The notes beneath the pieces are model-generated. The model ran no database searches, was not told where the DNA came from, and saw nothing but the letters and a program-made list of their open reading frames with translations. Source: Escherichia coli (GTDB lineage Bacteria > Pseudomonadota > Gammaproteobacteria > Enterobacterales > Enterobacteriaceae). From it: 64,000 bases of DNA. Shown here in pieces: positions 1 through 64,000 of this stretch (position 1 is the first letter of the stretch; each line of letters starts with the position of its first letter). The position numbers were made by a program, and so were the translations under genes. The stretch lies in assembly GCF_041248615.1 (NCBI RefSeq), contig NZ_CP158426.1; one strand, written 5' to 3'.

Positions 1-488
1 TCTTCATCGCACACCAGCCCGCCAGCAATCAGCGGTTGGCGGATTTTCTCCGTCACCCAGCCCAGCACTTTGGGCATACAGCCTGGCAGGATCTCAATAC
101 AATCCGGATTCGATTGCGCAACTTGCTTATCAATGTTGTGAAACGAAATTGAATCAACAATAAACAGGCGATGAATACAGAAAAAACCTTCCGCTCTTGC
201 TGCTTTCAGCATTGAGGCTTTGGTACTGATAATTCCGTCCGCCTCGGTCACCAGTTTCAAAAACTGAATCACCACTTCTTTATTTGACGCGCCTTCCAGC
301 AAATCAACATGAATAAAAGCATATTTTCCGGCATTTTTAATCTTTTTAACGATTTGACTAATGGTGCAGATATTGCCGTACAACACGGAAATAAACTGGC
401 ATTCAGAGTCGATTGCCAGTTGCAGGCTGGCATTATCTTTAACGGCAGCAATCACCGGATTCTGGCGGAGCAGGTGTAAGAGGGGCAT
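1..488 (-). CDS. ygcP: GlpP-like antiterminator-family protein, partial (start codon 488-486; C-terminus runs off the window edge)
   Basis: Hand translation of minus strand from ATG at 488 gives MPLLHLLRQNPVIAAVKDNASLQLAIDSECQF... with no stop to position 1; AAGGA RBS about 6 nt upstream; absent from ORF track because no stop lies in the window. Confidence 0.6.
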   Translation of the reverse strand, partial: MPLLHLLRQNPVIAAVKDNASLQLAIDSECQFISVLYGNICTISQIVKKIKNAGKYAFIHVDLLEGASNKEVVIQFLKLVTEADGIISTKASMLKAARAEGFFCIHRLFIVDSISFHNIDKQVAQSNPDCIEILPGCMPKVLGWVTEKIRQPLIAGGLVCDE

Positions 489-504
489 AAATTATCCTTA
501 TTAT

Positions 505-765
505 TTATCCAAAACGGTAGGTGATGCCGAATCCGGAAGGCGGATAGCGCCACTGTTGTAGTGTTGATTCGTCGCACAGCAAACGGCAGGTGCCACACTC
601 CAGGCAGCCGCGATAATCAACGCGTAAGTCACCTTCCGGTGTGAGCAAAAAAAGACCAGCCGGACAAGCGTTAATCAACCGTTGTACCGTCTGGCGCTCA
701 ACGGAGTCAGCCGGAACAATGTGCGGCGCATCGGCAACGCGCCAGAGATTACGGACTACAGACAT
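505..765 (-). CDS. ygcO: ferredoxin-like protein (FixX-like)
   Basis: ORF 505..801; CxxCxxCxxxC motif (CLECGTCRLLC); start trimmed to internal Met MSVVRN (86 aa), giving a 10-nt overlap with ygcN. Confidence 0.7.
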   Translation of the reverse strand: MSVVRNLWRVADAPHIVPADSVERQTVQRLINACPAGLFLLTPEGDLRVDYRGCLECGTCRLLCDESTLQQWRYPPSGFGITYRFG

Positions 766-2027
766 CGCAGACTCCTGATAACATCGCCCGCCAGATGCCA
801 CAGGCCGTGACGACGTAAATGACGCCAGAATAACTGGCGCAGCGGCGGAACAGGTTTATCACCCTGATCCCATAAATCACGGGAAATATCCTGCATTAAC
901 GCAGGCCACGCCCGATACCAGCCAGGTCGTTGCAAAAGCGCCGGAACATGCTGATAACGTTGTAGAACATCCCATAGCAGGCTGCGCTCGACGTTGTGAT
1001 GATAAAGCGCAAACAGATTTTGCGGCTCGCGGTGCTGGCAGGCGCTTATCAGCGTTTGTGCCGCCGCCTGCGCGCCAGTTAGCGCCATATCCATGCCGCG
1101 TACGGAAATTCCGGTATTGACGCAACTGCGCAACGCATCGCCCAGCAGCAGCCAGCCGTTACCGGCGTATTGCACCGGCATACTGTGCAAGCCACCTTCT
1201 GGCACCAGATGCGCACCATACTCCAGTGATTCCGTGTTTTTGATAAGCGGGCGCACTGCCGGATGCGTTTTAAAGCGAGCCAGCAGCTCGCTTGCCGGAA
1301 CACGACTTTGCGTAAGGGAAGAGAGCGGGCAAACAATCCCTAACGAGAGCGTTTGTTGATTAGTATAAAGAAATGCGCCGCCGGGTAAGTCATCACAGAT
1401 CCCGCCGCTGAACAGCAACGCTGCGCCTTCGTTATTCTCCAGATGAAAACGTTCTTCAATAGCGGATGTTTCCAGCGACAGCACTTCTTTGATCCCCAAC
1501 GCCATCGCTTCGCCAGCAGGACGAGTCACTAACCCGTGACGCTCAGCCAGGACGCTGTTGGCACCTTCTGCCAGCACCACATAACGGGCGCGGAGAATAT
1601 CGTCACCACAAATGACACCACACACCCTGCCGTTTACTTCATACAGCGCATCCACCGTCGCACCAGGGATGCATTCGACACCTTCTTTTTCGGCTTCGGC
1701 AACCAGCCACGGATCGAACCGTGCACGTAATACGCTCCAGGATTCACCGCCGGGCTGTAAGCTGGAAAACGTCGTTGCGCCATCCGGCGTTAACAGGGAA
1801 AGGCTTTCGTGAGTGATGCGTCGTTCAAGAGGCGCGGTCAGATGAAATTGTGGGAGGAGTTCCGCGAGCGCATGGGTGTATAAACGCCCGCCGGAAAGGT
1901 TTTTACTGCCGGGAATTTCAGCTCGTTCCAGTAACAGAACGGACAAACCTGCCCGCGCGCAGCGTAAAGCACAAGCGGTGCCTGCTATACCCGCACCAAT
2001 AATAATAATGTCGCAGTCGTCTTCCAT
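756..2027 (-). CDS. ygcN: FAD-dependent oxidoreductase (FixC-like)
   Basis: ORF 756..2057; N-terminal Rossmann motif IIIIGAGIAGT; start trimmed to MEDDCD (423 aa). Confidence 0.8.
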   Translation of the reverse strand: MEDDCDIIIIGAGIAGTACALRCARAGLSVLLLERAEIPGSKNLSGGRLYTHALAELLPQFHLTAPLERRITHESLSLLTPDGATTFSSLQPGGESWSVLRARFDPWLVAEAEKEGVECIPGATVDALYEVNGRVCGVICGDDILRARYVVLAEGANSVLAERHGLVTRPAGEAMALGIKEVLSLETSAIEERFHLENNEGAALLFSGGICDDLPGGAFLYTNQQTLSLGIVCPLSSLTQSRVPASELLARFKTHPAVRPLIKNTESLEYGAHLVPEGGLHSMPVQYAGNGWLLLGDALRSCVNTGISVRGMDMALTGAQAAAQTLISACQHREPQNLFALYHHNVERSLLWDVLQRYQHVPALLQRPGWYRAWPALMQDISRDLWDQGDKPVPPLRQLFWRHLRRHGLWHLAGDVIRSLRCL

Positions 2028-2104
2028 GTCGTGCCCCATATATCCAGAGCGCAACACCCTAACATAGCGTTACTTAAGGGAAATTGACCGCCGACACACT
2101 CTTA

Positions 2105-2470
2105 TCATTCGCCGCGATAGATGCAACCTGCGGTGCAGGTTTCTTTCACCATAACCGCACTTAACAGCGGAACAACCGGTTTAACCTGATCCCAAATCCA
2201 TTTTGCTAAAACCTCGCTGGTCGGGTTTTCCAGGCCAGGAATATCATTGAGATAATAGTGATCGAGGCGATCATAGGTTGGTTTAAATGCCGCTTTCAGT
2301 TCAGCGAAATCGATAATCCAGCCCGTATGCGGATCGACTTCCCCGGTAATTTCCAGTCGCACCATAAAGGAATGCCCGTGCAGGCGACCACATTTATGCC
2401 CTTCCGGGACGTGTGGTAAGCGGTGAGCGGCTTCGAAGGTGAAATCTTTAAATAACGTGGTGGACATCAT
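2105..2470 (-). CDS. queD: 6-carboxy-5,6,7,8-tetrahydropterin synthase
   Basis: ORF 2105..2554; QueD/PTPS-like sequence [35 protein letters not shown]; start trimmed to MMSTT at 2470 (121 aa). Confidence 0.85.
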
Positions 2471-2785
2471 AATTTCTCTACAGGACGATAAAACCGCCGT
2501 AGAGTACCGGAAAGGCTGTTTTTTCGCATTATCTAAAACGACTTTGTTGCGCAAAATCGCTGATTTATCTTATTGATGGGCAATATTCATTTGTTTTTCA
2601 TTGGGTTGGTTAATCTATTTTGTTGTTAAAGACTATTGCTAAAACAGGTTAGTCGATTTGGTTATTAGTTATCGCTATCCCGTCTTTAATCCACACCGTT
2701 CACCCCGTTAACCTTATCTTCTCTTCTGTTTTATGGGCGCTGACAGGGCGCAGAAACAGCTTTGCTTACTGGAACATAACGACGC

Positions 2786-4585
2786 ATGACGACACAGGTC
2801 CCACCTTCCGCGTTGCTTCCGTTGAACCCGGAGCAACTGGCACGCCTTCAGGCGGCCACGACCGATTTAACTCCCACCCAGCTTGCTTGGGTTTCTGGCT
2901 ATTTCTGGGGCGTGCTCAACCAGCAGCCTTCTGCGCTTGCAGCGACGCCAGCGCCCGCCGCAGAAATGCCGGGTATAACTATTATCTCCGCTTCGCAAAC
3001 CGGCAATGCGCGCCGGGTTGCTGAAGCATTACGCGATGATTTATTGGCGGCAAAACTGAACGTTAAGCTGGTGAACGCGGGCGACTATAAATTCAAACAA
3101 ATCGCCAGCGAAAAACTGCTTATCGTGGTGACGTCAACGCAAGGGGAAGGGGAACCGCCGGAAGAAGCCGTCGCGCTGCATAAGTTCCTGTTCTCCAAAA
3201 AAGCGCCGAAGCTGGAAAACACCGCGTTTGCCGTGTTTAGCCTCGGCGATAGTTCTTATGAATTTTTCTGCCAGTCCGGGAAAGATTTTGACAGTAAGCT
3301 GGCGGAACTGGGCGGTGAACGCCTGCTCGACCGTGTCGATGCCGACGTTGAATACCAGGCTGCTGCCATCGAGTGGCGCGCCCGCGTGGTTGATATTCTG
3401 AAGTCCCGTGCGCCTGTCGCGGCACCTTCGCAATCCGTCGCTACTGGCGCGGTAAATGAAATTCACACCAGCCCGTACAGCAAAGACGCGCCGCTGGTGG
3501 CGAGCCTCTCTGTTAACCAGAAAATTACCGGGCGTAACTCTGAAAAAGACGTTCGCCATATCGAAATTGACTTAGGTGACTCGGGCCTGCGTTACCAGCC
3601 GGGTGACGCGCTGGGCGTCTGGTATCAGAACGATCCGGCACTGGTGAAAGAACTTGTCGAACTGCTGTGGCTGAAAGGTGATGAACCTGTCACCGTCGAG
3701 GGCAAAACGTTGCCTCTGAACGAAGCGCTACAGTGGCACTTCGAACTGACCGTCAACACCGCCAACATTGTTGAGAACTATGCCACGCTTACCCGCAGCG
3801 AAACGCTGCTGCCGCTGGTGGGCGATAAAGCGAAGTTACAGCATTACGCCGCGACCACGCCGATTGTCGACATGGTGCGTTTCTCTCCGGCGCAACTGGA
3901 TGCCGAAGCGCTGATTAATCTGCTGCGCCCGCTGACCCCGCGCCTGTATTCCATCGCCTCCTCACAGGCGGAAGTCGAGAACGAAGTACACGTCACCGTT
4001 GGCGTGGTGCGTTACGACGTGGAAGGCCGCGCCCGTGCCGGTGGTGCCTCCAGCTTCCTCGCGGACCGCGTGGAAGAAGAGGGCGAAGTCCGCGTATTTA
4101 TCGAACATAACGACAACTTCCGCCTGCCAGCCAACCCAGAAACCCCGGTGATTATGATTGGCCCAGGCACCGGCATCGCGCCGTTCCGAGCCTTTATGCA
4201 GCAGCGCGCCGCTGACGAAGCGCCGGGTAAAAACTGGCTGTTCTTTGGCAATCCGCACTTTACGGAAGATTTCCTCTACCAGGTGGAATGGCAGCGCTAC
4301 GTCAAAGAGGGCGTGCTGACGCGTATCGATCTTGCCTGGTCGCGCGATCAAAAAGAAAAAATTTACGTACAAGACAAACTGCGCGAACAGGGCGCGGAGC
4401 TGTGGCGCTGGATCAATGACGGTGCCCACATTTATGTCTGCGGCGACGCTAATCGCATGGCGAAAGACGTTGAGCAGGCACTTCTGGAAGTGATTGCCGA
4501 ATTTGGTGGCATGGACACCGAAGCGGCGGATGAATTTTTAAGTGAGCTGCGCGTAGAGCGCCGTTATCAGCGAGATGTCTACTAA
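2786..4585 (+). CDS. cysJ: sulfite reductase [NADPH] flavoprotein alpha subunit
   Basis: 599 aa; flavodoxin-like N-terminal region then FAD/NADPH-binding C-terminal region; matches my recollection of E. coli CysJ; stop overlaps cysI start. Confidence 0.95.
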
Positions 4586-6297
4586 TGAGCGAAAAACATC
4601 CAGGGCCTTTAGTGGTCGAAGGAAAACTGACAGACGCCGAGCGCATGAAGCTTGAAAGCAACTACCTGCGCGGCACCATTGCGGAAGATTTAAACGACGG
4701 TCTGACCGGCGGCTTTAAGGGCGACAACTTCCTGCTGATCCGCTTCCACGGCATGTATCAGCAGGATGACCGCGACATCCGCGCCGAACGTGCTGAACAG
4801 AAGCTGGAGCCGCGCCACGCGATGCTGTTGCGCTGCCGTCTGCCGGGTGGCGTGATCACCACCAAACAGTGGCAGGCGATAGACAAATTTGCCGGTGAAA
4901 ACACCATCTATGGCAGCATTCGCCTGACCAACCGTCAGACGTTCCAGTTCCACGGTATTCTGAAAAAGAACGTCAAACCTGCGCACCAGATGCTGCACTC
5001 GGTCGGTCTTGATGCGCTGGCGACTGCTAACGACATGAACCGTAACGTACTCTGCACCTCGAACCCTTACGAGTCGCAGCTACACGCGGAAGCGTATGAA
5101 TGGGCGAAGAAAATCTCTGAACATCTGCTGCCGCGTACCCGCGCGTATGCGGAGATCTGGCTCGATCAGGAAAAAGTCGCCACCACCGATGAAGAACCGA
5201 TCCTCGGTCAGACTTATTTGCCGCGTAAATTCAAAACCACGGTAGTGATCCCGCCGCAGAACGATATCGATCTGCATGCCAACGACATGAACTTCGTGGC
5301 AATCGCCGAAAACGGCAAGCTGGTGGGCTTTAACCTGCTGGTGGGCGGTGGGCTTTCCATCGAGCACGGCAACAAGAAAACCTACGCCCGCACGGCGAGT
5401 GAGTTTGGTTATCTGCCGCTGGAGCATACGCTGGCGGTGGCGGAAGCCGTCGTGACAACTCAGCGTGACTGGGGTAACCGAACCGATCGTAAAAATGCCA
5501 AAACCAAATACACGCTGGAGCGCGTAGGGGTTGAGACGTTTAAAGCAGAAGTGGAACGTCGCGCGGGAATCAAATTCGAGCCGATCCGCCCGTATGAGTT
5601 CACCGGACGCGGCGATCGTATTGGCTGGGTTAAAGGCATTGATGATAACTGGCACCTGACGCTGTTTATCGAAAATGGTCGCATCCTTGATTATCCGGGG
5701 CGTCCGCTGAAAACTGGCCTGCTGGAGATCGCGAAGATCCACAAAGGTGATTTCCGCATTACGGCGAACCAGAATCTGATCATCGCCGGTGTGCCGGAAA
5801 GCGAGAAAGCGAAGATCGAGAAGATCGCCAAAGAGAGCGGGTTAATGAATGCCGTCACGCCGCAGCGTGAAAACTCAATGGCCTGCGTGTCATTCCCGAC
5901 TTGCCCGCTGGCGATGGCCGAAGCCGAGCGTTTCCTGCCGTCTTTTATCGACAACATCGATAATTTAATGGCGAAACATGGTGTCAGCGATGAGCATATC
6001 GTGATGCGTGTAACAGGCTGCCCGAACGGTTGTGGTCGCGCGATGCTGGCGGAAGTGGGCCTGGTGGGTAAAGCGCCGGGTCGCTACAACCTGCATCTTG
6101 GCGGCAACCGCATTGGGACACGTATCCCACGGATGTATAAAGAAAACATCACCGAGCCGGAAATCCTGGCGTCGCTTGATGAACTGATAGGGCGCTGGGC
6201 GAAAGAGCGCGAAGCGGGTGAAGGCTTCGGCGACTTTACGGTGCGTGCGGGCATCATTCGCCCGGTGCTCGATCCGGCGCGCGATTTGTGGGATTAA
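4585..6297 (+). CDS. cysI: sulfite reductase hemoprotein beta subunit
   Basis: 570 aa; siroheme/4Fe-4S cysteine cluster region ([10 protein letters not shown] ... TGCPNGCGR); 1-nt overlap with cysJ. Confidence 0.95.
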
Positions 6298-6370
6298 CCA
6301 TCAGCCCGGTCTTGTAGGCCCGATAAGACGCGTGAGCGTCGCATCAGGCAAGGCAAACAGTGAGGAATCT

Positions 6371-7105
6371 ATGTCCAAACTCGATCTAAACGCCCTGAAC
6401 GAACTGCCGAAGGTAGATCGCATTCTGGCGCTGGCAGAAACTAACGCCGAACTGGAAAAACTGGATGCTGAAGGCCGCGTTGCCTGGGCGCTGGATAATC
6501 TGCCCGGTGAATATGTACTTTCTTCCAGTTTCGGCATTCAGGCGGCGGTGAGCCTGCATCTGGTGAATCAGATTCACCCGGATATCCCGGTGATCCTCAC
6601 CGATACGGGTTATCTGTTCCCGGAAACCTACCGCTTTATTGACGAGTTAACGGACAAACTCAAGCTCAACCTGAAAGTGTACCGCGCTACCGAAAGCGCC
6701 GCCTGGCAGGAAGCGCGCTACGGCAAACTGTGGGAGCAGGGCGTTGAAGGCATTGAAAAGTACAATGACATCAACAAAGTCGAACCGATGAACCGGGCGC
6801 TGAAAGAACTGAATGCGCAAACCTGGTTTGCTGGCCTGCGCCGTGAACAATCCGGCAGCCGCGCCAATTTACCGGTGCTGGCAATTCAGCGTGGCGTATT
6901 TAAAGTGCTGCCGATTATCGACTGGGATAACCGAACTATTTATCAGTACCTGCAAAAACATGGCCTGAAATATCACCCATTATGGGATGAAGGATATTTA
7001 TCGGTCGGTGATACCCATACAACCCGTAAATGGGAACCCGGCATGGCGGAAGAAGAAACGCGTTTCTTTGGCTTAAAAAGAGAATGTGGGTTACACGAAG
7101 GGTAA
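6371..7105 (+). CDS. cysH: phosphoadenosine phosphosulfate (PAPS) reductase
   Basis: ORF 6218..7105 is 5'-over-extended; true start [15 protein letters not shown] at 6371 (244 aa), GAGG RBS upstream; C-terminal ECGLH motif. Confidence 0.9.
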
Positions 7106-7122
7106 ATATTGCCGGATAAATT

Positions 7123-7161
7123 AAACGCCTCTGTCAGAAATGATGGGGGCGTTTTTATTTT
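7123..7161 (+). terminator. putative rho-independent terminator of cysJIH
   Basis: 7-bp stem AAACGCC/GGCGTTT followed by TTTTTATTTT, 18 nt after the cysH stop. Confidence 0.4.
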
Positions 7162-7369
7162 GCGAGCAGCATTCCTGATTTTAAACGTGAACGCCGCTGG
7201 AAGAATTATCAGGTATAGAATGGCGTTGGGTGCTTGAGGCTGTCTGGCGTTAAGCATTCGCGAGGTTCCAGATGGACAAAAGCCCCAGGCGATATTTCTA
7301 TCAACCTGAGGCCAGCGTTCGAACCTAAGCAATTCGAATGTTAGTCTCTTCTTTGCAGGGAGGCAAGAC

Positions 7370-7522
7370 ATGCTGACAAAATATGCCCTTGTGGCAATCA
7401 TCGTACTGTGTTGTACAGTACTGGGATTCACGCTGATGGTAGGCGACTCGTTGTGTGAGTTGAGTATCAGAGAACGTGGTATGGAGTTTAAGGCAGTTCT
7501 CGCTTACGAATCGAAGAAGTAG
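7370..7522 (+). CDS. hokX: Hok/Gef-family small membrane toxin (type I toxin-antitoxin)
   Basis: 50-aa [53 protein letters not shown]: hydrophobic helix plus conserved C-terminal Cys/Glu pattern typical of Hok; GGAGG RBS; below the 60-aa cutoff of the ORF track. Confidence 0.7.
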
Positions 7523-7528
7523 CCACCA

Positions 7529-7548
7529 CGCGGGGGTAAAACCCCGCG
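7529..7548 (+). terminator. GC stem-loop at 3' end of the hokX transcript
   Basis: Perfect 7-bp stem CGCGGGG/CCCCGCG with 6-nt loop immediately after the hokX stop; no strong T-run, so it may be an mRNA-stability element rather than a terminator. Confidence 0.35.
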
Positions 7549-7555
7549 TATTGAA

Positions 7556-7716
7556 TTGTGATGGTTTGGTCTCCTGCACCCTTTTTTAATTTATATTGTT
7601 TATGTGAATATTATGCCTATGTTTATTATTTATATATATTACTGATGAAAATTATTTGATTATTCATAATGTAAATATTTTATTGAACGATATATATCAC
7701 AGATAATTTTTAATAT
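7556..7716 (+). promoter_or_regulatory. strongly AT-rich cas3 upstream/promoter region (candidate H-NS-silenced region)
   Basis: About 160 bp of very AT-rich sequence directly upstream of the cas3 ATG; promoter elements not individually resolved. Confidence 0.35.
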
Positions 7717-10416
7717 ATGCGTAAATATCCTTTAAGTTTACTGAAGGATAAAAATATTGTGACTTTTTTTGATTTCTGGGGAAAAACCCGACGCGGCGAG
7801 AAAGACGGGGGCGACGACTATCACCTTCTTTGCTGGCATTCGCTGGATGTAGCCGCGATGGGCTATTTAATGGTTAAAAGCAATTGCTTCGGACTGGCTG
7901 ACTATTTTCGTCAATTAGAGATTTCTGACAAGGAACAGGCGGCTCAATTTTTCGCCTGGTTGTTGTGCTGGCACGATACTGGTAAATTTGCCCGCTCATT
8001 TCAGCAACTTTACCTGCACCCGAAACTCAGGGTTCCGGAAGGTGCTAGAAAAAATTACGAAAAAATCTCTCATTCAACGCTGGGCTACTGGTTGTGGCAT
8101 CATTATTTAAGTGAATGTCAGGAGTTACTTCCTTCCTCTTCACTCTCTCCCCGCAAACTTACACGTGTAATAGCGATGTGGATGCCCATAACTACCGGGC
8201 ATCATGGTCGCCCGCCTGACCGTATTGATGAACTGGATAATTTTCTGCCTGAAGACAAAGCTGCCGCGCGAGATTTTCTTCTTGAAATCAAACCACTGTT
8301 TCCGCTCATAGAGATCCCCGCATTCTGGGATGATGATGAGGGCATTGAACTTATAAAACACCTTTCCTGGTATATCTCTGCAACCGTCGTGCTCGCAGAC
8401 TGGACGGGTTCGTCAACGCGATTTTTTCCACGCGTCGCACACCCAATGGATATTAAAGGTTACTGGCAGAAAACTTTAGTTCAGGCTCAAAACGCCTTAA
8501 CCGTCTTTCCTCTAAAAGCAAAAGTCGCGCCTTTCACCGGAATTAATACGCTGTTTCCTTTTATTGAGAATCCGACACCGTTACAGCAAAAGGTGCTGGA
8601 TCTGGATATCAGCCAGCCAGGGCCACAGTTATTTATTCTGGAAGATGTGACTGGCGCAGGTAAAACGGAAGCGGCGCTTATCCTGGCGCACAGGTTGATG
8701 GCTGCGGGTAAAGCGCAGAGTTTGTTTTTTGGCCTGCCAACAATGGCAACGGCCAATGCCATGTACGATCGACTGGTCAAAACCTGGCTTGCTTTCTATT
8801 CGCCAGAGTCCCGCCCCAGCCTGGTGCTGGCACACAGTGCCCGAACATTAATGGACCGCTTTAATGAATCACTCTGGTCCGGTGATTTAGTCGGGTCAGA
8901 AGAACCGGATGAACAAACGTTCAGTCAGGGATGTGCGGCCTGGTTTGCCGACAGTAACAAGAAGGCGCTACTGGCTGAAATTGGCGTCGGCACGCTGGAT
9001 CAGGCGATGATGGCGGTGATGCCGTTCAAACATAATAATGTGCGGCTTCTGGGACTGAGTAACAAAATCCTGCTGGCTGATGAGATCCATGCCTGTGACG
9101 CTTACATGTCATGCATTCTTGAAGGGCTGATCGAGCGGCAGGCGCGTGGCGGAAACAGCGTCATTTTGCTTTCTGCCACGTTATCTCAACAGCAGTGCGA
9201 CAAACTCGTTGCTGCCTTTGCGCGTGGTACAGAGGGCCAGCAAGAAGCTCCGTTCCTGGAAAAGGATGATTACCCCTGGCTGACGCACGTTACGAAATCC
9301 GATGTGCATTCACACCGGGTAGCGACGCGCAAAGACGTTGAGCGTAGCGTGAGCGTGGGTTGGCTTCATAGCGAACAAGAATGTATTGCGCGTATCGAAT
9401 CGGCAGTAAGTCAGGGGAAATGCATCGCCTGGATCCGGAATTCTGTCGATGACGCTATTAAGGTTTATCGTCAGTTGCTTGCCCGCGGCGTCATTCCTGC
9501 TTCCAGCCTTTCTCTTTTTCATAGCCGCTTTGCTTTTAGCGATCGCCAGCGAATTGAAACGGAAACGCTGGCACGCTTCGGTAAAAGTTGTAGTTTACAG
9601 AGATCATCACAAGTCATTGTTTGTACACAAGTAATTGAACAAAGTGTGGATATTGACCTGGACGAAATGATCTCCGACCTGGCCCCTGTTGATTTGCTGA
9701 TCCAGCGAGCGGGGCGATTACAGCGGCATATCCGCGATATTAATGGTCAGTTAAAGCGTGACGGAAAAGACGAGCGTTCTCCTCCTGAATTGCTGATTCT
9801 GGCCCCCGTCTGGGACGACTCTCCGGGTGATGAATGGTTTGGCAGAGCCATGCGTAACAGTGCATATGTCTACCCCGATCATGGGCGAATCTGGCTGACG
9901 CAGCGTGTGCTGCGTCAGCAAGGCGCTATTCAGATGCCACACTCAGCCCGGCTTCTGATTGAATCAGTCTACGGTGAGGACGTGGTAATGGCGGAAGGGT
10001 TTGCCCGCAGCGAGCAGGAGCAAGTGGGCAAATATTACTGCGATCGCGCAATGGCTAAAAAGTTTGTCCTGAACTTCAAGCCTGGCTATGCCGCCAATAT
10101 CAACGATTACCTTCCGGAAAAGCTGTCGACACGTCTGGCGGAGGAGTCTGTTTCCCTGTGGCTGGCTACCTGTATTGCCAGTGTGGTGAAGCCTTATGCC
10201 AACGGTGCTCACGCATGGGAAATGAGCGTTGTCAGAGTGCGTCGAAGCTGGTGGAAAAAACATCGGGATGAGTTTTCTTTACTGGAAGGGGAAGCGTTCA
10301 GGCAGTGGTGCATTGAACAGCGGAAAGATCCGGAGATGGCAAACGTGATTTTAGTTACCGATGACGAAAGTTGCGGGTATTCGGCTATGGAAGGATTGAC
10401 TGGCAAGGTTGGTTGA
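7717..10416 (+). CDS. cas3: Cas3 HD-nuclease/helicase, type I-E
   Basis: 899 aa; HD region near N-terminus (LCWHDTGKF), helicase Walker A (TGAGKTEAAL) and DEIH box (LLADEIHACD); position between cysH and cse1; N-terminus unlike K-12 YgcB as I recall it. Confidence 0.9.
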   Translation: MRKYPLSLLKDKNIVTFFDFWGKTRRGEKDGGDDYHLLCWHSLDVAAMGYLMVKSNCFGLADYFRQLEISDKEQAAQFFAWLLCWHDTGKFARSFQQLYLHPKLRVPEGARKNYEKISHSTLGYWLWHHYLSECQELLPSSSLSPRKLTRVIAMWMPITTGHHGRPPDRIDELDNFLPEDKAAARDFLLEIKPLFPLIEIPAFWDDDEGIELIKHLSWYISATVVLADWTGSSTRFFPRVAHPMDIKGYWQKTLVQAQNALTVFPLKAKVAPFTGINTLFPFIENPTPLQQKVLDLDISQPGPQLFILEDVTGAGKTEAALILAHRLMAAGKAQSLFFGLPTMATANAMYDRLVKTWLAFYSPESRPSLVLAHSARTLMDRFNESLWSGDLVGSEEPDEQTFSQGCAAWFADSNKKALLAEIGVGTLDQAMMAVMPFKHNNVRLLGLSNKILLADEIHACDAYMSCILEGLIERQARGGNSVILLSATLSQQQCDKLVAAFARGTEGQQEAPFLEKDDYPWLTHVTKSDVHSHRVATRKDVERSVSVGWLHSEQECIARIESAVSQGKCIAWIRNSVDDAIKVYRQLLARGVIPASSLSLFHSRFAFSDRQRIETETLARFGKSCSLQRSSQVIVCTQVIEQSVDIDLDEMISDLAPVDLLIQRAGRLQRHIRDINGQLKRDGKDERSPPELLILAPVWDDSPGDEWFGRAMRNSAYVYPDHGRIWLTQRVLRQQGAIQMPHSARLLIESVYGEDVVMAEGFARSEQEQVGKYYCDRAMAKKFVLNFKPGYAANINDYLPEKLSTRLAEESVSLWLATCIASVVKPYANGAHAWEMSVVRVRRSWWKKHRDEFSLLEGEAFRQWCIEQRKDPEMANVILVTDDESCGYSAMEGLTGKVG

Positions 10417-10513
10417 GATGCCTGCGACAGGGCTCTCTGAATAGTTGATACACCGAAAAGGATGGAATGATGGACAACCGACCTAGGATGGTCTTTTTTA
10501 CGAGAGGATGCGT

Positions 10514-12076
10514 ATGAACTCGTTTTCACTTCTGACAACCCCGTGGTTGCCCGTTCGTTATAAAGACGGAACGACAGGCAAACTGGCGCCTGTCGATCTG
10601 GCGGATGAAAATGTTGTCGATATTGCTGCGCCACGGGCAGATCTCCAGGGAGCGGCATGGCAGTTTTTGCTGGGGCTACTACAAACCAGCTTTGCGCCAA
10701 AAGATCATCGTCGTTGGGATGATATCTGGGAAGACGGACTGGAATCTGAAAAGCTACGGGAAGCATTGCTGTCCTTAGAACACGCTTTCCAGTTTGGGCC
10801 AGATTCCCCTTCATTTATGCAGGATTTCGAGGCGCTCACAGGAGATAAAGTTCAGGTCGCTTCGCTACTGCCTGAGATTCCCGGCGCTCAAACAACGAAG
10901 TTTAATAAAGACCACTTTATCAAGCGTGGTGTAACGGAATACCTGTGCCCACATTGTTCTGCGTTAGCTCTGTTCTCCCTACAGTTAAATGCGCCGTCAG
11001 GTGGTAAAGGCTACCGCACCGGTTTACGCGGCGGTGGGCCGATGACCACTCTGATTGAATTACAGGAATATCAGGGCAATCAACAAACGCCCTTGTGGCG
11101 CAAACTGTGGCTCAATGTGATGCCGCAGGACGAAGCCGACTTACCGCTACCCAAAAAATTTGACGATCTGGTTTTCCCCTGGCTTGGCCCGACGCGTACC
11201 AGCGAACTGGCCGGTGCGGTGGTAACCGATGATCAGGTTAATAAACTCCAGGCGTACTGGGGAATGCCGCGGCGTATTCGTATTGATTTTAATACCACGA
11301 CAGTCGGCAACTGCGATATTTGCGGCGAGCAGAACGACGCGCTCCTGAGCCTGATGACGACCAAAAATTACGGCGCGAATTATGCCATGTGGCAGCATCC
11401 CTTAACGCCTTACCGTGTACCCCTTAAAGAGGGCGGCGAGTTTTACTCGGTCAAACCACAACCAGGCGGTTTAATCTGGCGCGACTGGTTAGGCCTTATC
11501 GAAACGGGTAAATCAGAAAACAATACGGAACTTCCCGCGCTGGTGGTGAAACTCTTTAATGCCAGCAGTCTCAAGCAGGCAAAAGTGGGCCTGTGGGGAT
11601 TTGGTTATGATTTTGACAACATGAAAGCGCGCTGTTGGTACGAACACCATTTTCCGCTGCTGCTCGATAAAAAAGAAGGCCAGATACCGAAGCTGCGGCT
11701 GGCTGCGCAAACGGCTTCACGGATTCTGAGTCTGTTACGGAGTGCATTGAAAGAAGCGTGGTTCTCCGATCCAAAAGGTGCACGGGGTGATTTCAGTTTT
11801 GTGGATATCGACTTCTGGAACAAAACTCAGCATCGCTTCCTGAGGTTAGTGCGCCACATTGAAGAAGGTCAGGATGCGGATGAATTACTCAGCAAATGGC
11901 AAAAGGAAATTTGGTTATTCGCGCGTCAGGATTTTGACGAGCGTGTCTTCACCAATCCATATGAGCCCGTTGATTTGAAACGCGTCATGACCGCGCGCAA
12001 GAAATATTTTACAACATCGGCGGAGAAGCAAAATGCTAAAGCCGCCAGGGAGAAAAAGCAGGAGGCTGCTGAATGA
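10514..12076 (+). CDS. casA: Cascade large subunit Cse1 (CasA/Cas8e)
   Basis: About 520 aa ORF first in the Cascade operon; ORF track starts at 10508 but the second ATG (10514) has better GAGAGG spacing. Confidence 0.8.
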   Translation: MNSFSLLTTPWLPVRYKDGTTGKLAPVDLADENVVDIAAPRADLQGAAWQFLLGLLQTSFAPKDHRRWDDIWEDGLESEKLREALLSLEHAFQFGPDSPSFMQDFEALTGDKVQVASLLPEIPGAQTTKFNKDHFIKRGVTEYLCPHCSALALFSLQLNAPSGGKGYRTGLRGGGPMTTLIELQEYQGNQQTPLWRKLWLNVMPQDEADLPLPKKFDDLVFPWLGPTRTSELAGAVVTDDQVNKLQAYWGMPRRIRIDFNTTTVGNCDICGEQNDALLSLMTTKNYGANYAMWQHPLTPYRVPLKEGGEFYSVKPQPGGLIWRDWLGLIETGKSENNTELPALVVKLFNASSLKQAKVGLWGFGYDFDNMKARCWYEHHFPLLLDKKEGQIPKLRLAAQTASRILSLLRSALKEAWFSDPKGARGDFSFVDIDFWNKTQHRFLRLVRHIEEGQDADELLSKWQKEIWLFARQDFDERVFTNPYEPVDLKRVMTARKKYFTTSAEKQNAKAAREKKQEAAE

Positions 12077-12609
12077 GTATTGTAAAAGAGGAGCACAAAG
12101 CCACGCTGCGTAAATGGCACGAAGAGTTGCAGGAAAAACGCGGCAATCGTGCCAGTCTGCGGCGTAGCACAACGGTTAATGATGTTTGTCTGTCAGAAGG
12201 GTTTCGTTCTCTGCTGATGCAGACCCACACTTTGTGGAAAATTGAAGCACAAGAGTGGCGTTTTACCGCACTGGCGCTGGTCGCCGCAGTTAGCGCCAAT
12301 GTTAAAGCTATTGATGAACGGCAGCCTTTTGCCGCGCAGCTGGCGGCGGTAATGTCGGAGGGGCGTTTTACTCGCCTGTCGGCAGTAAAAACGCCTGATG
12401 ATTTACTGCGTCAGTTACGTCGCGCGGTCAAATTATTAAATGGTTCCGTCAATCTTATCTCTTTGGCAGAAGATATTTTCCGCTGGTGCCAGGAGAGCGA
12501 CGACCTGCTCAATCATCACCGCCGCCAGCAGCGGCCAACAGAATTTATCCGTATCCGCTGGGCGCTGGAATATTACCAGGCTGGCGACGCCGATAACGAA
12601 CAAAATTAA
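12073..12609 (+). CDS. casB: Cascade small subunit Cse2 (CasB)
   Basis: 178 aa; overlaps casA stop by 4 nt; position and size fit Cse2. Confidence 0.8.
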   Translation: MSIVKEEHKATLRKWHEELQEKRGNRASLRRSTTVNDVCLSEGFRSLLMQTHTLWKIEAQEWRFTALALVAAVSANVKAIDERQPFAAQLAAVMSEGRFTRLSAVKTPDDLLRQLRRAVKLLNGSVNLISLAEDIFRWCQESDDLLNHHRRQQRPTEFIRIRWALEYYQAGDADNEQN

Positions 12610-12623
12610 TAAAGGACTATCTC

Positions 12624-13679
12624 ATGACGACATTTATTCAGCTTCATTTGTTAACCGCTTACCCTGCTGCCAACCTTAACCGTGATGACACCGGTGCGCC
12701 AAAAACTGTGGTACTGGGTGGAGCAACGCGTCTGCGCGTTTCCTCACAAAGTCTGAAACGTGCGTGGCGCACTTCTGCACTTTTTGAACAGGCACTGGCG
12801 GGCCATATTGGTATTCGCAGTGGGCGTATTGCGCGTGAGGCGGCAACTATCCTGATTGAGAAAGGCATCGAAGAGAAAAAAGCCATCGAATGGGCGGCAA
12901 AAATTGCGGATTATCTTGGGAAAGCTAAAAACGACAAAAAACCAAAAGATCCGCTCACTAACGCCGAAACTGAACAGCTAGTCCATATCAGCCCGGCAGA
13001 ATTTGACGCCGTAAAAGCGCTGGCCCATCAACTGGCCGAAGAAAAGCGCGCGCCAAAAGAGGAAGATCTCGCTTTGTTACGTAAAGATCGCATGGCGGTA
13101 GATATCGCTATGTTTGGTCGTATGCTGGCGAATAAACCCGAATTTAATGTTGAAGCCGCCTGCCAGGTCGCGCATGCATTTGGTGTCAGTGAAACGATTG
13201 TCGAAGATGATTTTTTCACCGCCGTTGATGATTTGCGCCAGGCTTCTGAAGATGCCGGTGCCGGGCATCTTGGTGAAACCGGATTCGGTTCTGCGCTGTT
13301 CTACACCTATATCTGCATCGATAAAGATCTGCTGGTCGAAAACCTCGGCGGTGACGAAGCGTTAGCTAATCAGACCTTGCGCGCCTTTACGGAAGCCGCA
13401 CTTAAAGTCTCCCCAACCGGCAAACAGAACAGCTTTGCCAGCCGTGCCTACGCCTCCTGGGCGCTGGCAGAAAAAGGCACTGAACAACCACGCTCTCTGG
13501 CGGCGGCTTTCTATGAACCCATTAATGGCACCCGGCAGTTAGATGTGGCGGTGCAGCGTATTACAACGCTTCGCGAAAATATGAATACGGTCTATGAACA
13601 GAAGACCGAATGCGCAAGCTTTGACGTGATGAACAAACAGGGAAGCATGAAGGACGTGCTGGACTTTATCTGCGCGTAA
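12624..13679 (+). CDS. casC: Cascade backbone subunit Cas7e (CasC)
   Basis: 351 aa; N-terminus MTTFIQLHLLTAYPAANLNRDDTGAPK resembles the Cas7e N-terminus. Confidence 0.85.
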   Translation: MTTFIQLHLLTAYPAANLNRDDTGAPKTVVLGGATRLRVSSQSLKRAWRTSALFEQALAGHIGIRSGRIAREAATILIEKGIEEKKAIEWAAKIADYLGKAKNDKKPKDPLTNAETEQLVHISPAEFDAVKALAHQLAEEKRAPKEEDLALLRKDRMAVDIAMFGRMLANKPEFNVEAACQVAHAFGVSETIVEDDFFTAVDDLRQASEDAGAGHLGETGFGSALFYTYICIDKDLLVENLGGDEALANQTLRAFTEAALKVSPTGKQNSFASRAYASWALAEKGTEQPRSLAAAFYEPINGTRQLDVAVQRITTLRENMNTVYEQKTECASFDVMNKQGSMKDVLDFICA

Positions 13680-13689
13680 GGGGCGGCTA

Positions 13690-14436
13690 ATGAGCCAATA
13701 TTTGATTTTTCAGCTTCATGGGCCAATGGCATCCTGGGGCGTCGATGCCCCCGGCGAAGTGCGTCATACCCATGAACTGCCTTCGCGCTCAGCATTGCTG
13801 GGGCTGCTGGCTGCCGGGGTAGGGATTCGGCGTGATGATACCGAACGATTAAACGCGTTTAACCGCCACTATTCACTGGTGGTTTGCGCCAGCCGTAACC
13901 CGCGCTGGGCACGGGATTATCACACGGTCCAGATGCCAAAAGAGGTGCGTAAAGCGCGTTATTTCAGCCGTCGCGAAGAGTTGAGCGCCCCTGATCTTCT
14001 GAGCGCGATTATCTCCCGGCGCGACTACTACACCGATGCCTGGTGGATGGTGGCGGTGGCAACAACCCCCGATGCGCCTTACAGGCTTGAACAGTTGCAG
14101 GACGGTTTACGTCATCCGGTTTTTCCGCTTTATCTGGGGCGAAAAAGTCATCCGCTGGCGTTACCACTTGCGCCGTTACTGCTCGAAGGCAACGCGTCTG
14201 ATGTCTTACGTAACGCATACCAACAGTATCAGGATAGTTTCCGCGAACTGAAAGTCTCACTCCCGAAACTTCAGGATGAATGCTGGTGGGAAGGGGAACA
14301 CGACGGCCTGGTCGCGAGCAAAATATTACGTCGCCGGGATGTTCCTTTAAATCGTCAGCAGTGGCTGTTTGGGGAACGCACCATCAATCAGGGGCCGTGG
14401 CTCAGCAAGGAGGAACCATGTACCTCTCAAGAATAA
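13690..14436 (+). CDS. casD: Cascade subunit Cas5e (CasD)
   Basis: 248 aa; N-terminus MSQYLIFQLHGPMASWG parallels K-12 CasD MRSYLILRLAGPMQAWG. Confidence 0.85.
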   Translation: MSQYLIFQLHGPMASWGVDAPGEVRHTHELPSRSALLGLLAAGVGIRRDDTERLNAFNRHYSLVVCASRNPRWARDYHTVQMPKEVRKARYFSRREELSAPDLLSAIISRRDYYTDAWWMVAVATTPDAPYRLEQLQDGLRHPVFPLYLGRKSHPLALPLAPLLLEGNASDVLRNAYQQYQDSFRELKVSLPKLQDECWWEGEHDGLVASKILRRRDVPLNRQQWLFGERTINQGPWLSKEEPCTSQE

Positions 14437-15064
14437 CCTTACATACCGGCCAGCTTTCGCCTGCGCAGTTGCTGCATCTGGTGGATCGCGGTGAATATGT
14501 AATGCATCAGTGGCTGTGGGATCTTTTTCCTGGCGGCAAAGAAAGGCAATTTCTTTATCGTCGGGAAGAACTCCAGGGGGCGTTTCGCTTTTTTGTCCTG
14601 TCGCAGGAACGCCCGGCGGAAAGTGATATTTTCACCATCGAATGCCGACCATTTGCGCCAGAGTTGCGTACCGGACAATCCCTTTGTTTCAACCTGCGGG
14701 CGAATCCAACAATTTGTAAAGCGGGCAAACGCCACGACTTGCTGATGGAGGCGAAACGGCAGGTGAGGGGGCAGGTGGAAGGAAGTGATGTCTGGTTGCA
14801 TCAACAACAGGCGGCGCTGGACTGGCTGGCAGCGCAGGGGGAAAGAAGCGGTTTTACACTACTGGATACCTCGGTCGATGCCTACCGACAACAGCAACTG
14901 CGGCGGGAAAACTCCCGGCAACTGATCCAGTTCAGTAGCGTGGATTATACGGGGATGCTTACGGTCACCGATCCTGGGTTATTTCTGCAACGTCTGAGCC
15001 AGGGGTATGGCAAAAGCCGCGCGTTCGGCTGTGGTCTGATGCTGATCAAACCCGGAGCAGAGGC

Positions 15065-15068
<4 letters not shown>
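14418..15068 (+). CDS. casE: Cas6e (CasE) pre-crRNA endoribonuclease
   Basis: ORF 14280..15068 over-extended; start placed at MYLSRITLHTGQ (14418) with AGGAGG RBS at 14409-14414; 216 aa. Confidence 0.85.
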
Positions 15069-16278
<1,210 letters not shown>

Positions 16279-16374
16279 GTTATCTGTTCTTTAAAAATAA
16301 GGAAATGTTTTAATTTAGTTGGTAGATTGTTGATGCGGAATAAATTTTTTTAAAAACAGTTATGTATGCTTAGT
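16279..16374 (+). promoter_or_regulatory. CRISPR leader
   Basis: AT-rich 96 bp between cas2 stop and first repeat; leader-proximal end of the array. Confidence 0.55.
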
Positions 16375-17074
16375 GTGTTCCCCGCGTCAGCGGGGATAAA
16401 CCGGACTCAGTTTTTCCCTGCTGACCCTCCGAAGGGTGTTCCCCGCGTCAGCGGGGATAAACCGCCATGCCGCGCCAGCTCTGCGAAACAGCCCGCGTGT
16501 TCCCCGCGTCAGCGGGGATAAACCGATCCAAAGATAGTCGCCCCGATTGCCAAATTGGTGTTCCCCGCGTCAGCGGGGATAAACCGACGGTATTGTTCAG
16601 ATCCTGGCTTGCCAACAGGTGTTCCCCGCGTCAGCGGGGATAAACCGGCGGCACTAACGTGATAATCACGATCAATTATGTGTTCCCCGCGTCAGCGGGG
16701 ATAAACCGTGACGGTCCGAAAAAAGTTGGCTGAAGAAATTGTGTTCCCCGCGTCAGCGGGGATAAACCGGTTATTGCGTTTTCCTCACCTGCGGCGAGTC
16801 CGTGTTCCCCGCGTCAGCGGGGATAAACCGCATTCCGTGCAGCGGTCTGAATAATTGCCGCGGTGTTCCCCGCGTCAGCGGGGATAAATCGAGTAACGAC
16901 GAAAAAATACAGGCACGGGCCAGGTGTTCCCCGCGTCAGCGGGGATAAACCGATCCCCGCAGGTATCGCGCAGCTATCGATCGAGTGTTCCCCGCGTCAG
17001 CGGGGATAAACCGGACGCACTGGATGCGATGATGGACATCACTTGGAGTTCCCCGCCCCTGCGGTAGAACTCCC
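16375..17074 (+). CRISPR. type I-E CRISPR array: 12 repeats (29 nt), 11 spacers (all 32 nt), 61-nt period
   Basis: Repeat GTGTTCCCCGCGTCAGCGGGGATAAACCG starting at 16375, 16436, 16497, 16558, 16619, 16680, 16741, 16802, 16863, 16924, 16985; repeat 9 has C->T at 16889; degenerate terminal repeat GAGTTCCCCGCCCCTGCGGTAGAACTCCC at 17046-17074. Confidence 0.97.
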
Positions 17075-17094
17075 AGCTCTCATTTTCAAACCCA

Positions 17095-18132
17095 TCAAGA
17101 CGCCTTCGCCAGCTCCTTCACCAGCGGTAGCATTATCCGCATAACATCACGGCAGCGACGTTCTATTCTTCCAGGAAGTGCCTTATCAATATGTTGTTGA
17201 TTATCCAGTCTTACGTCATGCCAGCTATTTCCCGCAGGGAATGCAGCTGTTTTTGCGCGTTGCTGATAACCATCCTTATTCCCAAGATTCCAATTTGTTG
17301 CTTCTACCGAAAGTACGGCAATACCGGCTTTGTCGAAAACTTCGGCATCATTACAACAGCCAGTACCCTTCGGATAATTTTTATTCAAACCCGGATTGGT
17401 CGTTGCGGCAATTCCATGACTACGCGCAATTGCCAGCGCCCTGTCGCGCGTTAATTTCCTTACTGCTTCAGGGGTTTTTACACCGCTGTTGAAATACAAT
17501 TTATCGCCAACAATTAAGTTATCGAGATTAATCACCAGCAGCGTATTTTTCTTTTCGGTGTCACTCATCCGCTTGAGTAAATTCTCAGCGCCTAATTTCC
17601 CTTCCTCTTCGCCGCTGGTCGCCACAAATCGAATACCATACTCGGTAGGCGTATTTTTCAGGCGTTCTGCCAGTTCCAGCATGACACCTAAACCTGCAGC
17701 GTTATCATCCATTCCTTGTAACGTCAGTCCGCCGAGATTGGCATCGGCGTCAGCATCGCTCAGCGGGGCGTAAGTATCCAGATGCGCCATAATGATGATC
17801 TGCTGCGGCGCTTTGCCTTCATGAGCGGCAATCACCGTACTTCCCGTCACGTTATGCCAGCTCTTGCGATTATCGCGGGCGGTATAAATATACCGACTAT
17901 TAAATGTCCGAATATCACTGCGATAACCCATTTGCTGAAACTGTTGGCGAATATAATCGGCAGATAACATTTCTGCAGGAGTTCCGGTCATGCGTCCCGG
18001 AAAGAAAGTAGCAATATGTCGTGCCTGAGTATTAGCAAAATCGCCAGGTTTAGCTGACGAGGCGTGTACGGGGAGAATAAAGCATACGCCGAGCGCCAGG
18101 GCAGCGGTACGGTGGCGCAATGCGGAAAACAT
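17095..18132 (-). CDS. iap: alkaline phosphatase isozyme conversion aminopeptidase
   Basis: 345 aa with signal peptide and M28-peptidase-like core; convergent with CRISPR array. Confidence 0.85.
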   Translation of the reverse strand: MFSALRHRTAALALGVCFILPVHASSAKPGDFANTQARHIATFFPGRMTGTPAEMLSADYIRQQFQQMGYRSDIRTFNSRYIYTARDNRKSWHNVTGSTVIAAHEGKAPQQIIIMAHLDTYAPLSDADADANLGGLTLQGMDDNAAGLGVMLELAERLKNTPTEYGIRFVATSGEEEGKLGAENLLKRMSDTEKKNTLLVINLDNLIVGDKLYFNSGVKTPEAVRKLTRDRALAIARSHGIAATTNPGLNKNYPKGTGCCNDAEVFDKAGIAVLSVEATNWNLGNKDGYQQRAKTAAFPAGNSWHDVRLDNQQHIDKALPGRIERRCRDVMRIMLPLVKELAKAS

Positions 18133-18383
18133 AGTGAGTCCTTAAATACCATGCAAATTTTTTTACCGCCATAGTATGAAACTGCCGATGCGCTAAAACA
18201 ATTTCAAATCTTCCTAAACGCCCGAAATCCGGTGCCTTAAGCACTTTTTGATATTAGCTTTGCCAAATCGTTATTCCGTTAAGGAACTACTCATTCTAAT
18301 TGGTAATTTCATTCGTTCTCTTACGCTCCCTATAGTCGAAACATCTGATGGCAAGAAAATAGCGGTATTGCAAAGGAACGGTT

Positions 18384-19292
18384 ATGGATCAAAAACGACT
18401 TACTCACCTGCGGCAACTGGAGGCGGAAAGCATCCACATTATTCGCGAGGTGGCGGCAGAATTCTCAAATCCGGTGATGCTCTACTCTATCGGTAAAGAT
18501 TCCAGCGTCATGCTGCATCTGGCGCGCAAGGCGTTTTATCCAGGTACGCTGCCTTTCCCGTTGCTGCATGTCGATACCGGCTGGAAATTCCGCGAGATGT
18601 ATGAGTTCCGCGATCGTACGGCTAAAGCCTACGGCTGCGAGCTGCTGGTGCATAAAAACCCGGAAGGCGTGGCGATGGGGATTAATCCATTCGTTCATGG
18701 CAGCGCGAAACATACCGATATTATGAAAACTGAAGGCCTGAAACAGGCGCTGAATAAATACGGTTTTGATGCCGCCTTCGGTGGTGCACGCCGCGACGAA
18801 GAGAAATCCCGTGCTAAAGAGCGAATCTACTCTTTCCGTGACCGCTTCCATCGCTGGGATCCGAAAAATCAGCGCCCGGAGCTGTGGCACAACTACAACG
18901 GGCAAATTAACAAAGGCGAAAGCATTCGCGTCTTCCCGCTCTCTAACTGGACCGAGCAGGATATCTGGCAATACATCTGGCTGGAAAATATCGACATTGT
19001 GCCGCTGTATCTCGCTGCGGAACGACCGGTTCTGGAACGCGACGGTATGTTGATGATGATTGATGACAACCGTATCGACCTGCAACCGGGAGAAGTGATT
19101 AAAAAACGGATGGTGCGTTTCCGTACGCTGGGCTGCTGGCCGCTGACCGGTGCGGTGGAGTCAAATGCACAAACACTGCCGGAAATCATCGAAGAGATGC
19201 TGGTTTCCACCACCAGTGAACGTCAGGGTCGCGTGATTGACCGCGACCAGGCGGGATCCATGGAGTTGAAAAAACGTCAGGGGTATTTTTAA
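18384..19292 (+). CDS. cysD: sulfate adenylyltransferase subunit 2
   Basis: 302 aa; PAPS-reductase-like fold; followed by cysN. Confidence 0.95.
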
Positions 19293-19293
19293 G

Positions 19294-20721
19294 ATGAACA
19301 CCGCACTTGCACAACAAATCGCCAATGAAGGCGGCGTCGAAGCCTGGATGATTGCGCAACAACATAAAAGCCTGCTGCGTTTTCTGACCTGTGGTAGCGT
19401 CGATGACGGCAAAAGTACCCTGATTGGTCGTCTGCTGCACGATACCCGCCAAATCTACGAAGATCAGCTCTCATCGCTGCATAACGACAGTAAGCGTCAC
19501 GGCACCCAGGGCGAAAAGCTGGATCTGGCTCTGCTGGTGGACGGCCTGCAAGCTGAGCGCGAACAGGGCATCACCATTGACGTGGCTTACCGTTATTTCT
19601 CTACCGAGAAGCGTAAATTTATTATCGCCGATACCCCAGGGCACGAGCAGTACACTCGCAATATGGCGACTGGCGCATCGACATGTGAACTGGCGATCTT
19701 ACTGATCGATGCCCGTAAAGGCGTGCTCGATCAAACCCGTCGTCACAGTTTTATCTCCACACTGTTGGGGATCAAACATCTGGTCGTGGCGATCAACAAA
19801 ATGGATCTGGTGGGTTACAGTGAAGAGACGTTCACCCGTATTCGCGAAGATTATCTGACGTTTGCCGGGCAGCTGCCGGGTAATCTGGATATCCGCTTTG
19901 TGCCGCTCTCTGCACTGGAAGGCGACAACGTGGCTTCGCAAAGTGAAAGTATGCCGTGGTACAGCGGTCCGACACTGCTCGAAGTGCTGGAAACCGTGGA
20001 GATCCAGCGAGTGGTGGATGCCCAGCCAATGCGCTTCCCGGTGCAGTACGTTAATCGCCCGAATCTCGATTTTCGTGGCTACGCCGGAACGCTGGCATCC
20101 GGTCGAGTGGAAGTCGGGCAACGTGTCAAAGTGCTGCCCTCTGGTGTGGAATCAAACGTCGCGCGGATCGTGACTTTTGATGGCGATCGCGAAGAAGCCT
20201 TTGCCGGAGAAGCGATCACCCTAGTGCTGACGGATGAGATCGACATCAGCCGTGGCGATCTGCTGCTGGCGGCAGACGAAGCGTTACCGGCTGTGCAGAG
20301 CGCGTCGGTGGATGTGGTATGGATGGCGGAACAGCCGCTTTCCCCAGGCCAGAGTTACGACATCAAAATTGCCGGTAAGAAGACACGTGCTCGTGTTGAT
20401 GGCATTCGTTATCAGGTTGATATTAATAACCTTACCCAACGCGAAGTTGAAAACCTGCCGCTGAACGGCATCGGGCTGGTGGATCTCACTTTTGACGAGC
20501 CACTGGTGTTAGATCGTTATCAGCAAAATCCGGTTACCGGTGGGCTGATTTTTATCGATCGCCTGAGCAATGTGACCGTGGGTGCCGGTATGGTGCACGA
20601 GCCAGTTAGCCTGGCAACTGCTGCGCCATCTGAATTCAGTGCATTCGAACTGGAATTGAATGCCCTGGTTCGTCGCCACTTTCCGCACTGGGGCGCGCGC
20701 GATTTGTTGGGGGATAAATAA
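19294..20721 (+). CDS. cysN: sulfate adenylyltransferase subunit 1 (GTPase)
   Basis: 475 aa; GTP-binding motifs [18 protein letters not shown]. Confidence 0.95.
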
Positions 20722-21326
20722 TGGCGCTGCATGACGAAAACGTCGTCTGGCATAGCCATCCGGTCACTGTGCAACAACGCGAGCTACACCACGGTCATCG
20801 TGGTGTAGTGCTGTGGTTTACCGGCCTCTCCGGGTCCGGTAAATCAACGGTCGCCGGGGCGCTGGAGGAGGCGTTACATAAACTCGGCGTCAGTACGTAT
20901 CTGCTGGATGGCGACAATGTTCGCCACGGATTATGCAGCGATCTCGGTTTTAGCGATGCCGATCGTAAAGAGAATATCCGTCGCGTCGGTGAAGTGGCGA
21001 ATTTGATGGTTGAAGCCGGACTGGTGGTGCTGACCGCATTCATCTCGCCACACCGCGCCGAACGCCAGATGGTTCGTGAACGCGTAGGAGAAGGGCGCTT
21101 TATCGAAGTGTTTGTCGATACGCCGCTGGCGATTTGCGAAGCCCGCGATCCAAAAGGCTTATATAAGAAAGCGCGTGCCGGTGAACTGCGCAACTTTACG
21201 GGAATAGATTCCGTTTACGAAGCGCCTGAATCGGCAGAAATTCATCTCAATGGTGAACAATTAGTAACAAATTTGGTACAGCAATTATTAGATCTGTTGA
21301 GACAGAACGATATTATCAGATCCTGA
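20721..21326 (+). CDS. cysC: adenylylsulfate (APS) kinase
   Basis: 201 aa; P-loop GLSGSGKST. Confidence 0.95.
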
Positions 21327-21375
21327 GACACCACCGGGTTTCCATGCCCGGTTCGTCAAAGTAACAGGATCAAAT

Positions 21376-21699
21376 ATGCGTAATAGCCATAACATTACAC
21401 TAACAAATAACGACAGCCTTACTGAGGATGAAGAAACCACATGGTCACTGCCTGGTGCTGTGGTCGGTTTTATCTCCTGGTTATTTGCGCTGGCGATGCC
21501 GATGTTGATTTATGGCTCTAACACGCTGTTTTTCTTTATCTACACCTGGCCTTTCTTTCTGGCACTGATGCCTGTCGCGGTAGTGGTGGGGATTGCGCTG
21601 CATTCATTGATGGACGGAAAGCTACGCTACAGTATTGTTTTCACCCTGGTGACAGTAGGCATTATGTTTGGCGCACTGTTTATGTGGCTACTGGGCTAA
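21376..21699 (+). CDS. ygbE: small inner-membrane protein (DUF3561 family)
   Basis: 107 aa with hydrophobic segments; position between cysC and ftsB. Confidence 0.8.
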   Translation: MRNSHNITLTNNDSLTEDEETTWSLPGAVVGFISWLFALAMPMLIYGSNTLFFFIYTWPFFLALMPVAVVVGIALHSLMDGKLRYSIVFTLVTVGIMFGALFMWLLG

Positions 21700-21892
21700 T
21701 TTGTACTTTCTTGTCTCCTCTGTTCATAATTCAAACCGTAACTAATAATGAGATTATGTTCTGCACGCCCTGGGTATACGTAACAATGGACAAATGTGGT
21801 ACATTTGCCCGCGTTGTCGCGGTATCCCCAACAGAGGATGTAGAGTCGTCTTCGGATGCATGGGATGATGATGCCGTTTTTCAGGGGGCAGG

Positions 21893-22204
21893 ATGGGTAA
21901 ACTAACGCTGCTGTTGCTGGCTATTCTGGTCTGGCTACAGTATTCGCTGTGGTTCGGTAAGAACGGTATACATGACTATACCCGCGTCAATGATGATGTG
22001 GCGGCACAGCAAGCTACAAACGCGAAACTTAAAGCGCGAAACGATCAACTTTTTGCCGAAATTGACGATCTCAATGGCGGCCAGGAGGCGCTCGAAGAGC
22101 GTGCGCGTAATGAACTCAGCATGACCAGGCCGGGCGAAACTTTTTATCGTCTGGTGCCTGACGCGTCGAAGCGCGCACAGTCTGCGGGGCAAAACAATCG
22201 ATAA
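21893..22204 (+). CDS. ftsB: cell division protein FtsB
   Basis: 103 aa; N-terminal TM segment plus coiled coil. Confidence 0.9.
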
Positions 22205-22222
22205 ATCAGCCCGGGAATTAAC

Positions 22223-22933
22223 ATGGCAACCACTCATTTGGATGTTTGCGCCGTGGTTCCGGCGGCCGGATTTGGCCGTCGAATGCAAACGGAATGTCCT
22301 AAGCAATATCTCTCAATCGGTAATCAAACCATTCTTGAACACTCGGTGCATGCGCTGCTGGCGCATCCCCGGGTGAAACGTGTCGTCATTGCCATAAGTC
22401 CTGGCGATAGCCGTTTTGCACAACTTCCTCTGGCGAATCATCCGCAAATCACCGTTGTAGATGGCGGTGATGAGCGTGCCGATTCGGTGCTGGCAGGTCT
22501 GAAAGCCGCTGGCGACGCGCAGTGGGTATTGGTGCATGACGCCGCTCGTCCTTGTCTGCATCAGGATGACCTCGCGCGATTGTTGGCGTTGAGCGAAACC
22601 AGCCGCACGGGGGGGATCCTCGCCGCACCAGTGCGCGATACGATGAAACGTGCCGAACCGGGCAAAAATGCCATTGCTCATACCGTTGATCGCAACGGCT
22701 TATGGCACGCGCTGACGCCGCAATTTTTCCCTCGCGAGCTGTTACATGACTGCCTGACGCGCGCTCTAAATGAAGGCGCTACCATTACCGACGAAGCCTC
22801 GGCGCTGGAATATTGCGGATTCCATCCGCAGTTGGTCGAAGGCCGCGCGGATAACATTAAAGTCACGCGACCGGAAGATTTGGCACTGGCCGAGTTTTAC
22901 CTCACCCGAACCATCCATCAGGAGAATACATAA
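22223..22933 (+). CDS. ispD: 2-C-methyl-D-erythritol 4-phosphate cytidylyltransferase
   Basis: 236 aa; N-terminal [11 protein letters not shown] motif; ispDF operon. Confidence 0.93.
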
Positions 22934-23412
22934 TGCGAATTGGACACGGTTTTGACGTACACGCCTTTGGCGGTGAAGGCCCAATTATCATTGGTGGCGT
23001 ACGCATTCCTTACGAAAAAGGATTGCTGGCGCATTCTGATGGCGACGTGGCGCTCCATGCGTTGACCGATGCATTGCTTGGCGCGGCGGCGCTGGGGGAT
23101 ATCGGCAAACTGTTCCCGGATACCGATCCGGCATTTAAAGGTGCCGATAGCCGCGAGCTGCTACGCGAAGCCTGGCGTCGTATTCAGGCGAAGGGTTATA
23201 CCCTTGGCAACGTCGATGTCACTATCATCGCTCAGGCACCGAAGATGTTGCCGCACATTCCACAAATGCGCGTGTTTATTGCCGAAGATCTCGGCTGCCA
23301 TATGGATGATGTTAACGTGAAAGCCACTACTACGGAAAAACTTGGATTTACCGGACGTGGGGAAGGGATTGCCTGTGAAGCGGTGGCGCTACTCATTAAG
23401 GCAACAAAATGA
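22933..23412 (+). CDS. ispF: 2-C-methyl-D-erythritol 2,4-cyclodiphosphate synthase
   Basis: 159 aa; [12 protein letters not shown]...SDGDV motif. Confidence 0.93.
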
Positions 23413-24438
23413 TTGAGTTTGATAATCTCACTTACCTCCACGGTAAACCGCAAGGCACCGGGCTGCTGAAAGCCAATCCGGAAGACTTTGTGGTGGTGGA
23501 AGATTTGGGCTTTGAGCCTGATGGTGAAGGTGAGCATATTCTGGTTAGAATCCTCAAAAACGGCTGCAATACCCGTTTTGTGGCGGATGCACTGGCGAAA
23601 TTCCTGAAAATTCATGCCCGTGAAGTCAGCTTCGCTGGGCAAAAAGACAAACATGCTGTTACGGAACAGTGGTTATGCGCTCGCGTGCCGGGCAAGGAAA
23701 TGCCCGATCTGAGCGCCTTTCAACTGGAAGGCTGCCAGGTGCTGGAGTATGCGCGGCACAAGCGCAAGCTGCGTTTAGGCGCGCTGAAAGGTAACGCCTT
23801 TACCTTGGTACTACGCGAAGTGAGCAATCGCGATGACGTTGAACAACGTCTGATCGATATTTGCGTAAAAGGTGTACCGAACTACTTCGGTGCCCAACGT
23901 TTTGGGATTGGCGGTAGCAACTTGCAGGGCGCGCTGCGCTGGGCGCAAACCAATACTCCGGTGCGCGATCGCAATAAACGGAGTTTTTGGTTGTCGGCAG
24001 CCCGCAGTGCGTTGTTTAATCAGATTGTTGCTGAGCGCCTCAAAAAAGCAGACGTTAATCAAGTTGTTGACGGCGATGCGCTACAATTAGCCGGACGTGG
24101 TAGCTGGTTTGTCGCAACCACCGAAGAACTGGCGGAATTACAGCGTCGCGTCAACGATAAAGAGCTAATGATAACCGCCGCATTGCCGGGCAGTGGCGAA
24201 TGGGGAACTCAGCGTGAAGCGTTGGCATTCGAACAAGCAGCTGTCGCCGCAGAAACTGAATTACAAGCCTTACTGGTGCGCGAAAAAGTTGAAGCCGCGC
24301 GTAGAGCGATGCTGCTGTATCCGCAACAATTAAGCTGGAACTGGTGGGATGACGTCACCGTAGAAATCCGTTTCTGGCTTCCGGCGGGAAGTTTTGCAAC
24401 CAGCGTTGTCAGGGAACTTATCAACACAACAGGTGATT

Positions 24439-24458
<20 letters not shown>
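23409..24458 (+). CDS. truD: tRNA pseudouridine(13) synthase
   Basis: 349 aa; overlaps ispF stop. Confidence 0.9.
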
Positions 24459-25820
<1,362 letters not shown>

Positions 25821-25959
25821 AACGTGAGGAAATACCTGGATTTTTCCTGGTTATTTTGCCGCAGGTCAGCGTATCGTGAACATCTTTTCCAGTGTTCAGT
25901 ATGGTGCCTTGCACGGTAATTATGTCACTGGTTATTAACCAATTTTTCCTGGGGGATAA

Positions 25960-27099
25960 ATGAGCGCGGGAAGCCCAAAATTCACCGTTCGCCGCATTGC
26001 GGCTTTGTCACTGGTTTCGCTATGGCTGGCAGGCTGTTCTGACACTTCAAATCCACCGGCACCGGTCAGCTCCGTTAATGGCAATGCGCCTGCAAATACC
26101 AATTCTGGTATGTTGATTACGCCGCCGCCGAAAATGGGAACGACGTCTACAGCGCAGCAACCGCAAATTCAGCCGGTACAGCAGCCACAAATTCAGGCTA
26201 CTCAACAACCGCAAATCCAGCCAGTACAGCCAGTAGCTCAGCAGCCGGTACAGATGGAAAACGGACGCATCGTCTACAACCGTCAGTATGGGAACATTCC
26301 GAAAGGCAGTTATAGCGGCAGTACCTATACCGTGAAAAAAGGCGACACACTTTTCTATATCGCCTGGATTACTGGCAACGATTTCCGTGACCTTGCTCAG
26401 CGCAACAATATTCAGGCACCATACGCGCTGAACGTCGGTCAGACCTTACAGGTGGGTAATGCTTCCGGTACGCCAATCACTGGCGGAAATGCCATTACCC
26501 AGGCCGACGCAGCAGAGCAAGGAGTTGTGATCAAGCCTGCACAAAATTCCACCGTTGCTGTTGCGTCGCAACCGACAATTACGTATTCTGAGTCTTCGGG
26601 TGAACAGAGTGCTAACAAAATGTTGCCGAACAACAAGCCAACTGCGACCACGGTCACAGCGCCTGTAACGGTACCAACAGCAAGCACAACCGAGCCGACT
26701 GTCAGCAGTACATCAACCAGTACGCCTATCTCCACCTGGCGCTGGCCGACTGAGGGCAAAGTGATCGAAACCTTTGGCGCTTCTGAGGGGGGCAACAAGG
26801 GGATTGATATCGCAGGCAGCAAAGGACAGGCAATTATCGCGACCGCAGATGGCCGCGTTGTTTATGCCGGTAACGCGCTGCGCGGCTACGGTAATCTGAT
26901 TATCATCAAACATAATGATGATTACCTGAGTGCCTACGCCCATAACGACACAATGCTGGTCCGGGAACAACAAGAAGTGAAGGCGGGGCAAAAAATAGCA
27001 ACCATGGGTAGCACCGGAACCAGTTCAACACGCTTGCATTTTGAAATTCGTTACAAGGGGAAATCCGTAAACCCGCTGCGTTATTTGCCGCAGCGATAA
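25960..27099 (+). CDS. nlpD: murein hydrolase activator lipoprotein NlpD (LysM + M23 domains)
   Basis: 379 aa; lipobox LAGCS, LysM region, C-terminal M23 domain; directly upstream of rpoS. Confidence 0.93.
26155..26226 (+). repeat. in-frame 24-nt tandem repeat x3 within nlpD (QQPQIQPV-like linker)
   Basis: cagcaaccgcaaattcagccggta / cagcagccacaaattcaggctact / caacaaccgcaaatccagccagta. Confidence 0.8.
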
Positions 27100-27161
27100 A
27101 TCGGCGGAACCAGGCTTTTGCTTGAATGTTCCGTCAAGGGATCACGGGTAGGAGCCACCTT

Positions 27162-28154
27162 ATGAGTCAGAATACGCTGAAAGTTCATGATTTAAATGAA
27201 GATGCGGAATTTGATGAGAACGGAGTTGAGGTTTTTGACGAAAAGGCCTTAGTAGAAGAGGAACCCAGTGATAACGATTTGGCCGAAGAGGAACTGTTAT
27301 CGCAGGGAGCCACACAGCGTGTGTTGGACGCGACTCAGCTTTACCTTGGTGAGATTGGTTATTCACCACTGTTAACGGCCGAAGAAGAAGTTTATTTTGC
27401 GCGTCGCGCACTGCGTGGAGATGTTGCCTCCCGCCGCCGGATGATCGAGAGTAACTTGCGTCTGGTGGTAAAAATTGCCCGCCGTTATGGCAATCGTGGT
27501 CTGGCGTTGCTGGACCTGATCGAAGAGGGCAACCTGGGGCTGATCCGCGCGGTAGAGAAGTTTGACCCGGAACGTGGTTTCCGCTTCTCAACATACGCAA
27601 CCTGGTGGATTCGCCAGACGATCGAACGGGCGATTATGAACCAAACCCGTACTATTCGTTTGCCGATTCACATCGTAAAGGAGCTGAACGTTTACCTGCG
27701 AACCGCACGCGAGTTGTCCCATAAACTGGACCACGAACCAAGTGCGGAAGAGATCGCAGAGCAACTGGATAAGCCAGTTGATGACGTCAGCCGTATGCTT
27801 CGTCTTAACGAGCGCATTACCTCGGTAGACACCCCGCTGGGTGGTGATTCCGAAAAAGCGTTGCTGGACATCCTGGCCGATGAAAAAGAGAACGGTCCGG
27901 AAGATACCACGCAAGATGACGATATGAAGCAGAGCATCGTCAAATGGCTGTTCGAGCTGAACGCCAAACAGCGTGAAGTACTGGCACGTCGATTCGGTTT
28001 GCTGGGGTACGAAGCGGCAACACTGGAAGATGTAGGTCGTGAAATTGGCCTCACCCGTGAACGTGTTCGCCAGATTCAGGTTGAAGGCCTGCGCCGTTTG
28101 CGCGAAATCCTGCAAACGCAGGGGCTGAATATCGAAGCGCTGTTCCGCGAGTAA
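27162..28154 (+). CDS. rpoS: RNA polymerase sigma factor RpoS (sigma-38)
   Basis: ORF 27126..28154 over-extended; start at [17 protein letters not shown] (27162), 330 aa; sigma-70 family regions 2-4. Confidence 0.95.
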
Positions 28155-28170
28155 GTAAGCATCTGTCAGA

Positions 28171-28207
28171 AAGGCCAGTCTCAAGCGAGGCTGGCCTTTT
28201 TCTTTTG
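28171..28207 (+). terminator. rho-independent terminator after rpoS
   Basis: Stem AGGCCAG/CTGGCCT with loop, followed by TTTTTCTTTT. Confidence 0.6.
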
Positions 28208-28274
28208 TTTGGGAAGTCGGTGTGTTTTGTCGCCTGGATAAGACTCGTCAGCGTCCTACCCGGCAATCAGCATC

Positions 28275-28682
28275 CTATTTGCTCATCATCTTGCGCACCA
28301 ACTGCATAAACAGCTCCTTCTCTTCTGCACTCAAACGCCCCAAAAATTCCTCATCCACACTGTCACCAATGGGGATCGCCGCAGCAAGTACCTTTTCTCC
28401 TTCGGCAGTCAGCCAGACAAAGCGACGCCGCTTGTCAGCGGCGTCATGTTCACGTCTGACTAAGCCACGATTTTCCATTCTTGCCAACATTTCTGCCAGC
28501 GTTGCTTTGGTGCTGACTGCTGCTTCTATCAGTGCCACCTGTTCGATACCAGGCTTATCAGCAATGGCGCGCATCACCGCGTACTGTGGTTTGGTGAGGT
28601 TAGGTAACTCGTGCTGCCAGCGAGCCGTGTGCTGCTGAAAAAGCTGTCGTAACTGATGGAACGCTTTATTTCGTAACGCCAT
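28275..28682 (-). CDS. MarR-family (SlyA-like) transcriptional regulator
   Basis: ORF 28275..28715; winged-helix MarR-like region; start placed at MALRNKAF (28682), which has a GGAG RBS; divergent from ecdB. Confidence 0.8.
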   Translation of the reverse strand: MALRNKAFHQLRQLFQQHTARWQHELPNLTKPQYAVMRAIADKPGIEQVALIEAAVSTKATLAEMLARMENRGLVRREHDAADKRRRFVWLTAEGEKVLAAAIPIGDSVDEEFLGRLSAEEKELFMQLVRKMMSK

Positions 28683-28798
28683 GTAAACTCCGGGCAAACT
28701 ATCTGCCGCTATCATAGCGGTTTTTCAGTGACGAAGAAGATGTTGTTACTTTTCAGTGCTTGCCGCGATGAAAACAGAGGCGTATTTTAATAATAACG

Positions 28799-28810
28799 TT
28801 CGTATACGAA
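28799..28810. promoter_or_regulatory. perfect 12-bp palindrome TTCGTATACGAA; candidate MarR-type operator at the ecdB promoter
   Basis: Self-complementary 12-mer 19 nt upstream of the ecdB ATG in the divergent regulator-ecdB intergenic region. Confidence 0.35.
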
Positions 28811-28828
28811 TAATTAAGAGAATAAACA

Positions 28829-29422
28829 ATGAGACTGATCGTCGGGATGACAGGGGCTACCGGTGCGCCTCTTGGGGTGGCATTACTGCAAGCGCTGCGG
28901 GAGATGCCGAATGTCGAGACTCATCTGGTGATGTCGAAGTGGGCGAAAACCACCATTGAACTGGAAACGCCTTACAGCGCTCGCGATGTTGCTGCCCTCG
29001 CAGACTTCAGTCATAACCCGGCGGATCAGGCGGCGACCATCTCCTCAGGTTCCTTTCGTACCGACGGCATGATCGTTATTCCGTGCAGTATGAAAACGCT
29101 CGCCGGTATCCGTGTCGGTTACGCCGATGGCCTGGTAGGGCGCGCGGCGGACGTCGTGCTCAAAGAAGGCCGCAAACTAGTGCTGGTGCCGCGTGAAATG
29201 CCGCTTAGCACAATCCATCTCGAAAATATGCTCGCACTTTCGCGCATGGGCGTGGCGATGGTGCCGCCGATGCCTGCCTTTTATAACCATCCCGAAACGG
29301 TAGATGACATTGTCCACCACGTGGTAGCCCGCGTGCTGGATCAATTTGGCCTCGAACATCCTCACGCCAGGCGCTGGCAAGGATTGCCGCAGGCCCGGAA
29401 TTTTTCTCAGGAGAATGAATAA
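28829..29422 (+). CDS. ecdB: UbiX-family flavin prenyltransferase (aka pad1)
   Basis: 197 aa; UbiX/Pad1-like N-terminus MRLIVGMTGATGAPLGVALL; 1-nt overlap with ecdC. Confidence 0.85.
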   Translation: MRLIVGMTGATGAPLGVALLQALREMPNVETHLVMSKWAKTTIELETPYSARDVAALADFSHNPADQAATISSGSFRTDGMIVIPCSMKTLAGIRVGYADGLVGRAADVVLKEGRKLVLVPREMPLSTIHLENMLALSRMGVAMVPPMPAFYNHPETVDDIVHHVVARVLDQFGLEHPHARRWQGLPQARNFSQENE

Positions 29423-30849
29423 TGGCATTTGATGATTTACGCAGCTTTTTACAGGCGCTTGATGACCACGGCCAGTTACTGAAAATCAGCGAAGAGGTGA
29501 ACGCGGAACCGGATCTGGCAGCCGCAGCCAACGCCACCGGGCGTATCGGCGACGGCGCGCCCGCGCTTTGGTTTGATAATATTCGCGGCTTTATCGATGC
29601 CCGCGTGGCAATGAACACCATCGGTTCCTGGCAGAACCACGCGATTTCCCTCGGCCTGCCGCCAAACACCCCGGTTAAAAAACAGATTGATGAGTTTATC
29701 CGCCGCTGGGATAACTTCCCCATTACCCCGGAGCGCCGCGCCAATCCAGCCTGGGCGCAGAACACCGTCGATGGCGACGAGATCAACCTGTTCGATATTC
29801 TGCCGCTGTTTCGTTTAAACGACGGTGATGGCGGTTTCTATCTCGATAAAGCGTGCGTGGTTTCCCGCGATCCGCTCGACCCGGATAACTTCGGCAAGCA
29901 GAACGTCGGCATCTACCGCATGGAAGTGAAGGGCAAACGTAAGCTCGGCCTGCAACCGGTGCCGATGCACGATATCGCTCTGCATCTGCATAAAGCGGAA
30001 GAACGCGGTGAAGATCTGCCGATTGCCATCACCCTGGGTAACGATCCGATCATCACCCTGATGGGCGCCACGCCGCTGAAATACGATCAGTCTGAGTACG
30101 AAATGGCGGGCGCGCTGCGCGAAAGCCCGTACCCGATCGCCACCGCCCCGCTGACCGGTTTTGATGTGCCGTGGGGCTCGGAAGTGATCCTCGAAGGGGT
30201 TATCGAAAGTCGTAAACGTGAGATTGAAGGGCCGTTCGGTGAGTTTACCGGCCACTACTCCGGCGGGCGTAACATGACCGTGGTGCGTATCGATAAAGTC
30301 TCTTACCGTACCAAACCGATTTTCGAATCGCTCTATCTTGGTATGCCGTGGACCGAAATCGACTACCTGATGGGGCCTGCCACCTGCGTGCCGCTGTATC
30401 AGCAACTGAAAGCCGAGTTCCCGGAAGTGCAGGCGGTAAACGCCATGTACACCCACGGCCTGTTGGCGATTATCTCCACCAAAAAACGCTACGGCGGCTT
30501 TGCCCGCGCGGTGGGCCTGCGTGCAATGACCACGCCGCACGGTCTGGGCTACGTGAAGATGGTGATTATGGTCGATGAAGACGTTGATCCGTTCAACCTG
30601 CCGCAGGTGATGTGGGCGCTCTCCTCGAAAGTGAACCCGGCAGGCGACCTGGTGCAGTTGCCAAATATGTCCGTGCTGGAACTCGACCCTGGCTCAAGCC
30701 CGGCGGGGATCACCGACAAGCTGATTATCGACGCCACCACGCCTGTCGCCCCGGACAACCGTGGTCACTACAGCCAGCCGGTGGTGGATTTACCGGAAAC
30801 CAAAGCCTGGGCTGAAAAACTGACCGCTATGCTGGCCGCACGTAAATAA
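29422..30849 (+). CDS. ecdC: UbiD-family (prFMN-dependent) aromatic acid decarboxylase (aka yclC)
   Basis: 475 aa, UbiD-like; operon partner of the UbiX homologue. Confidence 0.85.
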   Translation: MAFDDLRSFLQALDDHGQLLKISEEVNAEPDLAAAANATGRIGDGAPALWFDNIRGFIDARVAMNTIGSWQNHAISLGLPPNTPVKKQIDEFIRRWDNFPITPERRANPAWAQNTVDGDEINLFDILPLFRLNDGDGGFYLDKACVVSRDPLDPDNFGKQNVGIYRMEVKGKRKLGLQPVPMHDIALHLHKAEERGEDLPIAITLGNDPIITLMGATPLKYDQSEYEMAGALRESPYPIATAPLTGFDVPWGSEVILEGVIESRKREIEGPFGEFTGHYSGGRNMTVVRIDKVSYRTKPIFESLYLGMPWTEIDYLMGPATCVPLYQQLKAEFPEVQAVNAMYTHGLLAIISTKKRYGGFARAVGLRAMTTPHGLGYVKMVIMVDEDVDPFNLPQVMWALSSKVNPAGDLVQLPNMSVLELDPGSSPAGITDKLIIDATTPVAPDNRGHYSQPVVDLPETKAWAEKLTAMLAARK

Positions 30850-30859
30850 GGAGAACAAG

Positions 30860-31096
30860 ATGATTTGTCCACGTTGTGCTGATGAACAGATTGAAGTGAT
30901 GGCGAAATCGCCGGTAAAAGATGTCTGGACAGTCTATCAGTGCCAGCATTGCCTCTATACCTGGCGCGATACCGAACCGCTTCGCCGCACCAGCCGCGAA
31001 CATTACCCGGAAGCGTTTCGTATGACGCAGAAAGACATTGATGACGTGCCAATGGTGCCGAGCATTCCGCCGCTGCTGGCGGAAGGTAAGCGTTAA
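30860..31096 (+). CDS. ecdD: small zinc-ribbon subunit of phenolic acid decarboxylase (BsdD/VdcD-like)
   Basis: 78 aa; CPRC...CQHC pair typical of the small D subunit. Confidence 0.75.
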   Translation: MICPRCADEQIEVMAKSPVKDVWTVYQCQHCLYTWRDTEPLRRTSREHYPEAFRMTQKDIDDVPMVPSIPPLLAEGKR

Positions 31097-31104
31097 TAAA
31101 AAGT

Positions 31105-31132
31105 GCCGGGTAGTGGCTTTGCTTTACCCGGC
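31105..31132. terminator. hairpin between convergent ecdD and pphB
   Basis: Perfect 8-bp stem GCCGGGTA/TACCCGGC with 12-nt loop, then CTCATTACTTTATTTTAT. Confidence 0.45.
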
Positions 31133-31136
31133 CTCA

Positions 31137-31793
31137 TTACTTTATTTTATAAAATGACAGCCGCCCGCTTTTCGGCGATCCGGTATCAATATAAATCTGG
31201 TTTGCGAACGTCTGAATGTTATCAAACATCATATGTCCAAATATAAAATAATCAGCGCCGTTTATTTGTTGTAACTCGCCATTAAGCGATTTCTGCACAC
31301 GATCAACAGGCCAGAGTAATTCTCTCTCCGCTATTTCTTTGCCAAAGAGATATTCACTCCCCGGATAATCTGCATGTGCGATGACATATTTTATTATGTC
31401 GTTAGTGATTTCAATAATATGTGGAAGGTGATGAAATTTCAGCAACAGATCTATTGCTTCTTGTTGTTCCGTCTCATTTAATTCAAAGAACCAGTCGCCG
31501 CCGCTGGCAAGCCACATATTGCCATCGCCGGTCGCGAACGCATCCAACGCCATCGCTTCATGGTTGCCTTTAACCGATGTAAACCAGGGCTGGTTTAGCA
31601 GGTGCAGCACGTTAAGACTCTCCGGCCCACGATCAATATTATCGCCGACAGAAATAAGTAAGTCGGCTTCAGGGCAAAAAGAGAGTTGATGTAAGCGGGA
31701 TTGTAATAATTGATAGTCACCATGAATATCACCAACGGCCCATATATGGCGATAGTGATGGGCATTGATTTTTTGATAGCGTGTAGATGGCAT
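31137..31793 (-). CDS. pphB: serine/threonine protein phosphatase 2
   Basis: 218 aa; metallophosphatase motifs GDIHG, GDNIDRG, GNHE. Confidence 0.9.
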   Translation of the reverse strand: MPSTRYQKINAHHYRHIWAVGDIHGDYQLLQSRLHQLSFCPEADLLISVGDNIDRGPESLNVLHLLNQPWFTSVKGNHEAMALDAFATGDGNMWLASGGDWFFELNETEQQEAIDLLLKFHHLPHIIEITNDIIKYVIAHADYPGSEYLFGKEIAERELLWPVDRVQKSLNGELQQINGADYFIFGHMMFDNIQTFANQIYIDTGSPKSGRLSFYKIK

Positions 31794-31898
31794 GGTTTTA
31801 CCCTGTAAAATAAGCTTTCCTATTATACAGGGTATTTTTATTTGATTCGTCAGTTGTCGTTAATATTCCCGATAGCAAAAGACTATCGGGAATTGTTA

Positions 31899-34460
31899 TT
31901 ACACCAGACTCTTCAAGCGATAAATCCATTCCAGCGCCTGACGCGGGGTGAGTGAATCCGGGTCCAGGTTTTCCAGTGCCTCGACCGCAGGCGACGTTTC
32001 TTCTGGCACTGACAGCAAAGACATTTGCGTACCATCCACTTGCGTAGCGGCGGCGTTCGGCGAAATGCTTTCCAGCTCACGCAGTTTTTGCCGTGCGCGC
32101 TTAATAACCTCTTTTGGCACGCCCGCCAGAGCAGCAACCGCCAGGCCGTAGCTTTTGCTCGCCGCGCCATCCTGCACGCTGTGCATAAAGGCAATGGTGT
32201 CGCCGTGCTCCAGTGCATCAAGATGCACGTTGGCGACGCCTTCCATTTTCTCCGGTAACTGGGTTAGCTCGAAATAGTGGGTGGCAAACAACGTCAACGC
32301 TTTAATCTTATTCGCCAGATTTTCCGCGCACGCCCACGCCAGCGACAGACCATCGTAAGTGGAGGTTCCGCGCCCAATCTCATCCATCAGCACCAGACTG
32401 TACTCGGTGGCGTTATGTAAAATATTGGCGGTTTCGGTCATCTCCACCATAAAGGTTGAACGCCCGGATGCCAGATCATCCGCTGCCCCTACGCGGGTAA
32501 AGATGCGATCGATAGGTCCAATCTCGACTTTTTGTGCCGGTACATAGCTGCCGATGTAGGCCATCAGCGCAATCAGTGCGGTCTGGCGCATATAGGTACT
32601 TTTACCGCCCATATTCGGACCGGTAATGATCAACATGCGACGCTGCGGCGACAGGTTCAGCGGGTTGGCGATAAATGGCTCGTTCAGTACCTGTTCAACC
32701 ACCGGATGGCGGCCTTCGGTGATGCGAATACCCGGTTTATCAATGAAGGTCGGGCAGGTGTAGTTCAGGGTATAGGCCCGCTCCGCCAGGTTAACCAGCA
32801 CATCAAGTTCTGCCAGTGCGCTTGCGCTCTGTTGCAACGCTTCCAGATGCGGCAACAGCAGGTCGAACAGCTCTTCATAAAGCTGTTTTTCCAGTGCCAG
32901 TGCTTTGCCTTTTGAGGTGAGAACTTTATCTTCGTACTCTTTTAGCTCTGGAATAATGTAGCGTTCGGCGTTTTTCAGCGTCTGGCGGCGCATGTAGTTA
33001 ATCGGTGCCAGATGGCTTTGTCCACGGCTGATCTGAATGTAATAACCATGCACCGCGTTAAATCCGACTTTCAGCGTGTCCAGGCCGGTACGTTCACGCT
33101 CGCGGACTTCCAGACGCTCCAGATAATCGGTCGCGCCGTCAGCCAGCGCGCGCCACTCATCCAGCTCTTCGTTATAGCCCGATGCGATAACACCACCGTC
33201 GCGCACCAGTACCGGCGGTGTGTCGATAATGGCCCGCTCCAGCAGATCGCGCAGTTCGGCAAACTCACCCATCTTCTCACGCAGCGCCTGTACCGGTGCA
33301 CTATTGACAGTTTCTAACTGCGCGCGCAGCTCCGGCAGTTGCTGGAAAGCGTGACGCATACGGGCCAGATCGCGTGGGCGAGCAGTTCGTAAAGCCAGAC
33401 GCGCCAGAATACGTTCCAGGTCGCCGACCTGACGCAGTACCGGCTGCAGCTCGGCGGTGAAATCCTGCAATGCGCCAATAGTTTGCTGGCGCTCAAGCAA
33501 GACGCGGGTATCGCGCACTGGCATATGCAGCCAGCGTTTCAGCATACGGCTGCCCATCGGCGTGACGGTGCAGTCGAGCACAGAAGCCAGCGTATTTTCC
33601 GCACCACCCGCCAGGTTCTGGGTGATTTCCAGATTACGACGCGTCGCGGCATCCATAATGATGCTGTCCTGCTCACGTTCCATGGTGATGGAACGAATAT
33701 GCGGCAGAGTCGTACGTTGGGTATCTTTCGCATACTGCAACAGACAACCGGCAGCACAAAGTCCGCGCGGCGCGTTCTCGACGCCAAAACCGACCAGATC
33801 GCGGGTGCCAAATTGCAGATTCAACTGCTGGCGCGCGGTGTCGATTTCAAACTCCCACAGCGGGCGACGGCGCAGGCCGCGACGGCCTTCAATTAACGAC
33901 ATTTCAGCAAAATCTTCTGCATACAGCAGTTCCGCAGGATTAGTGCGTTGCAGTTCTGCCGCCATCGTTTCCCGGTCAGCCGGTTCGCTCAGGCGAAAAC
34001 GACCGGAGCTGATATCCAGCGTCGCGTAGCCGAAACCTTTGCTGTCCTGCCAGATAGCCGCCAGCAGGTTGTCCTGACGCTCCTGCAACAGGGCTTCATC
34101 GCTGATGGTGCCTGGCGTAACGATACGCACAACTTTGCGCTCAACCGGACCTTTGCTGGTCGCCGGATCGCCAATTTGTTCGCAGATGGCAACGGACTCG
34201 CCCTGATTCACCAGTTTGGCGAGGTAGTTTTCCACCGCATGGTAGGGAATCCCCGCCATCGGGATCGGCTCTCCCGCCGAAGCACCGCGTTTGGTCAGTG
34301 AAATATCCAGCAGTTGCGATGCGCGTTTTGCGTCGTCATAAAACAGTTCATAAAAATCACCCATCCGGTAAAACAGCAGGATCTCGGGATGCTGGGCTTT
34401 CAGCTTGAGATATTGCTGCATCATGGGCGTATGGGCATCGAAATTTTCTATTGCACTCAT
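31899..34460 (-). CDS. mutS: DNA mismatch repair protein MutS
   Basis: 853 aa; Walker [10 protein letters not shown]; full-length. Confidence 0.97.
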
Positions 34461-34706
34461 GGGGTTATGTCCGGTTCCCTGATATTAAATGGGGTGTGAT
34501 GGTTTTTATTTTCGTTGTAATCACATAAGGCGCACATGATACCGGAGTTAATCATTTCAGGGGAAGAAGCGAACGGCGAGTTCTTGATGGTGATTCCGGG
34601 AAAGATGCTGTTTTGCAGCTTTTGCGTGATGATTATGAAGCAAGTACGCAAAATTGCGTCGGTTGAATAAACCTCCTCCTTCAGAGCCATAGTCCCCTTT
34701 CAAATT

Positions 34707-34729
34707 AAGTTGTAATATAAATACACCTT
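34707..34729 (+). promoter_or_regulatory. candidate NsrR operator upstream of ygbA
   Basis: AAGTTGTAATATAAATACACCTT, an imperfect 11-1-11 inverted repeat resembling the NsrR consensus as I recall it, 18 nt upstream of the ygbA ATG. Confidence 0.4.
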
Positions 34730-34746
34730 AAGAGTATGGAGGCAGC

Positions 34747-35091
34747 ATGTCCGGCAAGCGTATCTCTCGTGAAAAACTGACGATTAAAAAAATGATCGAT
34801 CTTTATCAAGCGAAATGCCCGCAGGCGTCAGCGGAGCCGGAGCATTACGACGCGCTGTTTGCCTACGCGCAAAAGCGGCTGGATAAATGTGTGTTCGGCG
34901 AAGAGAAACCAGCCTGTAAGCAGTGTCCGGTGCACTGTTACCAGCCTGCAAAGCGTGAAGAGATGAAACAGATTATGCGTTGGGCCGGGCCGAGAATGCT
35001 GTGGCGTCATCCGATCTTAACCGTGCGTCATCTCATCGATGACAAGCGTCCGGTGCCGGAGTTGCCAGAAAAATATCGTCCAAAGAAATAA
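34747..35091 (+). CDS. ygbA: nitrous oxide-stimulated promoter family protein
   Basis: 114 aa; cysteine pattern CPQ...CKQCPVHCYQ. Confidence 0.85.
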   Translation: MSGKRISREKLTIKKMIDLYQAKCPQASAEPEHYDALFAYAQKRLDKCVFGEEKPACKQCPVHCYQPAKREEMKQIMRWAGPRMLWRHPILTVRHLIDDKRPVPELPEKYRPKK

Positions 35092-35129
35092 ATCTGCCGG
35101 AGAGCCATACTCTCCGGCAAATAAGGCGT

Positions 35130-35558
35130 TTACGCTTTGGTGGCAATCAGGATGGCTGATGCTTTGATCAATGCAATAACGCGCGAGCCAGTGGTGAGTT
35201 TCATTTCATCCTGACTTTCATTTGTTACCACTGCCACAATTTCAAAACCCGCATCCGTTTTGATATGGACAGTGGCGTTCACTGCGCCTTCGGTGATTGT
35301 CGACACGCTGCCAGCAAACTGGTTGCGAGCAGAGAATTTCAGTCCACAGTCTTCCGTTGCCAGCGTTACCCACGGGGCTTTAATCAGGGCAATCGCTTCT
35401 TTCCCTTTCGCCAGACCCAGCGCTTGCTGGCTGCTGTGAGTCACAATTGCCACCAGCTTTGCACCACCTGCCAGCGTCAGTTCTACTTCGTCATTCACCG
35501 CGCCCATTGCTACTGCGCTAACTGTTCCGGTTAATTGATTTCTTGCTGAAACTGCCAT
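35130..35558 (-). CDS. molybdopterin/molybdate-binding protein, tandem Mop (TOBE) domains
   Basis: ORF 35130..35597; start placed at MAVSARNQLTGTV (35558) with AGGAGG RBS; two roughly 70-aa repeats (SARNQLTGTVSAV... / SARNQFAGSVSTI...). Confidence 0.8.
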   Translation of the reverse strand: MAVSARNQLTGTVSAVAMGAVNDEVELTLAGGAKLVAIVTHSSQQALGLAKGKEAIALIKAPWVTLATEDCGLKFSARNQFAGSVSTITEGAVNATVHIKTDAGFEIVAVVTNESQDEMKLTTGSRVIALIKASAILIATKA

Positions 35559-35602
35559 ACTGCCTCCTTTCATTGAATGTTGATCGAGTATAACCACATC
35601 TG

Positions 35603-37681
35603 TTAAATCAATGCCGATTTATCAATTCCCAGTCGCTTCATCCGTGACAGCAGAGTCGTGCGTTTCAGCCCCAGACGTTGCGCAGCGCCTTTAGGCCCGG
35701 CAACCACGCCGTTTGTTTCTTTCAGCACGCGAACAATCAACTGATATTCATCTTCGCCCTCCTGGGCGACAACCGTTGCGGCAGGCGGCGTTTCTGGTTC
35801 CGGTAAAACAATATCTGGCAGTGACAGCTGCAGCACGTTGCCGCGTGTTAGCAATACCGCGCGCTCGATGACGTTTTCCAGTTCGCGCACGTTACCCGGC
35901 CACTCCATGTTGCTCAAGGTGCGCAACGTCTCGGCAGGAATGCTGTCGATATTGCGCCCCAGACGACGGGCAATTTTGAAGGTAAAGGCTTTCGCCAGCA
36001 GCGGAATATCTTCCGGACGCTCGCGCAGGGGCGGCAGGTGGATCGGGAATACGTTCAGGCGGTAATAGAGATCGCTACGGAACTCTCGGTCGGCGACCAT
36101 TTTTTTCAGATCGCGGTTAGTCGCGGCAATTAAACGTACGTCCGTCTGAATGATTTTGTTGCTGCCGAGGCGTTCAAACTCCTGTTCCTGTAATACACGC
36201 AGCAACTTCGGCTGTAACTCCAGTGGCATATCGCCCACTTCGTCGAGGAACAGGGAGCTTTTATCCGCCAGTTCAAAACGACCAATGCGCTGGGCGCTGG
36301 CACCGGTAAAAGCCCCACGCTCATGACCAAACAGATCGCTCTCCAGCAATCCGGCAGGCATCGCCGCGCAGTTCATTTTTACCATGCGGCGATTATTACG
36401 CCCACTGAGATTATGGATAGCACGGGCAATCAGCTCTTTACCTGTACCAGTTTCACCGAGAATCAGCACGGTACTGTCGCTTTGCGCCACCATTTCAACT
36501 TGTTTAAGTACGCTGTACATGGCTTCGCTGCGGCCAATAATCTCGCCAAATTCACTATCAACATTGTTGAGCTGCTCGGTCAGGGCGAGGTTTTCATCAA
36601 CCAGCCGTTCTTTCAGACGATGGATTTCCTGATAGGCGAGGGCGTTATCGACAGCGATTGCCACACGTTCGGCAATCTGGCGCAGTAAATTCAGATTGGT
36701 AGTGGTAAACACTTTCTCTTCGCATTGCGCCAGTTTCAGCACGCCCAGCATGGTGTCGCCAGACATCAGCGGTAACAGGCACAAGGTTTGAATCTGGTTG
36801 CCCCAGGTGTCGAACAACATGCGTTCATAGGGGGCTAAATCGTCCCGCTCGTGGAGATTAATCAGCAGCATCTCTTTGCTTTTGAACACGCGTTCGGTGA
36901 GGGTTCCGGCTTCATCGACTTCGCTCTGTTCGTGGGCGGGATGCTGTTTATCAAGATAGTGAGTGGAGTAGATGTTGAGTTTGTTTTTACGGTGGCTGCG
37001 TAAGACGATGCTGATATCGTCAATGTCGAAGTAGTAATGGATTTCTTTGGCGACTTCGCTGACCAGTTCGTCCATATCCAGGCGGGAAAGCACCGCGTTG
37101 GTAATGGCAACCAGGATGCGGAAGTTATCGCGCTCCCGGCATAACAACTCATAGTCGACATTGTTAACGACGCGGCTCTGGATTTGTTCGGTGACGACAG
37201 AAACGATCTGCGTAAATGTTTGCAGACGATTGAACTCTTTTTCGCTCCAGGGGCGATCGTCATAACGAATAAATTCACAGCCACCAAAAATATGCCCTTC
37301 CGCCGCCAGTGGCATCAGGCAATAGTGACCAAATTTGGGGTATAGCCCACCTGCGGCCAGCTGCGGCCAGGTTTCACAAAATTCTTCGTAACTGCAATGC
37401 AGCGTATCAGGGCGCGACAAAATGCTGCGTACCGGACCGTGTGCCAGAACAGTTTCGTCTTCATATTTAATGGGGGTGTCTTTTTCACGCGATGCGTAAT
37501 AAGACGCACGTTGAGTCTGCGCTTGCCACAACACAATAGCCGCGTTGTCGGCGAGCGCAGAACGCTTTACCAGTTGCGAAAGAGCCTCACACAGCGAGGC
37601 CAGATCGGGCTGCTGCAATAGTGTCCGAGTGATGTCGAACAACCCTTGTTGTCCGAGATCACTCATCGGTGTATATGACAT
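35603..37681 (-). CDS. fhlA: formate hydrogenlyase transcriptional activator (sigma-54 enhancer-binding protein)
   Basis: ORF 35603..37717 over-extended; start at MSYTPMSDLGQQGLFDITR (692 aa); AAA+ sigma-54 activator motifs GETGTGKE and GAFTGA, C-terminal HTH. Confidence 0.93.
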   Translation of the reverse strand: MSYTPMSDLGQQGLFDITRTLLQQPDLASLCEALSQLVKRSALADNAAIVLWQAQTQRASYYASREKDTPIKYEDETVLAHGPVRSILSRPDTLHCSYEEFCETWPQLAAGGLYPKFGHYCLMPLAAEGHIFGGCEFIRYDDRPWSEKEFNRLQTFTQIVSVVTEQIQSRVVNNVDYELLCRERDNFRILVAITNAVLSRLDMDELVSEVAKEIHYYFDIDDISIVLRSHRKNKLNIYSTHYLDKQHPAHEQSEVDEAGTLTERVFKSKEMLLINLHERDDLAPYERMLFDTWGNQIQTLCLLPLMSGDTMLGVLKLAQCEEKVFTTTNLNLLRQIAERVAIAVDNALAYQEIHRLKERLVDENLALTEQLNNVDSEFGEIIGRSEAMYSVLKQVEMVAQSDSTVLILGETGTGKELIARAIHNLSGRNNRRMVKMNCAAMPAGLLESDLFGHERGAFTGASAQRIGRFELADKSSLFLDEVGDMPLELQPKLLRVLQEQEFERLGSNKIIQTDVRLIAATNRDLKKMVADREFRSDLYYRLNVFPIHLPPLRERPEDIPLLAKAFTFKIARRLGRNIDSIPAETLRTLSNMEWPGNVRELENVIERAVLLTRGNVLQLSLPDIVLPEPETPPAATVVAQEGEDEYQLIVRVLKETNGVVAGPKGAAQRLGLKRTTLLSRMKRLGIDKSALI

Positions 37682-37754
37682 TTTGTTCTTCCAGGAAAGC
37701 ACCGCAAAGCGGTGCAAAAGGTCATTGACTAACTATAGGAGATTTAGAATTTTA

Positions 37755-38765
37755 TTAGCATATACGCGGAAGCGGTTCGGCGTGTGGTAAATCGAGGGTT
37801 CGTTTCACGCCATACAGACCGGCAAGACGAACACCTTTACGTTCCACCACTTCACCAATCAGCGCCGCGTCTTTCCCCAGTGGATGGGAATGTAACGCTG
37901 CCAAAACTTGCTCTGCCGCGTTGCGTTCAACGGCGATCACCAGTTTGCCTTCGTTGGCAAAGTTAAGGGCGTCCAGTCCCAGCAGTTCGCAAACGCCGCG
38001 CACAGCAGGTTTAACCGGCAGTGCCGCTTCTGAAATTTCAATACCGCAACCGCAGGCTGCCGCGAACTCATGAACTACCGCGTTTACACCACCACGGGTG
38101 GCATCACGCAGCGCTTTCACGCCGGGAATGTCACGCAGCGTCTGAATAAGCGGCGTTAGTACCGCGCAGTCGCTGACCAGTTCGCCGTCCAGCCCCAGTT
38201 GCTCACGCAGGTTAAGGATAGTCGCCCCGTGGTCGCCGAGCGTGCCGCTAACCAGTAATACATCGCCTGCGGTTAGCGTCTGTGCGCCCCAGTGAATATT
38301 CGCCGGAATTGCGCCCATGCCAGCGGTGTTGATAAACAGTTTATCTGCCGCGCCGCGCTGCACCACTTTAGTATCGCCAGTGACGATGGCAATGCCTGCC
38401 GCGCGGGCGGTTTCTGCCATGCTGGTCACTACGGCTTTCAGTGTCTCCATCGGCAATCCTTCTTCGAGGATAAAGCCACAGGAGAGATAGCGCGGAATAG
38501 CGCCACTGACCGCAACGTCATTCGCGGTGCCGCAAATCGCCAGCTTGCCGATATTACCGCCAGGAAAGAACAGCGGGTCAATGACGTAACTGTCGGTGGA
38601 GAACGCCAGACGGTCGCCTTCCGCTACCAGCTGCGCCAGATCAAGACGGGCCTGATCTTCCTGCTCTGCCAGCCACGGGTTGGCAAAGGCTTCCATAAAT
38701 AGGCTGTTGATTAATTGCTGCATCGCCTGGCCGCCGCTGCCGTGGGCGAGTTGGATATTATTCAC
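37755..38765 (-). CDS. hypE: hydrogenase maturation carbamoyl dehydratase HypE
   Basis: 336 aa; terminal ...PRIC cysteine; hyp operon order. Confidence 0.92.
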   Translation of the reverse strand: MNNIQLAHGSGGQAMQQLINSLFMEAFANPWLAEQEDQARLDLAQLVAEGDRLAFSTDSYVIDPLFFPGGNIGKLAICGTANDVAVSGAIPRYLSCGFILEEGLPMETLKAVVTSMAETARAAGIAIVTGDTKVVQRGAADKLFINTAGMGAIPANIHWGAQTLTAGDVLLVSGTLGDHGATILNLREQLGLDGELVSDCAVLTPLIQTLRDIPGVKALRDATRGGVNAVVHEFAAACGCGIEISEAALPVKPAVRGVCELLGLDALNFANEGKLVIAVERNAAEQVLAALHSHPLGKDAALIGEVVERKGVRLAGLYGVKRTLDLPHAEPLPRIC

Positions 38766-39883
38766 GCTTCACTCTCCTGCTGACGATACTGATACCACGC
38801 GGCGCACGCTCCTTCGGAGGAAACCATCAGCGCACCAAACGCGGTTTGAGGATTACAGGTGTTACCAAACAGCGGGCATTGATGCGGCTTACATTTGCCC
38901 GTTAATACTTCGCCACAACGTGCGCGCGGGTCATCGCAGACCTGCTGCGGTGCCGGGCGGAAATGCGCTTCGGCATCGAATCGTTGATAATCCGGCGTCA
39001 GGTGTACACCAGAAGATTCAATCACGCCTAAGCCGCGCCATTCGCTGTCGCCGTTGACACAGAACACATCGGCAATCGCCTGTTGCGCCAGCAGGTTACC
39101 GGCATCCGGCACCACCCGACGATACTGATTCTCTACCTTGCTGTGGGCCGCTATTTTCTGCTCCACCAGCATCACCACGCCTTGCAGTAGATCAAGGGGT
39201 TCGAAACCAGCGACCACCAGCGGACGATGAAAATCGCTGGCGATAAAATTATAGGCATCAGTGCCGATAACCATACTAACGTGACCGGGCGCAAGAAACG
39301 CGTCGATACCGTTATCCGGCTCTTCCAGCAAACTGCGCAGCGTCGGGATAAGCGTAATATGCTGGCAGAAGAAGTAAAAATTCTGCACATCACGCGCTTT
39401 CGCCTGTTGCAGAGTGATGGCCGTCGTCGGCATGGTGGTTTCAAAACCTAAGCCGAAGAACACCACTTTGCGGGTTGGATTCTCCTGCGCCAGTTTCAAC
39501 GCATCCATCGGCGAGTAAACGATGCGCACATCGGCACCGCGTGCTTTTGCCTGCAACAGCGATCCCTGTTTCCCCGGCACGCGCATGGCGTCACCAAAGG
39601 TACAGAAGATGACTTCCGGATGACTGGCAATCTCCACGCAGGTGTCGATTCTACCCATCGGCAGTACGCACACCGGGCAACCGGGACCGTGGATAAACTC
39701 AACGTTTTCCGGCAGCAACTGGTCGAGGCCGAATTTAAAAATGGCGTGGGTATGACCACCGCACACTTCCATAATCCGCAGAGGGCGTTCGGCGGTGTAA
39801 GAGAGATGTGAAGCACGTTCGCGCAGATGCTCAATTAACTGCATCACCTGTTCCGGCGAGCGATATTCATCAACAAAACGCAT
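38762..39883 (-). CDS. hypD: hydrogenase maturation factor HypD
   Basis: 373 aa; CGxH and CPVC motifs. Confidence 0.92.
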   Translation of the reverse strand: MRFVDEYRSPEQVMQLIEHLRERASHLSYTAERPLRIMEVCGGHTHAIFKFGLDQLLPENVEFIHGPGCPVCVLPMGRIDTCVEIASHPEVIFCTFGDAMRVPGKQGSLLQAKARGADVRIVYSPMDALKLAQENPTRKVVFFGLGFETTMPTTAITLQQAKARDVQNFYFFCQHITLIPTLRSLLEEPDNGIDAFLAPGHVSMVIGTDAYNFIASDFHRPLVVAGFEPLDLLQGVVMLVEQKIAAHSKVENQYRRVVPDAGNLLAQQAIADVFCVNGDSEWRGLGVIESSGVHLTPDYQRFDAEAHFRPAPQQVCDDPRARCGEVLTGKCKPHQCPLFGNTCNPQTAFGALMVSSEGACAAWYQYRQQESEA

Positions 39884-40155
39884 TATTTTTCCTCGCCATA
39901 CAACAGCGCACCGACATCCGGCTCAACGTCAAACATGTTTTGTAAGGCGTCGAGAGTGTCGCGCGCTTCGGCTTCATTAATTACGCTCATGGCAAAGCCA
40001 ACGTGAACCAGTACCCACTGGCCCACGCGCGGCTGACCGTTTTCATCGCAGCTGCCGACTAACGTTAAATCGACATCGCGCTGAATGCCGCAGACGTCGA
40101 CTTTCGCCTGGTTGCCGTCAATGGTGCGGATCTGGCCGGGAACGCCTATGCACAT
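39883..40155 (-). CDS. hypC: hydrogenase maturation factor HypC
   Basis: ORF 39883..40182 over-extended; HypC must begin MC- ([14 protein letters not shown]), so start 40155, 90 aa. Confidence 0.9.
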
Positions 40156-41018
40156 CGCTGTGTCTCCAGCCAGTTCAGCCACTGGTCCATCCCTTCGCCG
40201 CTGGTGGCGGAAATAAGGATGATTTCAATTTCTGGATTGACTTCGCGGGCGCAGGCGATGCACTTCTCAACGTCAAAGTTGAGATACGGCAGCAAGTCAA
40301 CTTTGTTGAGCAGCATCAGCGAAGCTGCGGCAAACATATGCGGATATTTCAGCGGTTTGTCTTCACCTTCGGTAACGGAAAGCACCGCCACTTTGTGTTT
40401 TTCACCGAGATCGAAGCTGGCCGGGCACACGAGGTTGCCGACGTTTTCGATAAACAGAATACCGTTATCGTCCAGTGGCAGGCGCGGTGCGGCGTCGGCA
40501 ATCATCTGTGCGTCAAGATGGCAGCCTTTACCGGTATTCACCTGAATCGCTGGTGTGCCGGTAGCGCGAATGCGCGCGGCATCGTTCACGGTTTGCTGGT
40601 CGCCTTCAATAACCGCGCACGGAACGCTGTCTTTCAGGCGCATTAAGGTTTCCGTCAGCAGGGTGGTTTTACCGGAACCAGGGCTGGAAACCAGGTTGAG
40701 CACCAGTTGCTTGCGGGCAGCAAAGCGCGCGCGGTTGCGTTCAGCCAGACGGTTATTTTTGTCCAGCACGTCAATTTCGACTTCCAGCATCCGACGCTGG
40801 CTCATGCCCGGCGCGTGAGTACCCGCTTCGCCATGACCGTAATGCAGGTCGCCTTCTTCAGTCTGGCTGGGGGTAAATTCAGGCGCTTTAATGCCGGTGA
40901 TTTTCATCTTCGGGCGTGCCGCCGGGGCAAATGGCGCGCTACGAAACGCGGAATGAGGGTTATGTTCATCACCCTCGATATACAGGTTGCCTTCACCGCA
41001 ACCGCATGTTGTACACAT
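40146..41018 (-). CDS. hypB: hydrogenase nickel incorporation GTPase HypB
   Basis: 290 aa; N-terminal CTTCGC metal site, P-loop GSPGSGKTT. Confidence 0.93.
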
Positions 41019-41021
41019 CGC

Positions 41022-41372
41022 TCACTCCTGGTCTATTTCTATCCGCCGAATCTGTAAACCGTCGTCTGCCACAATCTGTAGCATGTCACCATGACACTGT
41101 GGACAGCGGCGGACGCGCTGGGTCAGTAGCGTCACATACTGTTGGCATGTTTCACACCAGCATTCGGCCTCTTGTTCTTCGAGGTGCAGTTTACAACCTT
41201 CCGCCACGCTGCCGCGGCAAACCAGATCAAAACAAAAGGCAAGAGAGCTGGTTTCGACACAAGAAAATGCGCCAATTTTGAGCCAGACCCCAGTTACGCG
41301 TTTTGCGCCGTGTTTTGCGGCCTGCTGTTCGATCAATTCCAGTGCCCGTTGGCAGAGGGTTATTTCGTGCAT
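41022..41372 (-). CDS. hypA: hydrogenase nickel insertion protein HypA
   Basis: ORF 41022..41384; start MHEITLCQRALELIEQ (116 aa); CxxC...CxxC zinc site. Confidence 0.9.
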   Translation of the reverse strand: MHEITLCQRALELIEQQAAKHGAKRVTGVWLKIGAFSCVETSSLAFCFDLVCRGSVAEGCKLHLEEQEAECWCETCQQYVTLLTQRVRRCPQCHGDMLQIVADDGLQIRRIEIDQE

Positions 41373-41402
41373 ATCGCCTCCCATTAACTATTGCCAGCTA
41401 CA

Positions 41403-41418
41403 AGCAATAATTGTGCCA
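41403..41418 (-). promoter_or_regulatory. sigma-54 promoter (-24/-12) for the hyp operon
   Basis: Minus strand reads TGGCAC-AATTA-TTGCT, a near-perfect sigma-54 consensus about 30 nt upstream of hypA. Confidence 0.6.
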
Positions 41419-41531
41419 GTGTTGATTATCCCTGCGGTGAATAATGTCGATGATGTCGAAATGACACGTCGACACGGCGACGAAATTCATCTTTAGCTTA
41501 AAAATCGCTTTAATAACAATTAATTAAAAGT

Positions 41532-41547
41532 TGGCATGGAAAATGCT
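41532..41547 (+). promoter_or_regulatory. sigma-54 promoter (-24/-12) for the hyc operon
   Basis: TGGCAT-GGAAA-ATGCT with GG-N10-GC spacing about 37 nt upstream of hycA. Confidence 0.55.
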
Positions 41548-41583
41548 TAAAGCTGGCATCTCTGTTAAACGGGTAACCTGACA

Positions 41584-42045
41584 ATGACTATTTGGGAAAT
41601 AAGCGAGAAAGCCGATTACATCGCACAGCGGCATCGTCGCCTACAGGACCAGTGGCACATCTACTGCAATTCGCTGGTTCAGGGGATCACGTTATCGAAA
41701 GCGCGCCTGCATCACGCCATGAGCTGCGCGCCGGACAAAGAACTCTGTTTCGTCCTTTTTGAACATTTTCGTATTTACGTCACCCTGGCGGATGGCTTTA
41801 ACAGCCACACCATCGAGTATTACGTCGAAACAAAAGATGGTGAAGTCAAACAGCGGATTGCGCAGGCGCAACTGAGCATTGACGGCATGATTGATGGCAA
41901 GGTCAACATCCGCGATCGCGAACAGGTTCTGGAACACTATCTCGAAAAAATCGCTGGCGTTTACGACAGCTTATACACCGCCATTGAAAACAATGTGCCG
42001 GTGAATTTAAGCCAACTGGTAAAGGGACAAAGCCCGGCAGCATGA
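41584..42045 (+). CDS. hycA: formate hydrogenlyase regulatory protein HycA
   Basis: 153 aa; first gene of hyc operon. Confidence 0.9.
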   Translation: MTIWEISEKADYIAQRHRRLQDQWHIYCNSLVQGITLSKARLHHAMSCAPDKELCFVLFEHFRIYVTLADGFNSHTIEYYVETKDGEVKQRIAQAQLSIDGMIDGKVNIRDREQVLEHYLEKIAGVYDSLYTAIENNVPVNLSQLVKGQSPAA

Positions 42046-42169
42046 GCTGAGGCTTTGCCCGTTTTGCAGGCGTTACGCCTGTTTGGGGATGGGCGTGTCG
42101 ATGAGTGTCGAAAATGACATTTCATCGGCATGTTTTCGTCAAAAATGACAATCACCTGAGGAATGCCTG

Positions 42170-42781
42170 GTGAATCGTTTTGTAATTGCTGACTCCACGC
42201 TCTGTATCGGCTGCCACACCTGTGAGGCCGCCTGTTCAGAGACGCATCGCCAGCACGGCCTGCAATCAATGCCGCGCCTGCGAGTGATGCTCAATGAAAA
42301 AGAATCTGCGCCGCAGCTCTGTCACCACTGTGAAGATGCGCCCTGCGCGGTGGTTTGCCCGGTTAACGCCATCACCCGCGTTGATGGGGCCGTGCAGTTG
42401 AATGAAAGTCTGTGCGTAAGCTGCAAACTGTGCGGCATCGCCTGCCCGTTTGGCGCAATTGAATTTTCCGGCAGCCGTCCGCTGGATATTCCGGCAAACG
42501 CCAATACCCCGAAAGCGCCACCGGCACCGCCTGCTCCGGCGCGTGTCAGCACATTGCTTGACTGGGTGCCAGGTATTCGCGCGATCGCCGTCAAATGTGA
42601 CCTTTGTAGCTTTGATGAACAAGGTCCGGCCTGCGTGCGGATGTGCCCGACTAAAGCCCTGCATCTGGTGGATAACACCGATATCGCCCGCGTCAGCAAA
42701 CGTAAGCGTGAGCTGACTTTTAACACGGACTTTGGCGATCTCACCTTGTTTCAGCAGGCTCAAAGTGGAGAGGCTAAATGA
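42170..42781 (+). CDS. hycB: formate hydrogenlyase subunit 2 (4Fe-4S ferredoxin)
   Basis: 203 aa; multiple CxxCxxCxxxCP motifs. Confidence 0.93.
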   Translation: MNRFVIADSTLCIGCHTCEAACSETHRQHGLQSMPRLRVMLNEKESAPQLCHHCEDAPCAVVCPVNAITRVDGAVQLNESLCVSCKLCGIACPFGAIEFSGSRPLDIPANANTPKAPPAPPAPARVSTLLDWVPGIRAIAVKCDLCSFDEQGPACVRMCPTKALHLVDNTDIARVSKRKRELTFNTDFGDLTLFQQAQSGEAK

Positions 42782-44604
42782 GCGCAATTTCCCTGATCAA
42801 TAGCGGCGTGGCGTGGTTTGTCGCCGCCGCTGTTCTGGCATTTCTCTTTTCTTTTCAAAAGGCGCTAAGCGGCTGGATAGCCGGAATTGGCGGCGCGGTG
42901 GGTAGTCTGTATACGGCAGCCGCGGGCTTTACTGTGCTGACTGGCGCGGTTGGCGTGAGCGGTGCGCTGTCGCTGGTAAGCTACGATGTGCAAATCTCTC
43001 CGCTTAACGCGATTTGGCTGATTACGCTCGGCCTGTGCGGTCTGTTTGTCAGCCTCTACAACATTGACTGGCATCGCCACGCGCAGGTGAAGTGCAACGG
43101 CTTGCAGATCAATATGTTGATGGCTGCCGCCGTCTGCGCCGTCATCGCCAGCAACCTCGGCATGTTCGTGGTAATGGCTGAAGTCATGGCCTTGTGTGCG
43201 GTGTTCCTTACCAGCAACAGCAAAGAGGGCAAACTGTGGTTTGCGCTGGGGCGTCTTGGCACTCTGCTGCTGGTGATTGCTTGCTGGCTGCTGTGGCAGC
43301 GTTACGGCACGCTGGATCTGCGCCTGCTGGATATGCGTATGCAACAGCTGCCGCTCGGTTCCGATATCTGGCTGCTCGGTGTGATTGGCTTTGGCCTGCT
43401 GGCCGGGATTATTCCGCTGCACGGCTGGGTGCCGCAGGCACATGCTAACGCCTCTGCGCCAGCTGCCGCGTTGTTTTCTACGGTAGTCATGAAAATTGGC
43501 CTGCTGGGCATTTTAACCCTGTCGCTGCTGGGCGGTAATGCACCGCTGTGGTGGGGGATCGCGCTGCTGGTGCTCGGCATGATCACCGCGTTCGTCGGCG
43601 GTCTGTATGCGCTGATGGAGCACAACATCCAGCGCCTGCTGGCTTACCACACCCTGGAGAATATCGGCATCATTCTGCTGGGGCTGGGCGCTGGCGTAAC
43701 GGGTATCGCGCTCGAACAACCGGCGCTGATTGCCCTTGGTCTGGTCGGTGGTCTGTACCATCTGCTTAACCATAGCCTGTTCAAAAGCGTACTGTTCCTC
43801 GGGGCGGGGAGCGTCTGGTTCCGTACCGGGCATCGCGATATCGAAAAACTTGGCGGTATTGGCAAGAAAATGCCGGTTATCTCCATCGCCATGTTAGTCG
43901 GGCTGATGGCAATGGCTGCGCTGCCGCCGCTGAACGGGTTTGCCGGGGAATGGGTTATCTATCAATCCTTCTTCAAACTGAGCAATAGTGGCGCGTTTGT
44001 TGCCCGTCTGCTGGGGCCGCTGCTCGCTGTGGGGCTGGCAATTACCGGTGCGCTGGCGGTGATGTGTATGGCGAAAGTCTATGGCGTCACGTTCCTCGGC
44101 GCGCCGCGTACCAAAGAAGCCGAAAACGCCACCTGTGCGCCGCTCCTGATGAGCGTAAGCGTGGTGGCACTGGCGATTTGCTGCGTCATTGGCGGTGTTG
44201 CTGCGCCGTGGCTGCTGCCGATGCTCTCTGCTGCTGTACCTCTGCCGCTGGAGCCTGCTAACACCACCGTTTCTCAACCCATGATCACGTTGCTGCTGAT
44301 TGCCTGCCCGCTGCTGCCATTCATCATTATGGCGATTTGCAAAGGCGATCGTTTGCCGTCGCGTTCCCGCGGCGCGGCCTGGGTGTGCGGCTACGACCAT
44401 GAAAAATCAATGGTGATTACTGCTCACGGTTTTGCCATGCCGGTGAAACAGGCGTTTGCGCCGGTGCTGAAACTGCGCAAATGGCTGAATCCGGTGTCGC
44501 TGGTACCGGGCTGGCAGTGTGAGGGGAGTGCGTTGCTGTTCCGCCGGATGGCGCTGGTTGAACTGGCGGTACTGGTGGTGATTATTGTTTCACGAGGAGC
44601 CTGA
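42778..44604 (+). CDS. hycC: formate hydrogenlyase subunit 3 (membrane antiporter-like)
   Basis: 608 aa polytopic membrane protein. Confidence 0.93.
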   Translation: MSAISLINSGVAWFVAAAVLAFLFSFQKALSGWIAGIGGAVGSLYTAAAGFTVLTGAVGVSGALSLVSYDVQISPLNAIWLITLGLCGLFVSLYNIDWHRHAQVKCNGLQINMLMAAAVCAVIASNLGMFVVMAEVMALCAVFLTSNSKEGKLWFALGRLGTLLLVIACWLLWQRYGTLDLRLLDMRMQQLPLGSDIWLLGVIGFGLLAGIIPLHGWVPQAHANASAPAAALFSTVVMKIGLLGILTLSLLGGNAPLWWGIALLVLGMITAFVGGLYALMEHNIQRLLAYHTLENIGIILLGLGAGVTGIALEQPALIALGLVGGLYHLLNHSLFKSVLFLGAGSVWFRTGHRDIEKLGGIGKKMPVISIAMLVGLMAMAALPPLNGFAGEWVIYQSFFKLSNSGAFVARLLGPLLAVGLAITGALAVMCMAKVYGVTFLGAPRTKEAENATCAPLLMSVSVVALAICCVIGGVAAPWLLPMLSAAVPLPLEPANTTVSQPMITLLLIACPLLPFIIMAICKGDRLPSRSRGAAWVCGYDHEKSMVITAHGFAMPVKQAFAPVLKLRKWLNPVSLVPGWQCEGSALLFRRMALVELAVLVVIIVSRGA

Positions 44605-44606
44605 GA

Positions 44607-45530
44607 ATGAGTGTTTTATATCCGTTAATTCAGGCGCTGGTGTTATTTGCCGTTGCGCCGCTGCTCTCCGGTATAACCCGCGTGGCGCGCGCCCGCTTGC
44701 ATAACCGTCGCGGGCCGGGCGTGTTGCAGGAGTATCGCGACATTATCAAACTGCTGGGCCGCCAGAGTGTTGGCCCGGATGCCTCCGGCTGGGTGTTCCG
44801 CCTGACGCCGTATGTGATGGTGGGCGTCATGCTGACTATCGCTACTGCGCTGCCGGTGGTGACCGTTGGTTCTCCGCTGCCGCAGCTGGGCGATTTGATC
44901 ACCTTGCTGTATCTCTTTGCCATCGCGCGTTTCTTCTTTGCCATTTCTGGTCTGGATACCGGTAACCCGTTTACCGCTATCGGCGCGAGCCGTGAAGCGA
45001 TGCTTGGCGTGCTGGTCGAACCGATGCTGCTGCTTGGTCTGTGGGTTGCGGCGCAGGTTGCCAGTTCCACCAACATCAGCAACATCACCGACACCGTTTA
45101 TCACTGGCCGCTGAGCCAGAGCATCCCGCTGGTGCTGGCGCTTTGTGCCTGTGCGTTCGCCACTTTTATCGAAATGGGCAAACTGCCGTTCGACCTGGCG
45201 GAAGCCGAGCAGGAGTTGCAGGAAGGGCCGCTCTCTGAATACAGCGGTAGCGGCTTTGGCGTCATGAAATGGGGTATCAGCCTGAAACAGCTGGTGGTGT
45301 TGCAGATGTTCGTCGGGGTGTTTATTCCGTGGGGACAAATGGAAACCTTCACCGTCGGTGGGCTGCTGCTGGCGCTGGTGATTGCCATCGTCAAACTGGT
45401 GGTTGGCGTCCTGGTTATCGCGCTGTTCGAAAACAGCATGGCCCGTCTGCGTCTTGATATTACTCCGCGCATTACCTGGGCTGGGTTTGGCTTTGCATTT
45501 TTAGCGTTCGTCTCCTTGCTGGCGGCGTGA
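44607..45530 (+). CDS. hycD: formate hydrogenlyase subunit 4 (membrane)
   Basis: 307 aa, NuoH-like membrane protein. Confidence 0.93.
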   Translation: MSVLYPLIQALVLFAVAPLLSGITRVARARLHNRRGPGVLQEYRDIIKLLGRQSVGPDASGWVFRLTPYVMVGVMLTIATALPVVTVGSPLPQLGDLITLLYLFAIARFFFAISGLDTGNPFTAIGASREAMLGVLVEPMLLLGLWVAAQVASSTNISNITDTVYHWPLSQSIPLVLALCACAFATFIEMGKLPFDLAEAEQELQEGPLSEYSGSGFGVMKWGISLKQLVVLQMFVGVFIPWGQMETFTVGGLLLALVIAIVKLVVGVLVIALFENSMARLRLDITPRITWAGFGFAFLAFVSLLAA

Positions 45531-45547
45531 TTAAAGAGAGTTTGAGC

Positions 45548-47257
45548 ATGTCTGAAGAAAAATTAGGTCAACATTATCTCGCCGCGCTGAATGAGGCATT
45601 TCCCGGCGTCGTGCTGGACCACGCCTGGCAGACCAAAGATCAGCTGACTGTCACCGTAAAGGTGAACTACCTGCCGGAAGTGGTGGAGTTTCTTTACTAC
45701 AAACAGGGTGGCTGGCTGTCGGTGCTGTTTGGCAACGACGAACGCAAACTGAATGGTCATTACGCCGTTTACTACGTGCTGTCGATGGAGAAGGGCACTA
45801 AGTGTTGGATTACGGTTCGCGTCGAAGTTGACGCCAACAAACCGGAGTATCCGTCCGTGACGCCGCGCGTTCCGGCGGCGGTGTGGGGCGAGCGCGAAGT
45901 GCGCGATATGTACGGTTTGATTCCGGTTGGTCTGCCGGATGAACGTCGTCTGGTGCTGCCGGATGACTGGCCGGATGAACTTTATCCGCTGCGTAAAGAC
46001 AGCATGGATTATCGTCAACGTCCGGCACCGACTACCGATGCTGAAACCTACGAGTTCATCAACGAACTGGGCGACAAGAAAAACAACGTCGTGCCGATTG
46101 GTCCGCTGCACGTCACTTCCGACGAACCGGGTCACTTCCGTCTGTTCGTCGATGGCGAAAACATTATCGACGCCGACTACCGCCTGTTCTATGTCCATCG
46201 CGGCATGGAAAAACTGGCGGAAACCCGCATGGGTTACAACGAAGTGACCTTCCTCTCTGACCGTGTGTGCGGGATCTGCGGCTTTGCTCACAGCACCGCC
46301 TACACCACGTCGGTGGAAAACGCGATGGGTATTCAGGTGCCAGAACGTGCGCAGATGATCCGCGCCATTCTGCTGGAGGTAGAACGCCTGCACTCGCATC
46401 TGCTCAACCTCGGCCTCGCCTGTCACTTTACCGGCTTCGACTCCGGCTTTATGCAGTTCTTCCGCGTGCGTGAAACCTCCATGAAAATGGCAGAGATCCT
46501 TACCGGTGCACGTAAAACCTACGGCCTGAACCTGATCGGCGGGATTCGTCGCGATCTGCTGAAAGATGACATGATCCAGACCCGTCAACTGGCACAGCAG
46601 ATGCGTCGTGAAGTGCAGGAGCTGGTGGATGTGCTGCTGAGCACACCGAACATGGAACAGCGCACCGTCGGCATTGGTCGTCTGGATCCGGAAATCGCTC
46701 GCGACTTCAGTAACGTTGGCCCGATGGTCCGTGCCAGCGGTCACGCCCGTGATACCCGTGCCGATCACCCGTTTGTTGGTTATGGCCTGCTGCCAATGGA
46801 AGTCCACAGCGAGCAGGGCTGCGACGTTATTTCCCGTCTGAAAGTGCGTATCAACGAAGTCTATACCGCGCTGAATATGATCGATTACGGTCTGGATAAC
46901 TTGCCGGGCGGCCCGCTGATGGTGGAAGGCTTTACCTACATTCCGCACCGTTTCGCGCTGGGCTTTGCCGAAGCGCCGCGCGGCGACGATATCCACTGGA
47001 GCATGACCGGCGACAACCAGAAGCTGTACCGCTGGCGCTGCCGTGCGGCGACCTACGCGAACTGGCCGACCCTGCGCTACATGCTGCGCGGCAACACCGT
47101 TTCCGATGCGCCGCTGATTATCGGTAGCCTGGACCCTTGCTACTCCTGTACCGACCGCATGACCGTGGTCGATGTGCGTAAGAAAAAGAGCAAAGTGGTG
47201 CCGTACAAAGAACTCGAGCGCTACAGCATTGAGCGTAAAAACTCGCCGCTGAAATAA
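45548..47257 (+). CDS. hycE: hydrogenase 3 large subunit
   Basis: ORF 45527..47257 over-extended; start at MSEEKLGQHYLAAL (569 aa); NiFe motifs RVCGICGFAH and C-terminal DPCYSCTDR. Confidence 0.93.
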   Translation: MSEEKLGQHYLAALNEAFPGVVLDHAWQTKDQLTVTVKVNYLPEVVEFLYYKQGGWLSVLFGNDERKLNGHYAVYYVLSMEKGTKCWITVRVEVDANKPEYPSVTPRVPAAVWGEREVRDMYGLIPVGLPDERRLVLPDDWPDELYPLRKDSMDYRQRPAPTTDAETYEFINELGDKKNNVVPIGPLHVTSDEPGHFRLFVDGENIIDADYRLFYVHRGMEKLAETRMGYNEVTFLSDRVCGICGFAHSTAYTTSVENAMGIQVPERAQMIRAILLEVERLHSHLLNLGLACHFTGFDSGFMQFFRVRETSMKMAEILTGARKTYGLNLIGGIRRDLLKDDMIQTRQLAQQMRREVQELVDVLLSTPNMEQRTVGIGRLDPEIARDFSNVGPMVRASGHARDTRADHPFVGYGLLPMEVHSEQGCDVISRLKVRINEVYTALNMIDYGLDNLPGGPLMVEGFTYIPHRFALGFAEAPRGDDIHWSMTGDNQKLYRWRCRAATYANWPTLRYMLRGNTVSDAPLIIGSLDPCYSCTDRMTVVDVRKKKSKVVPYKELERYSIERKNSPLK

Positions 47258-47266
47258 GGAATCGCC

Positions 47267-47809
47267 ATGTTTACCTTTATCAAAAAAGTCATCAAAACCG
47301 GCACGGCGACCTCGTCTTATCCGCTGGAGCCGATTGCGGTTGATAAAAACTTCCGTGGTAAGCCAGAGCAGAACCCGCAGCAGTGCATCGGCTGCGCGGC
47401 CTGCGTCAATGCCTGCCCGTCAAACGCCTTAACGGTTGAAACCGACCTCGCCACAGGAGAGCTTGCCTGGGAGTTTAATCTCGGGCGCTGCATCTTCTGT
47501 GGACGCTGCGAAGAAGTTTGCCCGACGGCGGCGATCAAACTGTCGCAAGAGTACGAACTGGCGGTGTGGAAGAAAGAAGACTTCCTGCAACAGTCCCGTT
47601 TCGCGCTGTGCAACTGCCGCGTCTGCAATCGTCCTTTCGCCGTCCAGAAAGAGATCGACTACGCCATTGCGCTGCTTAAGCACAATGGTGACAGCCGCGC
47701 GGAAAACCACCGCGAAAGCTTTGAGACTTGCCCGGAATGTAAGCGCCAGAAATGCCTGGTGCCGTCCGACCGTATTGAACTGACTCGCCATATGAAAGAG
47801 GCCATCTGA
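47267..47809 (+). CDS. hycF: formate hydrogenlyase subunit 6 (iron-sulfur)
   Basis: 180 aa; two 4Fe-4S motifs. Confidence 0.93.
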
Positions 47810-48576
47810 TGAGCAATTTATTAGGCCCCCGTGACGCCAACGGCATTCCGGTCCCGATGACGGTGGATGAATCCATCGCCAGCATGAAGGCGTCGTTACT
47901 GAAAAAAATCAAACGTTCTGCCTACGTTTACCGCGTGGACTGCGGCGGCTGCAACGGCTGCGAAATCGAAATTTTCGCCACGCTTTCGCCGCTGTTTGAT
48001 GCAGAACGCTTCGGCATTAAAGTCGTTCCTTCACCGCGTCATGCGGATATTTTACTGTTTACCGGCGCGGTCACCCGTGCAATGCGATCCCCTGCGCTGC
48101 GTGCGTGGCAGTCCGCGCCGGACCCGAAAATTTGTATCTCCTACGGTGCCTGCGGTAACAGCGGCGGGATCTTCCACGATCTCTACTGCGTGTGGGGCGG
48201 TACGGATAAAATCGTCCCGGTGGATGTTTATATCCCTGGCTGCCCGCCAACGCCTGCCGCCACGCTGTACGGCTTTGCAATGGCGCTCGGCCTGCTGGAG
48301 CAGAAAATTCACGCCCGTGGGCCGGGTGAGCAGGATGAACAACCGGCGGAGATCCTGCATGGCGATATGGTGCAGCCGCTGCGCGTGAAAGTGGATCGCG
48401 AAGCTCGCCGCCTGGCGGGTTACCGTTACGGTCGCCAGATTGCCGATGACTTCCTGACACAGTTAGGGCAGGGCGAAGAGCAGGTTGCACGCTGGCTGGA
48501 AGCGGAAAACGATCCGCGTCTGAACGAGATTGTCAGCCATCTGAATCATGTTGTTGAAGAGGCGCGTATCCGATGA
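47809..48576 (+). CDS. hycG: hydrogenase 3 small subunit
   Basis: 255 aa; NuoB-like CGGCNGC...GCPP motifs. Confidence 0.93.
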
Positions 48577-48983
48577 GTGAAAAGGTGGTGTTCAGTCAAC
48601 TGAGCCGTAAATTTATTGATGAGAACGATGCCACGCCCGCCGAGGCGCAGCAGGTGGTCTATTACAGCCTGGCGATTGGTCACCACCTTGGGGTTATCGA
48701 TTGCCTGGAAGCGGCGCTCACCTGTCCGTGGGATGAATATCTGGCATGGATTGCCACTCTGGAGGCGGGCAGCGAAGCCCGCCGCAAAATGGAAGGCGTG
48801 CCGAAATATGGTGAGATCGTCATCGACATTAACCATGTGCCGATGCTGGCCAACGCATTCGATAAAGCCCGGGCTGCGCAAACTTCGCAGCAGAAAGAAT
48901 GGAGTACAATGCTGTTAAGTATGCTGCATGATATTCATCAGGAAAACGCCATCTATTTGATGGTGAGGAGATTGCGTGACTGA
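48573..48983 (+). CDS. hycH: formate hydrogenlyase maturation protein HycH
   Basis: 136 aa; operon position. Confidence 0.9.
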
Positions 48984-49446
48984 CGTTTTACTCTGTGTTG
49001 GCAATAGCATGATGGGCGATGATGGCGCAGGTCCGCTGCTGGCGGAAAAGTGTGCCGCCGCGCCGAAAGGTAACTGGGTGGTGATTGACGGCGGTAGCGC
49101 ACCGGAAAACGACATCGTCGCTATTCGCGAACTGCGCCCGACACGACTGTTGATTGTCGACGCCACGGATATGGGGCTAAACCCCGGCGAGATCCGCATC
49201 ATCGATCCGGATGATATCGCCGAGATGTTTATGATGACTACCCATAACATGCCGTTGAACTACCTTATCGACCAGTTGAAAGAAGACATTGGCGAAGTGA
49301 TTTTCCTCGGCATCCAGCCGGATATCGTCGGCTTTTACTACCCGATGACCCAGCCGATTAAAGACGCCGTAGAAACCGTTTATCAACGACTGGAAGGCTG
49401 GGAAGGGAATGGCGGATTCGCGCAGTTAGCGGTGGAAGAAGAGTAG
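48976..49446 (+). CDS. hycI: hydrogenase 3 maturation protease
   Basis: 156 aa; N-terminus VLLCVGNSMMGDDGAGP typical of hydrogenase maturation endopeptidases. Confidence 0.92.
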   Translation: MTDVLLCVGNSMMGDDGAGPLLAEKCAAAPKGNWVVIDGGSAPENDIVAIRELRPTRLLIVDATDMGLNPGEIRIIDPDDIAEMFMMTTHNMPLNYLIDQLKEDIGEVIFLGIQPDIVGFYYPMTQPIKDAVETVYQRLEGWEGNGGFAQLAVEEE

Positions 49447-49506
49447 TTCGTAGACAAACATGTTCACGTTTTGGAATTTGGACGTGCAATTGTGACGTGT
49501 AGACAG

Positions 49507-49527
49507 GTGTTTACATATTGTGAACAC
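49507..49527. promoter_or_regulatory. imperfect palindrome GTGTTTACA-N3-TGTGAACAC; candidate antitoxin operator
   Basis: 9-bp arms with one mismatch, about 85 nt upstream of the HigB-like ORF; a related GTTCAC half-site lies at 49462-49467. Confidence 0.35.
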
Positions 49528-49612
49528 CCGTGTGATCAACTACTATAGAAAAATAAATCCGAAGGAATGGTAGTCCAGGTTTAGTCATTCAGGCGCTAAT
49601 AAGGAAGTTAAA

Positions 49613-49924
49613 ATGCACATCATTTCGAAAGCGCCATTTGAAGAGTGTGCGCGCAAATATCCTAACGACGCTCTGGCTCTACACTCATTGTATCGGGTTA
49701 TTAAGGAAACGGATTTTTCTACACCAGAAGAAATGCGAACGGCGTTTCCTAACCTCGACAATTTTAAATATCGCAACAAATGGTACGTTCTGGATGTCGG
49801 CGGGAACAATCTTAGGGTTATTGCCTACATAAACTTTGTTAATAAGCGGTTCTTTGTGAAGCACATAACGAATCACGCAGAGTATGACAAACTGACACGT
49901 TACTACAGAGAGAACAAAGAATGA
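49613..49924 (+). CDS. HigB-like type II toxin (RelE/ParE superfamily mRNA interferase)
   Basis: 103 aa; alignable by eye to K-12 HigB as I recall it (shared ...KYP...FPSLDNFKY...GGNELRVVA... pattern); AAGGAAG RBS. Confidence 0.8.
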   Translation: MHIISKAPFEECARKYPNDALALHSLYRVIKETDFSTPEEMRTAFPNLDNFKYRNKWYVLDVGGNNLRVIAYINFVNKRFFVKHITNHAEYDKLTRYYRENKE

Positions 49925-50340
49925 CTGCTAATGCTGCACGCGCTGTTAAAGCAACAAGAGAACTGGTCAATGCAGTCCCCTTTCTGGGAGGCAGTGACTC
50001 AGAAGATGATTATCGTGAAGCACTGGAACTGGTCGAATATTTGATTGAAGAAGATGACACCAATCCACTTATCGACTTTCTGGCGAGCCGCATTGCAGAA
50101 TATGAAAACAACAACGAAAAGTTTGCAGAGTTCGACAAAGCCGTTGCAGCAATGCCGGTTGGCGTGGCGTTACTTCGTACGCTGATTGATCAACATAATT
50201 TGACCTATGCGGATTTGAAGAACGAAATCGGCTCTAAATCTCTGGTCAGTCAGATTTTGTCTGGGCAACGATCCCTGACGATATCCCATATTAAGGCACT
50301 TTCAGCCCGATTTGGCGTTAAGCCGGAATGGTTTCTTTGA
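49921..50340 (+). CDS. HigA-like antitoxin (XRE-family HTH)
   Basis: 139 aa; 4-nt ATGA overlap with the toxin gene; resembles K-12 HigA as I recall it (AVPFLGG, GSKSLVSQILSGQRSLT). Confidence 0.8.
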   Translation: MTANAARAVKATRELVNAVPFLGGSDSEDDYREALELVEYLIEEDDTNPLIDFLASRIAEYENNNEKFAEFDKAVAAMPVGVALLRTLIDQHNLTYADLKNEIGSKSLVSQILSGQRSLTISHIKALSARFGVKPEWFL

Positions 50341-50366
50341 TTTTGACTGATGCCAAACCCAAGATT

Positions 50367-50391
50367 GCCCGATGCGCAACGCTTATCGGGC
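50367..50391. terminator. hairpin between convergent higA-like gene and ascB
   Basis: Perfect 7-bp stem GCCCGAT/ATCGGGC with 11-nt loop followed by TTTCCTGGTT. Confidence 0.4.
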
Positions 50392-50418
50392 TTTCCTGGT
50401 TCGTGCGACGGTAGTTAC

Positions 50419-53309
<2,891 letters not shown>

Positions 53310-53565
53310 CGGATTTTATCCTGTTATCAGTAGGGTAGATGTAGTTGTTATCAGTCGACGTGACGGAAAAATGCCGATGCTGAAACGGAATTAGGAAACC
53401 GGTTTCACAAAATCATGAATAGTTGTCACTAAATAAGCAAGAGAGTTAATTGTTCATTTTTTATATTTGTGAAACCGGTCACCTGAATATTTTTCCCGCC
53501 GATTGCGCAAGGACAATCGGCAAACGGTGCAGTACACTGCGTTGATTGCGTGTAAAGGGATGAAA

Positions 53566-54579
53566 ATGATGACGACGATGCTGGAAGTGGCGAAGCGCGC
53601 CGGGGTTTCAAAAGCGACCGTTTCCCGCGTGCTTTCAGGTAATGGCTACGTCAGCCAGGAGACTAAAGATCGCGTGTTTCAGGCGGTAGAAGAGAGCGGT
53701 TACCGCCCAAACTTGCTGGCGCGCAATCTGTCGGCGAAGAGTACTCAGACGCTGGGGCTGGTCGTGACCAACACGCTTTACCACGGCATTTATTTTAGTG
53801 AATTACTCTTTCATGCCGCGCGAATGGCGGAAGAGAAAGGGCGACAGTTGCTATTGGCAGATGGTAAACACAGCGCCGAAGAAGAGCGCCAGGCGATTCA
53901 GTATCTGCTGGATTTGCGCTGCGACGCCATTATGATTTACCCGCGTTTTTTAAGCGTGGATGAGATTGATGACATCATTGACGCACACAGTCAGCCGATA
54001 ATGGTGCTTAATCGCCGCCTGCGCAAAAACAGCAGCCATAGCGTCTGGTGCGATCATAAACAGACCAGCTTTAACGCCGTGGCAGAGTTGATAAACGCCG
54101 GACATCAGGAGATTGCTTTCCTTACCGGCTCGATGGATTCTCCCACCAGCATTGAACGTCTTGCCGGGTATAAAGACGCGCTGGCGCAGCATAGTATTGC
54201 GCTCAATGAAAAACTTATCGCTAACGGTAAATGGACGCCCGCCAGCGGGGCCGAAGGGGTAGAAACGTTGCTCGAACGTGGGGCTAAATTTAGCGCGTTA
54301 GTTGCCAGTAACGACGATATGGCGATAGGTGCGATGAAAGCGTTACACGAGCGCGGCGTAGCGGTGCCAGAGCAGGTGTCAGTTATCGGATTCGATGATA
54401 TCGCTATTGCCCCCTATATCGTTCCGGCGCTCTCCAGCGTAAAAATTCCGGTGACTGAGATGATTCAGGAAATTATTGGACGGCTGATTTTTATGCTCGA
54501 TGGCGGGGATTTCTCACCGCCGAAAACCTTCAGCGGAAAATTGATCTGCCGCGACTCACTCATTGCCCTTTCGCGATAA
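53566..54579 (+). CDS. ascG: LacI-family repressor of the asc operon
   Basis: ORF 53503..54579 over-extended; start at MMTTMLEVAKRAGVSKATVSRVL (53566) with AAAGGGA RBS; 337 aa. Confidence 0.9.
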   Translation: MMTTMLEVAKRAGVSKATVSRVLSGNGYVSQETKDRVFQAVEESGYRPNLLARNLSAKSTQTLGLVVTNTLYHGIYFSELLFHAARMAEEKGRQLLLADGKHSAEEERQAIQYLLDLRCDAIMIYPRFLSVDEIDDIIDAHSQPIMVLNRRLRKNSSHSVWCDHKQTSFNAVAELINAGHQEIAFLTGSMDSPTSIERLAGYKDALAQHSIALNEKLIANGKWTPASGAEGVETLLERGAKFSALVASNDDMAIGAMKALHERGVAVPEQVSVIGFDDIAIAPYIVPALSSVKIPVTEMIQEIIGRLIFMLDGGDFSPPKTFSGKLICRDSLIALSR

Positions 54580-54592
54580 ACATTGTCATCAC

Positions 54593-54627
54593 ATGTCATC
54601 GTCACTAGTGTCGATGACATCGTTTTT
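54593..54627 (+). terminator. 28-bp near-perfect palindrome plus T-run after ascG (terminator and/or regulator site)
   Basis: ATGTCATCG-N10-CGATGACAT with internal palindrome CACTAGTG, followed by TTTTT; 14 nt after ascG stop, about 100 nt upstream of hydN. Confidence 0.45.
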
Positions 54628-54727
54628 CCTGCATTGCAGAATTTAATTTCTTTAAATAACAGTAAATTAAAAACTGGCATGATTTGTGAATGTATCGGCG
54701 CATTAACTGTCATTGCTGGAGAATTTG

Positions 54728-55255
54728 ATGAACCGTTTCATCATTGCTGACGCGAGTAAATGTATTGGTTGCCGTACCTGTGAAGTGGCGTGCGTGGTTT
54801 CTCATCAGGAGAATCAGGACTGTGCATCGCTGACCCCGGAAACTTTTTTACCGCGAATCCATGTCATTAAAGGTGTGAACATTTCTACGGCAACAGTCTG
54901 CCGTCAGTGTGAAGATGCACCGTGCGCTAACGTCTGCCCGAATGGTGCTATCAGCCGTGATAAAGGGTTTGTTCATGTGATGCAGGAACGTTGCATTGGT
55001 TGCAAAACCTGCGTTGTGGCTTGCCCGTATGGCGCGATGGAAGTGGTGGTACGTCCGGTGATTCGCAACAGCGGCGCGGGGCTGAATGTACGGGCTGACA
55101 AAGCCGAAGCCAATAAATGCGACCTCTGTAACCATCGTGAAGACGGCCCGGCGTGTATGGCGGCTTGCCCGACCCATGCGCTGATTTGTGTCGATCGTAA
55201 TAAACTTGAACAACTGAGCGCAGAAAAACGTCGCCGTACGGCGCTGATGTTCTAA
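54728..55255 (+). CDS. hydN: electron transport protein HydN (4Fe-4S ferredoxin-type)
   Basis: ORF 54713..55255; start at [22 protein letters not shown] (54728) with GGAG RBS; 175 aa. Confidence 0.92.
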
Positions 55256-55407
55256 AAATCTTACAGAACTGTTCTGGTATCAAAGGAATTCCCGGAAATA
55301 TTCGTAGAATACGAAGCGGGCAGTATCGCCGACCTGTGACTGCCGGATGCGACGCGCTCGTGTCCGGCTGGGCGGGTTACGCAATTCATGATGGCGGGAA
55401 TAACTCA

Positions 55408-57648
55408 ATGGCAAAAAACACATCTTGCGGTGTCCAACTGCGTATTCGTGGCAAAGTGCAGGGCGTCGGTTTTCGTCCGTTTGTCTGGCAGCTGGCACAG
55501 CAATTAAATCTTCACGGCGATGTCTGTAATGACGGCGATGGAGTGGAAGTCCGGCTGCTGGAAGACCCGGAAACGTTTCTTGTGCAGTTGCATCAGCACT
55601 GCCCGCCGCTGGCGCGTATTGATAGCGTCGAGCGTGAGCCGTTTATCTGGTCACAACTGCCCACCGAGTTCACTATCCGTCAGAGCACAGGCGGAGTCAT
55701 GAATACGCAAATTGTTCCCGATGCCGCGACTTGTCCTGCCTGTCTTGCTGAAATGAATACCCCGGGCGAGCGGCGTTATCGTTATCCGTTTATCAACTGT
55801 ACCCACTGCGGCCCACGTTTCACCATTATTCGCGCGATGCCTTACGACCGCCCGTTTACCGTGATGGCGGCGTTTCCGCTGTGTCCGGCCTGTGACAAAG
55901 AATATCGCGACCCGCTCGATCGTCGCTTCCACGCCCAGCCGGTGGCCTGCCCGGAGTGTGGCCCCCATCTTGAATGGGTAAGTCATGATGAACATGCGGA
56001 ACAAGAGGCGGCATTACAGGCAGCTATCGCACAGTTAAAAATGGGCAACATTGTCGCCATCAAAGGGATTGGCGGATTTCATCTTGCCTGCGATGCACGT
56101 AACAGTAACGCGGTGGCGACACTTCGGGCGCGCAAACATCGCCCGGCGAAACCGCTGGCGGTCATGTTGCCAGTGGCTGACGGTTTACCAGACGCTACGC
56201 GCCAGTTGCTTACCACGCCCGCCGCGCCGATTGTGCTGGTGGATAAAAAATATGTACCTGAGCTTTGTGATGATATCGCCCCTGGCCTTAACGAAGTCGG
56301 GGTAATGTTGCCTGCGAACCCGCTCCAGCATTTGCTGTTACAGGAACTGCAATGCCCGCTGGTGATGACCTCCGGTAACCTGAGCGGTAAACCACCGGCT
56401 ATCAGCAACGAACAGGCGCTGGCGGATTTGCAGGGCATTGCCGACGGATTCTTGATACATAACCGCGACATCGTGCAGCGGATGGATGATTCGGTGGTGC
56501 GTGAAAGCGGCGAAATGCTGCGCCGTTCGCGGGGGTATGTGCCGGATGCGCTGGCTTTGCCTCCGGGCTTTAAAAATGTTCCGCCTGTGCTGTGTCTCGG
56601 CGCGGATCTGAAAAATACCTTCTGCCTGGTGCGCGGTGAACAAGCAGTGTTGAGTCAGCATCTGGGCGATTTAAGTGACGATGGCATCCAGATGCAGTGG
56701 CGCGAAGCGTTACGCCTGATGCAAAACATCTACGATTTTACCCCGCAATACGTTGTGCATGACGCACATCCGGGCTATGTCTCCAGCCAGTGGGCGCGCG
56801 AAATGAATCTGCCGACGCAAACGGTGCTGCATCATCATGCTCATGCGGCGGCGTGTCTGGCAGAACATCACTGGCCACTGGATGGCGGTGATGTCATTGC
56901 GTTGACGCTCGACGGTATCGGTATGGGGGAGAACGGCGCTTTATGGGGCGGCGAGTGCCTGCGGGTGAACTATCGCGAATGCCAGCACCTGGGCGGCTTG
57001 CCTGCAGTGGCGCTTCCGGGGGGCGATTTGGCGGCGAAGCAGCCGTGGCGTAACCTGCTGGCGCAGTGCCTGCGCTTTGTGCCGGAGTGGCAGAATTACC
57101 CTGAAACGGCAAGTGTGCAACAGCAAAACTGGAGCGTGCTGGCGCGGGCCATTGAGCGTGGAATTAACGCGCCGCTGGCATCATCGTGTGGACGTTTGTT
57201 CGATGCTGTGGCGGCGGCACTGGGCTGTGCGCCAGCCACGTTAAGCTATGAAGGTGAAGCGGCTTGTGCTCTGGAGGCGCTAGCAGCTTCATGCGACGGA
57301 GTGACGCATCCGGTGACGATACCGCTGGTGGACAATCAACTGGATCTCGCCACTTTCTGGCAGCAGTGGCTGAACTGGCTGGCACCGGTTAATCAACGCG
57401 CGTGGGCGTTTCATGATGCGCTGGCGCAGGGTTTTGCCGCGTTGATGCGTGAGCAGGCCACGATGCGCGGTATCACTACGCTGGTATTTAGCGGTGGGGT
57501 TATTCATAACCGATTGCTGCGTACACGCCTGGCGCATTATCTCGCTGATTTCACATTACTCTTTCCGCAGAGTTTACCGGCGGGTGATGGCGGCTTGTCT
57601 CTGGGGCAGGGGGTTATTGCTGCGGCGCGCATCCTGCATGCTGCATAG
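55408..57648 (+). CDS. hypF: [NiFe]-hydrogenase maturation carbamoyltransferase HypF
   Basis: ORF 55336..57648 over-extended; start at [25 protein letters not shown] (acylphosphatase-like N-terminus); zinc-finger CxxC pairs; about 746 aa. Confidence 0.9.
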
Positions 57649-57691
57649 TGGCGGATGTGGCGTAACTAAGCGTAAAAAGAGCGCGGACAGT

Positions 57692-57713
57692 CCCCTCGCC
57701 CTTTGGGCGAGGG
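57692..57713. terminator. hairpin between convergent hypF and norW
   Basis: 9-bp stem CCCTCGCCC/GGGCGAGGG with 3-nt loop. Confidence 0.45.
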
Positions 57714-57725
57714 AGAAAACCATGC

Positions 57726-58859
57726 CTACACCGGCAACGTTTTCAACAATCCAAACGCCTCTTTCATCCGATCCTCACTGACCACAAAGGCGCGAAGCTG
57801 GTCGGCATCATCAACACCGCGCGCCACCATTCCCTGGCGTTCGGTATTAATTTGCCAGCGTAAATCCTGACGCTGGGTTTCGCCTGCCAGATGCAGCGGT
57901 AATTCTGGCGTTTTGATTTTCACCAGCATCGCCGGGAGTTTCAGCGGCGTGTTATTGCCGAGAAGATTTTTTGCCAGCACCATCGCGCTAAGTTGAATCG
58001 GCTGGAGGAACGGCAATACCTGACCGTTAATTTCCGTGCAATCGCCCAGCGCATAAATATCGGCATTACTGGTTTGCAGATAACTATCGACGCAAACGCC
58101 GCGATTAATCGTCAGCCCGGCGCGTCGTGCCAGGGCGGTTTCCGGGCGCAGTCCGGTGGCGGCAATTACCGCATCCACTTCGATGCTGCGCTGGCGGTCC
58201 AGCGTTGCCAGAATGCCAGAATCCGTTTTTTCCAGCCCCTGCAACTGAGATTTTAACAGCAGATGAACGCCAATCTCCGTCAACCGATGCTGCAAGCGGC
58301 TGCTTACTTCCGGTGGCATTAACGATGCCAGAATACTGGCAGCGTTGTCGATTAGCGTGACCGCTTTGCCTGCACGACAAAAATCCATCGCCAGTTCGCT
58401 ACCAATCAAGCCACCGCCAACAATCAATACGCGTCGGGCATCCCGCAGTTGCGTTTCACAGGCGCGATACTCTTGCTGACTATTTAATGTCAGCATTAAC
58501 TCACGCCCAGGCACTGGCGGGACAAAGGCGCTGGCTCCGGTTGCCAGCACTAACTTGTCGTATTGCCACTGATTATTCTGACTTTTCACCACATGGGCTT
58601 CGGCATCGATATCCGTCACCCAGGTGTGCGGAAACAGGTGCAGATTAAACTGCTCGGCAAATTCACCCGCCGTCTGGCGGGTAAGGTCATCGGCACGTTG
58701 CCCCTGGCTGATAACATGGCTGAGATCCGGTTTGTTGTACTCATCCATGCTGTCGGCGGCAATCAGAGTTAATGGAATACTGGCGTCCTGTTTGCGAATA
58801 TTTTTCACCAGTTGGCGGGCGGCGAAGCCCGAACCAATGATCACAATGCCGTTGCTCAT
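57726..58859 (-). CDS. norW: NADH:flavorubredoxin reductase
   Basis: 377 aa; FAD motif [10 protein letters not shown]; overlaps norV stop. Confidence 0.93.
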
Positions 58860-60295
58860 TTTGCCTCCGATGCCAGTTCGTCAAAGACGTCTTTGCCGAG
58901 AGAGCATTCCGGGCACAGGAAGTTATCCGGGACTTCACTCCACGGCGTTCCTGGCGCAACGTCCTGCATTGGCTCGCCTTTTGCCGGATCGTAAATCCAC
59001 TGGCAGACGCTGCACTGCATCCGTGGGCCGAGGTCAGCCGTCGTGTTGGCAGAGGTTTCTTCTTTAACCACCGTATTCACCGTGCTCTGCGGCAGCGGCG
59101 CGAGCGCCCACTGACGGGCGATTTCGCGACCGTGTTCACGGCATAACTCCAGAGCGTCCTGGTCCGGTCGCCATTTGGCTTTCAGGCTAAGCGACATTTC
59201 GAAACCTGCATCCTGCAGGCGTGTGGAAAGACGATCCACCGCACCGCCGCTCCAGCCGTGAGAGCCGAAAGCACTGGCGCGTTTGTTACGGAAGCGTAAA
59301 CCAGTCATCTCCTCCACCAGCCCGGCGATTTTCGGCATCATCACATTATTCATCGTAGAAGTGCCGACCAGCACGCCTTTTGAGCGGAAGACATTGGTCA
59401 GGATTTCGTTTTTATCGCTTCGGGCGACGTTGAAAATTTTCACCGCCACGCGTGGGTCGGTTTCCGCAATACCCTGGGCGATAGCATCGGCCATCATGCG
59501 GGTATTATTCGACATGGTGTCGTAGAAAATGGTGATTCTGTCTTCCTGATAATCCGCCGCCCATTTCAGGTACAGCTCGACAATTTGCGTCGGGTTATCG
59601 CGCCATACCACGCCGTGAGAGGTCGCTATCATATCGACTGGTAAGTTAAAGCCCAGGATCTCGGTAATTTTCGGCGTTACCAGGCGGCTGAACGGCGTCA
59701 GGATATTGGCGTAGTAACGCTGGCACTGCTCGAAAAGCTCCGTCTGATCCACTTCATCGTTGAACAGATGCTCGTCGCAGTAGTGCTGACCGAAAGCATC
59801 GTTACTGAATAGCACCGCGTCGCCTGTCAGGTAAGTCATCATGCTGTCCGGCCAGTGCAGCATTGGCGTTTCGACAAAAATGAGCTGTTTGCCGTTGCCG
59901 ATATCCAGTGTGTCGCCAGTTTTCACCACATTAAAATTCCACTCCGGATGATGGTGATGACCATTTATCGAGTCGATAGCGTTGGCAGTACAGTAAATCG
60001 GCGTATCGGGAATTTGCGCCATCAGTTCGGTCAGCGCCCCGGCGTGGTCCTCTTCAGCATGGTTAATCACGATGTAATCGATATCCGCCAGATCGATTTC
60101 ATTACGCAGGTTCTGCACAAATTCGCGGCTGAATTTATGGTCAACGGTGTCGATCAGCACGTTTTTTTCTTCGCGGATGAGGTAGCTGTTGTAGCTGCTG
60201 CCGCGCAGCGTTTTATATTCCGTGCCGTGAAAATCACGCACTTCCCAGTCACGTTGACCAACCCAATGAATGTTATTTTTCACCACAATAGACAT
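58856..60295 (-). CDS. norV: anaerobic nitric oxide reductase flavorubredoxin
   Basis: 479 aa; metallo-beta-lactamase-like domain, flavodoxin domain, C-terminal rubredoxin CxxC...CPEC. Confidence 0.95.
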
Positions 60296-60342
60296 AGCAA
60301 CCTCAATTTATTCAGCGTGTTCTAAAAAGATGTCTTGCTAAT

Positions 60343-60358
60343 TGCAGATTGCGTGCCA
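60343..60358 (-). promoter_or_regulatory. sigma-54 promoter (-24/-12) for norVW
   Basis: Minus strand reads TGGCAC-GCAAT-CTGCA about 45 nt upstream of norV. Confidence 0.6.
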
Positions 60359-60413
60359 GTTTTTTATCTGATTGTTTTTACTCTATAAATAAAATTATGC
60401 TCATTAATGAGTA

Positions 60414-60469
60414 GTCAAAATGACTATCAATCAAATGGTCGATATGACAATATCTATAGTCAAATTGAC
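60414..60469. promoter_or_regulatory. three NorR enhancer sites (GT-N7-AC)
   Basis: GTCAAAATGAC (60414-60424), GTCGATATGAC (60438-60448), GTCAAATTGAC (60459-60469). Confidence 0.7.
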
Positions 60470-60481
60470 AGTGAGGCAAAG

Positions 60482-61996
60482 ATGAGTTTTTCCGTTGATG
60501 TGCTGGCGAATATCGCCATCGAATTGCAGCGTGGGATTGGTCATCAGGATCGTTTTCAGCGCCTGATCACCACGCTGCGTCAGGTGCTGGAGTGTGATGC
60601 CTCTGCGTTGCTACGTTATGACTCGCGGCAGTTTATTCCGCTTGCCATCGACGGGCTGGCGAAGGATGTACTCGGTAGACGCTTTGCGCTGGAAGGGCAT
60701 CCACGGCTGGAAGCGATTGCCCGCGCCGGGGACGTGGTGCGCTTTCCCGCAGACAGCGAATTGCCCGATCCCTATGACGGTTTGATTCCCGGGCAGGAGA
60801 GTCTGAAGGTTCACGCCTGCGTTGGTCTGCCATTGTTTGCCGGACAAAACCTGATCGGCGCATTGACGCTCGACGGGATGCAGCCCGATCAGTTCGATGT
60901 TTTCAGTGACGAAGAGTTACGGCTGATTGCCGCGCTGGCGGCGGGAGCGTTAAGCAATGCGTTGCTGATTGAACAACTGGAAAGTCAGAATATGCTGCCA
61001 GGCGATGCCGCGCCGTTTGAAGCGGTGAAACAGACGCAGATGATCGGTCTGTCGCCAGGTATGACGCAATTGAAAAAAGAGATTGAGATTGTGGCGGCGT
61101 CCGATCTCAACGTCCTGATCAGCGGTGAGACGGGAACCGGTAAGGAGCTGGTGGCGAAAGCGATTCATGAAGCCTCGCCACGGGCGGTGAATCCGCTGGT
61201 CTATCTCAACTGTGCCGCACTGCCGGAAAGTGTGGCGGAAAGTGAACTGTTCGGGCATGTGAAAGGAGCGTTTACTGGCGCTATCAGTAACCGCAGCGGG
61301 AAGTTTGAAATGGCGGATAACGGCACGCTGTTTCTCGATGAGATCGGCGAGTTGTCGTTGGCATTGCAGGCCAAGCTGCTGCGGGTGTTGCAGTATGGCG
61401 ATATTCAGCGCGTTGGCGATGACCGCAGTTTGCGGGTCGATGTGCGCGTGCTGGCGGCGACTAACCGTGACTTACGCGAAGAGGTACTGGCAGGGCGATT
61501 TCGCGCTGACTTGTTCCACCGCCTGAGCGTGTTTCCACTTTCAGTGCCGCCGCTGCGTGAGCGGGGCGATGATGTCATTCTGCTGGCGGGGTATTTCTGC
61601 GAGCAGTGTCGTTTGCGGCTGGGGCTCTCCCGCGTGGTATTAAGTGCCGGAGCGCGAAATTTACTGCAACACTACAATTTTCCGGGGAACGTTCGTGAAC
61701 TGGAACATGCTATTCATCGGGCGGTAGTGCTGGCGAGAGCAACCCGCAGCGGCGATGAAGTGATTCTTGAGGCGCAACATTTTGCTTTTCCTGAGGTGAC
61801 GTTGCCGCCGCCAGAAGTGGCGGCGGTGCCCGTTGTTAAGCAAAACCTGCGTGAAGCGACAGAAGCGTTCCAGCGTGAAACCATTCGTCAGGCGCTGGCG
61901 CAAAATCATCACAACTGGGCCGCCTGTGCGCGGATGCTGGAAACCGACGTCGCCAACCTGCATCGGCTGGCGAAACGTCTGGGGCTGAAGGATTAA
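60482..61996 (+). CDS. norR: NO-responsive sigma-54-dependent transcriptional regulator
   Basis: ORF 60407..61996 over-extended: it would run through the three NorR sites; start at [18 protein letters not shown] (60482) with GAGG RBS; 504 aa; GETGTGKE and GAFTGA motifs. Confidence 0.9.
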
Positions 61997-62958
61997 ATAA
62001 TCCCGGCCTGATAGAAATCCTGCAGGTTAATTGCGCCGGTGAGTTTGCCGTTTTCATCCACTACCGGTGCGGCAGTGATTTTGCGCTTCATCAGGATCTC
62101 TTTGGCGTCGATGGCGCGACTTTGTGCCTGTAATGTGGTGCCGCCTGTCGTCATCGCTTCATTAACTGGCGTGGTGAGTGCGCCGCCGCCAACCAGCCAG
62201 CGACGTAAATCGCCGTCGGTAAAGACGCCTTGTACCTGTTGTTGAGCGTCACATACCGCCACCAGCCCCAGACCAGTGCGGCTGAGTTCCAGCATCGCAT
62301 CCATCACGCTGGCGGTTAACGCTACTTGTGGGATAGCGTCATCACGACGCATCAGATGATGCACTTTATTCAGCAAGCGAGCGCCCAGTGCTCCTGCAGG
62401 GTGGGAGCGGGCAAAATCTTCTTCATTAAATCCGCGCGCCTGCATGACCGCCATCGCCAGCGCGTCACCCATCATCAGGGTATTCACGGTGCTGGAGGTC
62501 GGCGCAAGGTGCATCGGACAGGCTTCGCGTTCTACGGAGATATCCAGCACCGCTTTTGCCGCCAGGCCCAGCGGTGACGTCGGTTTGCCGGTCATCGCCA
62601 GCAGCGCGATAGATTTATCTTCCAGACGCGGAATAATCAGATCCAGTTCCTTCGCGCCACCGGAGTAAGAGATAAACAGCATCACATCGCGGCTTTCAAT
62701 CATCCCCAGATCGCCGTGCAGTGCTTCTGCCGGATGGACAAAAAAAGCCGGTGTGCCAGTGCTGGCAAGCGTTGCGGCGATTTTCTTACCAATGTGGCCC
62801 GATTTGCCAATTCCCGAAACCACCACTTTGCCTTCGCAGTGCAGGATGATATTGGCGGCGCGAACAAAATCATCGCCCAGACGTTCCGGTAAACGGCTTG
62901 CTTCCTGCAACTCCAGCATTAACGTCTGACGTCCCGCGTTCAGTAGTGCTTCACTCAT
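61993..62958 (-). CDS. gutQ: arabinose 5-phosphate isomerase (SIS + tandem CBS)
   Basis: 321 aa; SIS domain [14 protein letters not shown]; overlaps srlR and norR ends. Confidence 0.92.
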
Positions 62959-63724
62959 TGCTCTCTCCGGTTATGATCACATCGATCCCTTTCTTTTCCA
63001 GCGCCTGACGAAACGCTGGATCGATACCTGCGTCGGTAATTAGCTTATCGACGCTTTCAAGACTGCAAACTACGTTGGGGCTTTTACGGCCAAACTTTGA
63101 TGAGTCTGCCATCAAAATCACTTCGCGCGCGGCATTGCACATTGCCTTACTGACGGTATAAACCTCGTTGAACGTGGTTACGCCCGCATTGAGATCGATG
63201 CCGTCGGTGCCCATAAACAATTTATCGAAGGTGAAATGCTCGAAGGCATTCTCTGCCAGTTGCCCGTGAAATGAGGCCGATTTTTTACGAAATGTTCCGC
63301 CTGGCATCAGGATAGTTTGTTCGTTATCCAGTTCGGATAGCGCATTGACGATATGCAGACTGTTGGTCATCACTGTGATGTTATTAAAGCGCGAGAGCAG
63401 GGGAACCATCTGCAAAACGGTACTGCCAGCATCAAGAATGATCGAATCGCCATCATGGATAAAACTAACGGCAGCTTCTGCAATCAGCTCTTTCTTGTGG
63501 GTGTTGATGAGTGTTTTATGATCGATAGGCGGATCGGATTCCTCTTTATTCAACACCACTCCGCCATAAGTACGAATGACGGTTCCGGCATGTTCCAGAA
63601 TGACCAGATCTTTGCGAATGGTTGTGCCTGTGGTGTCAAAGTATTGCGCCAATTCTTCAACCGAGCATTTACCCTGCTTTTGCAGATACTCCAGAATGGC
63701 GGCCTGACGCTGACGAGGTTTCAT
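62951..63724 (-). CDS. srlR: DeoR-family glucitol operon repressor
   Basis: 257 aa; N-terminal [32 protein letters not shown]. Confidence 0.92.
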
Positions 63725-63790
63725 GGGCGTGATTACCTGATTTAGGTTTCAAAATGATAACTTCGCAAGCAAGTAACATTCACAACGAAA

Positions 63791-64000
63791 TTATCCACGT
63801 TTCAGTTTAAGCGCCAATGATAGAGCATTCTGTGATAGTGGATCATGGGGAAAGATCACATCGGGCTGTAAATCACCCGCATACATACCGGTAATTGCGG
63901 GAATTTTTTGTGGTCGGGCGAAGACGGTCAGTCCTTTCATAAACAAGGTGTCGACGATGCGTTGCTGATCGTCCAGGGCGATGGCGACCACGACCCGCGG
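63791..64000 (-). CDS. gutM: glucitol operon activator GutM, partial (5' end beyond window)
   Basis: Minus-strand frame is open to the window edge and ends in ...LSLALKLKRG; matches the GutM C-terminus as I recall it. Confidence 0.75.
   Translation of the reverse strand, partial: PRVVVAIALDDQQRIVDTLFMKGLTVFARPQKIPAITGMYAGDLQPDVIFPHDPLSQNALSLALKLKRG

Follow-up and report, generated by a model that had tools for sequence, protein, structure and literature searches.

The 12-bp palindrome TTCGTATACGAA (28799–28810, + strand), located between the divergent genes hosA and ecdB in the analysed stretch of E. coli DNA (64,000 nucleotides, hereafter the window), is very probably the operator from which HosA represses the ecdBCD operon just downstream of its transcription start, with 4-hydroxybenzoate relieving the repression. 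The element is already known: this operator is a published, experimentally characterised one. The present analysis establishes the identity of the regulator and of the operon, the match to the published oligonucleotides, and a phylogenetic footprint. The initial annotation had proposed the palindrome as the operator through which the adjacent regulator controls ecdBCD. That proposal is borne out by the HosA identity of the regulator, by published binding and by repression described in papers citing Roy & Ranjan 2016, and by the cross-genus footprint, which falls on the same block. The coordinates of the features are collected in Table 1.

Table 1. Features of the hosA–ecdBCD locus in the window and the basis of each assignment.
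Feature	Coordinates	Strand	Basis
hosA, MarR/SlyA-family repressor, 135 aa, start MALRNK	28275..28682	-	PDB match and RefSeq
Divergent hosA–ecdB control region, 146 bp	28683..28828	.	Gene limits; alignment of 75 distinct spacers
Conserved box TATCATAGC, likely hosA −10 (TATGAT, minus strand, 28716 to 28711)	28710..28718	-	Conservation
Predicted ecdBCD promoter −35, TTGCCG	28760..28765	+	Conservation
Predicted ecdBCD promoter −10, TATTTT, 17-nt spacer	28783..28788	+	Conservation
HosA operator GTTCGTATACGAAT	28798..28811	.	Half-site conservation and published oligonucleotides with the same flanks
ecdB ribosome-binding site AAGAGA	28816..28821	+	Aligns with a GAGG block conserved in other genera, 8–9 nt before the ATG
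ecdB (VdcB; UbiX-family flavin prenyltransferase subunit B)	28829..29422	+	NCBIfam NF041206, 312.5 bits, cut-off 290; RefSeq product name
ecdC (VdcC; UbiD-family decarboxylase subunit C)	29422..30849	+	NCBIfam NF041204, 788.9 bits, cut-off 650
ecdD (VdcD; small subunit D)	30860..31096	+	NCBIfam NF041205, 120 bits, cut-off 30

The MarR-family regulator flanking the palindrome proves to be an orthologue of HosA. Its sequence is identical at 132 of 134 positions to the protein deposited as 'Transcriptional regulator HosA' (PDB 8AGA/8PQ4; E 1.2e-82), which corresponds to 98.5% identity with the crystallised EPEC HosA. Overall, the hosA product matched 66 solved MarR-family structures; against the NCBIfam MarR and SlyA models it scored 27–29 bits, far under their cut-offs of 120–240. 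RefSeq annotates the same 408-nt coding sequence identically in the E. coli record NZ_OW967178.1, to which the window is 100% identical over 28275–29422. The intergenic region had initially been given as 113 bp (28716–28828). Its actual length is 146 bp (28683–28828), as HosA begins with MALRNK (28682) both in RefSeq records of identical and related E. coli sequences and in the crystallised protein; the shorter figure arose because the longest hosA reading frame, starting at an upstream in-frame ATG (28715), was assumed. The program-made list of open reading frames lengthens the N-terminus of hosA in this way (28275–28715, 146 aa versus the annotated 135 aa), and rpoS is likewise lengthened via an upstream in-frame ATG (27126–28154, 342 aa versus the annotated 330 aa).

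The operon divergent from hosA encodes subunits B, C and D of a non-oxidative hydroxyarylic acid decarboxylase. All three VdcB/C/D models score above their curated cut-offs and the RefSeq names agree, so the earlier naming of the genes as ecdBCD stands. By its gene order, nlpD-rpoS-hosA-ecdBCD-pphB-mutS, the locus belongs to the E. coli rpoS–mutS polymorphic region; 2404 of 5426 complete E. coli genomes carry it. The site confirms the presence in this strain of the paraben/4-hydroxybenzoate-inducible decarboxylase module that belongs to this variable region. The HosA/4-hydroxybenzoate switch has already been characterised and is in use as a biosensor part; the result has little significance beyond correct annotation. 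The analysis adds a few minor points: the motif is refined to GTTCG-N4-CGAAC, in which the central YRYR is free, the spacer limits are corrected, a promoter is predicted, the operator of this isolate shows a rare SNP, and other genera have a second site further upstream.

Published work bears on this element directly. A preprint (bioRxiv 10.1101/2024.04.24.590444), citing Roy & Ranjan 2016 for the binding, describes a palindromic HosA site downstream of the point where transcription of the HAD operon starts; according to this preprint, the operon is silent unless 4-hydroxybenzoate is present, and this compound induces it strongly. The original study is Biochemistry 55:1120 (PubMed 26818787), as given in the reference list of PMC6694116. 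Cao et al. 2018 (PMC6261655) used EMSA and biolayer interferometry and found that synthetic DNA with a 14-bp HosA TFBS is bound by HosA, and that 4-HBA (Kd 4.7 uM) dissociates the protein from DNA. The flanks of their oligonucleotides DNA-HosA-F0/R0 (23 + 22 nt), between which the palindrome is marked in bold as the binding site, are the same as window positions 28775–28797 and 28812–28833. For both strands, the machine-read supplement of that paper prints a binding site of 15 letters, GTTTCGTATACGAAC, whereas the main text speaks of 14 bp. The same 15 letters on complementary oligonucleotides are impossible, which leaves a small uncertainty in the exact published bases.

The native E. coli operator is GTTCGTATACGAAC, and this 14-bp form, spanning 28798–28811, is the canonical one both in publications and by conservation. 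It consists of two 5-bp half-sites in inverted orientation, with 4 bp between them. Compared with the published site, the window has the same core TTCGTATACGAA and one outermost substitution, T28811 for C, which limits the perfect palindrome here to the inner 12 bp (28799–28810). The closest characterised counterpart, the HosA operator of the E. coli UMN026 HAD operon, shares with the window its locus, its regulator, its divergent operon and its palindromic core, but ends in C where the window has T28811.

We verified the sequence of the 12-bp palindrome and its self-complementarity. It is the single exact copy of TTCGTATACGAA within the window and lies 18 nt 5′ of the ecdB ATG (28829). However, palindromy alone was rejected as evidence of function, as perfect 12-bp palindromes occur in the window at chance frequency (17 seen versus ~15.6 expected, 64000/4^6), and the real support for the site is therefore its conservation. 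The chance of such a palindrome falling in a given 146-bp spacer is ~0.04 (146/4096). Copies of TTCGTATACGAA with one or two mismatches are at chance level in the window. A search of the window for further HosA sites gave five one-mismatch matches to GTTCGNNNNCGAAC versus 2.75 expected, none above chance, and among these matches the operator itself is the only one in a promoter context.

To assess conservation, a species-representative genome collection was scanned with HosA, which yielded 80 loci with 60–98% protein identity (Escherichia, Citrobacter, Salmonella, Klebsiella, Enterobacter, Kluyvera, Kosakonia, Leclercia, Lelliottia, Phytobacter, Pseudocitrobacter, Atlantibacter, Rahnella, Erwinia and others). 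The spacer alignment comprised 75 distinct sequences, 68 of them non-Escherichia. Nearly all loci have hosA and ecdB in divergent orientation, separated by 145–199 bp. The motif GTTCG-N4-CGAAC is found upstream of the first operon gene in every usable spacer (~78 loci from more than 20 enterobacterial genera), usually 15–21 bp from the ATG (24 bp in L077, 35–36 bp in four Rahnella loci). Its ten half-site bases are without mismatch except in the window (last base T) and in three Rahnella species (first base A). Among the 68 non-Escherichia spacers the operator is the best-conserved 14-column block, with a mean identity to the window of 0.88–0.91 versus 0.45 elsewhere in the spacer, and TTCG (28799–28802) and CGAA (28807–28810) are 100% conserved. 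Variation is restricted to the central 4 bp (TATA, TACA, TGTA, TATG, CATA) and, rarely, to the outermost pair; a variable centre between fixed half-sites is the pattern expected of a dimer that reads two half-sites and merely spans the centre. Six loci without ecdB (L055, L065, L070, L073, L083 and L084), in which hosA faces the UbiD-family gene ecdC, also retain the motif ahead of the operon. These six loci belong to Pluralibacter, Superficieibacter, Cedecea, Rahnella victoriana and Erwinia endophytica.

The same alignment allows the ecdBCD promoter to be predicted. The TTG at 28760–28762 is 99–100% conserved across genera, the next 17 nt are not, and T28783, A28784 and T28788, equivalent to T1, A2 and T6 of a sigma-70 −10 hexamer, are again 99–100% conserved. 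This TTG-17-TAnnnT arrangement would place the start just 5′ of the operator, probably near 28795, so that the operator would occupy about +4 to +17. The palindrome had been described as lying between the promoter and the ecdB ribosome-binding site; this position agrees with the conserved promoter elements on its 5′ side and with AAGAG (28816–28820) on its 3′ side. We propose that a HosA dimer would bind the half-sites GTTCG and CGAAC, 4 bp apart, at 28798–28811, just 3′ of the ecdBCD start and 5′ of the ribosome-binding site. Bound there, HosA would block RNA polymerase at promoter escape or during elongation, keeping the decarboxylase operon silent, and 4-hydroxybenzoate, a substrate of the encoded enzyme, would bind HosA, release it from DNA and thereby induce the operon. 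Binding to the canonical site and release by 4-HBA are published (PMC6261655), and repression of the operon is described in papers citing Roy & Ranjan.

HosA could also act here by promoter occlusion, if transcription started from TTAATA (28787–28792)-16-AATAAT (28809–28814), with the palindrome filling the spacer and the −10 element. This was the only promoter-like site returned by a consensus scan of 28550–28950, with 9 of 12 matches. However, its AATAAT is due solely to the private C>T change at 28811, the corresponding sequences in other E. coli and other genera being AACAAT, AACAAA and AACGAA, and we rejected it as the native promoter for this reason; nor is TTAATA conserved, in contrast to the upstream TTG and TAnnnT with their 99–100% conservation. 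A start ~7 nt past 28814 would, moreover, lie inside the ribosome-binding site, giving a leader of ~8 nt, and the citing preprint (bioRxiv 10.1101/2024.04.24.590444) puts the HosA site downstream of the start. Occlusion of this kind is accordingly disfavoured and appears very improbable.

If transcription does start near 28795, the palindrome is itself transcribed and folds into a stem of 5 bp capped by a 4-nt loop, where most of the sequence variation would then reside; it might therefore act in the mRNA, as a small hairpin of the ecdB 5′ leader affecting stability or translation independently of HosA. The folding energies do not support such a role: the hairpin alone reaches ~−2.9 kcal/mol, and the 51-nt leader folds no better than its shuffles (z = +0.9; 165 of 200 fold at least as well). 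The hairpin makes no contact with the ribosome-binding site. Its stem bases are invariant, not covarying, which fits a sequence-specific protein contact, and the Rahnella variant ATTCG...CGAAC would yield an A–C mismatch. Direct binding of HosA to double-stranded DNA has been published as well (PMC6261655). We consider an RNA function still more improbable than occlusion. As for the palindrome being a chance feature of an AT-rich spacer with no function at all, its unremarkable frequency in the window, with 17 perfect 12-bp palindromes against ~16 expected and one- and two-mismatch copies behaving likewise, would be compatible with this. The conservation data exclude it for practical purposes, as both half-sites remain unchanged in over 20 genera with spacers that otherwise share ~45% identity with the window, and binding assays for the HosA site have been published (PMC6261655); we assign to chance the smallest likelihood of all. 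The preferred reading thus remains a HosA operator just downstream of the ecdBCD start.

On the hosA side, conservation within the spacer is second highest in the TATCATAGC box, whose T/A positions match the window in 91–99% of the 68 non-Escherichia sequences. A scan had pointed to a terminator-like hairpin, GCCGCTATCATAGCGGT followed by TTTTT, at 28705–28721. Its core TAT(C/G)ATAGC (28710–28718) is conserved across genera, but the outer stem is not; because conservation is limited to the core, the terminator was rejected, and the core is probably the −10 element of hosA on the minus strand. Whether the regulator also controls itself, as the initial annotation had considered, receives a divided answer. 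One preprint (bioRxiv 10.1101/2024.06.07.597875) attributes to Roy & Ranjan both HosA auto-inhibition and repression of the HAD operon in E. coli UMN026. However, relative to the likely hosA −10 the operator is positioned ~90 bp upstream, a geometry that offers no explanation for auto-inhibition, so any autoregulation by HosA would not be a simple occlusion by this site. The spacer also contains a perfect 9-bp direct repeat, TTTTCAGTG (28722–28730 and 28750–28758, 28 bp apart), which is not preserved in the other E. coli lineages compared. As it is not kept even within E. coli, we rejected it as a functional element and regard it as probably a chance occurrence.

Classical MarR-family operators, such as those of marO/MarR, SlyA and HucR, are short (pseudo)palindromes in the spacer that separates a MarR gene from its divergently transcribed target operon; they are bound by a dimer, which a small phenolic or aromatic ligand releases. 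In marO two sites lie over the −35 and −10 elements, whereas in E. coli HosA has one 14-bp site, on the downstream side of the predicted start. PcaV of Streptomyces coelicolor, a MarR repressor, controls an operon for aromatic-acid catabolism and is released by a hydroxybenzoate-type ligand. This protocatechuate-responsive repressor (PDB 4FHT/4G9Y) is the closest solved relative of the hosA product after HosA itself (E 1e-15), but the relationship is distant, and its operon (pca, beta-ketoadipate pathway), ligand and operator sequence differ. HucR has been used alongside HosA (PMC6261655, PMC6694116).

The outermost substitution in the operator is rare. Position 28811 is T in the window versus C in 76 or more other sequences inspected, comprising six other E. 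coli and all other genera; C occupies it in essentially all 68 non-Escherichia spacers, and T in none. A 70-nt query over the operator matched 728 genomes; of the complete E. coli genomes searched, only two were identical to the window across it, among them the record that matches the window. Hundreds of the 728 matched at 98.6%, and in both of those fetched the single difference is base 28811. The substitution breaks the outer G–C pair of the 14-bp palindrome and converts AACAAT at 28809–28814 into the −10-like AATAAT. The presence of C in all other sequences indicates that this base probably matters, and judging from the sequence, HosA may bind more weakly at GTTCGTATACGAAT.

A second HosA-like site, mostly GATCGTRTRCGAAC, occurs in 35 loci of Klebsiella, Enterobacter, Kluyvera, Leclercia, Lelliottia, Pseudocitrobacter and Pluralibacter (L010, L012, L018, L021, L022, L025, L026, L028, L033, L037–L039, L043–L054, L056–L064, L068 and L071). 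It lies 56–57 bp 5′ of the proximal operator, with 4 nt separating it from the conserved −35 TTG. It is missing from the compared spacers of Escherichia, Salmonella, the Citrobacter freundii group and Kosakonia; the aligned stretch of the window (28741–28754) reads GTTGTTACTTTTCA. A site abutting the −35 element suggests two-site repression in the genera that carry it, and it could matter when a HosA promoter is ported into sensors. We speculate, while holding it rather unlikely, that T28811 is a natural weak operator-constitutive mutation raising basal ecdBCD expression and that, jointly with this, the Escherichia control region is a reduced, single-operator version. Neither the T28811 variant nor the difference between single- and two-operator regions was found in the HosA literature consulted.

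One further locus departs from the usual spacer length. In Enterobacteriaceae bacterium LSJC7 (L075) the hosA–ecdB spacer measures 598 bp versus ~170 bp, with the operator 16 bp before ecdB. That the operator keeps this distance despite the long spacer suggests an insertion between the operator/promoter region and hosA.

Follow-up and report, generated by a model that had tools for sequence, protein, structure and literature searches.

NsrR is an Rrf2-family repressor that carries an Fe-S cluster. One of the genes that it controls in both Escherichia coli and Salmonella is ygbA (PMC5320621, PMC2884951, PMC1274295). As related in PMC5320621, ygbA is known as an NsrR-regulated gene from the reporter fusions of Bodenmiller and Spiro (2006), and its promoter was found to be bound by NsrR in K-12 in the ChIP-chip study of Partridge (2009). 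In Salmonella, inactivation of nsrR raised the level of ygbA mRNA 31.8-fold (PMC2884951). The ygbA site was not detected when NsrR binding was mapped by ChIP-seq in strain CFT073, which the authors of that work deem a probable false negative; they give the site as AAGGTGCATTTATATTACAACTT, on the strand opposite to the one considered here (PMC5320621, Table 4).

Regulation of the neighbouring gene, mutS, has also been described. Its transcription in K-12 starts 74 nt upstream of the ATG codon, and the resulting leader is bound by Hfq at an (AAN)3 motif, ARN1, located at positions -50 to -42, and pairs with the small RNA ArcZ at positions -26 to -15 (PMC5580658). The chromosomal interval between fhlA and mutS is a hotspot of island insertion, the SPI-1 site in Salmonella, and in some Escherichia it bears a gene named "modE" at the position between ygbA and fhlA (PMC7232297).

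We have analyzed the mutS-ygbA spacer of an E. coli strain in its window, that is, the whole stretch of 64,000 nucleotides under study. The two genes are divergent, with mutS at 31899-34460 on the minus strand and ygbA at 34747-35091 on the plus strand, and the spacer between them comprises 286 bp (34461-34746). The product of ygbA, which matches the Pfam family YgbA_NO (E = 4e-41), has 114 amino acids in the window and 117 in K-12. A match to the spacer was found in 5,418 of 5,426 complete E. coli genomes, with 100% identity in strain 06-00048. We are highly confident that the spacer consists of two already described regulatory segments joined by unconstrained DNA (Table 1), and that the small open reading frame (ORF) lying in it is open by chance and is no gene.

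Table 1. Features of the mutS-ygbA spacer, in window coordinates, with the number of positions variable among 12 Escherichia sequences and Fisher tests against the spacer middle.
Feature	Positions	Strand	Basis	Variable positions	Fisher p vs middle
mutS 5' UTR, 74 nt, start site at 34534	34461..34534	-	PMC5580658 and motif offsets	10/74	3e-6
Predicted mutS core promoter block, the 36 bp preceding the mutS start site	34535..34570	-	adjoins published start site; low variation	1/36	3e-7
44-codon ATG ORF, containing the 27-codon ORF 34587-34670; judged non-coding	34536..34670	+	PGAP annotation		
Fast-evolving junction DNA between mutS-linked and ygbA-linked segments (spacer middle)	34571..34706		variation, alignment, folding	61/136 (45%)	reference
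NsrR operator of ygbA, 11-1-11 imperfect palindrome	34707..34729		matrix, published site, conservation	4/23	0.02
Candidate ygbA -10 hexamer TAATAT, inside the operator	34713..34718	+	conservation		
ygbA Shine-Dalgarno sequence GGAGG, separated by 4 nt from the ATG at 34747	34738..34742	+	direct sequence reading		

The first-pass annotation of this DNA had recorded an 11-1-11 inverted repeat overlapping the expected ygbA promoter and had read it as an NsrR operator. The repeat, AAGTTGTAATA-T-AAATACACCTT, is indeed present at its 23 positions, with 8 of 11 arm positions complementary. As a bare palindrome it does not rise above chance, since 96 of the 63,978 11-1-11 windows in the 64-kb window reach at least 8/11. 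A generic inverted-repeat finder reported only a weak 13-nt pair, at 34604/34648; it misses the operator because the arms share no exact 6-nt seed. The identification comes from a symmetrised NsrR matrix, constructed from 21 published NsrR sites (PMC5320621, Table 4) with ygbA left out. By this matrix the repeat ranks first among all 63,978 positions of the window, and its score of 21.0 bits, which falls within the range of the training sites (13.3-32.2 bits), was reached in none of 20 shuffled 64-kb windows. Moreover, when the CFT073 ygbA site is reverse-complemented, the repeat differs from it by a single nucleotide, a G to A change at 34723. Its sequence identifies it as the NsrR operator already published for ygbA, with binding and regulation by NsrR taken from the literature, and the proposal made from the letters alone has thus been borne out. 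An FNR or IscR site was also considered and was rejected, as neither TTGAT-N4-ATCAA nor an IscR type-1 motif could be seen by eye.

The operator shares its 11-1-11 architecture, its AAG...CTT arm ends and its promoter-proximal location with the published NsrR operators of E. coli, namely those of ytfE (AAGATGCATTTAAAATGCATCTT), hcp, hmp and ygbA of K-12 and CFT073. Its arms, with their 8 of 11 complementary positions, are less symmetric than those of ytfE, and the left arm has TAATAT where the NsrR consensus has CATTT-N, a departure that we attribute to an embedded -10 hexamer. The second-best match to the matrix in the window, AAATGACATTTCATCGGCATGTT at 42112-42134, is identical to a CFT073 site found by NsrR ChIP-seq upstream of hycB (PMC5320621, Tables 2 and 4) and was itself a member of the training set.

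Conservation of the site was followed through 80 loci, each from a different species and each encoding a YgbA homologue, ranging from Escherichia to Hafnia. An operator-type site of at least 13.3 bits precedes ygbA in 72 of these loci, and in 75 the site ends 15-22 nt before the ygbA ATG. In 78 orthologous sites, positions A1, A2, G6, T7, A8, A11, T12, A15, T16, C18, A19, T22 and T23 are invariant or nearly so, and most of them form symmetric pairs, as would be expected of a dimeric repressor; the position corresponding to 34723 is A in 11 of the 78. The gene mutS is found within 1.5 kb upstream of ygbA in just 28 of the 80 loci. Four of these belong to Escherichia, with mutS-ygbA spacers of 283-286 bp; in 22, from Enterobacter, Lelliottia, Leclercia and their relatives, the spacer measures 508-533 bp, and in two from Trabulsiella about 1,250 bp. 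The remaining loci have another neighbour, in keeping with the published view of the fhlA/mutS interval as a hotspot (PMC7232297). Outside Escherichia, the homology to the window detected by blastn begins at 34702-34706, the very edge of the operator. The site is therefore kept upstream of ygbA although the upstream neighbours differ and the flanking DNA is unrelated. As a separate observation, the 508-533-bp spacers of Enterobacter, Lelliottia and Leclercia (about 2470-3000 in loci L030, L032, L034 and L035) can be aligned with that of E. coli only at the mutS Shine-Dalgarno region and at the NsrR site.

Since only 17 nt separate the end of the operator from the ygbA start codon, both the -10 hexamer and the transcription start site would be expected inside it, and repression would proceed by occlusion. 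The conserved T7 A8 n n A11 T12, which does not follow the NsrR consensus half-site, fits a -10 hexamer, and this conservation makes TAATAT the likely -10 hexamer of ygbA. According to the proposed mechanism, NsrR bound over this hexamer would block RNA polymerase at ygbA, and NO, by nitrosylating its cluster, would release the repressor and de-repress the gene. A scan of 34300-34900 for consensus promoters turned up nothing resembling a sigma-70 site on either strand; as the known mutS promoter escaped it too, it says nothing about transcription of the small ORF.

At the opposite end of the spacer, both published landmarks of the mutS leader were found at exactly their published offsets: the Hfq motif ARN1, AAUAAAAAC, lies at 34502-34510 (-50 to -42), and the ArcZ pairing site, AAUAUCAGGGAA, at 34475-34486 (-26 to -15). 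No difference from K-12 DH1 was seen over spacer positions 1-129, and in comparison with the K-12 leader described by Chen and Gottesman (2017; PMC5580658) both the 74-nt UTR and the promoter block are identical. On this basis, 34461-34534 is the known Hfq/ArcZ-regulated leader of mutS, on the assumption that the regulation described in K-12 also operates in this strain, where Hfq (at ARN1) and ArcZ would repress mutS translation through it. The adjoining block, 34535-34570, is predicted, in its function and extent alike, to be the mutS core promoter. Apart from the operator and the small ORF, the spacer had been called unexplained by the first-pass annotation; this does not hold for its 110 mutS-proximal base pairs, which comprise the characterised 74-nt leader and the promoter.

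Between the two regulatory segments the picture is different. The middle of the spacer is the reference against which the flanking features show reduced variation (Table 1), and it varies at or above the rate seen, for the same genomes, at third codon positions in ygbA (37/99). We consider 34571-34706, from its variation and alignments, to be fast-evolving junction DNA at the fhlA/mutS island hotspot. In comparison with the published description of that hotspot (PMC7232297), the chromosomal junction is the same, ygbA moves jointly with its operator, and the DNA that separates ygbA from mutS changes from genus to genus. The hotspot of this E. coli contains nothing but ygbA and a gene with a TOBE domain, and some 136 bp of junction DNA are left. 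This latter gene, located between ygbA and fhlA at 35130-35597 on the minus strand, encodes a 155-amino-acid protein with a TOBE domain of the molybdate-binding type (Pfam PF03459, E = 1e-34), and is absent in K-12 DH1, where ygbA abuts fhlA.

Several genomes illustrate how the junction has been remodelled. In Escherichia sp. E1V33, homology to the window starts only at 34617, and it is such segment-wise homology, along with the distribution of variable positions, that leads us to divide the spacer into segments linked to mutS and to ygbA, with junction DNA between them. In that genome (locus L005, 1-2870), mutS is replaced by another AT-rich island, with a LysR-family regulator, upstream of ygbA. 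In E. coli A2, isolated from platypus (locus L084, 2236-4104), an IS3 element is located 133 bp upstream of ygbA, beside a truncated truD; homology to the window spacer resumes 104 bp before the ygbA ATG, and the mutS-proximal part has no match elsewhere in the genome. The block extending from surE through rpoS to mutS thus appears to be deleted in this strain. In E. coli HB37 (locus L089, 1-300), mutS is unannotated and its frame breaks after codon 14; an insertion may have caused this, and HB37 is possibly a natural mutator. A difference is also seen between the window and K-12 DH1, for past spacer position 129 the two sequences differ at 21 of the last 157 bp (13%). Such a pattern of divergence points to a recombination breakpoint within the spacer, and on the ygbA-proximal side the allele of K-12 is similar to that of Escherichia sp. 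MOD1-EC7003.

A separate problem is the small ORF. The first-pass annotation had listed it as 27 codons at 34587-34670; the translation was exactly as quoted there, but these codons are only the C-terminal part of a longer ATG ORF of 44 amino acids, MIPELIISGEEANGEFLMVIPGKMLFCSFCVMIMKQVRKIASVE. No Shine-Dalgarno sequence precedes 34587, and TAAGG is found before the ATG at 34536, with a gap of 5 nt. PGAP labels the 44-codon ORF a "hypothetical protein", with the accession WP_000611936.1 in this strain and WP_000611932.1 in DH1, and, in an even sample of 30 E. coli genomes, annotates it in about 24; both accessions denote the same ORF as 34536-34670, an ab initio database call. A search of 5.8 billion proteins returned 61 matches to the ORF, of 25-72 amino acids, and all those that bear an organism name come from Escherichia or Shigella; no Pfam domain was found among the 61. 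The hydrophobic and cysteine-containing character of the product stems from a single run of about 11 residues, with the core MLFCSFCVMIM. Mentions of mutS and ygbA are absent from the main texts of some ribosome-profiling papers on small ORFs, which counts neither for nor against the ORF.

Could the 44-codon ORF, or its 27-codon part, nevertheless encode a young hydrophobic microprotein, specific to Escherichia, transcribed divergently from within the leader and promoter region of mutS and evolving too fast to show purifying selection? The ATG with its Shine-Dalgarno sequence, the PGAP call in most E. coli genomes and the hydrophobic core would all agree with this possibility, as would the frame, which runs for at least 43 codons with no stop in each of the 12 Escherichia sequences in which mutS adjoins ygbA. 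The last observation was rejected as evidence of coding, since in a placement simulation the probability that no new stop codon would arise was 0.20. Open frames are also easily obtained in DNA of this composition: when the spacer was shuffled with its dinucleotides preserved, an ATG ORF of at least 27 codons appeared in 73% of cases, and one of at least 44 codons in 27%. Against coding stands, above all, the distribution of substitutions. The variable sites of the ORF in the 12 Escherichia sequences are spread evenly over the three codon positions (15:13:15; p = 0.91 for uniformity), and the counts in the same genomes are 2:2:55 for the first 100 codons of mutS and 7:4:37 for ygbA. The frame is also unstable, as a 1-bp deletion, seen in E. 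albertii as well as several E. coli strains, shifts it and gives an unrelated C-terminus, and the stop codon moves, so that the products would have 43, 44, 51, 58 or 59 amino acids, the 59-residue versions ending inside the NsrR operator. Escherichia sp. E1V33 has neither the start codon nor the first 27 codons, and the ORF is missing outside the genus. The only codons that are conserved, 1-11, coincide with the mutS promoter block. The ATG coincides with the start and -10 region of mutS, and the N-terminus looks conserved because these 11 codons overlap that near-invariant block; by all indications, it is the mutS promoter read on the opposite strand. Furthermore, the hydrophobic stretch is too short for a typical membrane helix, and no plus-strand promoter was found by the consensus scan, which is the scan that also missed the mutS promoter. 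We consider a rapidly evolving microprotein very unlikely, and give still less credence to a recently born, Escherichia-restricted gene of 44-59 codons that would be transcribed and translated head-to-head with mutS promoter activity; were this true, mismatch repair would be under one more layer of control. Instead, the small ORF is probably a spurious gene call, a frame open by chance that extends from the mutS promoter into the junction DNA, its translation being unsupported rather than excluded. The suspicion that it is not real, voiced when it was originally listed, is strengthened by the lack of codon-position bias, by the unstable frame and stop codon and by the restriction to one genus, and the codon-level conservation across Escherichia that had been suggested as a check turned out to be absent.

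Similar reasoning applies to the DNA surrounding the ORF, where a regulatory RNA, or a site for a second regulator of ygbA or mutS, might be hidden in 34571-34706. The -35 region of ygbA is poor, which makes an activator conceivable, and a block reading CCTTC..G....ATAGT, just upstream of the operator, is common to Escherichia, Citrobacter and Salmonella. There is also a weak terminator-like hairpin on the plus strand at 34607-34619, GCTGTTTTGCAGC followed by TTTTG, with a stem of 5 bp; it lies within the small ORF, where the sequence is highly variable, and probably reflects chance. On the other side, 45% of the middle varies within the genus, at least as much as synonymous sites do, folding of its RNA is no better than that of shuffled sequences on either strand (z = -0.57 and -0.50), an Rfam scan of the spacer at E <= 1 gave no match, and outside Escherichia nothing upstream of the operator aligns with it. 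Hidden regulation of this kind therefore has a very low probability in our estimate. Lower still is that of the operator being an AT-rich -10 region that is palindromic by accident, with ygbA under the control of another regulator. This could be argued from the 96 palindromes of 8/11 in the window, and from the missing ygbA peak in the CFT073 ChIP-seq data, but against it stand the invariant, symmetrically placed positions that lie outside any -10 hexamer in the 78 orthologous sites (A1 A2 G6 ... C18 A19 T22 T23). The site is also the best match to the NsrR matrix within 64 kb, and control by NsrR is backed by published genetic and ChIP-chip evidence; we thus regard an accidental palindrome as extremely unlikely, and retain the NsrR operator of ygbA and the leader and promoter of mutS, joined by unconstrained DNA, as the account of this spacer.

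Both the operator and the mutS leader belong to textbook-level knowledge of E. coli, so that nothing at this spacer is new in kind, and beyond annotation hygiene the significance of these results is small. Their practical value is that a call found in thousands of E. coli genomes, WP_000611936.1 with its relatives, can be flagged as likely spurious. A modest addition is provided by the footprint across genera, in which the operator, together with its apparent embedded -10 hexamer, stays with ygbA however the SPI-1/fhlA-mutS hotspot has been rearranged.

Follow-up and report, generated by a model that had tools for sequence, protein, structure and literature searches.

A ModG-like di-Mop gene beside fhlA, conserved across enterobacteria and lost by one deletion from about two-thirds of Escherichia coli

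Within the window (the whole 64,000-nt stretch of Escherichia coli DNA that was analysed), a single open reading frame fills the interval between the stop of ygbA (35091, + strand) and that of fhlA (35603, – strand). The gene, referred to here as mop, occupies 35130–35558 on the – strand, from an ATG at 35558 to a TAA stop at 35130–35132, and its product is a 142-aa di-Mop (ModG-like) molbindin with the sequence ends MAVSARNQ...LIATKA. Directly upstream on the same strand lies fhlA (35603–37681, –), encoding the formate hydrogenlyase transcriptional activator, while ygbA (34747–35091, +; NO-stimulated promoter family, 114 aa; PF11756, 4e-41) is convergent with mop. The wider neighbourhood comprises mutS on one side and hypEDCBA and hycA-I on the other. 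The original prediction of a 142-aa protein between ygbA and fhlA is borne out for both the reading frame and its flanks; the span given for it, 35092–35602, describes the whole interval from stop to stop, of which the gene proper takes up only 35130–35558. RefSeq lists the product as WP_000301062.1 under the label ‘TOBE domain-containing protein’, and elsewhere as ‘molybdopterin-binding protein’ or ‘transporter’, with no gene symbol. Elsewhere around the locus, a 44-aa ORF between mutS and ygbA (34536–34670, +) is annotated as a hypothetical protein in many RefSeq genomes (e.g. WP_000611936.1), and the variable rpoS–mutS region (~28275–31793, following the annotation of the collinear genome L056) contains genes for a MarR-family regulator, pphB, and subunits B, C and D of a hydroxyarylic acid decarboxylase.

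Orthologues were surveyed using one genome per species, which gave 49 loci, 48 of them enterobacterial and including two from Salmonella. All 48 enterobacterial copies are 142 aa long without indels, and 58 residues are invariant among them. The ratio dN/dS falls between 0.03 and 0.12 in comparisons with E. albertii, Citrobacter, Klebsiella, Pluralibacter, Kluyvera, Yokenella, Kosakonia, Cedecea and Edwardsiella. The gene is under strong purifying selection; its constant length and low dN/dS identify it as a real gene and exclude a pseudogene or chance reading frame. A longer, GTG-initiated reading of 155 aa is possible but disfavoured, because the ATG at 35558 is preceded at 4 nt by the Shine-Dalgarno sequence GGAGG (35563–35567, –), the GGAG core of which occurs in 48 of 48 orthologous loci, and because all orthologues, together with ModG, begin at an M-x-x-SARN motif.

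The 44-nt spacer between fhlA and mop (35559–35602, –) has a minimum free energy of –8.6 kcal/mol (z +0.58) and contains no terminator-like site. In the window, the first strong hairpin after fhlA lies just past the mop stop, and consists of a G+C-rich stem of 14 pairs followed by a U-run (35092–35122, –; –25.2 kcal/mol, z –6.4), a terminator shared with the convergent ygbA. With no stable structure in the spacer and no strong terminator before the end of mop, fhlA transcripts should read through the gene, which on this anatomy is probably the last of the hyp–fhlA transcription unit. In K-12 this hairpin, altered by compensatory changes, comes immediately after fhlA. Transcripts of fhlA in K-12 originate from a formate/FhlA-dependent promoter before hypA and from internal promoters. 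The word ‘standalone’, as applied to mop in the original prediction, is doubtful, since the surroundings of the gene point to co-transcription with fhlA.

A -10-like box, TATACT (35587–35592, –), is positioned 34 nt before the ATG. The hexamer TATACT, TATAAA or TATAAC is found at this distance in Escherichia, Citrobacter, Pseudocitrobacter, Pluralibacter and related loci, and slightly further upstream in Kluyvera. A mop copy on a Salmonella island keeps the hexamer although no fhlA lies upstream, and in Lelliottia a GC-rich inverted repeat, read by eye as a terminator, stands between fhlA and the hexamer. This conservation, including the Salmonella and Lelliottia cases, suggests that mop has an additional promoter of its own, for which the box is a candidate with a poor -35; owing to that -35, a consensus scan called no sigma-70 promoter between 34400 and 36000. 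Inspection by eye revealed no sigma-54 –24/–12 element in the 44-nt spacer, the sequence of which is not conserved there. The whole window contains no match to a ModE operator (TATAT-N5-9-TAYAT; CGNTATATA-N6-TATATANCG, with at most 3 mismatches), so that direct control of mop by ModE is unsupported, and an Rfam scan of 30000–42000 returned no RNA family.

Among 5426 complete E. coli genomes, in 5419 of which the locus flanks were detected, the mop locus is essentially biallelic. The gene is present in 1892 of the 5426 genomes (34.9%), as one chromosomal copy in every case, and 1889 of these copies are full length. An identical deletion junction occurs in 3499 (64.5%), 3487 of these at 99% identity or more to a 49-nt probe centred on the junction, the flanking arms of which are too short to seed in mop carriers; approximately 35 genomes have neither mop nor the standard junction. 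Named carriers are O25b:H4-ST131, APEC O18, APEC O2:K1:H4 and ST648, and named non-carriers are K-12, O157:H7, O103:H2 and O111:H8; in addition, IAI39 carries the gene and O104:H4 does not (PMC7232297). The K-12-type genomes EPI300, K-12 J53 and BM28 are without mop; in K-12 derivatives ~470 bp are missing, corresponding to the gene plus spacer, and the fhlA stop falls within ~10 nt of the ygbA-side hairpin. The original statement that K-12 has only a short fhlA–ygbA spacer was correct. The exact junction, ...GGCAATTTGCAG joined to TTAAATC..., is common to K-12 EPI300, an O111:H8 strain and strain 06-3462.

The deletion allele also has a different ygbA 3′ end, with a product of 117 aa ending KKPHE as against 114 aa in the window (window 35040–35125 versus L001 1840–1933), and its hairpin differs from that of the window by compensatory changes (GCCGGACAGGCAGATCTGTCCGGC versus GCCGGAGAGCCATACTCTCCGGC). 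Because the ygbA end and the hairpin differ as well, the two alleles are distinct haplotypes beyond the indel. A separate case is E. coli FDAARGOS_1285 (NZ_CP070152.1; L055 2288–3126), in which an IS1A element truncates mop to its first ~46 codons and itself abuts nlpD. The DNA that would separate the two genes, with ygbA, mutS, pphB and rpoS, is missing at this locus, and the strain is accordingly predicted to be a mutS/rpoS-null mutator.

Across enterobacterial species, the end of fhlA lies 36–101 nt upstream of mop on the same strand in 35 of 44 species loci, in the order hypE-fhlA-mop. The gene directly follows fhlA in E. albertii, a cryptic Escherichia clade, Citrobacter, Klebsiella, Raoultella, Kluyvera, Pluralibacter, Enterobacter, Yokenella, Lelliottia and Kosakonia, and E. 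fergusonii is also among the carriers (PMC7232297). In three more loci (two Phytobacter, one Kosakonia), fhlA is missing and hypE lies directly upstream; here, in Phytobacter diazotrophicus, P. ursingii and Kosakonia sp. S29 (L034, L039 and L046, ~5865–6001), the hypE-to-mop spacer is 128–132 nt and mop is still attached to the hyp operon. Synonymous divergence was compared with that of neighbouring genes in the same genome pairs: (i) against E. albertii, dS is 0.37 for mop, 0.57 for hypE and 0.33 for ygbA, and (ii) against C. amalonaticus, the values are 1.09, 1.19 and 1.87, respectively. That mop tracks hypE and ygbA in this way indicates vertical co-inheritance. Judged from the fhlA linkage in 35 of 44 species loci and the neighbour-like dS, mop was ancestrally present at its fhlA-adjacent site and the K-12 state is derived, one clean deletion having removed the gene from about two-thirds of E. 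coli, among them K-12.

The opposite direction, a recent insertion of mop into an originally short fhlA–ygbA spacer, was implied by the original prediction, which described the gene as inserted. The short spacer of K-12, the existence of a mobile copy in Salmonella and the reputation of the fhlA–mutS interval as an island hotspot (PMC7232297) would all fit such an event. However, the position of mop is identical in 35 species, its dS is comparable to the values for hypE and ygbA, 3499 genomes have one and the same deletion junction, and no repeats or mobility genes were seen at the mop boundaries; we consider insertion very improbable, and the direction proposed originally has to be reversed. 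The side of mop away from fhlA is the variable one, with ygbA adjacent in 19 loci and otherwise 1–5 kb of intervening DNA, e.g. sitABCD-like transporter genes. Islands are found downstream of the gene; in all 35 fhlA-linked loci the stretch from fhlA to mop is free of them. Accordingly, the hotspot for insertions reported in the fhlA/mutS interval (PMC7232297) is on the far side of mop, and the fhlA–mop junction is preserved.

In Serratia, Cedecea, Edwardsiella and an island of Salmonella, the gene is found at sites not next to fhlA. In Salmonella enterica (L051/L052, 7001–7429), the copy is 87–89% identical, is not beside fhlA, and is surrounded by genes for a fimbrial usher, a chaperone, a DUF6429 protein and an IS66 TnpB; its TATACT box and Shine-Dalgarno sequence are retained. 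This location implies that mop has been mobilised at least once. An orthologue at the Salmonella fhlA/SPI-1 boundary had been expected, and the copy looked up sits in the fimbrial/IS66 island instead.

Profile searches of the product gave two stretches each for Pfam PF03459 (TOBE; E 8.8e-35) and NCBIfam TIGR00638 (Mop; E 4.1e-42), in agreement with the two Mop repeats first read from the sequence. The stretches cover residues 2–69 and 73–140 of 142 and leave no other domain, and the two halves are identical to one another at 30 of 70 residues. An AlphaFold model built on 21 sequences (pLDDT 96.4) was compared with solved structures by Foldseek, giving a TM score of 0.95 and an rmsd of 1.4 Å against ModG (1H9J), and TM scores of 0.88–0.90 against the ModE di-Mop domain. 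The tungbindin Tub provides a guide to the ligand positions: its type-1 sites are formed by the backbone of Ala20-Val21-Asn22 on the threefold axis, its type-2 sites by Ser4, Arg6, Lys60 and Ala61 from one chain and Ser40 from its neighbour, and these oxyanion sites are described as resembling those of ModG, Mop and ModE (PMC11980592). In ungapped alignment, the equivalents in the mop product are S4, R6, A20-V21-N22, T40, K60 and A61 in the first half, and S76, R78, A92-V93-N94, T112, K132 and A133 in the second; ModG has the identical residue at each of these positions. The type-2 ligand positions (Ser4, Arg6, Ser/Thr40, Lys60 and Ala61 in Tub numbering) are therefore filled in both halves, and the type-1 loops, G19-A20-V21-N22 and G91-A92-V93-N94, are the same as in ModG. 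Across 45 distinct orthologues, the ligand positions are invariant or at least 90% conserved. By its sequence, the product thus has the full site inventory of a storage-type molbindin, unlike the sensor domain of ModE. Oxyanion binding, a trimeric state and the Mo/W preference are properties that we infer by analogy.

Taken together with the gene’s position, this inventory leads us to favour, as somewhat the more probable account overall, a ModG-type cytoplasmic Mo/W buffer encoded last in the hyp–fhlA unit and serving molybdoenzyme synthesis. Such a protein would bind molybdate, and probably tungstate equally, at sites between Mop domains, and would trimerise to mimic a Mop hexamer, as ModG does. 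Transcription as the distal gene of a hypABCDE–fhlA unit would place its synthesis under anaerobic, formate-induced conditions, with some expression probably also arising from a weak promoter of its own. By storing or buffering cytoplasmic molybdate, it could sustain the supply of molybdenum cofactor when Mo is scarce, to the benefit of formate dehydrogenase-H (FDH-H) and other molybdoenzymes; it may also move the Mo set-point, by competing for the molybdate that ModE binds. FDH-H is itself a molybdoenzyme, and maximal fdhF and hyc expression in K-12 needs ModE-molybdate, FhlA and formate (PMC3149613). A role in molybdate storage or homeostasis for the formate hydrogenlyase pathway, as first proposed, would be reasonable insofar as ligand conservation and conserved fhlA linkage both fit it. 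Nonetheless, mop is dispensable for that pathway, given that formate hydrogenlyase operates in ~65% of E. coli, among them K-12, in the absence of the gene, and its role need not be specific to formate hydrogenlyase, since the gene is also found away from fhlA and is kept in two species with fhlA no longer upstream.

These last points raise the question of whether the link to formate hydrogenlyase matters at all. A general Mo store with no special tie to the pathway, its place beside fhlA being a historical accident kept by inertia, would suit the unrelated contexts in Serratia, Cedecea, Edwardsiella and the Salmonella fimbrial/IS66 island, as well as the independent expression suggested by the conserved -10-like box. 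We regard it as unlikely, because the 36–101 nt fhlA junction survives in 35 species despite an insertion hotspot downstream (PMC7232297). The ligand is a further point of divergence: instead of buffering both metals, the protein might mainly trap tungstate, keeping it away from the molybdenum cofactor of FDH-H and other enzymes. Either oxyanion is bound by sites of the Mop family, and tungstate is present in a crystal structure of the ModE di-Mop domain (1H9R); moreover, the affinities of Tub for Mo and W are similar, and many predicted W users have ModG-type architectures (PMC11980592). However, selectivity of the mop product between Mo and W cannot be read from its sequence, in which no feature discriminates the two, and the annotated neighbourhood shows no genes for a tungsten transporter or for W-enzymes, which makes dedicated tungstate sequestration quite unlikely in our estimation.

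A regulatory rather than a buffering function is a further alternative. Here, the di-Mop protein would sense molybdate and modulate FhlA, or ModE through mixed Mop-domain oligomers, tying expression of the formate hydrogenlyase regulon, or repression of modABC, to Mo availability. The linkage to fhlA is tight, conserved and closer than to any molybdoenzyme gene, and the sensory di-Mop domain of ModE is a homologue of the protein. In Rhodobacter capsulatus, Wiethaus and co-workers reportedly found in 2009 that Mop interacts with the ModE-like MopB, which would favour such a partnership. The formate hydrogenlyase regulon of K-12 is, in addition, Mo-responsive via ModE (PMC3149613). Against this, type-1 (GAVN) and type-2 sites are present in both halves, as in the storage proteins ModG and Tub and unlike ModE; the protein has no DNA-binding or other interaction domain; and mop persists where fhlA is not adjacent. 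We therefore judge a regulatory partner to be an unlikely description of mop. A bolder form, which strikes us as decidedly improbable, is that the protein was the ancestral, dedicated Mo sensor of the formate hydrogenlyase regulon, reporting molybdate to FhlA, or to ModE via mixed Mop oligomers. In that case, the deletion would have left K-12 with a derived, reduced circuit, namely the ModE-dependent Mo control of hyc and fdhF, and the Mo/tungstate-responsiveness of anaerobic formate metabolism in carriers (B2, F and most other enterics) would not be the same as in K-12.

The favoured Mo/W buffer would likewise have consequences for how strains are compared. When Mo is limiting, the supply of molybdoenzymes in carriers could be unlike that in K-12, and their ModE set-point and tungstate sensitivity could also differ. 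The last of these may be of relevance in the inflamed gut, where tungstate is said, in a proposal attributed to Zhu et al. in 2018, to suppress enterobacterial molybdoenzymes. Work on E. coli Mo homeostasis and formate hydrogenlyase rests largely on K-12-type strains, which are without mop; the standard model strain has thus lost a conserved component of the probable hyp–fhlA unit, while most Enterobacteriaceae and about a third of E. coli (ST131, APEC O18 and ST648 included) carry this strongly conserved ModG-like gene. In the literature searched, we found no experimental study of the enterobacterial protein, whether of binding, expression or phenotype. A comparative paper of 2020 noted the gene at this locus as ‘a single transcriptional regulator modE’ (PMC7232297). 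That name is a misnomer for a protein with no DNA-binding domain, and the present result corrects both the published label and the direction assumed for the indel, at a locus common in studies of SPI-1/mutS-region evolution.

Within the well-known Mop family, of which mop is an uncharacterised member, ModE offers the first point of comparison. The C-terminal di-Mop domain of E. coli ModE (PDB 1H9S, 1O7L) shares its fold with the mop product at 39% identity (E 1e-15), and the ModE residues S126, R128, T163, S166, K183 and A184 are the same at the aligned positions of the first half. In contrast, the second half of ModE has lost its ligands (N198, D200, P234, N252), whereas that of the mop product keeps the full set; the GAVN type-1 motif is present in the mop product and absent from ModE, and the N-terminal helix-turn-helix domain of ModE is absent from the mop product. 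The ModE profile NF007957 scores 88 bits on the protein, compared to a cut-off of 369, and matches through profile positions 124–261 only. A ModE-type regulator was ruled out on these grounds, given the missing DNA-binding domain, the length of 142 aa and the sub-threshold score. A ModC-type ABC ATPase with a TOBE tail was also rejected, as no part of the ATPase domain was matched; the ModC and WtpC profiles align through their last ~65 positions only, at 26–49 bits versus cut-offs of 285–440. A recent duplication of the 3′ half of modE was discarded, the mop product being nearer to ModG (49%) than to E. coli ModE (39%).

The single-domain molbindins resemble each half of the protein in turn. 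Tub from Eubacterium limosum (9BEB), a single-domain hexamer, aligns without gaps to each half at 40% identity and an rmsd of 1.1–1.4 Å, and all of its type-1 and type-2 ligand positions are present in each. The hexameric Mop proteins of C. pasteurianum (MopII, 1GUG) and S. ovata (1FR3) match each half likewise. In mop, unlike these hexamers, the two domains are fused in one chain, and a trimer would be expected for an eight-site assembly, going by ModG.

The closest parallel is with ModG itself, the cytoplasmic molybdate-binding molbindin of Azotobacter vinelandii (PDB 1H9J/1H9K/1H9M), which likewise consists of two fused Mop domains only. It is the best solved relative of the mop product (1H9J; phmmer E 5e-33, residues 1–140 versus 4–143); the two proteins, of 145 and 142 aa, are identical at 68 of 140 positions (49%) without gaps. 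Both have the SARN, GAVN, (V/I)T and KA(P/S) ligand motifs in both halves; residue 115 is Ser in the mop product and Ala in ModG. The modG gene is located in a mod locus and is linked to nitrogenase. The genomic setting of mop is unlike this, in that the gene ends a probable hyp–fhlA unit in non-diazotrophic enterics and has no molybdate transport neighbours. ModG is a trimer that binds eight molybdates and has a role in Mo homeostasis (PMC11980592).

Follow-up and report, generated by a model that had tools for sequence, protein, structure and literature searches.

The DNA between hypA and hycB very probably (probability about 0.93) constitutes the regulatory core of the Escherichia coli formate regulon, in which sigma-54 promoters are combined with clusters of FhlA half-sites on both flanks of hycA (Table 1). 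These promoters and activator sites are already known, having been textbook biology since 1990–2000, and the hyp-hyc control region is a classic enhancer-dependent sigma-54 system that is annotated in regulatory databases. The value of the present analysis is mainly that of a positive control, in which promoters and activator sites were recovered from sequence alone; as discovery it adds little.

The window (the whole 64-kb stretch of DNA that was analysed) derives from an E. coli chromosome and is a 100% match to NZ_OW967178.1. Two E. coli chromosomes match the 1.6 kb surrounding the control region at 100%, and essentially all 5,426 complete genomes of the species do so at 95% or more. RefSeq annotation of the identical genome gives the minus-strand gene order fhlA, hypE, hypD, hypC, hypB and hypA, followed on the plus strand by hycA and then hycB through hycI, with ascBFG, hydN-hypF and norVW/norR beyond the hyc genes. 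The identities of hypA, hycA and hycB given in an initial annotation of this DNA agree with RefSeq, and the span 41373-42169 coincides exactly with hycA plus its two flanking non-coding stretches, the intergenic region towards hypA and the hycA-hycB spacer. A hairpin is present after the hycA stop codon.

The gene for the cognate activator, fhlA, lies downstream of hypE, 4 kb from the promoter region, and has an intact reading frame. Its product contains the Pfam domains GAF, Sigma54_activat (E = 1.1e-72) and AAA_lid_14 and a C-terminal Fis-type HTH_8, the last at 21.0 bits, which is slightly below the Pfam cut-off of 22 bits. HycA, the product of the gene between the two half-site clusters, counteracts FhlA.

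Table 1. Genes, predicted promoters, predicted enhancers and motif copies in the window.
Feature	Position	Strand	Sequence	Remarks
fhlA, cognate formate-responsive sigma-54 activator	35603..37681	minus		downstream of hypE; Pfam domains
hypA	41022-41372	minus		ATG at 41372
Sigma-54 (-24/-12) promoter of hypABCDE(-fhlA), predicted	41403..41418	minus	TGGCACAATTATTGCT	TGGCAC-AATTA-TTGCT
hyp-hyc intergenic FhlA enhancer, predicted	41445..41474	.	TGTCGATGATGTCGAAATGACACGTCGACA	TGWCR/YGWCA half-site array
Motif copy 1, hyp-hyc intergenic region	41455-41466		GTCGAAATGACA	
A+T-rich linker, intergenic enhancer to hyc promoter	41490..41531	.		sequence variable, length and position kept
Sigma-54 (-24/-12) promoter of hycABCDEFGHI, predicted	41532..41547	plus	TGGCATGGAAAATGCT	TGGCAT-GGAAA-ATGCT
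hycA, HycA regulator gene	41584-42045	plus		ATG at 41584; between both enhancers; Pfam HycA_repressor, E = 1.3e-89
hycA-hycB spacer enhancer, site A, predicted	42096..42119	.	TGTCGATGAGTGTCGAAAATGACA	best FhlA-matrix score within
Motif copy 2, hycA-hycB spacer	42107-42119		GTCGAAAATGACA	
hycA-hycB spacer enhancer, site B, predicted	42134..42150	.	TTTCGTCAAAAATGACA	
Motif copy 3, hycA-hycB spacer	42137-42150		CGTCAAAAATGACA	
hycB start	42170	plus		
Half-site cluster upstream of hydN, predicted second FhlA-regulon enhancer in the window	54584..54619	.	TGTCATCACATGTCATCGTCACTAGTGTCGATGACA	

Divergent sigma-54 promoters of hyp and hyc

The initial annotation had placed divergent near-consensus sigma-54 elements facing hypA and hycA, and this reading holds in its coordinates, in the uniqueness of the two consensus matches and in their identity with ChIP-bound sites. 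The pattern TGGCAYN5WTGCW has exactly two matches on both strands of the 64-kb window, where 0.61 would be expected, and these are the hypA and hycA elements. Both have the GG and GC dinucleotides of the sigma-54 consensus TGGCAC-N5-TTGCW at the exact 10-bp separation. Scoring of ~128,000 window positions with an RpoN position matrix built from 186 sigma-54 promoters (PMC7658346, Table 2) placed the hypA element at rank 1 (score 19.0) and the hycA element at rank 4 (score 14.9), rank 2 being the known norV promoter and rank 3 a site within hycA. Each element is on the correct strand, with 31 nt for hypA and 37 nt for hycA between the -12 element and the ATG.

The hyp start site probably lies near 41392, ~20 nt before the hypA ATG, and the hyc start site near 41558, 26 nt before the hycA ATG; a K-12 table likewise lists gene distances of 20 nt for hypA and 26 nt for hycA (PMC4591121). 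The two divergent promoters are ~130 bp apart and their inferred starts ~166 bp apart. A scan of 41300-42300 for sigma-70 promoters and terminators gave no signal above shuffle expectation.

Including one flanking base, the hypA element (CTGGCACAATTATTGCT) equals the K-12 sigma-54 ChIP-seq motif OS28 (PMC4591121), and the hycA element of the window (TTGGCATGGAAAATGCT) is identical to TGGCATGGAAAATGCTTA, a site bound in ChIP-chip of Salmonella LT2 (PMC3844500). At the hycA position K-12 carries TTGGCACAAAAAATGCT, with TGGCACAAAAAATGCT at the same place (ChIP-seq motif OS27; PMC4591121), and the K-12 hyp-hyc intergenic region was also recovered by genomic SELEX (gSELEX) with the sigma-54 holoenzyme (PMC8743547). 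The original description, as it is cited in PMC3844500, is that of 'divergent NtrA-dependent promoters' by Lutz et al. 1990 (Mol Microbiol 4:13). Both elements were kept in 80/80 species of the comparison described below, the hyp element as GCAA-N5-RTGCCA and the hyc element as TGGCAY-N6-TGC. The assignment of both as sigma-54 promoters is supported, and their occupancy in the strain of the window is predicted from the identical ChIP-bound sequences.

Among E. coli records, 5318/5426 carry the 84-bp spacer segment without change, and 4133 do so for the 94 bp that contain the hyp promoter together with the intergenic enhancer. The adjacent 94 bp, which include the linker, the hyc promoter and the hycA leader, reach at least 99% identity in only 3/5404 records, the others having 90-96%. 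The hyc -24 region reads TGGCATGG in the strain of the window and TGGCACAA in K-12, the former allele being rare in E. coli, and the linker differs from that of K-12 by two further SNPs. The unusual polymorphism of the linker and hyc -24 region within E. coli, together with a strain that carries a rare allele, represents a modest comparative addition.

The rank 3 site of the RpoN scan is a near-consensus sigma-54 element inside hycA, on the sense strand at 41653-41668 (TGGCACATCTACTGCA), which scores above the hyc promoter of the window. It arises from the codons for W-H-I-Y-C and is kept only where these codons permit. The site is absent from the K-12 ChIP-seq tables, in which it may not be resolvable because the hyc promoter peak is only 121 bp away.

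FhlA half-site clusters and their conservation

All five strings of the initial annotation occur at the positions it had given, and its proposal that the recurring motif GTCGAAA(A)TGACA is a candidate FhlA upstream activating sequence gains from the near-perfect fit of the motif to the published matrix and from its inclusion of the CGAAATG half of the published consensus. In the 64-kb window TCGAAA(N0-1)TGACA has two matches against 0.08 expected, a number reached in 0/100 shuffles, and the third motif copy is one mismatch from the second. When up to two mismatches to the 13-mer were allowed, the window contained 4 occurrences against 1.8 expected and 13/100 shuffles did as well, so loose matching of this string is a poor genome-wide probe. 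The motif belongs to a longer direct repeat, TGTCGATGA(G)TGTCGAAA(A)TGACA, of which it is the 3' (right-hand) part. This repeat is present on both flanks of hycA and is not described in the initial annotation; it reads TGTCGATGA-TGTCGAAA-TGACA in the intergenic region (41445-41466) and spans the whole of site A in the spacer.

Two published descriptions of the FhlA consensus are mutually offset: the palindrome CATTTCGTACGAAATG, which PMC4987338 attributes to Leonhartsberger et al. 2000, and the 14-bp matrix TGWCRAWRATGWCA, derived from 13 characterised sites and summarised as TG(A/T)C-(A/G)A(A/T)(A/G)AT-G(A/T)CA (PMC7658346). The CGAAATG half of the palindrome is contained in motif copy 1, and TGTCGAAAATGACA is essentially the consensus of the 14-column matrix. 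A matrix scan of the 64-kb window gave the best score to 42106-42119 (18.0 of a possible 18.2), the second best to 41445-41458 (TGTCGATGATGTCG, 16.5) and about 12 on either strand to 42137-42150, a result that is partly circular because the matrix comes from K-12 sites very probably including these identical sequences. The intergenic motif copy has 13 bp, not 14, and is out of register with the gapless matrix. Both the hyp-hyc and the spacer enhancer sequences are identical in K-12, in which FhlA binding was reportedly studied on identical sequence (Schlensog et al. 1994; Leonhartsberger et al. 2000). The repeated motif is supported as the core of the published FhlA site and is a predicted FhlA upstream activating sequence.

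Half-sites were defined as TGWCR and its complement, taken from the motif of the initial annotation only, and were counted in sliding 60-bp windows. The densest such windows in the 64 kb are those upstream of hydN (54576-54635) and in the hycA-hycB spacer, with 5 half-sites each, followed by the hyp-hyc intergenic region with 4 per 60 bp, tied with one other window. A maximum of 5 was attained in only 7/200 simulated sequences that matched the window in size and dinucleotide composition. At 55-90 bp downstream of the hydN cluster is the hydN sigma-54 element CTGGCATGATTTGTGAA (54674-54690), a string equal to the K-12 ChIP-seq motif OS26 (PMC4591121).

Upstream of K-12 fdhF, 6 half-sites occur in 60 bp, including CGTCAAAACTGACG and two copies of TTTCGTCA; the K-12 hyf upstream region is weak, with only 2 half-sites in its best 60 bp. 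The hydN and fdhF regions carry variants (GTCGATGACA and CGTCAAAACTGACG, respectively), not the exact 12-13-mer. Absence of the motif from other FhlA-dependent promoters, which the initial annotation had named as evidence against its proposal, is not what was found, since this half-site family also occurs upstream of hydN and fdhF, in variant forms and with hyf weak. Aligning the hyp-hyc, spacer, hydN and fdhF enhancers with MAFFT was uninformative because the spacing of the arrays differs, and half-site density was used instead.

Half-sites in the two clusters flanking hycA are spaced by about 9-10 bp, those of the intergenic array being 8-9 bp apart. From the centre of the intergenic cluster it is ~98 bp downstream to the inferred hyc start and ~68 bp to that of hyp, and 57 bp separate this cluster from the hyc -24 element. 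The spacer cluster (42096-42150) is ~700 bp from the hyp promoter with its -24 element, and the hycB ribosome-binding site (GAGGA, 42158-42162) follows 8 bp after the end of site B. The linker between the intergenic cluster and the hyc promoter contains an IHF-like core, TAACAATTAATTA, at 41513-41525, one mismatch from WATCAANNNNTTR, and the perfect core is present at the same position, 18-19 bp before TGGCA, in 12/36 species. IHF is said to stimulate hyc (Hopper et al. 1994).

Conservation was assessed by a HycA scan with one genome per species, which yielded 80 loci from genera including Escherichia, Salmonella, Citrobacter, Enterobacter, Klebsiella, Raoultella, Kluyvera, Kosakonia, Lelliottia and Pseudescherichia; 36 representatives were aligned and motifs were counted over all 80. 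Of the 80 species, 72 have the intergenic motif TGWCGA.ATGACA, in every case as the 13-bp form that is one base under the matrix consensus. The remaining 8, mainly Klebsiella and Raoultella, have a hydN-like TGTCGATGAC/GTCATCGACA arrangement. In the spacer, TGTCGA-N3-4-TGTCGA is found in 77/80 species, and the TGACA half after this repeat in 61/80 (32 with the 14-bp and 29 with the 13-bp form), being missing mainly from Enterobacter. The 16-mer TTTCGTCAAAAATGAC before hycB is exact in 75/80 species and invariant in 36/36 aligned, and the ATCACCTGAGGA that follows it is also highly conserved in the 36-species alignment.

The distance from the spacer 16-mer to the hyp -24 element ranges from 652 to 737 bp across species. 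That from the intergenic motif to the hyp -24 element is 33-35 bp in most species and 45-46 bp in the rest, and that from the intergenic motif to the hyc element is 43-66 bp. The resulting phylogenetic footprint is one in which the motifs are conserved and the surrounding linker is not. The retention of enhancer half-sites and both promoters in at least 80 enterobacterial species, and a conserved intergenic FhlA site one base shorter than the matrix consensus, are further modest comparative additions.

Enhancer assignment and alternative readings

The geometry of the region, with the intergenic cluster ~100 bp upstream of hyc and an IHF-like, bendable linker between them, suggests that this cluster is the hyc enhancer. 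The hycA-hycB spacer cluster is probably the hyp enhancer, acting from ~700 bp, an assignment that the initial annotation had also given. It is unlikely that the intergenic cluster activates both divergent promoters, with the spacer cluster as an auxiliary or in another role, such as raising local FhlA concentration or cooperative looping between clusters. Sigma-54 enhancers are orientation-independent, and the intergenic motif keeps a tighter distance to the hyp -24 element than to the hyc element, both of which would suit such an arrangement; the ~68 bp to the inferred hyp start would, however, be close for looping without a bend, and the spacer cluster is the most conserved non-coding DNA of the region, with no sigma-54 promoter between it and hycB for it to serve. 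The spacer site is also reported to be required for hyp activation (Schlensog et al. 1994; Hopper et al. 1994).

That the spacer sequence acts mainly at the RNA level, in hycB translation or in processing of the hyc transcript, and not as a DNA enhancer, is very improbable. The spacer is transcribed within the hyc mRNA, and the hycB Shine-Dalgarno sequence follows 8 nt after the end of its invariant 16-mer, which is continued by highly conserved bases, but the same DNA motif occurs at non-transcribed enhancer positions of hyp-hyc, hydN and fdhF and fits the published FhlA matrix. The interval between site A and site B is variable and contains indels, so that no conserved hairpin is evident in the spacer, and an Rfam search of the region returned no family, only a chance microRNA match. 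Chance similarity in A+T-rich intergenic DNA, with which the lack of enrichment of the 13-mer at two mismatches would accord, has next to no probability as an account of the recurrences: copies that match exactly or nearly so are enriched, they occur together with sigma-54 promoters of this regulon, and the motifs are conserved in 80 species in which the flanks diverge. These conservation data rule it out.

A separate and unlikely suggestion is that the element at 41653-41668 is a putative internal promoter or sigma-54 docking site or, alternatively, that the invariant 16-mer doubles as an RNA-level control of hycB translation. If the element were a promoter, fed by the flanking FhlA enhancers, it could give a hycB-I transcript without functional hycA, possibly uncoupling hydrogenase-3 synthesis from the HycA brake.

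Proposed mechanism and comparison with known systems

Sigma-54 RNA polymerase binds its promoters as a closed complex, which it cannot open alone, and FhlA binds formate via its N-terminal region. In the regulatory core proposed here, one promoter would drive hypABCDE(-fhlA) leftwards and the other hycABCDEFGHI rightwards, and FhlA (GAF-AAA+-HTH) would bind the half-site clusters. Formate-bound FhlA would then hydrolyse ATP and contact the polymerase by DNA looping, leading to promoter opening. HycA, encoded between the enhancers, counteracts FhlA and so provides negative feedback, and read-through from hyp into fhlA provides positive feedback. FhlA is reported to form a tetramer on one face of the DNA, according to PMC11291172, which cites Leonhartsberger 2000 for this.

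The K-12 hyc and hyp promoters represent the same locus, with the same gene order and positions and a hypA element that is identical base for base. Among the FhlA sites of the formate regulon (fdhF, hyc, hyp, hydN and hyf) the present region shows no biological difference, the intergenic site of the window having the 13-bp form. Like enhancer-dependent sigma-54 activation of the NtrC/glnAp2 type with IHF-assisted looping, the arrangement has an activator cluster ~100 bp upstream of the start site and an IHF-like core in the A+T-rich linker that follows, and its enhancers are predicted to act from afar (~700 bp for hyp). It differs from that system in that FhlA has a GAF-type, formate-sensing N-terminal region in place of a phosphorylated receiver domain, and in that one FhlA enhancer lies within the spacer of a transcribed operon.

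The rare hyc promoter allele

The 94-bp segment comprising the linker, the hyc -24/-12 element and the hycA leader is a rare allele: of 5404 complete E. coli genomes, just 3 match it at ≥99% identity, with the others at 90-96%. The enhancer segments on either side of it are identical in 4133 and 5318 E. coli records. In the -24 region of the hyc promoter, this strain carries TGGCATGG, as do Salmonella and Citrobacter, whereas K-12 has TGGCACAA. The species alignment shows the hycA leader, which forms the 3' end of this segment, to be strongly conserved in many genera, yet it lacks an obvious Shine-Dalgarno sequence.

Features of the hyc locus and other sigma-54 regions
Feature	Coordinates	Strand	Sequence	Basis or remark
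Rare allele (linker, hyc -24/-12 element, hycA leader)	41490-41583			94 bp; E. coli genome comparison
hycA leader	41559-41583		TCTCTGTTAAACGGGTAACCTGACA	Cross-genus alignment
Near-consensus sigma-54 element within hycA	41653-41668	+ (sense strand of hycA)	TGGCACATCTACTGCA	RpoN matrix
Hairpin	42051-42098			Shortly past hycA stop codon; RNA fold
16-mer	42134-42149		TTTCGTCAAAAATGAC	hycA-hycB spacer; species alignment and counts
hydN control region	54584-54690			Half-site cluster and sigma-54 element
hydN half-site cluster	54584-54619			Begins 5 bp past ascG stop codon
hydN sigma-54 element, weak	54674-54690		CTGGCATGATTTGTGAA	Same as K-12 ChIP-seq motif
norV sigma-54 element	60343-60358	-	TGGCACGCAATCTGCA	RpoN matrix

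A sigma-54-like element within hycA

A further sigma-54-like element lies 121 bp 3' of the hyc promoter, spelled out by Trp-His-Ile-Tyr-Cys codons of hycA. Its RpoN-matrix score of 15.1 ranks third in the scan of the whole 64 kb and exceeds that of the actual hyc promoter of the same strain. The element was found in 35 of 80 species, and every species in which the His codon is changed to Arg or Gln, or TGC to TGT, has lost it. It is absent from the K-12 sigma-54 ChIP-seq site list (PMC4591121), where neighbouring peaks would make it difficult to resolve.

The hycA-hycB spacer

The 16-mer is invariant in all 36 aligned species, matches exactly in 75 of 80 and is more conserved than the adjoining coding DNA. 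It is probably an FhlA site and, with the hycB ribosome-binding site 8 nt past its end, may have an additional role at the mRNA level. The hairpin (-25.2 kcal/mol, z = -1.96) has the core stem GCAGGCG-TTA-CGCCTGT followed by TTTGGGG, and, lying between hycA and hycB, could act as a stabiliser or terminate transcription in part. The species alignment limits this segment of about 50 bp to spacers of the type seen in Escherichia, Citrobacter and Salmonella; the remaining genera have the enhancer immediately after the hycA stop codon.

Comparison with norV, hydN and other genera

The norV element ranks second among sigma-54 matrix matches in the window and agrees with the motif known for the K-12 norV promoter. 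In the hyp-hyc intergenic regions of Klebsiella and Raoultella (loci L041, L047, L049, L061 and L066), an inverted pair, TGTCGATGAC...GTCATCGACATGTC, stands in place of the TGWCGA.ATGACA arrangement, and it is this pair that the E. coli hydN enhancer, GTGTCGATGACATCG, resembles.

Follow-up and report, generated by a model that had tools for sequence, protein, structure and literature searches.

Two relatives of the gene pair described here have been studied. In Salmonella, the HigB-like toxin SehA (STM4031) is paired with the antitoxin SehB (STM4030). According to a report on SehA, alanine substitution at Y53, D61, H88, Y91, K93, T95, Y97 or Y98 abolishes toxicity, R54 and K56 are dispensable, and the toxin, reportedly without ribonuclease activity, inhibits RNase III by binding its dsRNA-binding domain (PMC12817084). 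The passage on a ribonuclease test in that report describes purified tagged protein and naked total RNA in the absence of ribosomes (PMC12817084), a design that leaves room for ribosome-dependent cleavage by SehA. On the antitoxin side, eight SehB residues are needed for repression (PMC7160566). In E. coli K-12, HigB cleaves translated mRNA in vivo, and the higBA operon is autoregulated by HigA through palindromes upstream of the toxin gene, with an induction that depends on Lon (PMC2814082). A more distant point of comparison is PD-lambda-2, a system of three genes in which A is HigB-like, B is an Xre-peptidase fusion and the toxic component, and C is required for defence (Vassallo et al. 2022).

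The gene pair between hycI and ascB

The window analysed here is a 64,000-nucleotide stretch of E. coli DNA. Its hycI-ascB gap, at 49447-50418, is flanked by the stop codons of hycI (49446) and ascB (50419) and contains two ORFs on the plus strand, both with ATG starts, as identified from the ORF listing and the raw sequence. The genes of the locus are:

48976-49446, plus strand: hycI, left neighbour of the gap
49601-49607, plus strand: Shine-Dalgarno-like AAGGAAG, 5 nt 5′ of the toxin ATG, as read from the sequence
49613-49924, plus strand: toxin gene, 103 aa, HigB_toxin family PF09907, SehA-like clade
49921-50340, plus strand: antitoxin gene, 139 aa, HigA/SehB type
50419-51855, minus strand: ascB, right neighbour, convergent with the antitoxin gene

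An earlier note on this DNA had described two overlapping ORFs of 103 and 139 aa with a 4-nt ATGA overlap, and this is what the sequence holds, with the common ATGA at 49921-49924. The G+C content is 42-46% in the hycI-ascB interval as compared to 50-62% for the hyc and asc genes on either side.

The homology of both products excludes chance ORFs. The 103-aa protein matches the Pfam profile HigB_toxin (PF09907, E=4.6e-23, model positions 4-73 of 74), which was the only profile found when domains were listed to an independent E of 10, and a phmmer comparison with all PDB sequences returned solely HigB of K-12 and Shigella (5IFG_A, 6KML and 5YCL; E about 1e-21), aligned end to end and with 5IFG_A as the top match (E=7e-22). 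The 139-aa protein carries an XRE-type HTH_3 domain at residues 85-138 (Pfam, E=7.9e-9), and its PDB matches are solely HigA (5IFG_B and 5YCL_A; E about 3e-35), again end to end, the top match being 5IFG_B (E=2.5e-35, residues 9-138). With 39-58% identity to characterised and solved homologues, we regard fold and family as settled. The locus thus combines the toxin profile, a toxin-first order and an antitoxin homologous to HigA, which places it in the HigB(PF09907)/HigA family; the alignment to HigB/HigA and to family profiles that the earlier note had proposed bears out its reading of a toxin-first, HigB/HigA-like type II pair. We rejected membership in the HigB family of plasmid Rts1 and Proteus vulgaris, which is a Pfam family other than PF09907, because the toxin matched PF09907 alone. 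As the best explanation of the locus, we hold it to be very likely that the two genes form an intact type II toxin-antitoxin operon on the chromosome, from the HigB(PF09907)/HigA family and in one clade with Salmonella SehAB.

The suspicion that the pair may not be annotated turned out to be wrong, as RefSeq/PGAP already names the toxin (WP_000547555.1, or WP_000547564.1) 'type II toxin-antitoxin system HigB family toxin' and the antitoxin (WP_000126294.1) 'helix-turn-helix domain-containing protein'. NCBIfam gave no meaningful match and no curated equivalog for either window protein, a full-text literature search with the RefSeq protein accessions of the pair found no paper, and a literature search for hycI and ascB together with toxin-antitoxin returned nothing relevant. 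In its modest meaning, the locus is one more chromosomal toxin-antitoxin module in the E. coli accessory genome, already recognised by automated annotation, with an ordinary architecture and a place in a known family.

SehAB is similar to the window pair in several respects. SehA also has 103 aa, is 58% identical to the window toxin over its full length without gaps, and shares with it all eight residues at which alanine substitution abolishes toxicity (8/8 identical). In both systems the toxin gene comes first and is overlapped by the antitoxin gene. SehB has an N-terminal dimerisation and toxin-binding domain followed by a C-terminal HTH, and we predict the same layout for the window antitoxin, with an N-terminal part for toxin binding and dimerisation and a C-terminal XRE helix-turn-helix. 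The eight SehB residues tested for repression, Y32, L42, L52, I60, S107, L121, L129 and F140, correspond to Y31, L41, L50, I58, S105, L119, L127 and F138 of the window antitoxin, and these eight positions are invariant in an alignment of the window antitoxin, SehB, K-12 HigA and others. The promoter of sehAB is surrounded by 17-bp palindromes, two of them 38 bp apart, which is also the layout found in orthologues of the window pair. The two systems differ in that antitoxin identity is only 45%, in the operator, with GTTTTCAAnTTGAAAAC palindromes in Salmonella sehAB and GTTTACATATTGTGAAC in the window, in the number of sites, with a single operator copy in the window as opposed to the two-site sehAB promoter, and in location, with sehAB between fdhE and yiiD and the window pair between hycI and ascB. 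For this comparison we took the sehAB locus from a contig of Salmonella Infantis, on which LT2 locus tags are given in the annotation notes. With neither locus nor operator in common, the pairs are not orthologous by position.

K-12 HigB/HigA (YgjN/YgjM; 5IFG, 6KML) resembles the window pair in its PF09907 toxin, architecture and gene order, and provides the best solved-structure match. It differs in sequence, with 39% identity for the toxin and 46% for the antitoxin, as well as in having two TTGCCA-N5-TGGCAA-type operators and a locus between rlmG and fadH. The window genes had been called paralogues of the K-12 pair. Their homology stands, but a paralogous relationship applies to the species pangenome and not necessarily to this genome: in one genome, with a hycI-ascB interval 100% identical to that of the window, rlmG and fadH are 117 bp apart, which leaves the canonical site without K-12-type higBA. 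Over the 5426 complete E. coli genomes that we used for counting, K-12-type higBA is intact in 2825 and toxin-truncated in about 1500. The choice of K-12 HigB/HigA as the reference is likewise sound as far as homology goes, but among the studied relatives SehA is nearest to the toxin, and SehA is reported to act on RNase III and not by cutting mRNA (PMC12817084).

The upstream palindrome, the putative promoter and the proposed toxin action

Upstream of the toxin gene, we recognised the following features:

49449-49612, plus strand: leader and promoter region of the cassette, 160-bp version
49509-49525, no strand assigned: 17-bp palindrome GTTTACATATTGTGAAC, an inverted repeat and putative HigA operator (distal site O1)
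49518-49546, plus strand: putative sigma-70 promoter, with a -35 TTGTGA (49518-49523), a 17-nt spacer and a -10 TACTAT (49541-49546)

The inverted repeat around GTTTACATATTGTGAAC can be extended to 49503-49531. When the family consensus GTTYACATAWTGTRAAC was searched with up to 2 mismatches, GTTTACATATTGTGAAC was the 1 match in the 64-kb window, as compared to 0.05 expected by chance. One or two copies of the palindrome are located upstream of the toxin gene in orthologues from Leclercia, Mangrovibacter, Kluyvera, Pluralibacter, Citrobacter, Pantoea, Mixta and Photorhabdus, and copies that depart from the strict consensus occur in Rahnella. Because the palindrome recurs upstream of all but one of the aligned orthologues in other Enterobacterales, we consider it the likely antitoxin operator. 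The usual layout in these orthologues is two palindromes 38 bp apart with a TATAGT -10 between them. The chromosomal versions in E. coli have one of these two ancestral operator sites, the promoter-proximal site having been lost, and a longer leader. We infer that the window, sehAB and K-12 higBA lineages have orthogonal DNA specificities.

E. coli has two very different regions upstream of the toxin gene. The window and JS316-type versions are about half identical outside a core of 19-23 nt, which is their sole common block and in which the palindrome is perfectly kept. A simple deletion in the JS316-type leader cannot account for the window leader, since only this operator core aligns convincingly; the window-type leader, which is found in 343 of the 5426 genomes in its 160-bp form, may have arisen by recombination with a diverged allele. 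Other strains with the toxin carry a different upstream region, with a 251-aa ORF before it.

The promoter at 49518-49546 was placed from the sequence together with the alignment of orthologues, in which the TATAGT -10 comes after O1. Its -35 would sit in the right half of the palindrome. We consider this promoter plausible, if weak: it agrees with the consensus at 8/12 positions, under the 9/12 threshold of a consensus scan that picked up no promoter ahead of the toxin gene. A terminator scan gave two terminator-like sites, both within the antitoxin coding sequence and disregarded here, and none between hycI and the toxin gene, so that read-through from the hyc operon into the pair is possible.

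We hypothesize that the pair works as follows. The toxin gene would be translated first, with the antitoxin translationally coupled to it through the ATGA overlap. The N-terminal domain of the antitoxin is predicted to bind the toxin, and an antitoxin dimer would repress the operon by binding GTTTACATATTGTGAAC where it overlaps the -35. Once the antitoxin is depleted, which by analogy with K-12 higBA may occur through Lon, free toxin would stop growth via translation shutdown.

Shutdown could come about by ribosome-dependent mRNA cleavage, as for K-12 HigB, or by binding of RNase III and a block of rRNA maturation, as reported for SehA. We lean slightly towards the SehA-like route because the window toxin is closer in sequence to SehA, with 58% identity as opposed to 39% for K-12 HigB. 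The residues pull in both directions. K93, Y97 and Y98, three alpha-4 residues that SehA is reported to require, are kept in the window toxin, whereas K-12 HigB departs from the SehA-critical residues at 61, 93, 97 and 98 (F93, V97, H98), and the reported dispensability of R54 and K56 in SehA likewise speaks against a classical interferase. Conversely, H88, E90, Y91, D92, T95, R68 and K56 are invariant among K-12 HigB, SehA-like toxins and the window toxin, which is what would be expected if the toxin were a ribosome-dependent mRNA interferase like K-12 HigB, to which the RNase III route would not apply. That reading also has in its favour the shared Pfam family and fold template, the cutting of translated mRNA by K-12 HigB in vivo (PMC2814082), and the ribosome-free design of the SehA assay, as described in the passage mentioned above. 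We give it a little less than an even chance. As the closest E. coli relative of SehA, the pair could show whether RNase III inhibition reaches beyond Salmonella.

States of the locus across E. coli

Among the 5426 complete E. coli genomes, the toxin gene is present in 1091, about one in five, and the antitoxin gene in 2508, which by difference leaves about 1417 genomes with an orphan antitoxin. These make up about a quarter of E. coli genomes and include ST131-type strains. At hycI-ascB, the toxin and antitoxin genes are chromosomal without exception, with one copy per genome and none on plasmids, and in every sampled row of the 1091 genomes the toxin gene is labelled as an intact HigB family toxin. 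A survey of toxin-antitoxin systems in the E. coli pangenome lists clusters with the HigB_toxin domain and describes orphan antitoxins as abundant in phylogroup B2 (PMC10790755).

K-12 MG1655 has 158 bp and 0 genes between ascB and hycI. This agrees with the expectation in the earlier note that K-12 has no genes here, and the pair is absent from the site. Homology of the window to K-12 ends at 49448 and restarts at 50347. Comparing the hycI-ascB interval across strains, as had been suggested, uncovered more than simple presence or absence, with at least six deletion or replacement variants at this site. The states are:

JS316: hycI, a 251-253 aa signal-peptide ORF, higB, higA, ascB
SCU-112: JS316-like island, with a 145-aa ORF in place of the asc operon
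Window: higBA alone, with a different leader
SMBL and FDAARGOS_1059: 251-aa ORF and orphan higA
M22546: 61-aa remnant and orphan higA, with the same truncated ORF in the ST131 strain EC958
GmF046: 251-aa ORF alone
K-12: neither the 251-aa ORF nor higBA

Junctions were compared in a multiple alignment of JS316, GmF046, K-12, the window and the orphan classes. In the 158-bp gap of K-12, the 251-aa ORF is reduced to its leader and first bases, joined to approximately its last 25 nt, and a GGGATGT repeat is present at both ends of the deletion. Because both ends of the 251-aa ORF are left in it, the K-12 gap is the deletion scar of a larger variable island and not a virgin site, and the module in the window is one state of that island. 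The pair had been taken for an accessory insertion, of which the accessory part holds, with the toxin in 1091 of the 5426 genomes; a simple insertion into an empty K-12-like site is unproven, given that the two ends of the ORF persist in K-12. In the same junction comparison, which covered JS316, GmF046, K-12 and the window, the right edge of the cassette was located at:

50345-50351, no strand assigned: GACTGAT, right cassette edge

CTGA(C/T) bounds the higBA segment on both sides, the left edge being visible in strains that keep the 251-aa ORF, and such flanks could result from an insertion or equally from a deletion mediated by microhomology. Junctions differ between the two orphan-higA classes, which implies at least two independent losses of the toxin. 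Each loss took the promoter and operator along with the toxin gene and left higA and its ribosome-binding site in place.

The window alleles were compared with five other E. coli alleles, paired and orphan. For higA, there are 8-15 synonymous and 0 nonsynonymous differences from four of the five alleles, and 12 synonymous and 1 nonsynonymous from the SCU-112 allele; between distant alleles, orphan ones included, the counts are 13-15 synonymous and 0 nonsynonymous. Window higB differs from that of SCU-112 by 5 synonymous and 0 nonsynonymous changes, and from that of JS316 by 4 synonymous and 4 nonsynonymous changes, the latter at positions not known as critical. Judged by these substitutions, higB and higA both look functional, and the antitoxin seems to be retained also where the toxin is missing. 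The toxin is dispensable, and perhaps counter-selected, because about 1417 genomes have lost it by deletion while retaining the antitoxin. The locus offers a natural series, from the full island through the pair alone and the orphan antitoxin, produced by two deletions, to the empty K-12 scar, which could serve as a model for the loss of a toxin with retention of its antitoxin.

Mobile relatives and alternative roles of the pair

The closest homologues of the toxin are 73-80% identical and occur in other Enterobacterales chromosomes. Homologues of 60-80% identity are found on more than 500 plasmid records, mostly from Klebsiella. Phage tail genes occur on several of these 'plasmids', and a close relative is present in Cronobacter phage JK004, which identifies such elements as phage-plasmids. 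Pairs on phage-plasmids and plasmids (Enterobacter hormaechei p60214CZ_1, Cronobacter phage JK004 and Leclercia plasmids) are 77-79% identical to the window pair in the toxin and 74-78% in the antitoxin. Copies in P22-like Salmonella prophages, where they adjoin the repressor and Cro genes, are 67-69% identical in the toxin and 71% in the antitoxin. These mobile relatives have the same protein lengths and gene overlap as the window pair and a nearly identical HTH, and the operator consensus is one that the window pair also shares with its aligned chromosomal orthologues. They differ in being located on mobile replicons or prophages and in having two operator sites, whereas the E. coli copy is chromosomal, with one site and a longer leader. 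The window module descends from a lineage that is otherwise mostly found on phage-plasmids, plasmids and prophages of Enterobacterales. With an HTH this similar, cross-repression between the antitoxins of the window and of phage-plasmids is plausible, and they may perhaps cross-neutralise each other's toxins.

These relatives bear on the question of whether the pair is still a working addiction or stress module, or a remnant in which the toxin is attenuated or poorly expressed and selection acts on the antitoxin, either for anti-addiction against phage-plasmid and plasmid modules or as a regulator. The high identity of the mobile antitoxins, with their near-identical HTH and the same operator consensus, would suit an anti-addiction role, and the idea of a remnant also fits with the many antitoxin-bearing genomes that have no toxin (about 1417 of 2508), with at least two independent deletions that removed toxin and promoter and spared higA with its ribosome-binding site, with the absence of nonsynonymous changes between distant higA alleles, and with the loss of the second operator site in E. 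coli. Against it, the window toxin is full length and has every family-invariant and SehA-critical residue, its gene is preceded by a good Shine-Dalgarno sequence and has only synonymous differences from the SCU-112 allele, and the sampled rows of the 1091 toxin-bearing genomes annotate the toxin as intact throughout. We find it distinctly unlikely that the pair in the window is such a remnant, and keep to an intact operon.

A broader proposal joins two of these threads, namely that the pair is the E. coli counterpart of SehA, inhibiting RNase III, and that the orphan antitoxin, persisting under purifying selection after independent losses of the toxin, is kept for a function of its own. One candidate function for the orphan would be immunity when plasmids or phage-plasmids, SSU5-like or other, bring in their addiction modules; another would be gene regulation, with read-through from the hyc operon as the driver. 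We regard this joint proposal as speculative and, on balance, rather unlikely to hold in both of its parts.

The pair also recalls PD-lambda-2, whose A protein is HigB-like and whose B protein is HigA-like at its N-terminus: with PADLOC, the toxin matches PD-Lambda-2_A (E=1.2e-15) and the antitoxin matches PD-Lambda-2_B (E=2.4e-14), in the latter case over the N-terminal 115 of 402 profile positions. It is nonetheless very improbable that the main role of the pair is anti-phage abortive infection as a relative of PD-lambda-2, even with these matches and with relatives in prophage immunity regions and on phage-plasmids, because PD-lambda-2 needs three components and the window has two genes, an antitoxin of 139 aa without a peptidase domain, and no third gene before ascB, which also led us to reject membership in that system.

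An Rfam scan of 49300-50600 gave no match at E<=1, indicating that there is no known RNA element in the leader or in the 3′ gap. That gap does hold one structured feature:

50367-50391, no strand assigned: G+C-rich hairpin GCCCGATGCGCAACGCTTATCGGGC in the gap between higA and ascB, which are convergent, RNA fold -26.6 kcal/mol, z = -2.6

The same hairpin is also present in the K-12 interval, and it belongs to the flank shared with K-12, outside the cassette.

The K-12 interval and a 251-253 aa ORF

The 158-bp gap between hycI and ascB in K-12 is the scar left by deletion of an ORF of 251-253 aa, and in the junction alignment both ends of the deletion carry a GGGATGT repeat.

L001 1916-2073: K-12 hycI-ascB gap; its window counterpart is 49447-49449 plus 50347-50418
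L006 1569-2330: region of the 251-253 aa ORF

This ORF is full length in 1463 of the 5426 complete E. coli genomes surveyed and partial in another ~837. Its N-terminus resembles a signal peptide, and searches of Pfam and PHROG returned no match in either.

Toxin loss and retention of the antitoxin

Junction comparison showed that the toxin gene and its promoter have been lost by two independent deletions, with the antitoxin gene left intact.

L004 1965-2035, L008 and L005 1990-2030: toxin-loss deletion regions

The resulting orphan antitoxin, present at hycI-ascB without a toxin gene, was found in ~1417/5426 genomes, ST131-type strains among them, and its alleles differ from that of the window by 8-15 synonymous and 0 nonsynonymous changes. 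In strains M22546 and SCU-112, an ORF of 142-145 aa stands beside the antitoxin gene in place of the whole asc operon, followed directly by hydN-hypF; it matches DUF4259 weakly (E=0.007).

L005 2541-2978 and L007 3323-3751: 142-145 aa ORF replacing the asc operon

Toxin erosion of the same pattern was observed at the K-12 higBA locus. When L003 1229-1956 (K-12 higBA) was searched in the E. coli genomes, the pair was intact in 2825, and at this locus ~1500 genomes retain higA with just the last quarter of higB. One genome matches the window exactly from hycI to ascB; it has no K-12-type higBA at rlmG-fadH (a 117-bp gap) and no mqsRA at ygiV-ygiS.

L037 (NZ_OW967178.1 670425-673697): rlmG-fadH locus of that genome
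L036 (741468-743666): its ygiV-ygiS locus

The window-type leader and mobile homologues

The region upstream of the toxin gene has a form that is present in 343 of the 5426 genomes.

49450-49609: window-type leader

Whereas the coding regions are 97% identical to those of other toxin-bearing E. coli, the leaders are only about half identical, with the divergence breakpoint 3 nt upstream of the toxin ATG. Recombination with a diverged allele is a possible origin of the window-type leader.

In P22-like prophages of Salmonella (L029-L034), close homologues of the window pair adjoin the genes for the repressor and Cro, and others lie among the tail genes of ~90-kb phage-plasmids (L038, L039), the carriers being Enterobacter p60214CZ_1 and Cronobacter phage JK004.

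Follow-up and report, generated by a model that had tools for sequence, protein, structure and literature searches.

The question raised by this Escherichia coli locus is what acts on a short inverted repeat located in front of a higB-like toxin gene, and whether it is the antitoxin encoded by the second gene of the same operon. Autorepression through a palindrome in the promoter is textbook for toxin-antitoxin (TA) modules of type II, and the finding of such a site is therefore ordinary in itself. A first-pass annotation of the window (the whole stretch of 64,000 nt analyzed here) had proposed that an inverted repeat overlapping the promoter is the autoregulatory operator of the antitoxin. 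At the level of sequence comparison this proposal is strongly supported by the conservation footprint of the site, by a promoter layout shared with paralogous modules, and by co-variation of the operator with the recognition helix of the antitoxin. Literature searches on the window's locus, its clade or the operator motif retrieved no paper. What is gained is a defined layout of operator and promoter for a clade that is widespread and for which we found no published study.

The higB/higA gene pair

The genes of this region are arranged in the order hycF, hycG, hycH, hycI (ending at position 49446), a 166-nt intergenic region, the higB/higA pair, ascB and ascF, the last two being convergent to the higB/higA pair. 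Within E. coli, the higBA module is a variable insert between hycI and ascB. The distinguished features of the operon are as follows.

49601-49607, plus strand: Shine-Dalgarno sequence AAGGAAG, separated from the higB start codon by 5 nt (from inspection of the sequence)
49613-49924, plus strand: higB-like toxin gene, 103 aa, Pfam PF09907 (HigB_toxin)
49921-50340, plus strand: higA-like antitoxin gene, 139 aa, with a C-terminal HTH_3 domain at residues 85-138
within 49921-50340, plus strand: recognition-helix region of the antitoxin, SKSLVSQILSGQR

The toxin gene is placed first and the antitoxin gene second in a single operon, and the start codon of higA overlaps the stop codon of higB in the 4-nt sequence ATGA. 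In the K-12-type family, the toxin is a ribosome-dependent mRNA endonuclease that its antitoxin neutralizes. The higB reading frame is intact and homologous to that of the K-12-type toxin. Its product matched the Pfam model PF09907 (E 3.8e-23; 82 bits, with a cut-off of 27) and no other Pfam model, aligned over its full length with PDB 5IFG_A (E 7e-22), and shares 39% identity with K-12 HigB and 58% with Salmonella SehA. The antitoxin matched Pfam HTH_3 (E 2e-9), aligned over its full length with PDB 5IFG_B (E 2.5e-35), and is 46% identical to K-12 HigA and 45% to SehB. No NCBIfam model matches either the toxin or the antitoxin. The label “higB-like” used in the first-pass annotation is correct, because the toxin matches PF09907 and both proteins align over their full length with the K-12/Shigella HigB and HigA chains of the crystal structure.

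On sequence grounds the pair is assigned to the K-12 type of HigBA (a PF09907 toxin and a HigA protein with a C-terminal HTH), and not to the Rts1/Pseudomonas type. All sequence features of the K-12-type family could be recognized at this site, i.e. the gene order, the toxin family (RelE-like), the antitoxin architecture (~138 aa, N-terminal domain for toxin binding and dimerization, C-terminal XRE-type HTH) and an inverted-repeat operator over predicted promoter hexamers.

The Rts1/Pseudomonas-type antitoxin is ~100 aa long, has an N-terminal HTH, and is distinct from the K-12 type (PMC6987408). In HigBA of Proteus vulgaris Rts1 and P. aeruginosa, a HigA dimer binds inverted repeats of the operator, and the promoter contains two operators, O1 and O2 (PMC12266136). 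These systems, for which there are HigA-DNA crystal structures, resemble the module of the window in their toxin-first order and in the inverted-repeat operators within the promoter, but they differ in the N-terminal HTH of their ~100-aa antitoxin, in a toxin of another Pfam family, and in unrelated operator sequences. The window module falls outside this type, as its HTH is C-terminal and its toxin matches PF09907 alone. Because both the antitoxin architecture and the operators differ, the two types are analogous, not homologous, in their DNA-binding arrangement. The higBA system of IncC plasmids (PMC8265657), considered as a possible relative, is of a different type.

An inverted repeat upstream of higB

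Two nested palindromes, neither assigned to a strand, were distinguished in the intergenic region.

49509-49525, no strand: core of the predicted operator O1, GTTTACA-TAT-TGTGAAC, with 7-nt arms (49509-49515 and 49519-49525) and a 3-nt spacer; exact match to GTTYACANNNTGTRAAC
49503-49531, no strand: allele-specific palindrome with 13-nt arms, ACAGGTGTTTACA-TAT-TGTGAACACCCGT, 11/13 matching in the window

The palindrome noted in the first-pass annotation is present: positions 49507-49527 read GTGTTTACA-TAT-TGTGAACAC; the arms comprise 9 nt, with a single T/C mismatch at arm position 6. A repeat finder extended the arms to 13 nt (49503-49515 and 49519-49531), of which 11 match. In strains E2348/69, ETEC4068 and AR_0372, which have G at 49505, 12 of the 13 arm positions match, and the six positions flanking the O1 arms are all complementary in E2348/69-like strains (5/6 in the window). 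In other loci, however, positions outside the 7-nt arms are complementary no more often than by chance (0.21-0.39 at positions 8-13, over 38 distinct sites), and the 13-nt extension therefore lies outside the conserved operator. Arms of 9 or 13 nt were ruled out as the functional unit on the same basis. The 9-bp arms that had been described as the operator are thus too long: the conserved arms comprise 7 nt, and the outer GT/AC is absent from the second E. coli allele and from the orthologues. As read from the sequence, the centres of the two O1 half-sites are 10 bp apart, which corresponds to one helical turn.

Considered by itself, the sequence is no more than suggestive. Of the dinucleotide shuffles made of the 166-nt intergenic region, 11% contained a palindrome with 9-nt arms, at most one mismatch and a spacer of 0-6 nt, and the 64-kb window contains 103 palindromes of such quality. 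A palindrome with 13-nt arms and at most two mismatches occurred in 0.85% of the shuffles of this region. The core pattern, GTTYACANNNTGTRAAC, has only one match in the whole 64-kb window even if up to two mismatches are allowed, and this match, at 49509-49525, has none. In the ~200 kb of fetched loci, about 0.003 exact matches would be expected by chance (an estimate); dozens were observed, all upstream of higB.

A GTTCAC hexamer located further upstream had been proposed as an additional half-site. It is present at 49462-49467, but comparative analysis lent no support to a role as an auxiliary half-site, which was ruled out: the hexamer is missing in the O121-type allele and in every orthologue, and strain WL297 has ATTCAC in its place. 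Moreover, a given 6-mer or its complement is expected within ~60 nt a few percent of the time (an estimate), and the occurrence of GTTCAC is not above chance. The pattern GTAGACA...TGTTYAC occurs twice, and that stretch aligned best to O1 of locus L002 (the O121-type allele). A decayed tandem duplication of ~48 nt comprising the operator region was unsupported (global score equal to the shuffle mean, local p ~0.23), and the interpretation of the upstream GTTCAC as a relic of a duplicated operator failed the shuffle test.

Conservation of the putative operator core

For the comparative analysis, 28 loci from species-representative genomes were selected by alignment of antitoxin homologues, and Salmonella and plasmid copies were added later. 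Wherever an orthologous locus has an intact higB gene, the pattern GTTYACA-N3-TGTRAAC was identified upstream of it, in over 12 genera and on plasmids. The core was found in Leclercia, Mangrovibacter, Kluyvera, Citrobacter, Yokenella, Pluralibacter, Phytobacter, Pantoea, Mixta, Photorhabdus, Xenorhabdus and Salmonella, as well as on Klebsiella and Enterobacter plasmids. All exact core matches within the 39 fetched loci are situated just upstream of a higB homologue, and none occurs elsewhere in these loci. The flanks of the core are unalignable between loci, and the genomic contexts (chromosomal, prophage-like and plasmid) are unrelated.

For the information content, each genus was represented by one locus, and the loci were anchored on the first site. 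It reaches 1.93 of 2 bits in the O1 arms, 1.75 bits in the arms of the second operator (O2; see below) and 1.55 bits in the -10 hexamer; the upstream flank has 0.29 bits, and the 15-nt spacer between O1 and the -10 hexamer has 0.58 bits.

A similar footprint is visible within E. coli. The higB/higA coding DNA of two alleles, the window type and the O121 type (L002), is 97-98% identical, whereas the DNA upstream of higB (window 49447-49612 versus L002 2434-2606) is 52-59% identical. Within this divergent region, a 23-nt island around the palindrome is identical at 22 of 23 positions and the Shine-Dalgarno block (49597-49612) at 15 of 16. The sharp boundary between coding and intergenic identity suggests replacement by recombination or deletion, and not gradual divergence. 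The window-type allele was identified in 343 genomes, including that of E2348/69, and divergence within it is too low to reveal purifying selection; WL297, the most divergent strain of this type, has one change at the outermost arm position.

The O121-type allele carries a 253-aa gene between hycI and higB (L002 1672-2433), whose product has a signal-peptide-like N-terminus and belongs to no Pfam family. In SE15-type strains only the first 60 or so codons of this gene are kept.

Predicted promoter layout and the second operator

Orthologous loci usually contain two sites exactly 38 nt apart (start to start), the -35 hexamer being part of O1 and the -10 hexamer bordering on O2. Orthologue O1 has the spacer TAT and contains TTGTAA, 17 nt upstream of the conserved TATAGT-like hexamer. 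O2 (GTTYACA-TAA-TGTAAAC) begins directly after the -10 hexamer and therefore covers the expected transcription start. The corresponding positions in the window, where the promoter was placed by homology of position in O1-anchored loci, are listed below.

49518-49523, plus strand: predicted -35 hexamer TTGTGA, in the spacer and right arm of O1; 4/6 consensus
49541-49546, plus strand: predicted -10 hexamer TACTAT, in the columns of the conserved TATAGT/TATAAT when anchored on O1; 4/6 consensus
49547-49563, no strand: eroded O2 position, AGAAAAATAAATCCGAA, no longer a palindrome

Counterparts of the -35 hexamer occupy the same position in the orthologues (TTGTAA), in sehAB (TTGAAA) and in plasmid locus L043 (TTGTCA), always 17 nt upstream of the -10 hexamer, for which the O121-type allele has TATAGT. 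From this placement, transcription of the window operon would be expected to start near 49552-49554. A sigma-70 consensus scan called no plus-strand promoter here, because the total of TTGTGA and TACTAT (8/12) is below the threshold of 9/12.

The window thus retains one half of the two-operator layout, i.e. the O1 core at 49509-49525 with the -35 and -10 hexamers in the orthologue columns; no O2 match was found at 49547-49563 even with three mismatches allowed. In the O121-type allele O2 is a decayed remnant with indels. O1 is the only operator left in the two E. coli chromosomal alleles, O2 having been lost, and this O1-only version has a longer leader of ~60 nt. The O2 sequence that would restore the site after TACTAT in the window is GTTCACATAATGTAAAC. 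Relatives from Pantoea and Mixta show the opposite arrangement, with O2 as the single operator, and the number of operators therefore varies within the clade.

In Kluyvera genomosp. 3 (L022 2501-2916) both operators are intact. Its antitoxin gene appears frameshifted, since the translation breaks down in the C-terminal half.

Comparison with K-12 HigBA and Salmonella SehAB

The K-12 higBA promoter has been characterized by a mapped start site, repression by HigA in lacZ fusions, and Lon-dependent induction (PMC2814082). According to a summary in a later paper, both K-12 HigA and the complex of HigB and HigA have similar nanomolar affinity for the operator (Jadhav 2020, cited in PMC8138530). 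K-12 HigBA (ygjN/ygjM; PDB 5IFG, 6KML) belongs to the same protein families as the window module, and the 7-3-7 palindromes of both share the pattern GTTnnCA-N3-TGnnAAC. In K-12, too, one palindrome (GTTGCCA-ATC-TGGCAAC) lies over the -35 hexamer and one after the -10 hexamer, a second, degenerate copy being located right after TATCAT. The K-12 system differs in its half-site (GTTGCCA), in the recognition helix, which has R where the window antitoxin has Q111, and in the geometry of the promoter: the first palindrome carries the -35 hexamer TTGCCA in its left arm, and 29 nt separate the two sites (L001 1460-1530, minus strand). In the window's clade, Ewingella, sehAB and plasmid L043, the right arm contains the -35 hexamer and the distance between the sites is 38 nt, so that K-12 is shifted by about one helical turn. 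K-12 HigBA is a separate locus which, judging from separate genome counts, probably co-occurs with the window's module in many genomes.

The SehAB module of Salmonella Typhimurium (STM4031/STM4030.S) is likewise toxin-first, with a C-terminal-HTH antitoxin and the toxin and antitoxin identities given above (58% and 45%). Its locus was found in a record filed as a plasmid, with flanking genes and protein termini that match the published primers. The promoter contains GTTTTCA-ACT-TGAAAAC and GTTTTCA-GGT-TGAAAAC, 38 nt apart, and the TTGAAA within O1 is 17 nt from TAAATT, which abuts O2. SehAB thus shares with the window's clade two 7-3-7 palindromes at the same distance, a -35 hexamer in the right arm of O1 and a -10 hexamer abutting O2. 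It differs in its half-site (GTTTTCA versus GTTYACA), its helix (SKSNVSNIL versus SKSLVSQIL) and its chromosomal locus, and it has two operators where the window has O1 only.

SehB shifts a fragment of the sehAB promoter in an electrophoretic mobility shift assay (EMSA), and the substitutions S107A, L121A, L129A and F140A abolish binding (PMC7160566). The equivalent residues of the window antitoxin, S105, L119, L127 and F138, are invariant across the clade. An earlier paper describing two sehAB palindromes and their affinity (PMC3868539) has been retracted and was therefore not relied upon; the EMSA of the 2020 paper (PMC7160566) stands. A 79%-identical Salmonella protein was ruled out as SehB, as it is encoded in a mobile or prophage-like context and its termini are unlike those of the published primers. 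The record in which the sehAB locus was found, L046, is a 178-kb Salmonella entry of the plasmid collection that carries the chromosomal sehAB-fabY neighbourhood.

Taken together, K-12 HigBA, SehAB and the window's clade share one promoter layout. The half-sites found in it can be grouped according to the recognition helix of the antitoxin.

Helix ..SKSLVSQILSG..: half-site GTTYACA; window's clade, including a Desulfuromonadales relative at 48% identity
Helix ..KS(M/L)VSR..: half-site GTTnCCA; K-12, Ewingella and the E. coli IncF plasmid L043
Helix ..SKSNVSNIL..: half-site GTTTTCA; SehB and a Serratia plasmid

Antitoxins with ..VSQ.. are paired with A at half-site position 5 and those with ..VSR.. 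with C, while the ..SKSNVSN.. antitoxins (SehB and Serratia) are paired with TT at positions 4-5. Plasmid L043, which was looked at afterwards, agreed with the R-C rule. The co-variation was seen in no more than a handful of independent lineages, and the contacts that it would imply, Gln with A and Arg with the G opposite C, are chemically reasonable. One helix residue thus tracks one operator position (Q-A, R-C, N-T), which suggests how paralogous modules present in one cell might avoid cross-regulation. Three lines of comparative evidence, namely that the site travels with the module, that paralogues share the layout, and that the helix co-varies with the half-site, point to the module's own antitoxin as the binder of O1.

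Distribution of the module, orphan antitoxins and plasmid copies

Of 5,426 complete E. coli genomes, 1,091 carry higB, so that the full module occurs in ~20% of them, and 2,508 carry the antitoxin gene. By subtraction, about 1,417 of these genomes, roughly one in four, have an orphan higA. Three orphan variants were read (L003 1669-2299, L004 1672-2302 and L042 1245-1735); in each of them the operator, the promoter and almost the whole of higB have been lost by deletion, and the orphan higA lies behind the remnant of a hypothetical gene.

Relatives at 60-90% identity were identified in more than 500 plasmid records, and relatives of the antitoxin in ~2,500, mostly conjugative Klebsiella plasmids (loci L040, L041, L043 and L045). 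In L043 the higB gene is frameshifted. L045 lacks higB; its HigA-like gene immediately follows a RelE/ParE-HTH pair. Two metagenome-assembled genomes, labelled Collinsella (L005) and Citrobacter (L020), contain contigs 99% identical to the E. coli antitoxin; these probably represent binning contamination.

Proposed regulation and alternative explanations

On the comparative evidence, the 17-nt core at 49509-49525 is very probably operator O1 of a K-12-type HigB/HigA operon, to which the cognate antitoxin would bind for autorepression. A dimer of the antitoxin encoded at 49921-50340 would place its two C-terminal HTH domains in successive major grooves on the two 7-nt half-sites. As the right arm holds the -35 hexamer TTGTGA, the bound dimer would cover this hexamer and keep RNA polymerase off, and the operon would therefore repress itself. 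Loss of the antitoxin would then cause derepression, which in K-12 proceeds via Lon during translational stress (PMC2814082). If the clade behaves like K-12, the toxin would neither aid nor impede binding of the antitoxin.

It is quite unlikely that the site is a vestige, descended from a real HigA operator and no longer exerting meaningful autoregulation in a decaying E. coli locus, although several features are in keeping with decay. O2 is eroded in both E. coli alleles, the 5′ leader has lengthened, and the hexamers are weak (4/6 each). In addition, ~1,417 of the 5,426 genomes keep the orphan higA alone, the promoter and operator being deleted in the three orphan loci read, and K-12 and O157 have no such module at all. 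With O2 lost, and higB and its promoter deleted in many strains, the locus may be decaying and O1 could be a recent relic. On the other hand, O1, the -35 and -10 hexamers at canonical spacing, the Shine-Dalgarno sequence and the intact frames of higB and higA are kept in 1,091 genomes, and an O1 island with 22/23 identity within intergenic DNA of 52-59% identity is hard to explain without selection. Use of a single operator position is also seen in the Pantoea and Mixta relatives. Even less probable is a structural role, in which the palindrome would form a stem-loop at the 3′ end of hyc transcripts (a terminator or stabilizer) or a cruciform. The plus-strand RNA folds with -15.3 kcal/mol, the arms extend to 13 nt in the window-type allele, and the distance from the hycI stop codon to the palindrome is 60 nt, a stretch in which no other terminator was called; yet 10 of 200 shuffles fold as well (z-score -1.9), and an intrinsic terminator or known RNA was rejected in the absence of a U-tract, a terminator call and an Rfam match. 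Furthermore, the stem extension is unconserved, and the 17-nt core accompanies higB into many non-hyc contexts, including plasmids, so that a hairpin would at most have an added, allele-specific role.

The site might instead belong to another host regulator (a TyrR-, CRP- or FNR-like box), or consist of promoter hexamers, TTTACA and TTGTGA, that are symmetric by accident. The TyrR box is TGTAAA-N6-TTTACA and the CRP box is TGTGA-N6-TCACA, and the arms of the palindrome do contain TTTACA and TGTGAA, which resemble -35 hexamers and TyrR or CRP half-sites. However, the order and spacing of the dyad are unlike either consensus, and the site changes in step with the recognition helix of the antitoxin across clades while the layout stays fixed. 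Accidental symmetry of hexamers does not agree with the recurrence of the same site as O2, on the downstream side of the -10 hexamer, a position that requires no -35 hexamer. We regard both versions of this explanation as highly improbable. The last alternative, a chance palindrome devoid of function, could draw on the frequency of 9-nt-arm palindromes in the shuffles (11%) and in the window (103), but its likelihood is practically nil, as it is effectively refuted by all of the conservation evidence, i.e. by the matches in the fetched loci and the information content.

Possible additional roles

Beyond autorepression by the antitoxin, which we favour, the E. coli chromosomal copy could be more than a simple autoregulated module, either through rewired control of the toxin or through an anti-addiction function. 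We consider this rather unlikely. In the first case, read-through from the hyc operon, which is induced anaerobically, might be countered by the single operator, acting partly as a roadblock or hairpin; this idea is based on the loss of O2 together with the gain of a near-perfect 29-nt palindrome 60 nt after hycI, with no terminator called between. If so, expression of the toxin would be tied to formate metabolism. In the second case, the orphan antitoxin might be an anti-addiction and trans-repressing factor against incoming plasmid-borne higBA, since its recognition helix is the same as in the Klebsiella and Enterobacter plasmid copies read, and the operators are likewise the same.

A further hairpin was noted at 50368-50392, between the convergent higA and ascB genes. 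It has the sequence GCCCGAT...ATCGGGC (7-nt stem, 11-nt loop), is followed by TTTCC, and could serve both genes as a terminator or belong to the REP-like elements. It was missed by the terminator scan, probably on account of the scan's 8-nt loop limit.

Follow-up and report, generated by a model that had tools for sequence, protein, structure and literature searches.

The ascG-hydN intergenic region contains a single near-perfect palindrome

The window, that is, the whole stretch of 64,000 nt of Escherichia coli DNA that was analyzed, carries genes in the order hyp-hyc-asc-hydN/hypF-nor. RefSeq annotation of identical DNA places ascG and hydN on either side of a 28-bp palindrome, which reads ATGTCATCG-T-CACTAGTG-T-CGATGACAT and whose surroundings are summarized in Table 1. 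The sequence is exactly as an earlier note on this DNA had described it, with 13 of the 14 positions paired between two 14-nt arms, a single T.T mismatch (54602/54611), and an inner CACTAGTG that is a perfect palindrome by itself. Two of the distances given in that note required adjustment. A run of five T does follow the palindrome, but it is separated from the stem by the bases CG and is not adjacent to it, and the position described as about 100 nt upstream of hydN corresponds to a palindrome centre located 121 nt from the hydN ATG and approximately 94 nt from the predicted start site.

Table 1. Features of the ascG-hydN region, and NorR-type sites elsewhere in the window
Feature	Position	Strand or location	Remarks
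ascG stop codon TAA	54577-54579	+	RefSeq annotation; palindrome starts 14 nt later
Upstream half-site-like element GTCATCA	54585-54591		Enterobacterial consensus GTCGWCA, from anchored alignment
28-bp palindrome	54593-54620		Identical in K-12 MG1655
Palindrome segment ATGTCATCGT	54593-54602		
Palindrome segment CACTAGTG	54603-54610		
Palindrome segment TCGATGACAT	54611-54620		
Left arm TGTCATCGTCA (reverse complement TGACGATGACA)	54594-54604		Half-sites TGACGA and TGACA
Variable 4-bp centre	54605-54608		CTAG in E. coli; from alignment
Right arm TGTCGATGACA	54609-54619		Consensus TGWCGATGACA; T at 54611 makes the T.T mismatch
T-run TTTTT	54623-54627	+	Two bases (CG) after the palindrome; would be a terminator-like tail
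IHF-like site TAACAGTAAATTA	54657-54669		WATCAANNNNTTR with 2 mismatches; between palindrome and promoter
sigma-54 promoter CTGGCATGATTTGTGAA	54674-54690	+	-24 GG at 54676-54677; non-canonical -12 GA at 54688-54689; predicted start near 54701
hydN coding sequence	54728-55255	+	First gene of hydN-hypF; ATG at 54728
NorR-type sites GTCAAAATGACT, GTCGATATGACA, GTCAAATTGACA	60414-60470	norV-norR spacer	GTCA-N-TGAC type

No other 28-bp palindrome in the entire 64-kb window pairs at 12 or more of its 14 positions, and first-order Markov simulations give a chance expectation of 0.02 per window for palindromes with at least 13 of 14 pairs. K-12 MG1655 has the identical sequence over 54577-54637, a stretch running from the ascG stop codon past the palindrome and the T-run, and again over the sigma-54 promoter; it differs by three substitutions in the spacer between the T-run and the promoter. 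Window positions 54570-54640 correspond to about 2838195-2838260 in K-12 NC_000913.3. Of 5426 complete E. coli genomes, 5425 contain the palindrome, at a median of one place per genome; in the lineage of strain GN04171, which has A in place of T at 54602, it is perfect.

A pair of sigma-70-like hexamers (ATGACA-17 nt-CAGAAT, 54614-54642, 9 of 12 matches) overlaps the right arm. Because one such pair was found where 2.1 were expected by chance, it was dismissed as a promoter and not considered further.

hydN-hypF has a sigma-54 promoter with a non-canonical -12 element

The earlier note regarded CTGGCATGATTTGTGAA as only a partial match to a sigma-54 promoter and doubted its function. The first observation is correct, in that GA replaces the -12 GC, but the doubt is overturned by published binding data. 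CTGGCATGATTTGTGAA is the exact sequence of E. coli K-12 sigma-54 ChIP-seq site OS26, located 27 nt from hydN (PMC4591121), and the ascG-hydN spacer was recovered as a target of the RpoN holoenzyme by genomic SELEX (gSELEX) (PMC8743547). The Salmonella orthologue, TGGCACGATTCGTGTATA, from which the canonical -12 GC is also absent, was bound in ChIP-chip, and a promiscuous activator induced Salmonella hydN-hypF 13-fold (PMC3844500).

Comparison of 81 enterobacterial sequences showed a -12 element (window positions 54686-54690) of TGCA in 29, whereas the other 52, E. coli and Salmonella among them, have TGAA or TGTA; a non-canonical -12 is thus common at the hydN promoter. In annotation, CTGGCATGATTTGTGAA should be entered as a genuine sigma-54 promoter whose -12 GA is non-canonical. 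The start predicted from it places the centre of the palindrome at about -94.

The palindrome is conserved as a DNA sequence across Enterobacteriaceae

Eighty loci with close relatives of HydN were fetched, one per species across Enterobacteriaceae, and the 200 nt upstream of hydN were compared. The palindrome was present in 80 of the resulting 81 hydN upstream regions (79 of the 80 fetched loci, and the window), which cover Escherichia, Salmonella, Citrobacter, Klebsiella, Raoultella, Enterobacter, Kluyvera, Kosakonia, Lelliottia, Trabulsiella, Cedecea and other genera. This retention at an orthologous position, together with the single copy per genome and the expectation of 0.02, refutes the idea that the palindrome arose by chance or is a copy of a repeated or mobile REP-like element. 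That explanation, for which the palindromic shape speaks and nothing more, is extremely improbable; a comparison with Rfam likewise returned no family matching the palindrome.

The 80 sequences that contain the palindrome were aligned by anchoring on its centre. In this alignment the arms, TGTCATCGTCA and TGWCGATGACA, are nearly invariant at 1.4 to 2.0 bits per column, with 15 of the 22 columns over both arms, and 8 of the 11 in the left arm, showing no variation. The central 4 bp carry 0.6 to 1.1 bits per column and include such variants as TTCG, GATG, CAAC and TAAG, and one base past the right arm the information content drops to background, close to zero. On the other side, the GTCGWCA element that lies 2 bp upstream of the left arm (columns -22 to -16) carries 0.7 to 1.8 bits, compared with approximately 0.3 further upstream. 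The sole arm position that varies often is the W of the right arm, with A in 52 species and T in the other 28. Among 76 distinct sequences, the pair that is mismatched in E. coli takes the form T-A 51 times, T.T 22 times and A-T 3 times. Seven of the 10 core pairs never vary among these 76 sequences and therefore give no test of pairing.

The binding site of a dimeric DNA-binding protein would be predicted to combine an invariant sequence in the arms with tolerance of a mismatch and a centre that varies freely, a pattern unlike that of an RNA stem. What is kept among relatives is a dyad-symmetric, multi-unit site at the level of its sequence, as is expected of a sigma-54 enhancer. By this comparison, the palindrome is a conserved DNA site rather than an ordinary terminator.

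Features of an intrinsic terminator are present in Escherichia

The palindrome falls within the 3' untranslated part of ascG and can therefore fold as a hairpin when copied into RNA, and the earlier note proposed that it could terminate ascG transcription. In its full form, this explanation holds that the palindrome is mainly an intrinsic (Rho-independent) terminator of ascG, the hairpin and UUUUU of which release RNA polymerase and shield hydN-hypF from read-through. The geometry fits in Escherichia. The hairpin begins 14 nt past the ascG stop on the same strand, its outer stem of 9 bp contains 4 G-C pairs, and the stem is followed by CG and then five T, which gives UUUUU after a 2-nt spacer. 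In a 61-nt context the + strand RNA has a folding energy of -15.1 kcal/mol (z = -2.7, with none of 200 shuffles as good), but the hairpin is weak per nucleotide, at -12.5 kcal/mol over 28 nt, and is AU-rich. A d'Aubenton-Carafa-type discriminant for the palindrome is negative, at -48 with a strict tail and about -2 when the tail is taken from the T-run, and a consensus terminator scan makes no call at this position. On the discriminant, values above 0 are reached by only seven sites in the window, all of them resembling standard terminators, and the palindrome hairpin lies below them. The minus-strand hairpin was also considered as a terminator and was rejected, having no U-tract and a z of -1.3.

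The order ascG-palindrome-hydN is widespread, as would suit a terminator, but the T-run does not follow it. Within the 12 nt after the palindrome, every Escherichia locus apart from E. albertii has a T-run of at least 4, compared with only 8 of 71 loci from other genera, counted with or without an AscG-like gene; the run is absent in most of the genera that contain AscG, and it is present without ascG in E. coli L001 and L002 and in Salmonella. Retention of the upstream gene is thus not always accompanied by that of the hairpin and U-tract. Covariation of the bases flanking the arms would fit a base-paired stem (see below), whereas the arms themselves are kept as sequence and not just as pairs, with T.T tolerated in 22 of 76 distinct sequences. 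A fixed helical phase relative to the sigma-54 promoter, such as is described in the next section, would be meaningless for a terminator. In the 3'-end data sets given in the supplements of PMC7815308 and PMC12207403 there is no entry for ascG or hydN, and hence no ascG 3' end.

These data make it quite improbable that the palindrome is mainly the ascG terminator. The hairpin and T-run of Escherichia may terminate or stabilize some ascG transcripts in a secondary role, and what survives of the earlier terminator proposal is this fit in geometry; the negative discriminant, the unconserved T-run and the occurrence of the T-run without ascG do not agree with the remainder. A terminator role is not what keeps the palindrome in place.

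The palindrome is phased with the hydN promoter and persists without ascG

The distance from the centre of the palindrome to the -24 GG was either 58.5 to 61.5 bp or 68.5 to 71.5 bp, and never 62 to 68 bp, in 77 of the 77 loci where an automatic search locked onto the palindrome, a count that refers to loci and not to independent insertion or deletion events. The two spacing classes, with the empty gap between them, therefore differ by approximately one helical turn. The helical phase relative to the promoter is constrained, as is expected of an enhancer. In E. coli the centre lies 70 bp upstream of the -24 GG, within the roughly 70 to 150 bp considered an enhancer distance, and the palindromic core found upstream of the K-12 fdhF promoter lies at 79.5 bp when measured in the same way. 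In 52 of 81 species, the best match to the IHF consensus lies at the same position, 18 nt before TGGC, and is perfect in 13, has one mismatch in 18 and has two in 21. By this match, IHF may bind the IHF-like site of E. coli.

In most genera, an AscG-like gene on the same strand ends 12 to 43 nt before the palindrome. The AscG-like neighbour is absent and the palindrome is kept in Salmonella, E. albertii, Cedecea and others. Within E. coli, 727 of the 5425 complete genomes match the ascG-hydN region only partially. In two of these 727 that were examined, ascG, ascF and ascB have been replaced by another island, which carries a DUF4259 gene and HigB-like/HTH genes, and the palindrome is retained; homology resumes at 54574, a few bases before the palindrome, and E. 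albertii shows the same junction near 54574. By these comparisons, the palindrome belongs to hydN and not to ascG.

Within the window, the hycI-ascB interval (49613-50340) contains two overlapping open reading frames of 103 and 139 aa. They are equal in size to a HigB-family toxin and an HTH protein found at the corresponding place in strain FDAARGOS_1259, the likeness being one of size.

The arms share recognition units with enhancers of the formate regulon

Membership of hydN-hypF in the E. coli formate regulon is textbook knowledge. The upstream regions of hyc, hyp and fdhF are taken here to be the FhlA-bound enhancers reported by Schlensog 1994 and Leonhartsberger 2000. The window contains five copies of the 9-mer TGTCGATGA, which forms part of the right arm, where 0.64 would be expected, and three of the five lie upstream of FhlA-controlled promoters, namely, in the hyc enhancer (41445), in the hyp enhancer between hycA and hycB (42096), and at hydN (54609). 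The resemblance of the arms to the GTCGAAATGACA motif of the hyp/hyc control region, to which the earlier note had drawn attention, was borne out by an exact GTCGAAATGACA at 41455-41466 in the hypA-hycA control region and by the TGTCGATGA common to hyc, hyp and hydN. The core upstream of the K-12 fdhF promoter, CGTCAAAACTGACG, has the form CGTCA-N4-TGACG, with the same half-sites and spacing as the inner core of the hydN consensus. PMC3844500 and PMC11841067, both citing Maier et al. 1996, give hydN-hypF as FhlA dependent and as belonging to the formate regulon.

For seven other genera, the spacers between hypA and hycA and between hycA and hycB were retrieved via HycA homologues. Phylogenetic footprints of both the hyc and the hyp enhancers conserve TGWCGA and TGACA units. 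The hydN half-site 10-mer TGWCGATGAC was found six times in four of the seven loci (Enterobacter, Klebsiella, Pseudocitrobacter and Raoultella), always inside the hypA-hycA (hyc) enhancer, against approximately 0.08 expected. The hydN palindrome and the regions taken to be the hyc, hyp and fdhF enhancers have a recognition sequence in common, as is expected of FhlA sites.

We also observed that in Klebsiella and Raoultella the hyc enhancer contains both hydN-type arms in everted order, TGTCGATGAC-N13-TGTCATCGACA (L089, 1061-1094; L092, 1059-1092), where the E. coli hyc enhancer has TGTCGATGATGTCGAAATGACA. FhlA-type enhancers are therefore plastic from genus to genus in how their units are arranged.

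Published descriptions of the FhlA site do not recover the palindrome. A published weight matrix of 14 columns (PMC7658346) ranked the hyp enhancer (17.6 bits) and the hyc enhancer (16.1 bits) as the top two sites in the window, and scored the palindrome at 7.0 bits, rank 201. Across the orthologues the median best score was 7.4 bits, against a background 95th percentile of 9.6, and the best register coincided with the exact centre of the palindrome in 58 of the 73 loci scored. In our reading, the matrix misses the hydN site because the units are packed there without A-rich spacers. The FhlA consensus CATTTCGTACGAAATG, attributed to Leonhartsberger et al. 2000 in PMC4987338, had no match with three or fewer mismatches at the palindrome, nor at the real enhancers in the window; given the latter result, it is useless as a scanner. 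The low matrix score and the unmatched consensus argue against FhlA as the protein concerned. A further reservation is that the degenerate core pattern employed, YGTCR-N4-TGWCR, was derived after the sites had been seen. A full-text literature search with the palindrome sequence returned no relevant paper. The unit suggested by comparison, TGWCGA, often followed by TGACA, is likely to describe FhlA sites more sharply than either the matrix or the consensus, both of which miss the hydN site.

A low matrix score would also be expected if the palindrome were the enhancer or operator of a different regulator, such as the FhlA paralogue HyfR, the neighboring repressor AscG, or an as yet unnamed factor. 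An AscG-like gene adjoins the palindrome in most genera, but the palindrome persists without ascG, and AscG operators are LacI-type GAAACCGGT boxes (GGAAACCGGTTTCAC, TGTGAAACCGGTCAC) unrelated to it. CG-centred boxes of the GAAACCGGT type (TGAAACCGGTTTCA-like) sit instead in the ascG-ascF spacer (53394-53408 and 53468-53482), and the palindrome was rejected as an AscG operator. In the same window, NorR also uses GTCA-type inverted repeats, but with GT-N7-AC spacing versus GT-N8-AC at the palindrome. It is specifically in enhancers under FhlA control, moreover, that the half-site of the palindrome is found again. Binding by some regulator other than FhlA is thus very improbable.

Bases flanking the arms covary

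The two bases on the outer side of each arm covary, 54591-54592 with 54621-54622 (alignment columns 3-4 with 31-32). Both flank pairs are complementary in 40 of the 80 sequences, compared with 17.4 expected and a maximum of 29 in 2000 shuffles; because the shuffles ignore phylogeny, the strength of this signal is uncertain. At least seven different complementary dinucleotide combinations occur, and one species shows a compensatory change from T-A to C-G at the outermost pair of the arms. The genera in which the covariation is concentrated are Klebsiella, Raoultella, Enterobacter, Kluyvera and Lelliottia. Their hairpins reach -20 to -25 kcal/mol, and in Klebsiella and Enterobacter the longer stem comes without a T-run. 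Within the 80-sequence alignment the covariation is absent from Citrobacter and Salmonella.

A pure protein-binding site does not predict covariation of this kind, which is evidence against reading the palindrome as an enhancer and nothing else. It could stem from selection on a 3' hairpin that the upstream transcript forms as RNA, or from mutation by template switching, which perfects quasi-palindromes. If the former, the palindrome could be in dual use, acting as DNA as the FhlA enhancer of hydN and as RNA as a selected 3' hairpin of ascG-like transcripts, whether by terminating transcription, stopping an exonuclease or forming a processing end. We consider dual use unlikely; if true, it would explain both the covariation of the flanks in half of the species and the gain of the T-run in Escherichia. 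It is also a possibility that bound FhlA acts as a roadblock to read-through from ascG, so that formate couples the two transcription units. Covarying flanks, and an enhancer within a 3' untranslated region, pose a small question about elements that work as both DNA and RNA.

At the hycA-hycB spacer, the conserved FhlA-type enhancer (42094-42136) likewise forms an RNA hairpin, of -20.3 kcal/mol, followed by TTTT just past hycA, a situation that parallels the one at ascG and hydN.

A model for activation of hydN-hypF from the palindrome

The best explanation for these observations is that the palindrome is the enhancer (upstream activating sequence) of the known FhlA/sigma-54 promoter of hydN-hypF, to which we assign a probability of roughly 0.8. 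The earlier suggestion that the palindrome may be a regulatory site holds, in that it is conserved, helically phased, and built from a half-site common to the hyc and hyp enhancers and the fdhF upstream region. The site exists, is conserved, is phased with the promoter and shares its sequence with other FhlA-controlled enhancers. From that shared sequence we infer that the protein bound at the palindrome is FhlA, and IHF may participate at the hydN promoter.

In the proposed arrangement, each arm would hold a TGWCGA recognition unit and then a TGACA one; the arms would stand head to head around the 4-bp spacer, and a third, TCGWCA-like unit would lie 2 bp further upstream. Formate-activated FhlA would bind these units as dimers, and an oligomer would assemble approximately 94 bp upstream of the start. 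The AT-rich IHF-like site, at about -40, would aid bending of the DNA, such that the FhlA ATPase could contact sigma-54 RNA polymerase in the closed complex at CTGGCATGATTTGTGAA and drive formation of the open complex.

The palindrome should be annotated as an enhancer and not as a terminator. The locus is well studied, with a sigma-54 promoter that has been mapped several times. The finding has little weight as a discovery, and the practical gain lies in the annotation and in the picture of the FhlA recognition units.

Comparison with known systems

The palindrome resembles intrinsic terminators in forming a hairpin that is followed by a T-run shortly after a stop codon. Unlike them, it has an AU-rich stem, two bases before the T-run, a negative discriminant and a T-run that is not conserved, and its stem is kept as sequence rather than through compensatory change.

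The norVW system within the same window offers another parallel. The literature (PMC2831303) describes three NorR enhancer sites of norVW, with which the three NorR-type sites in the window (Table 1) agree, and describes them as bound by an enhancer-binding protein with a GAF domain. Both norVW and hydN have inverted GTCA/TGAC-type sites upstream of a sigma-54 promoter. They differ in spacing, which is N8 at hydN and N7 for NorR, and in the flanking bases, the regulator and the signal, which is nitric oxide for NorR.

There is also a likeness to the FhlA enhancers of hyc, hyp and fdhF, from which the hydN site is nevertheless distinguishable. It packs its units as GTCGA-TGACA, whereas the hyc and hyp enhancers have GTCGA-AA(A)-TGACA; it is an almost perfect palindrome of 26 to 28 bp with a low score on the published matrix; and it lies within the 3' untranslated region of a co-directional gene. 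As in those enhancers, however, it is made of TGWCGA and TGACA units and lies approximately 100 bp upstream of a sigma-54 promoter, with an IHF-like AT-rich site in between. It has TGTCGATGA in common with hyc and hyp, and CGTCA-N4-TGACG in common with the fdhF upstream region, and the operon that it precedes is reported to be dependent on both FhlA and formate.
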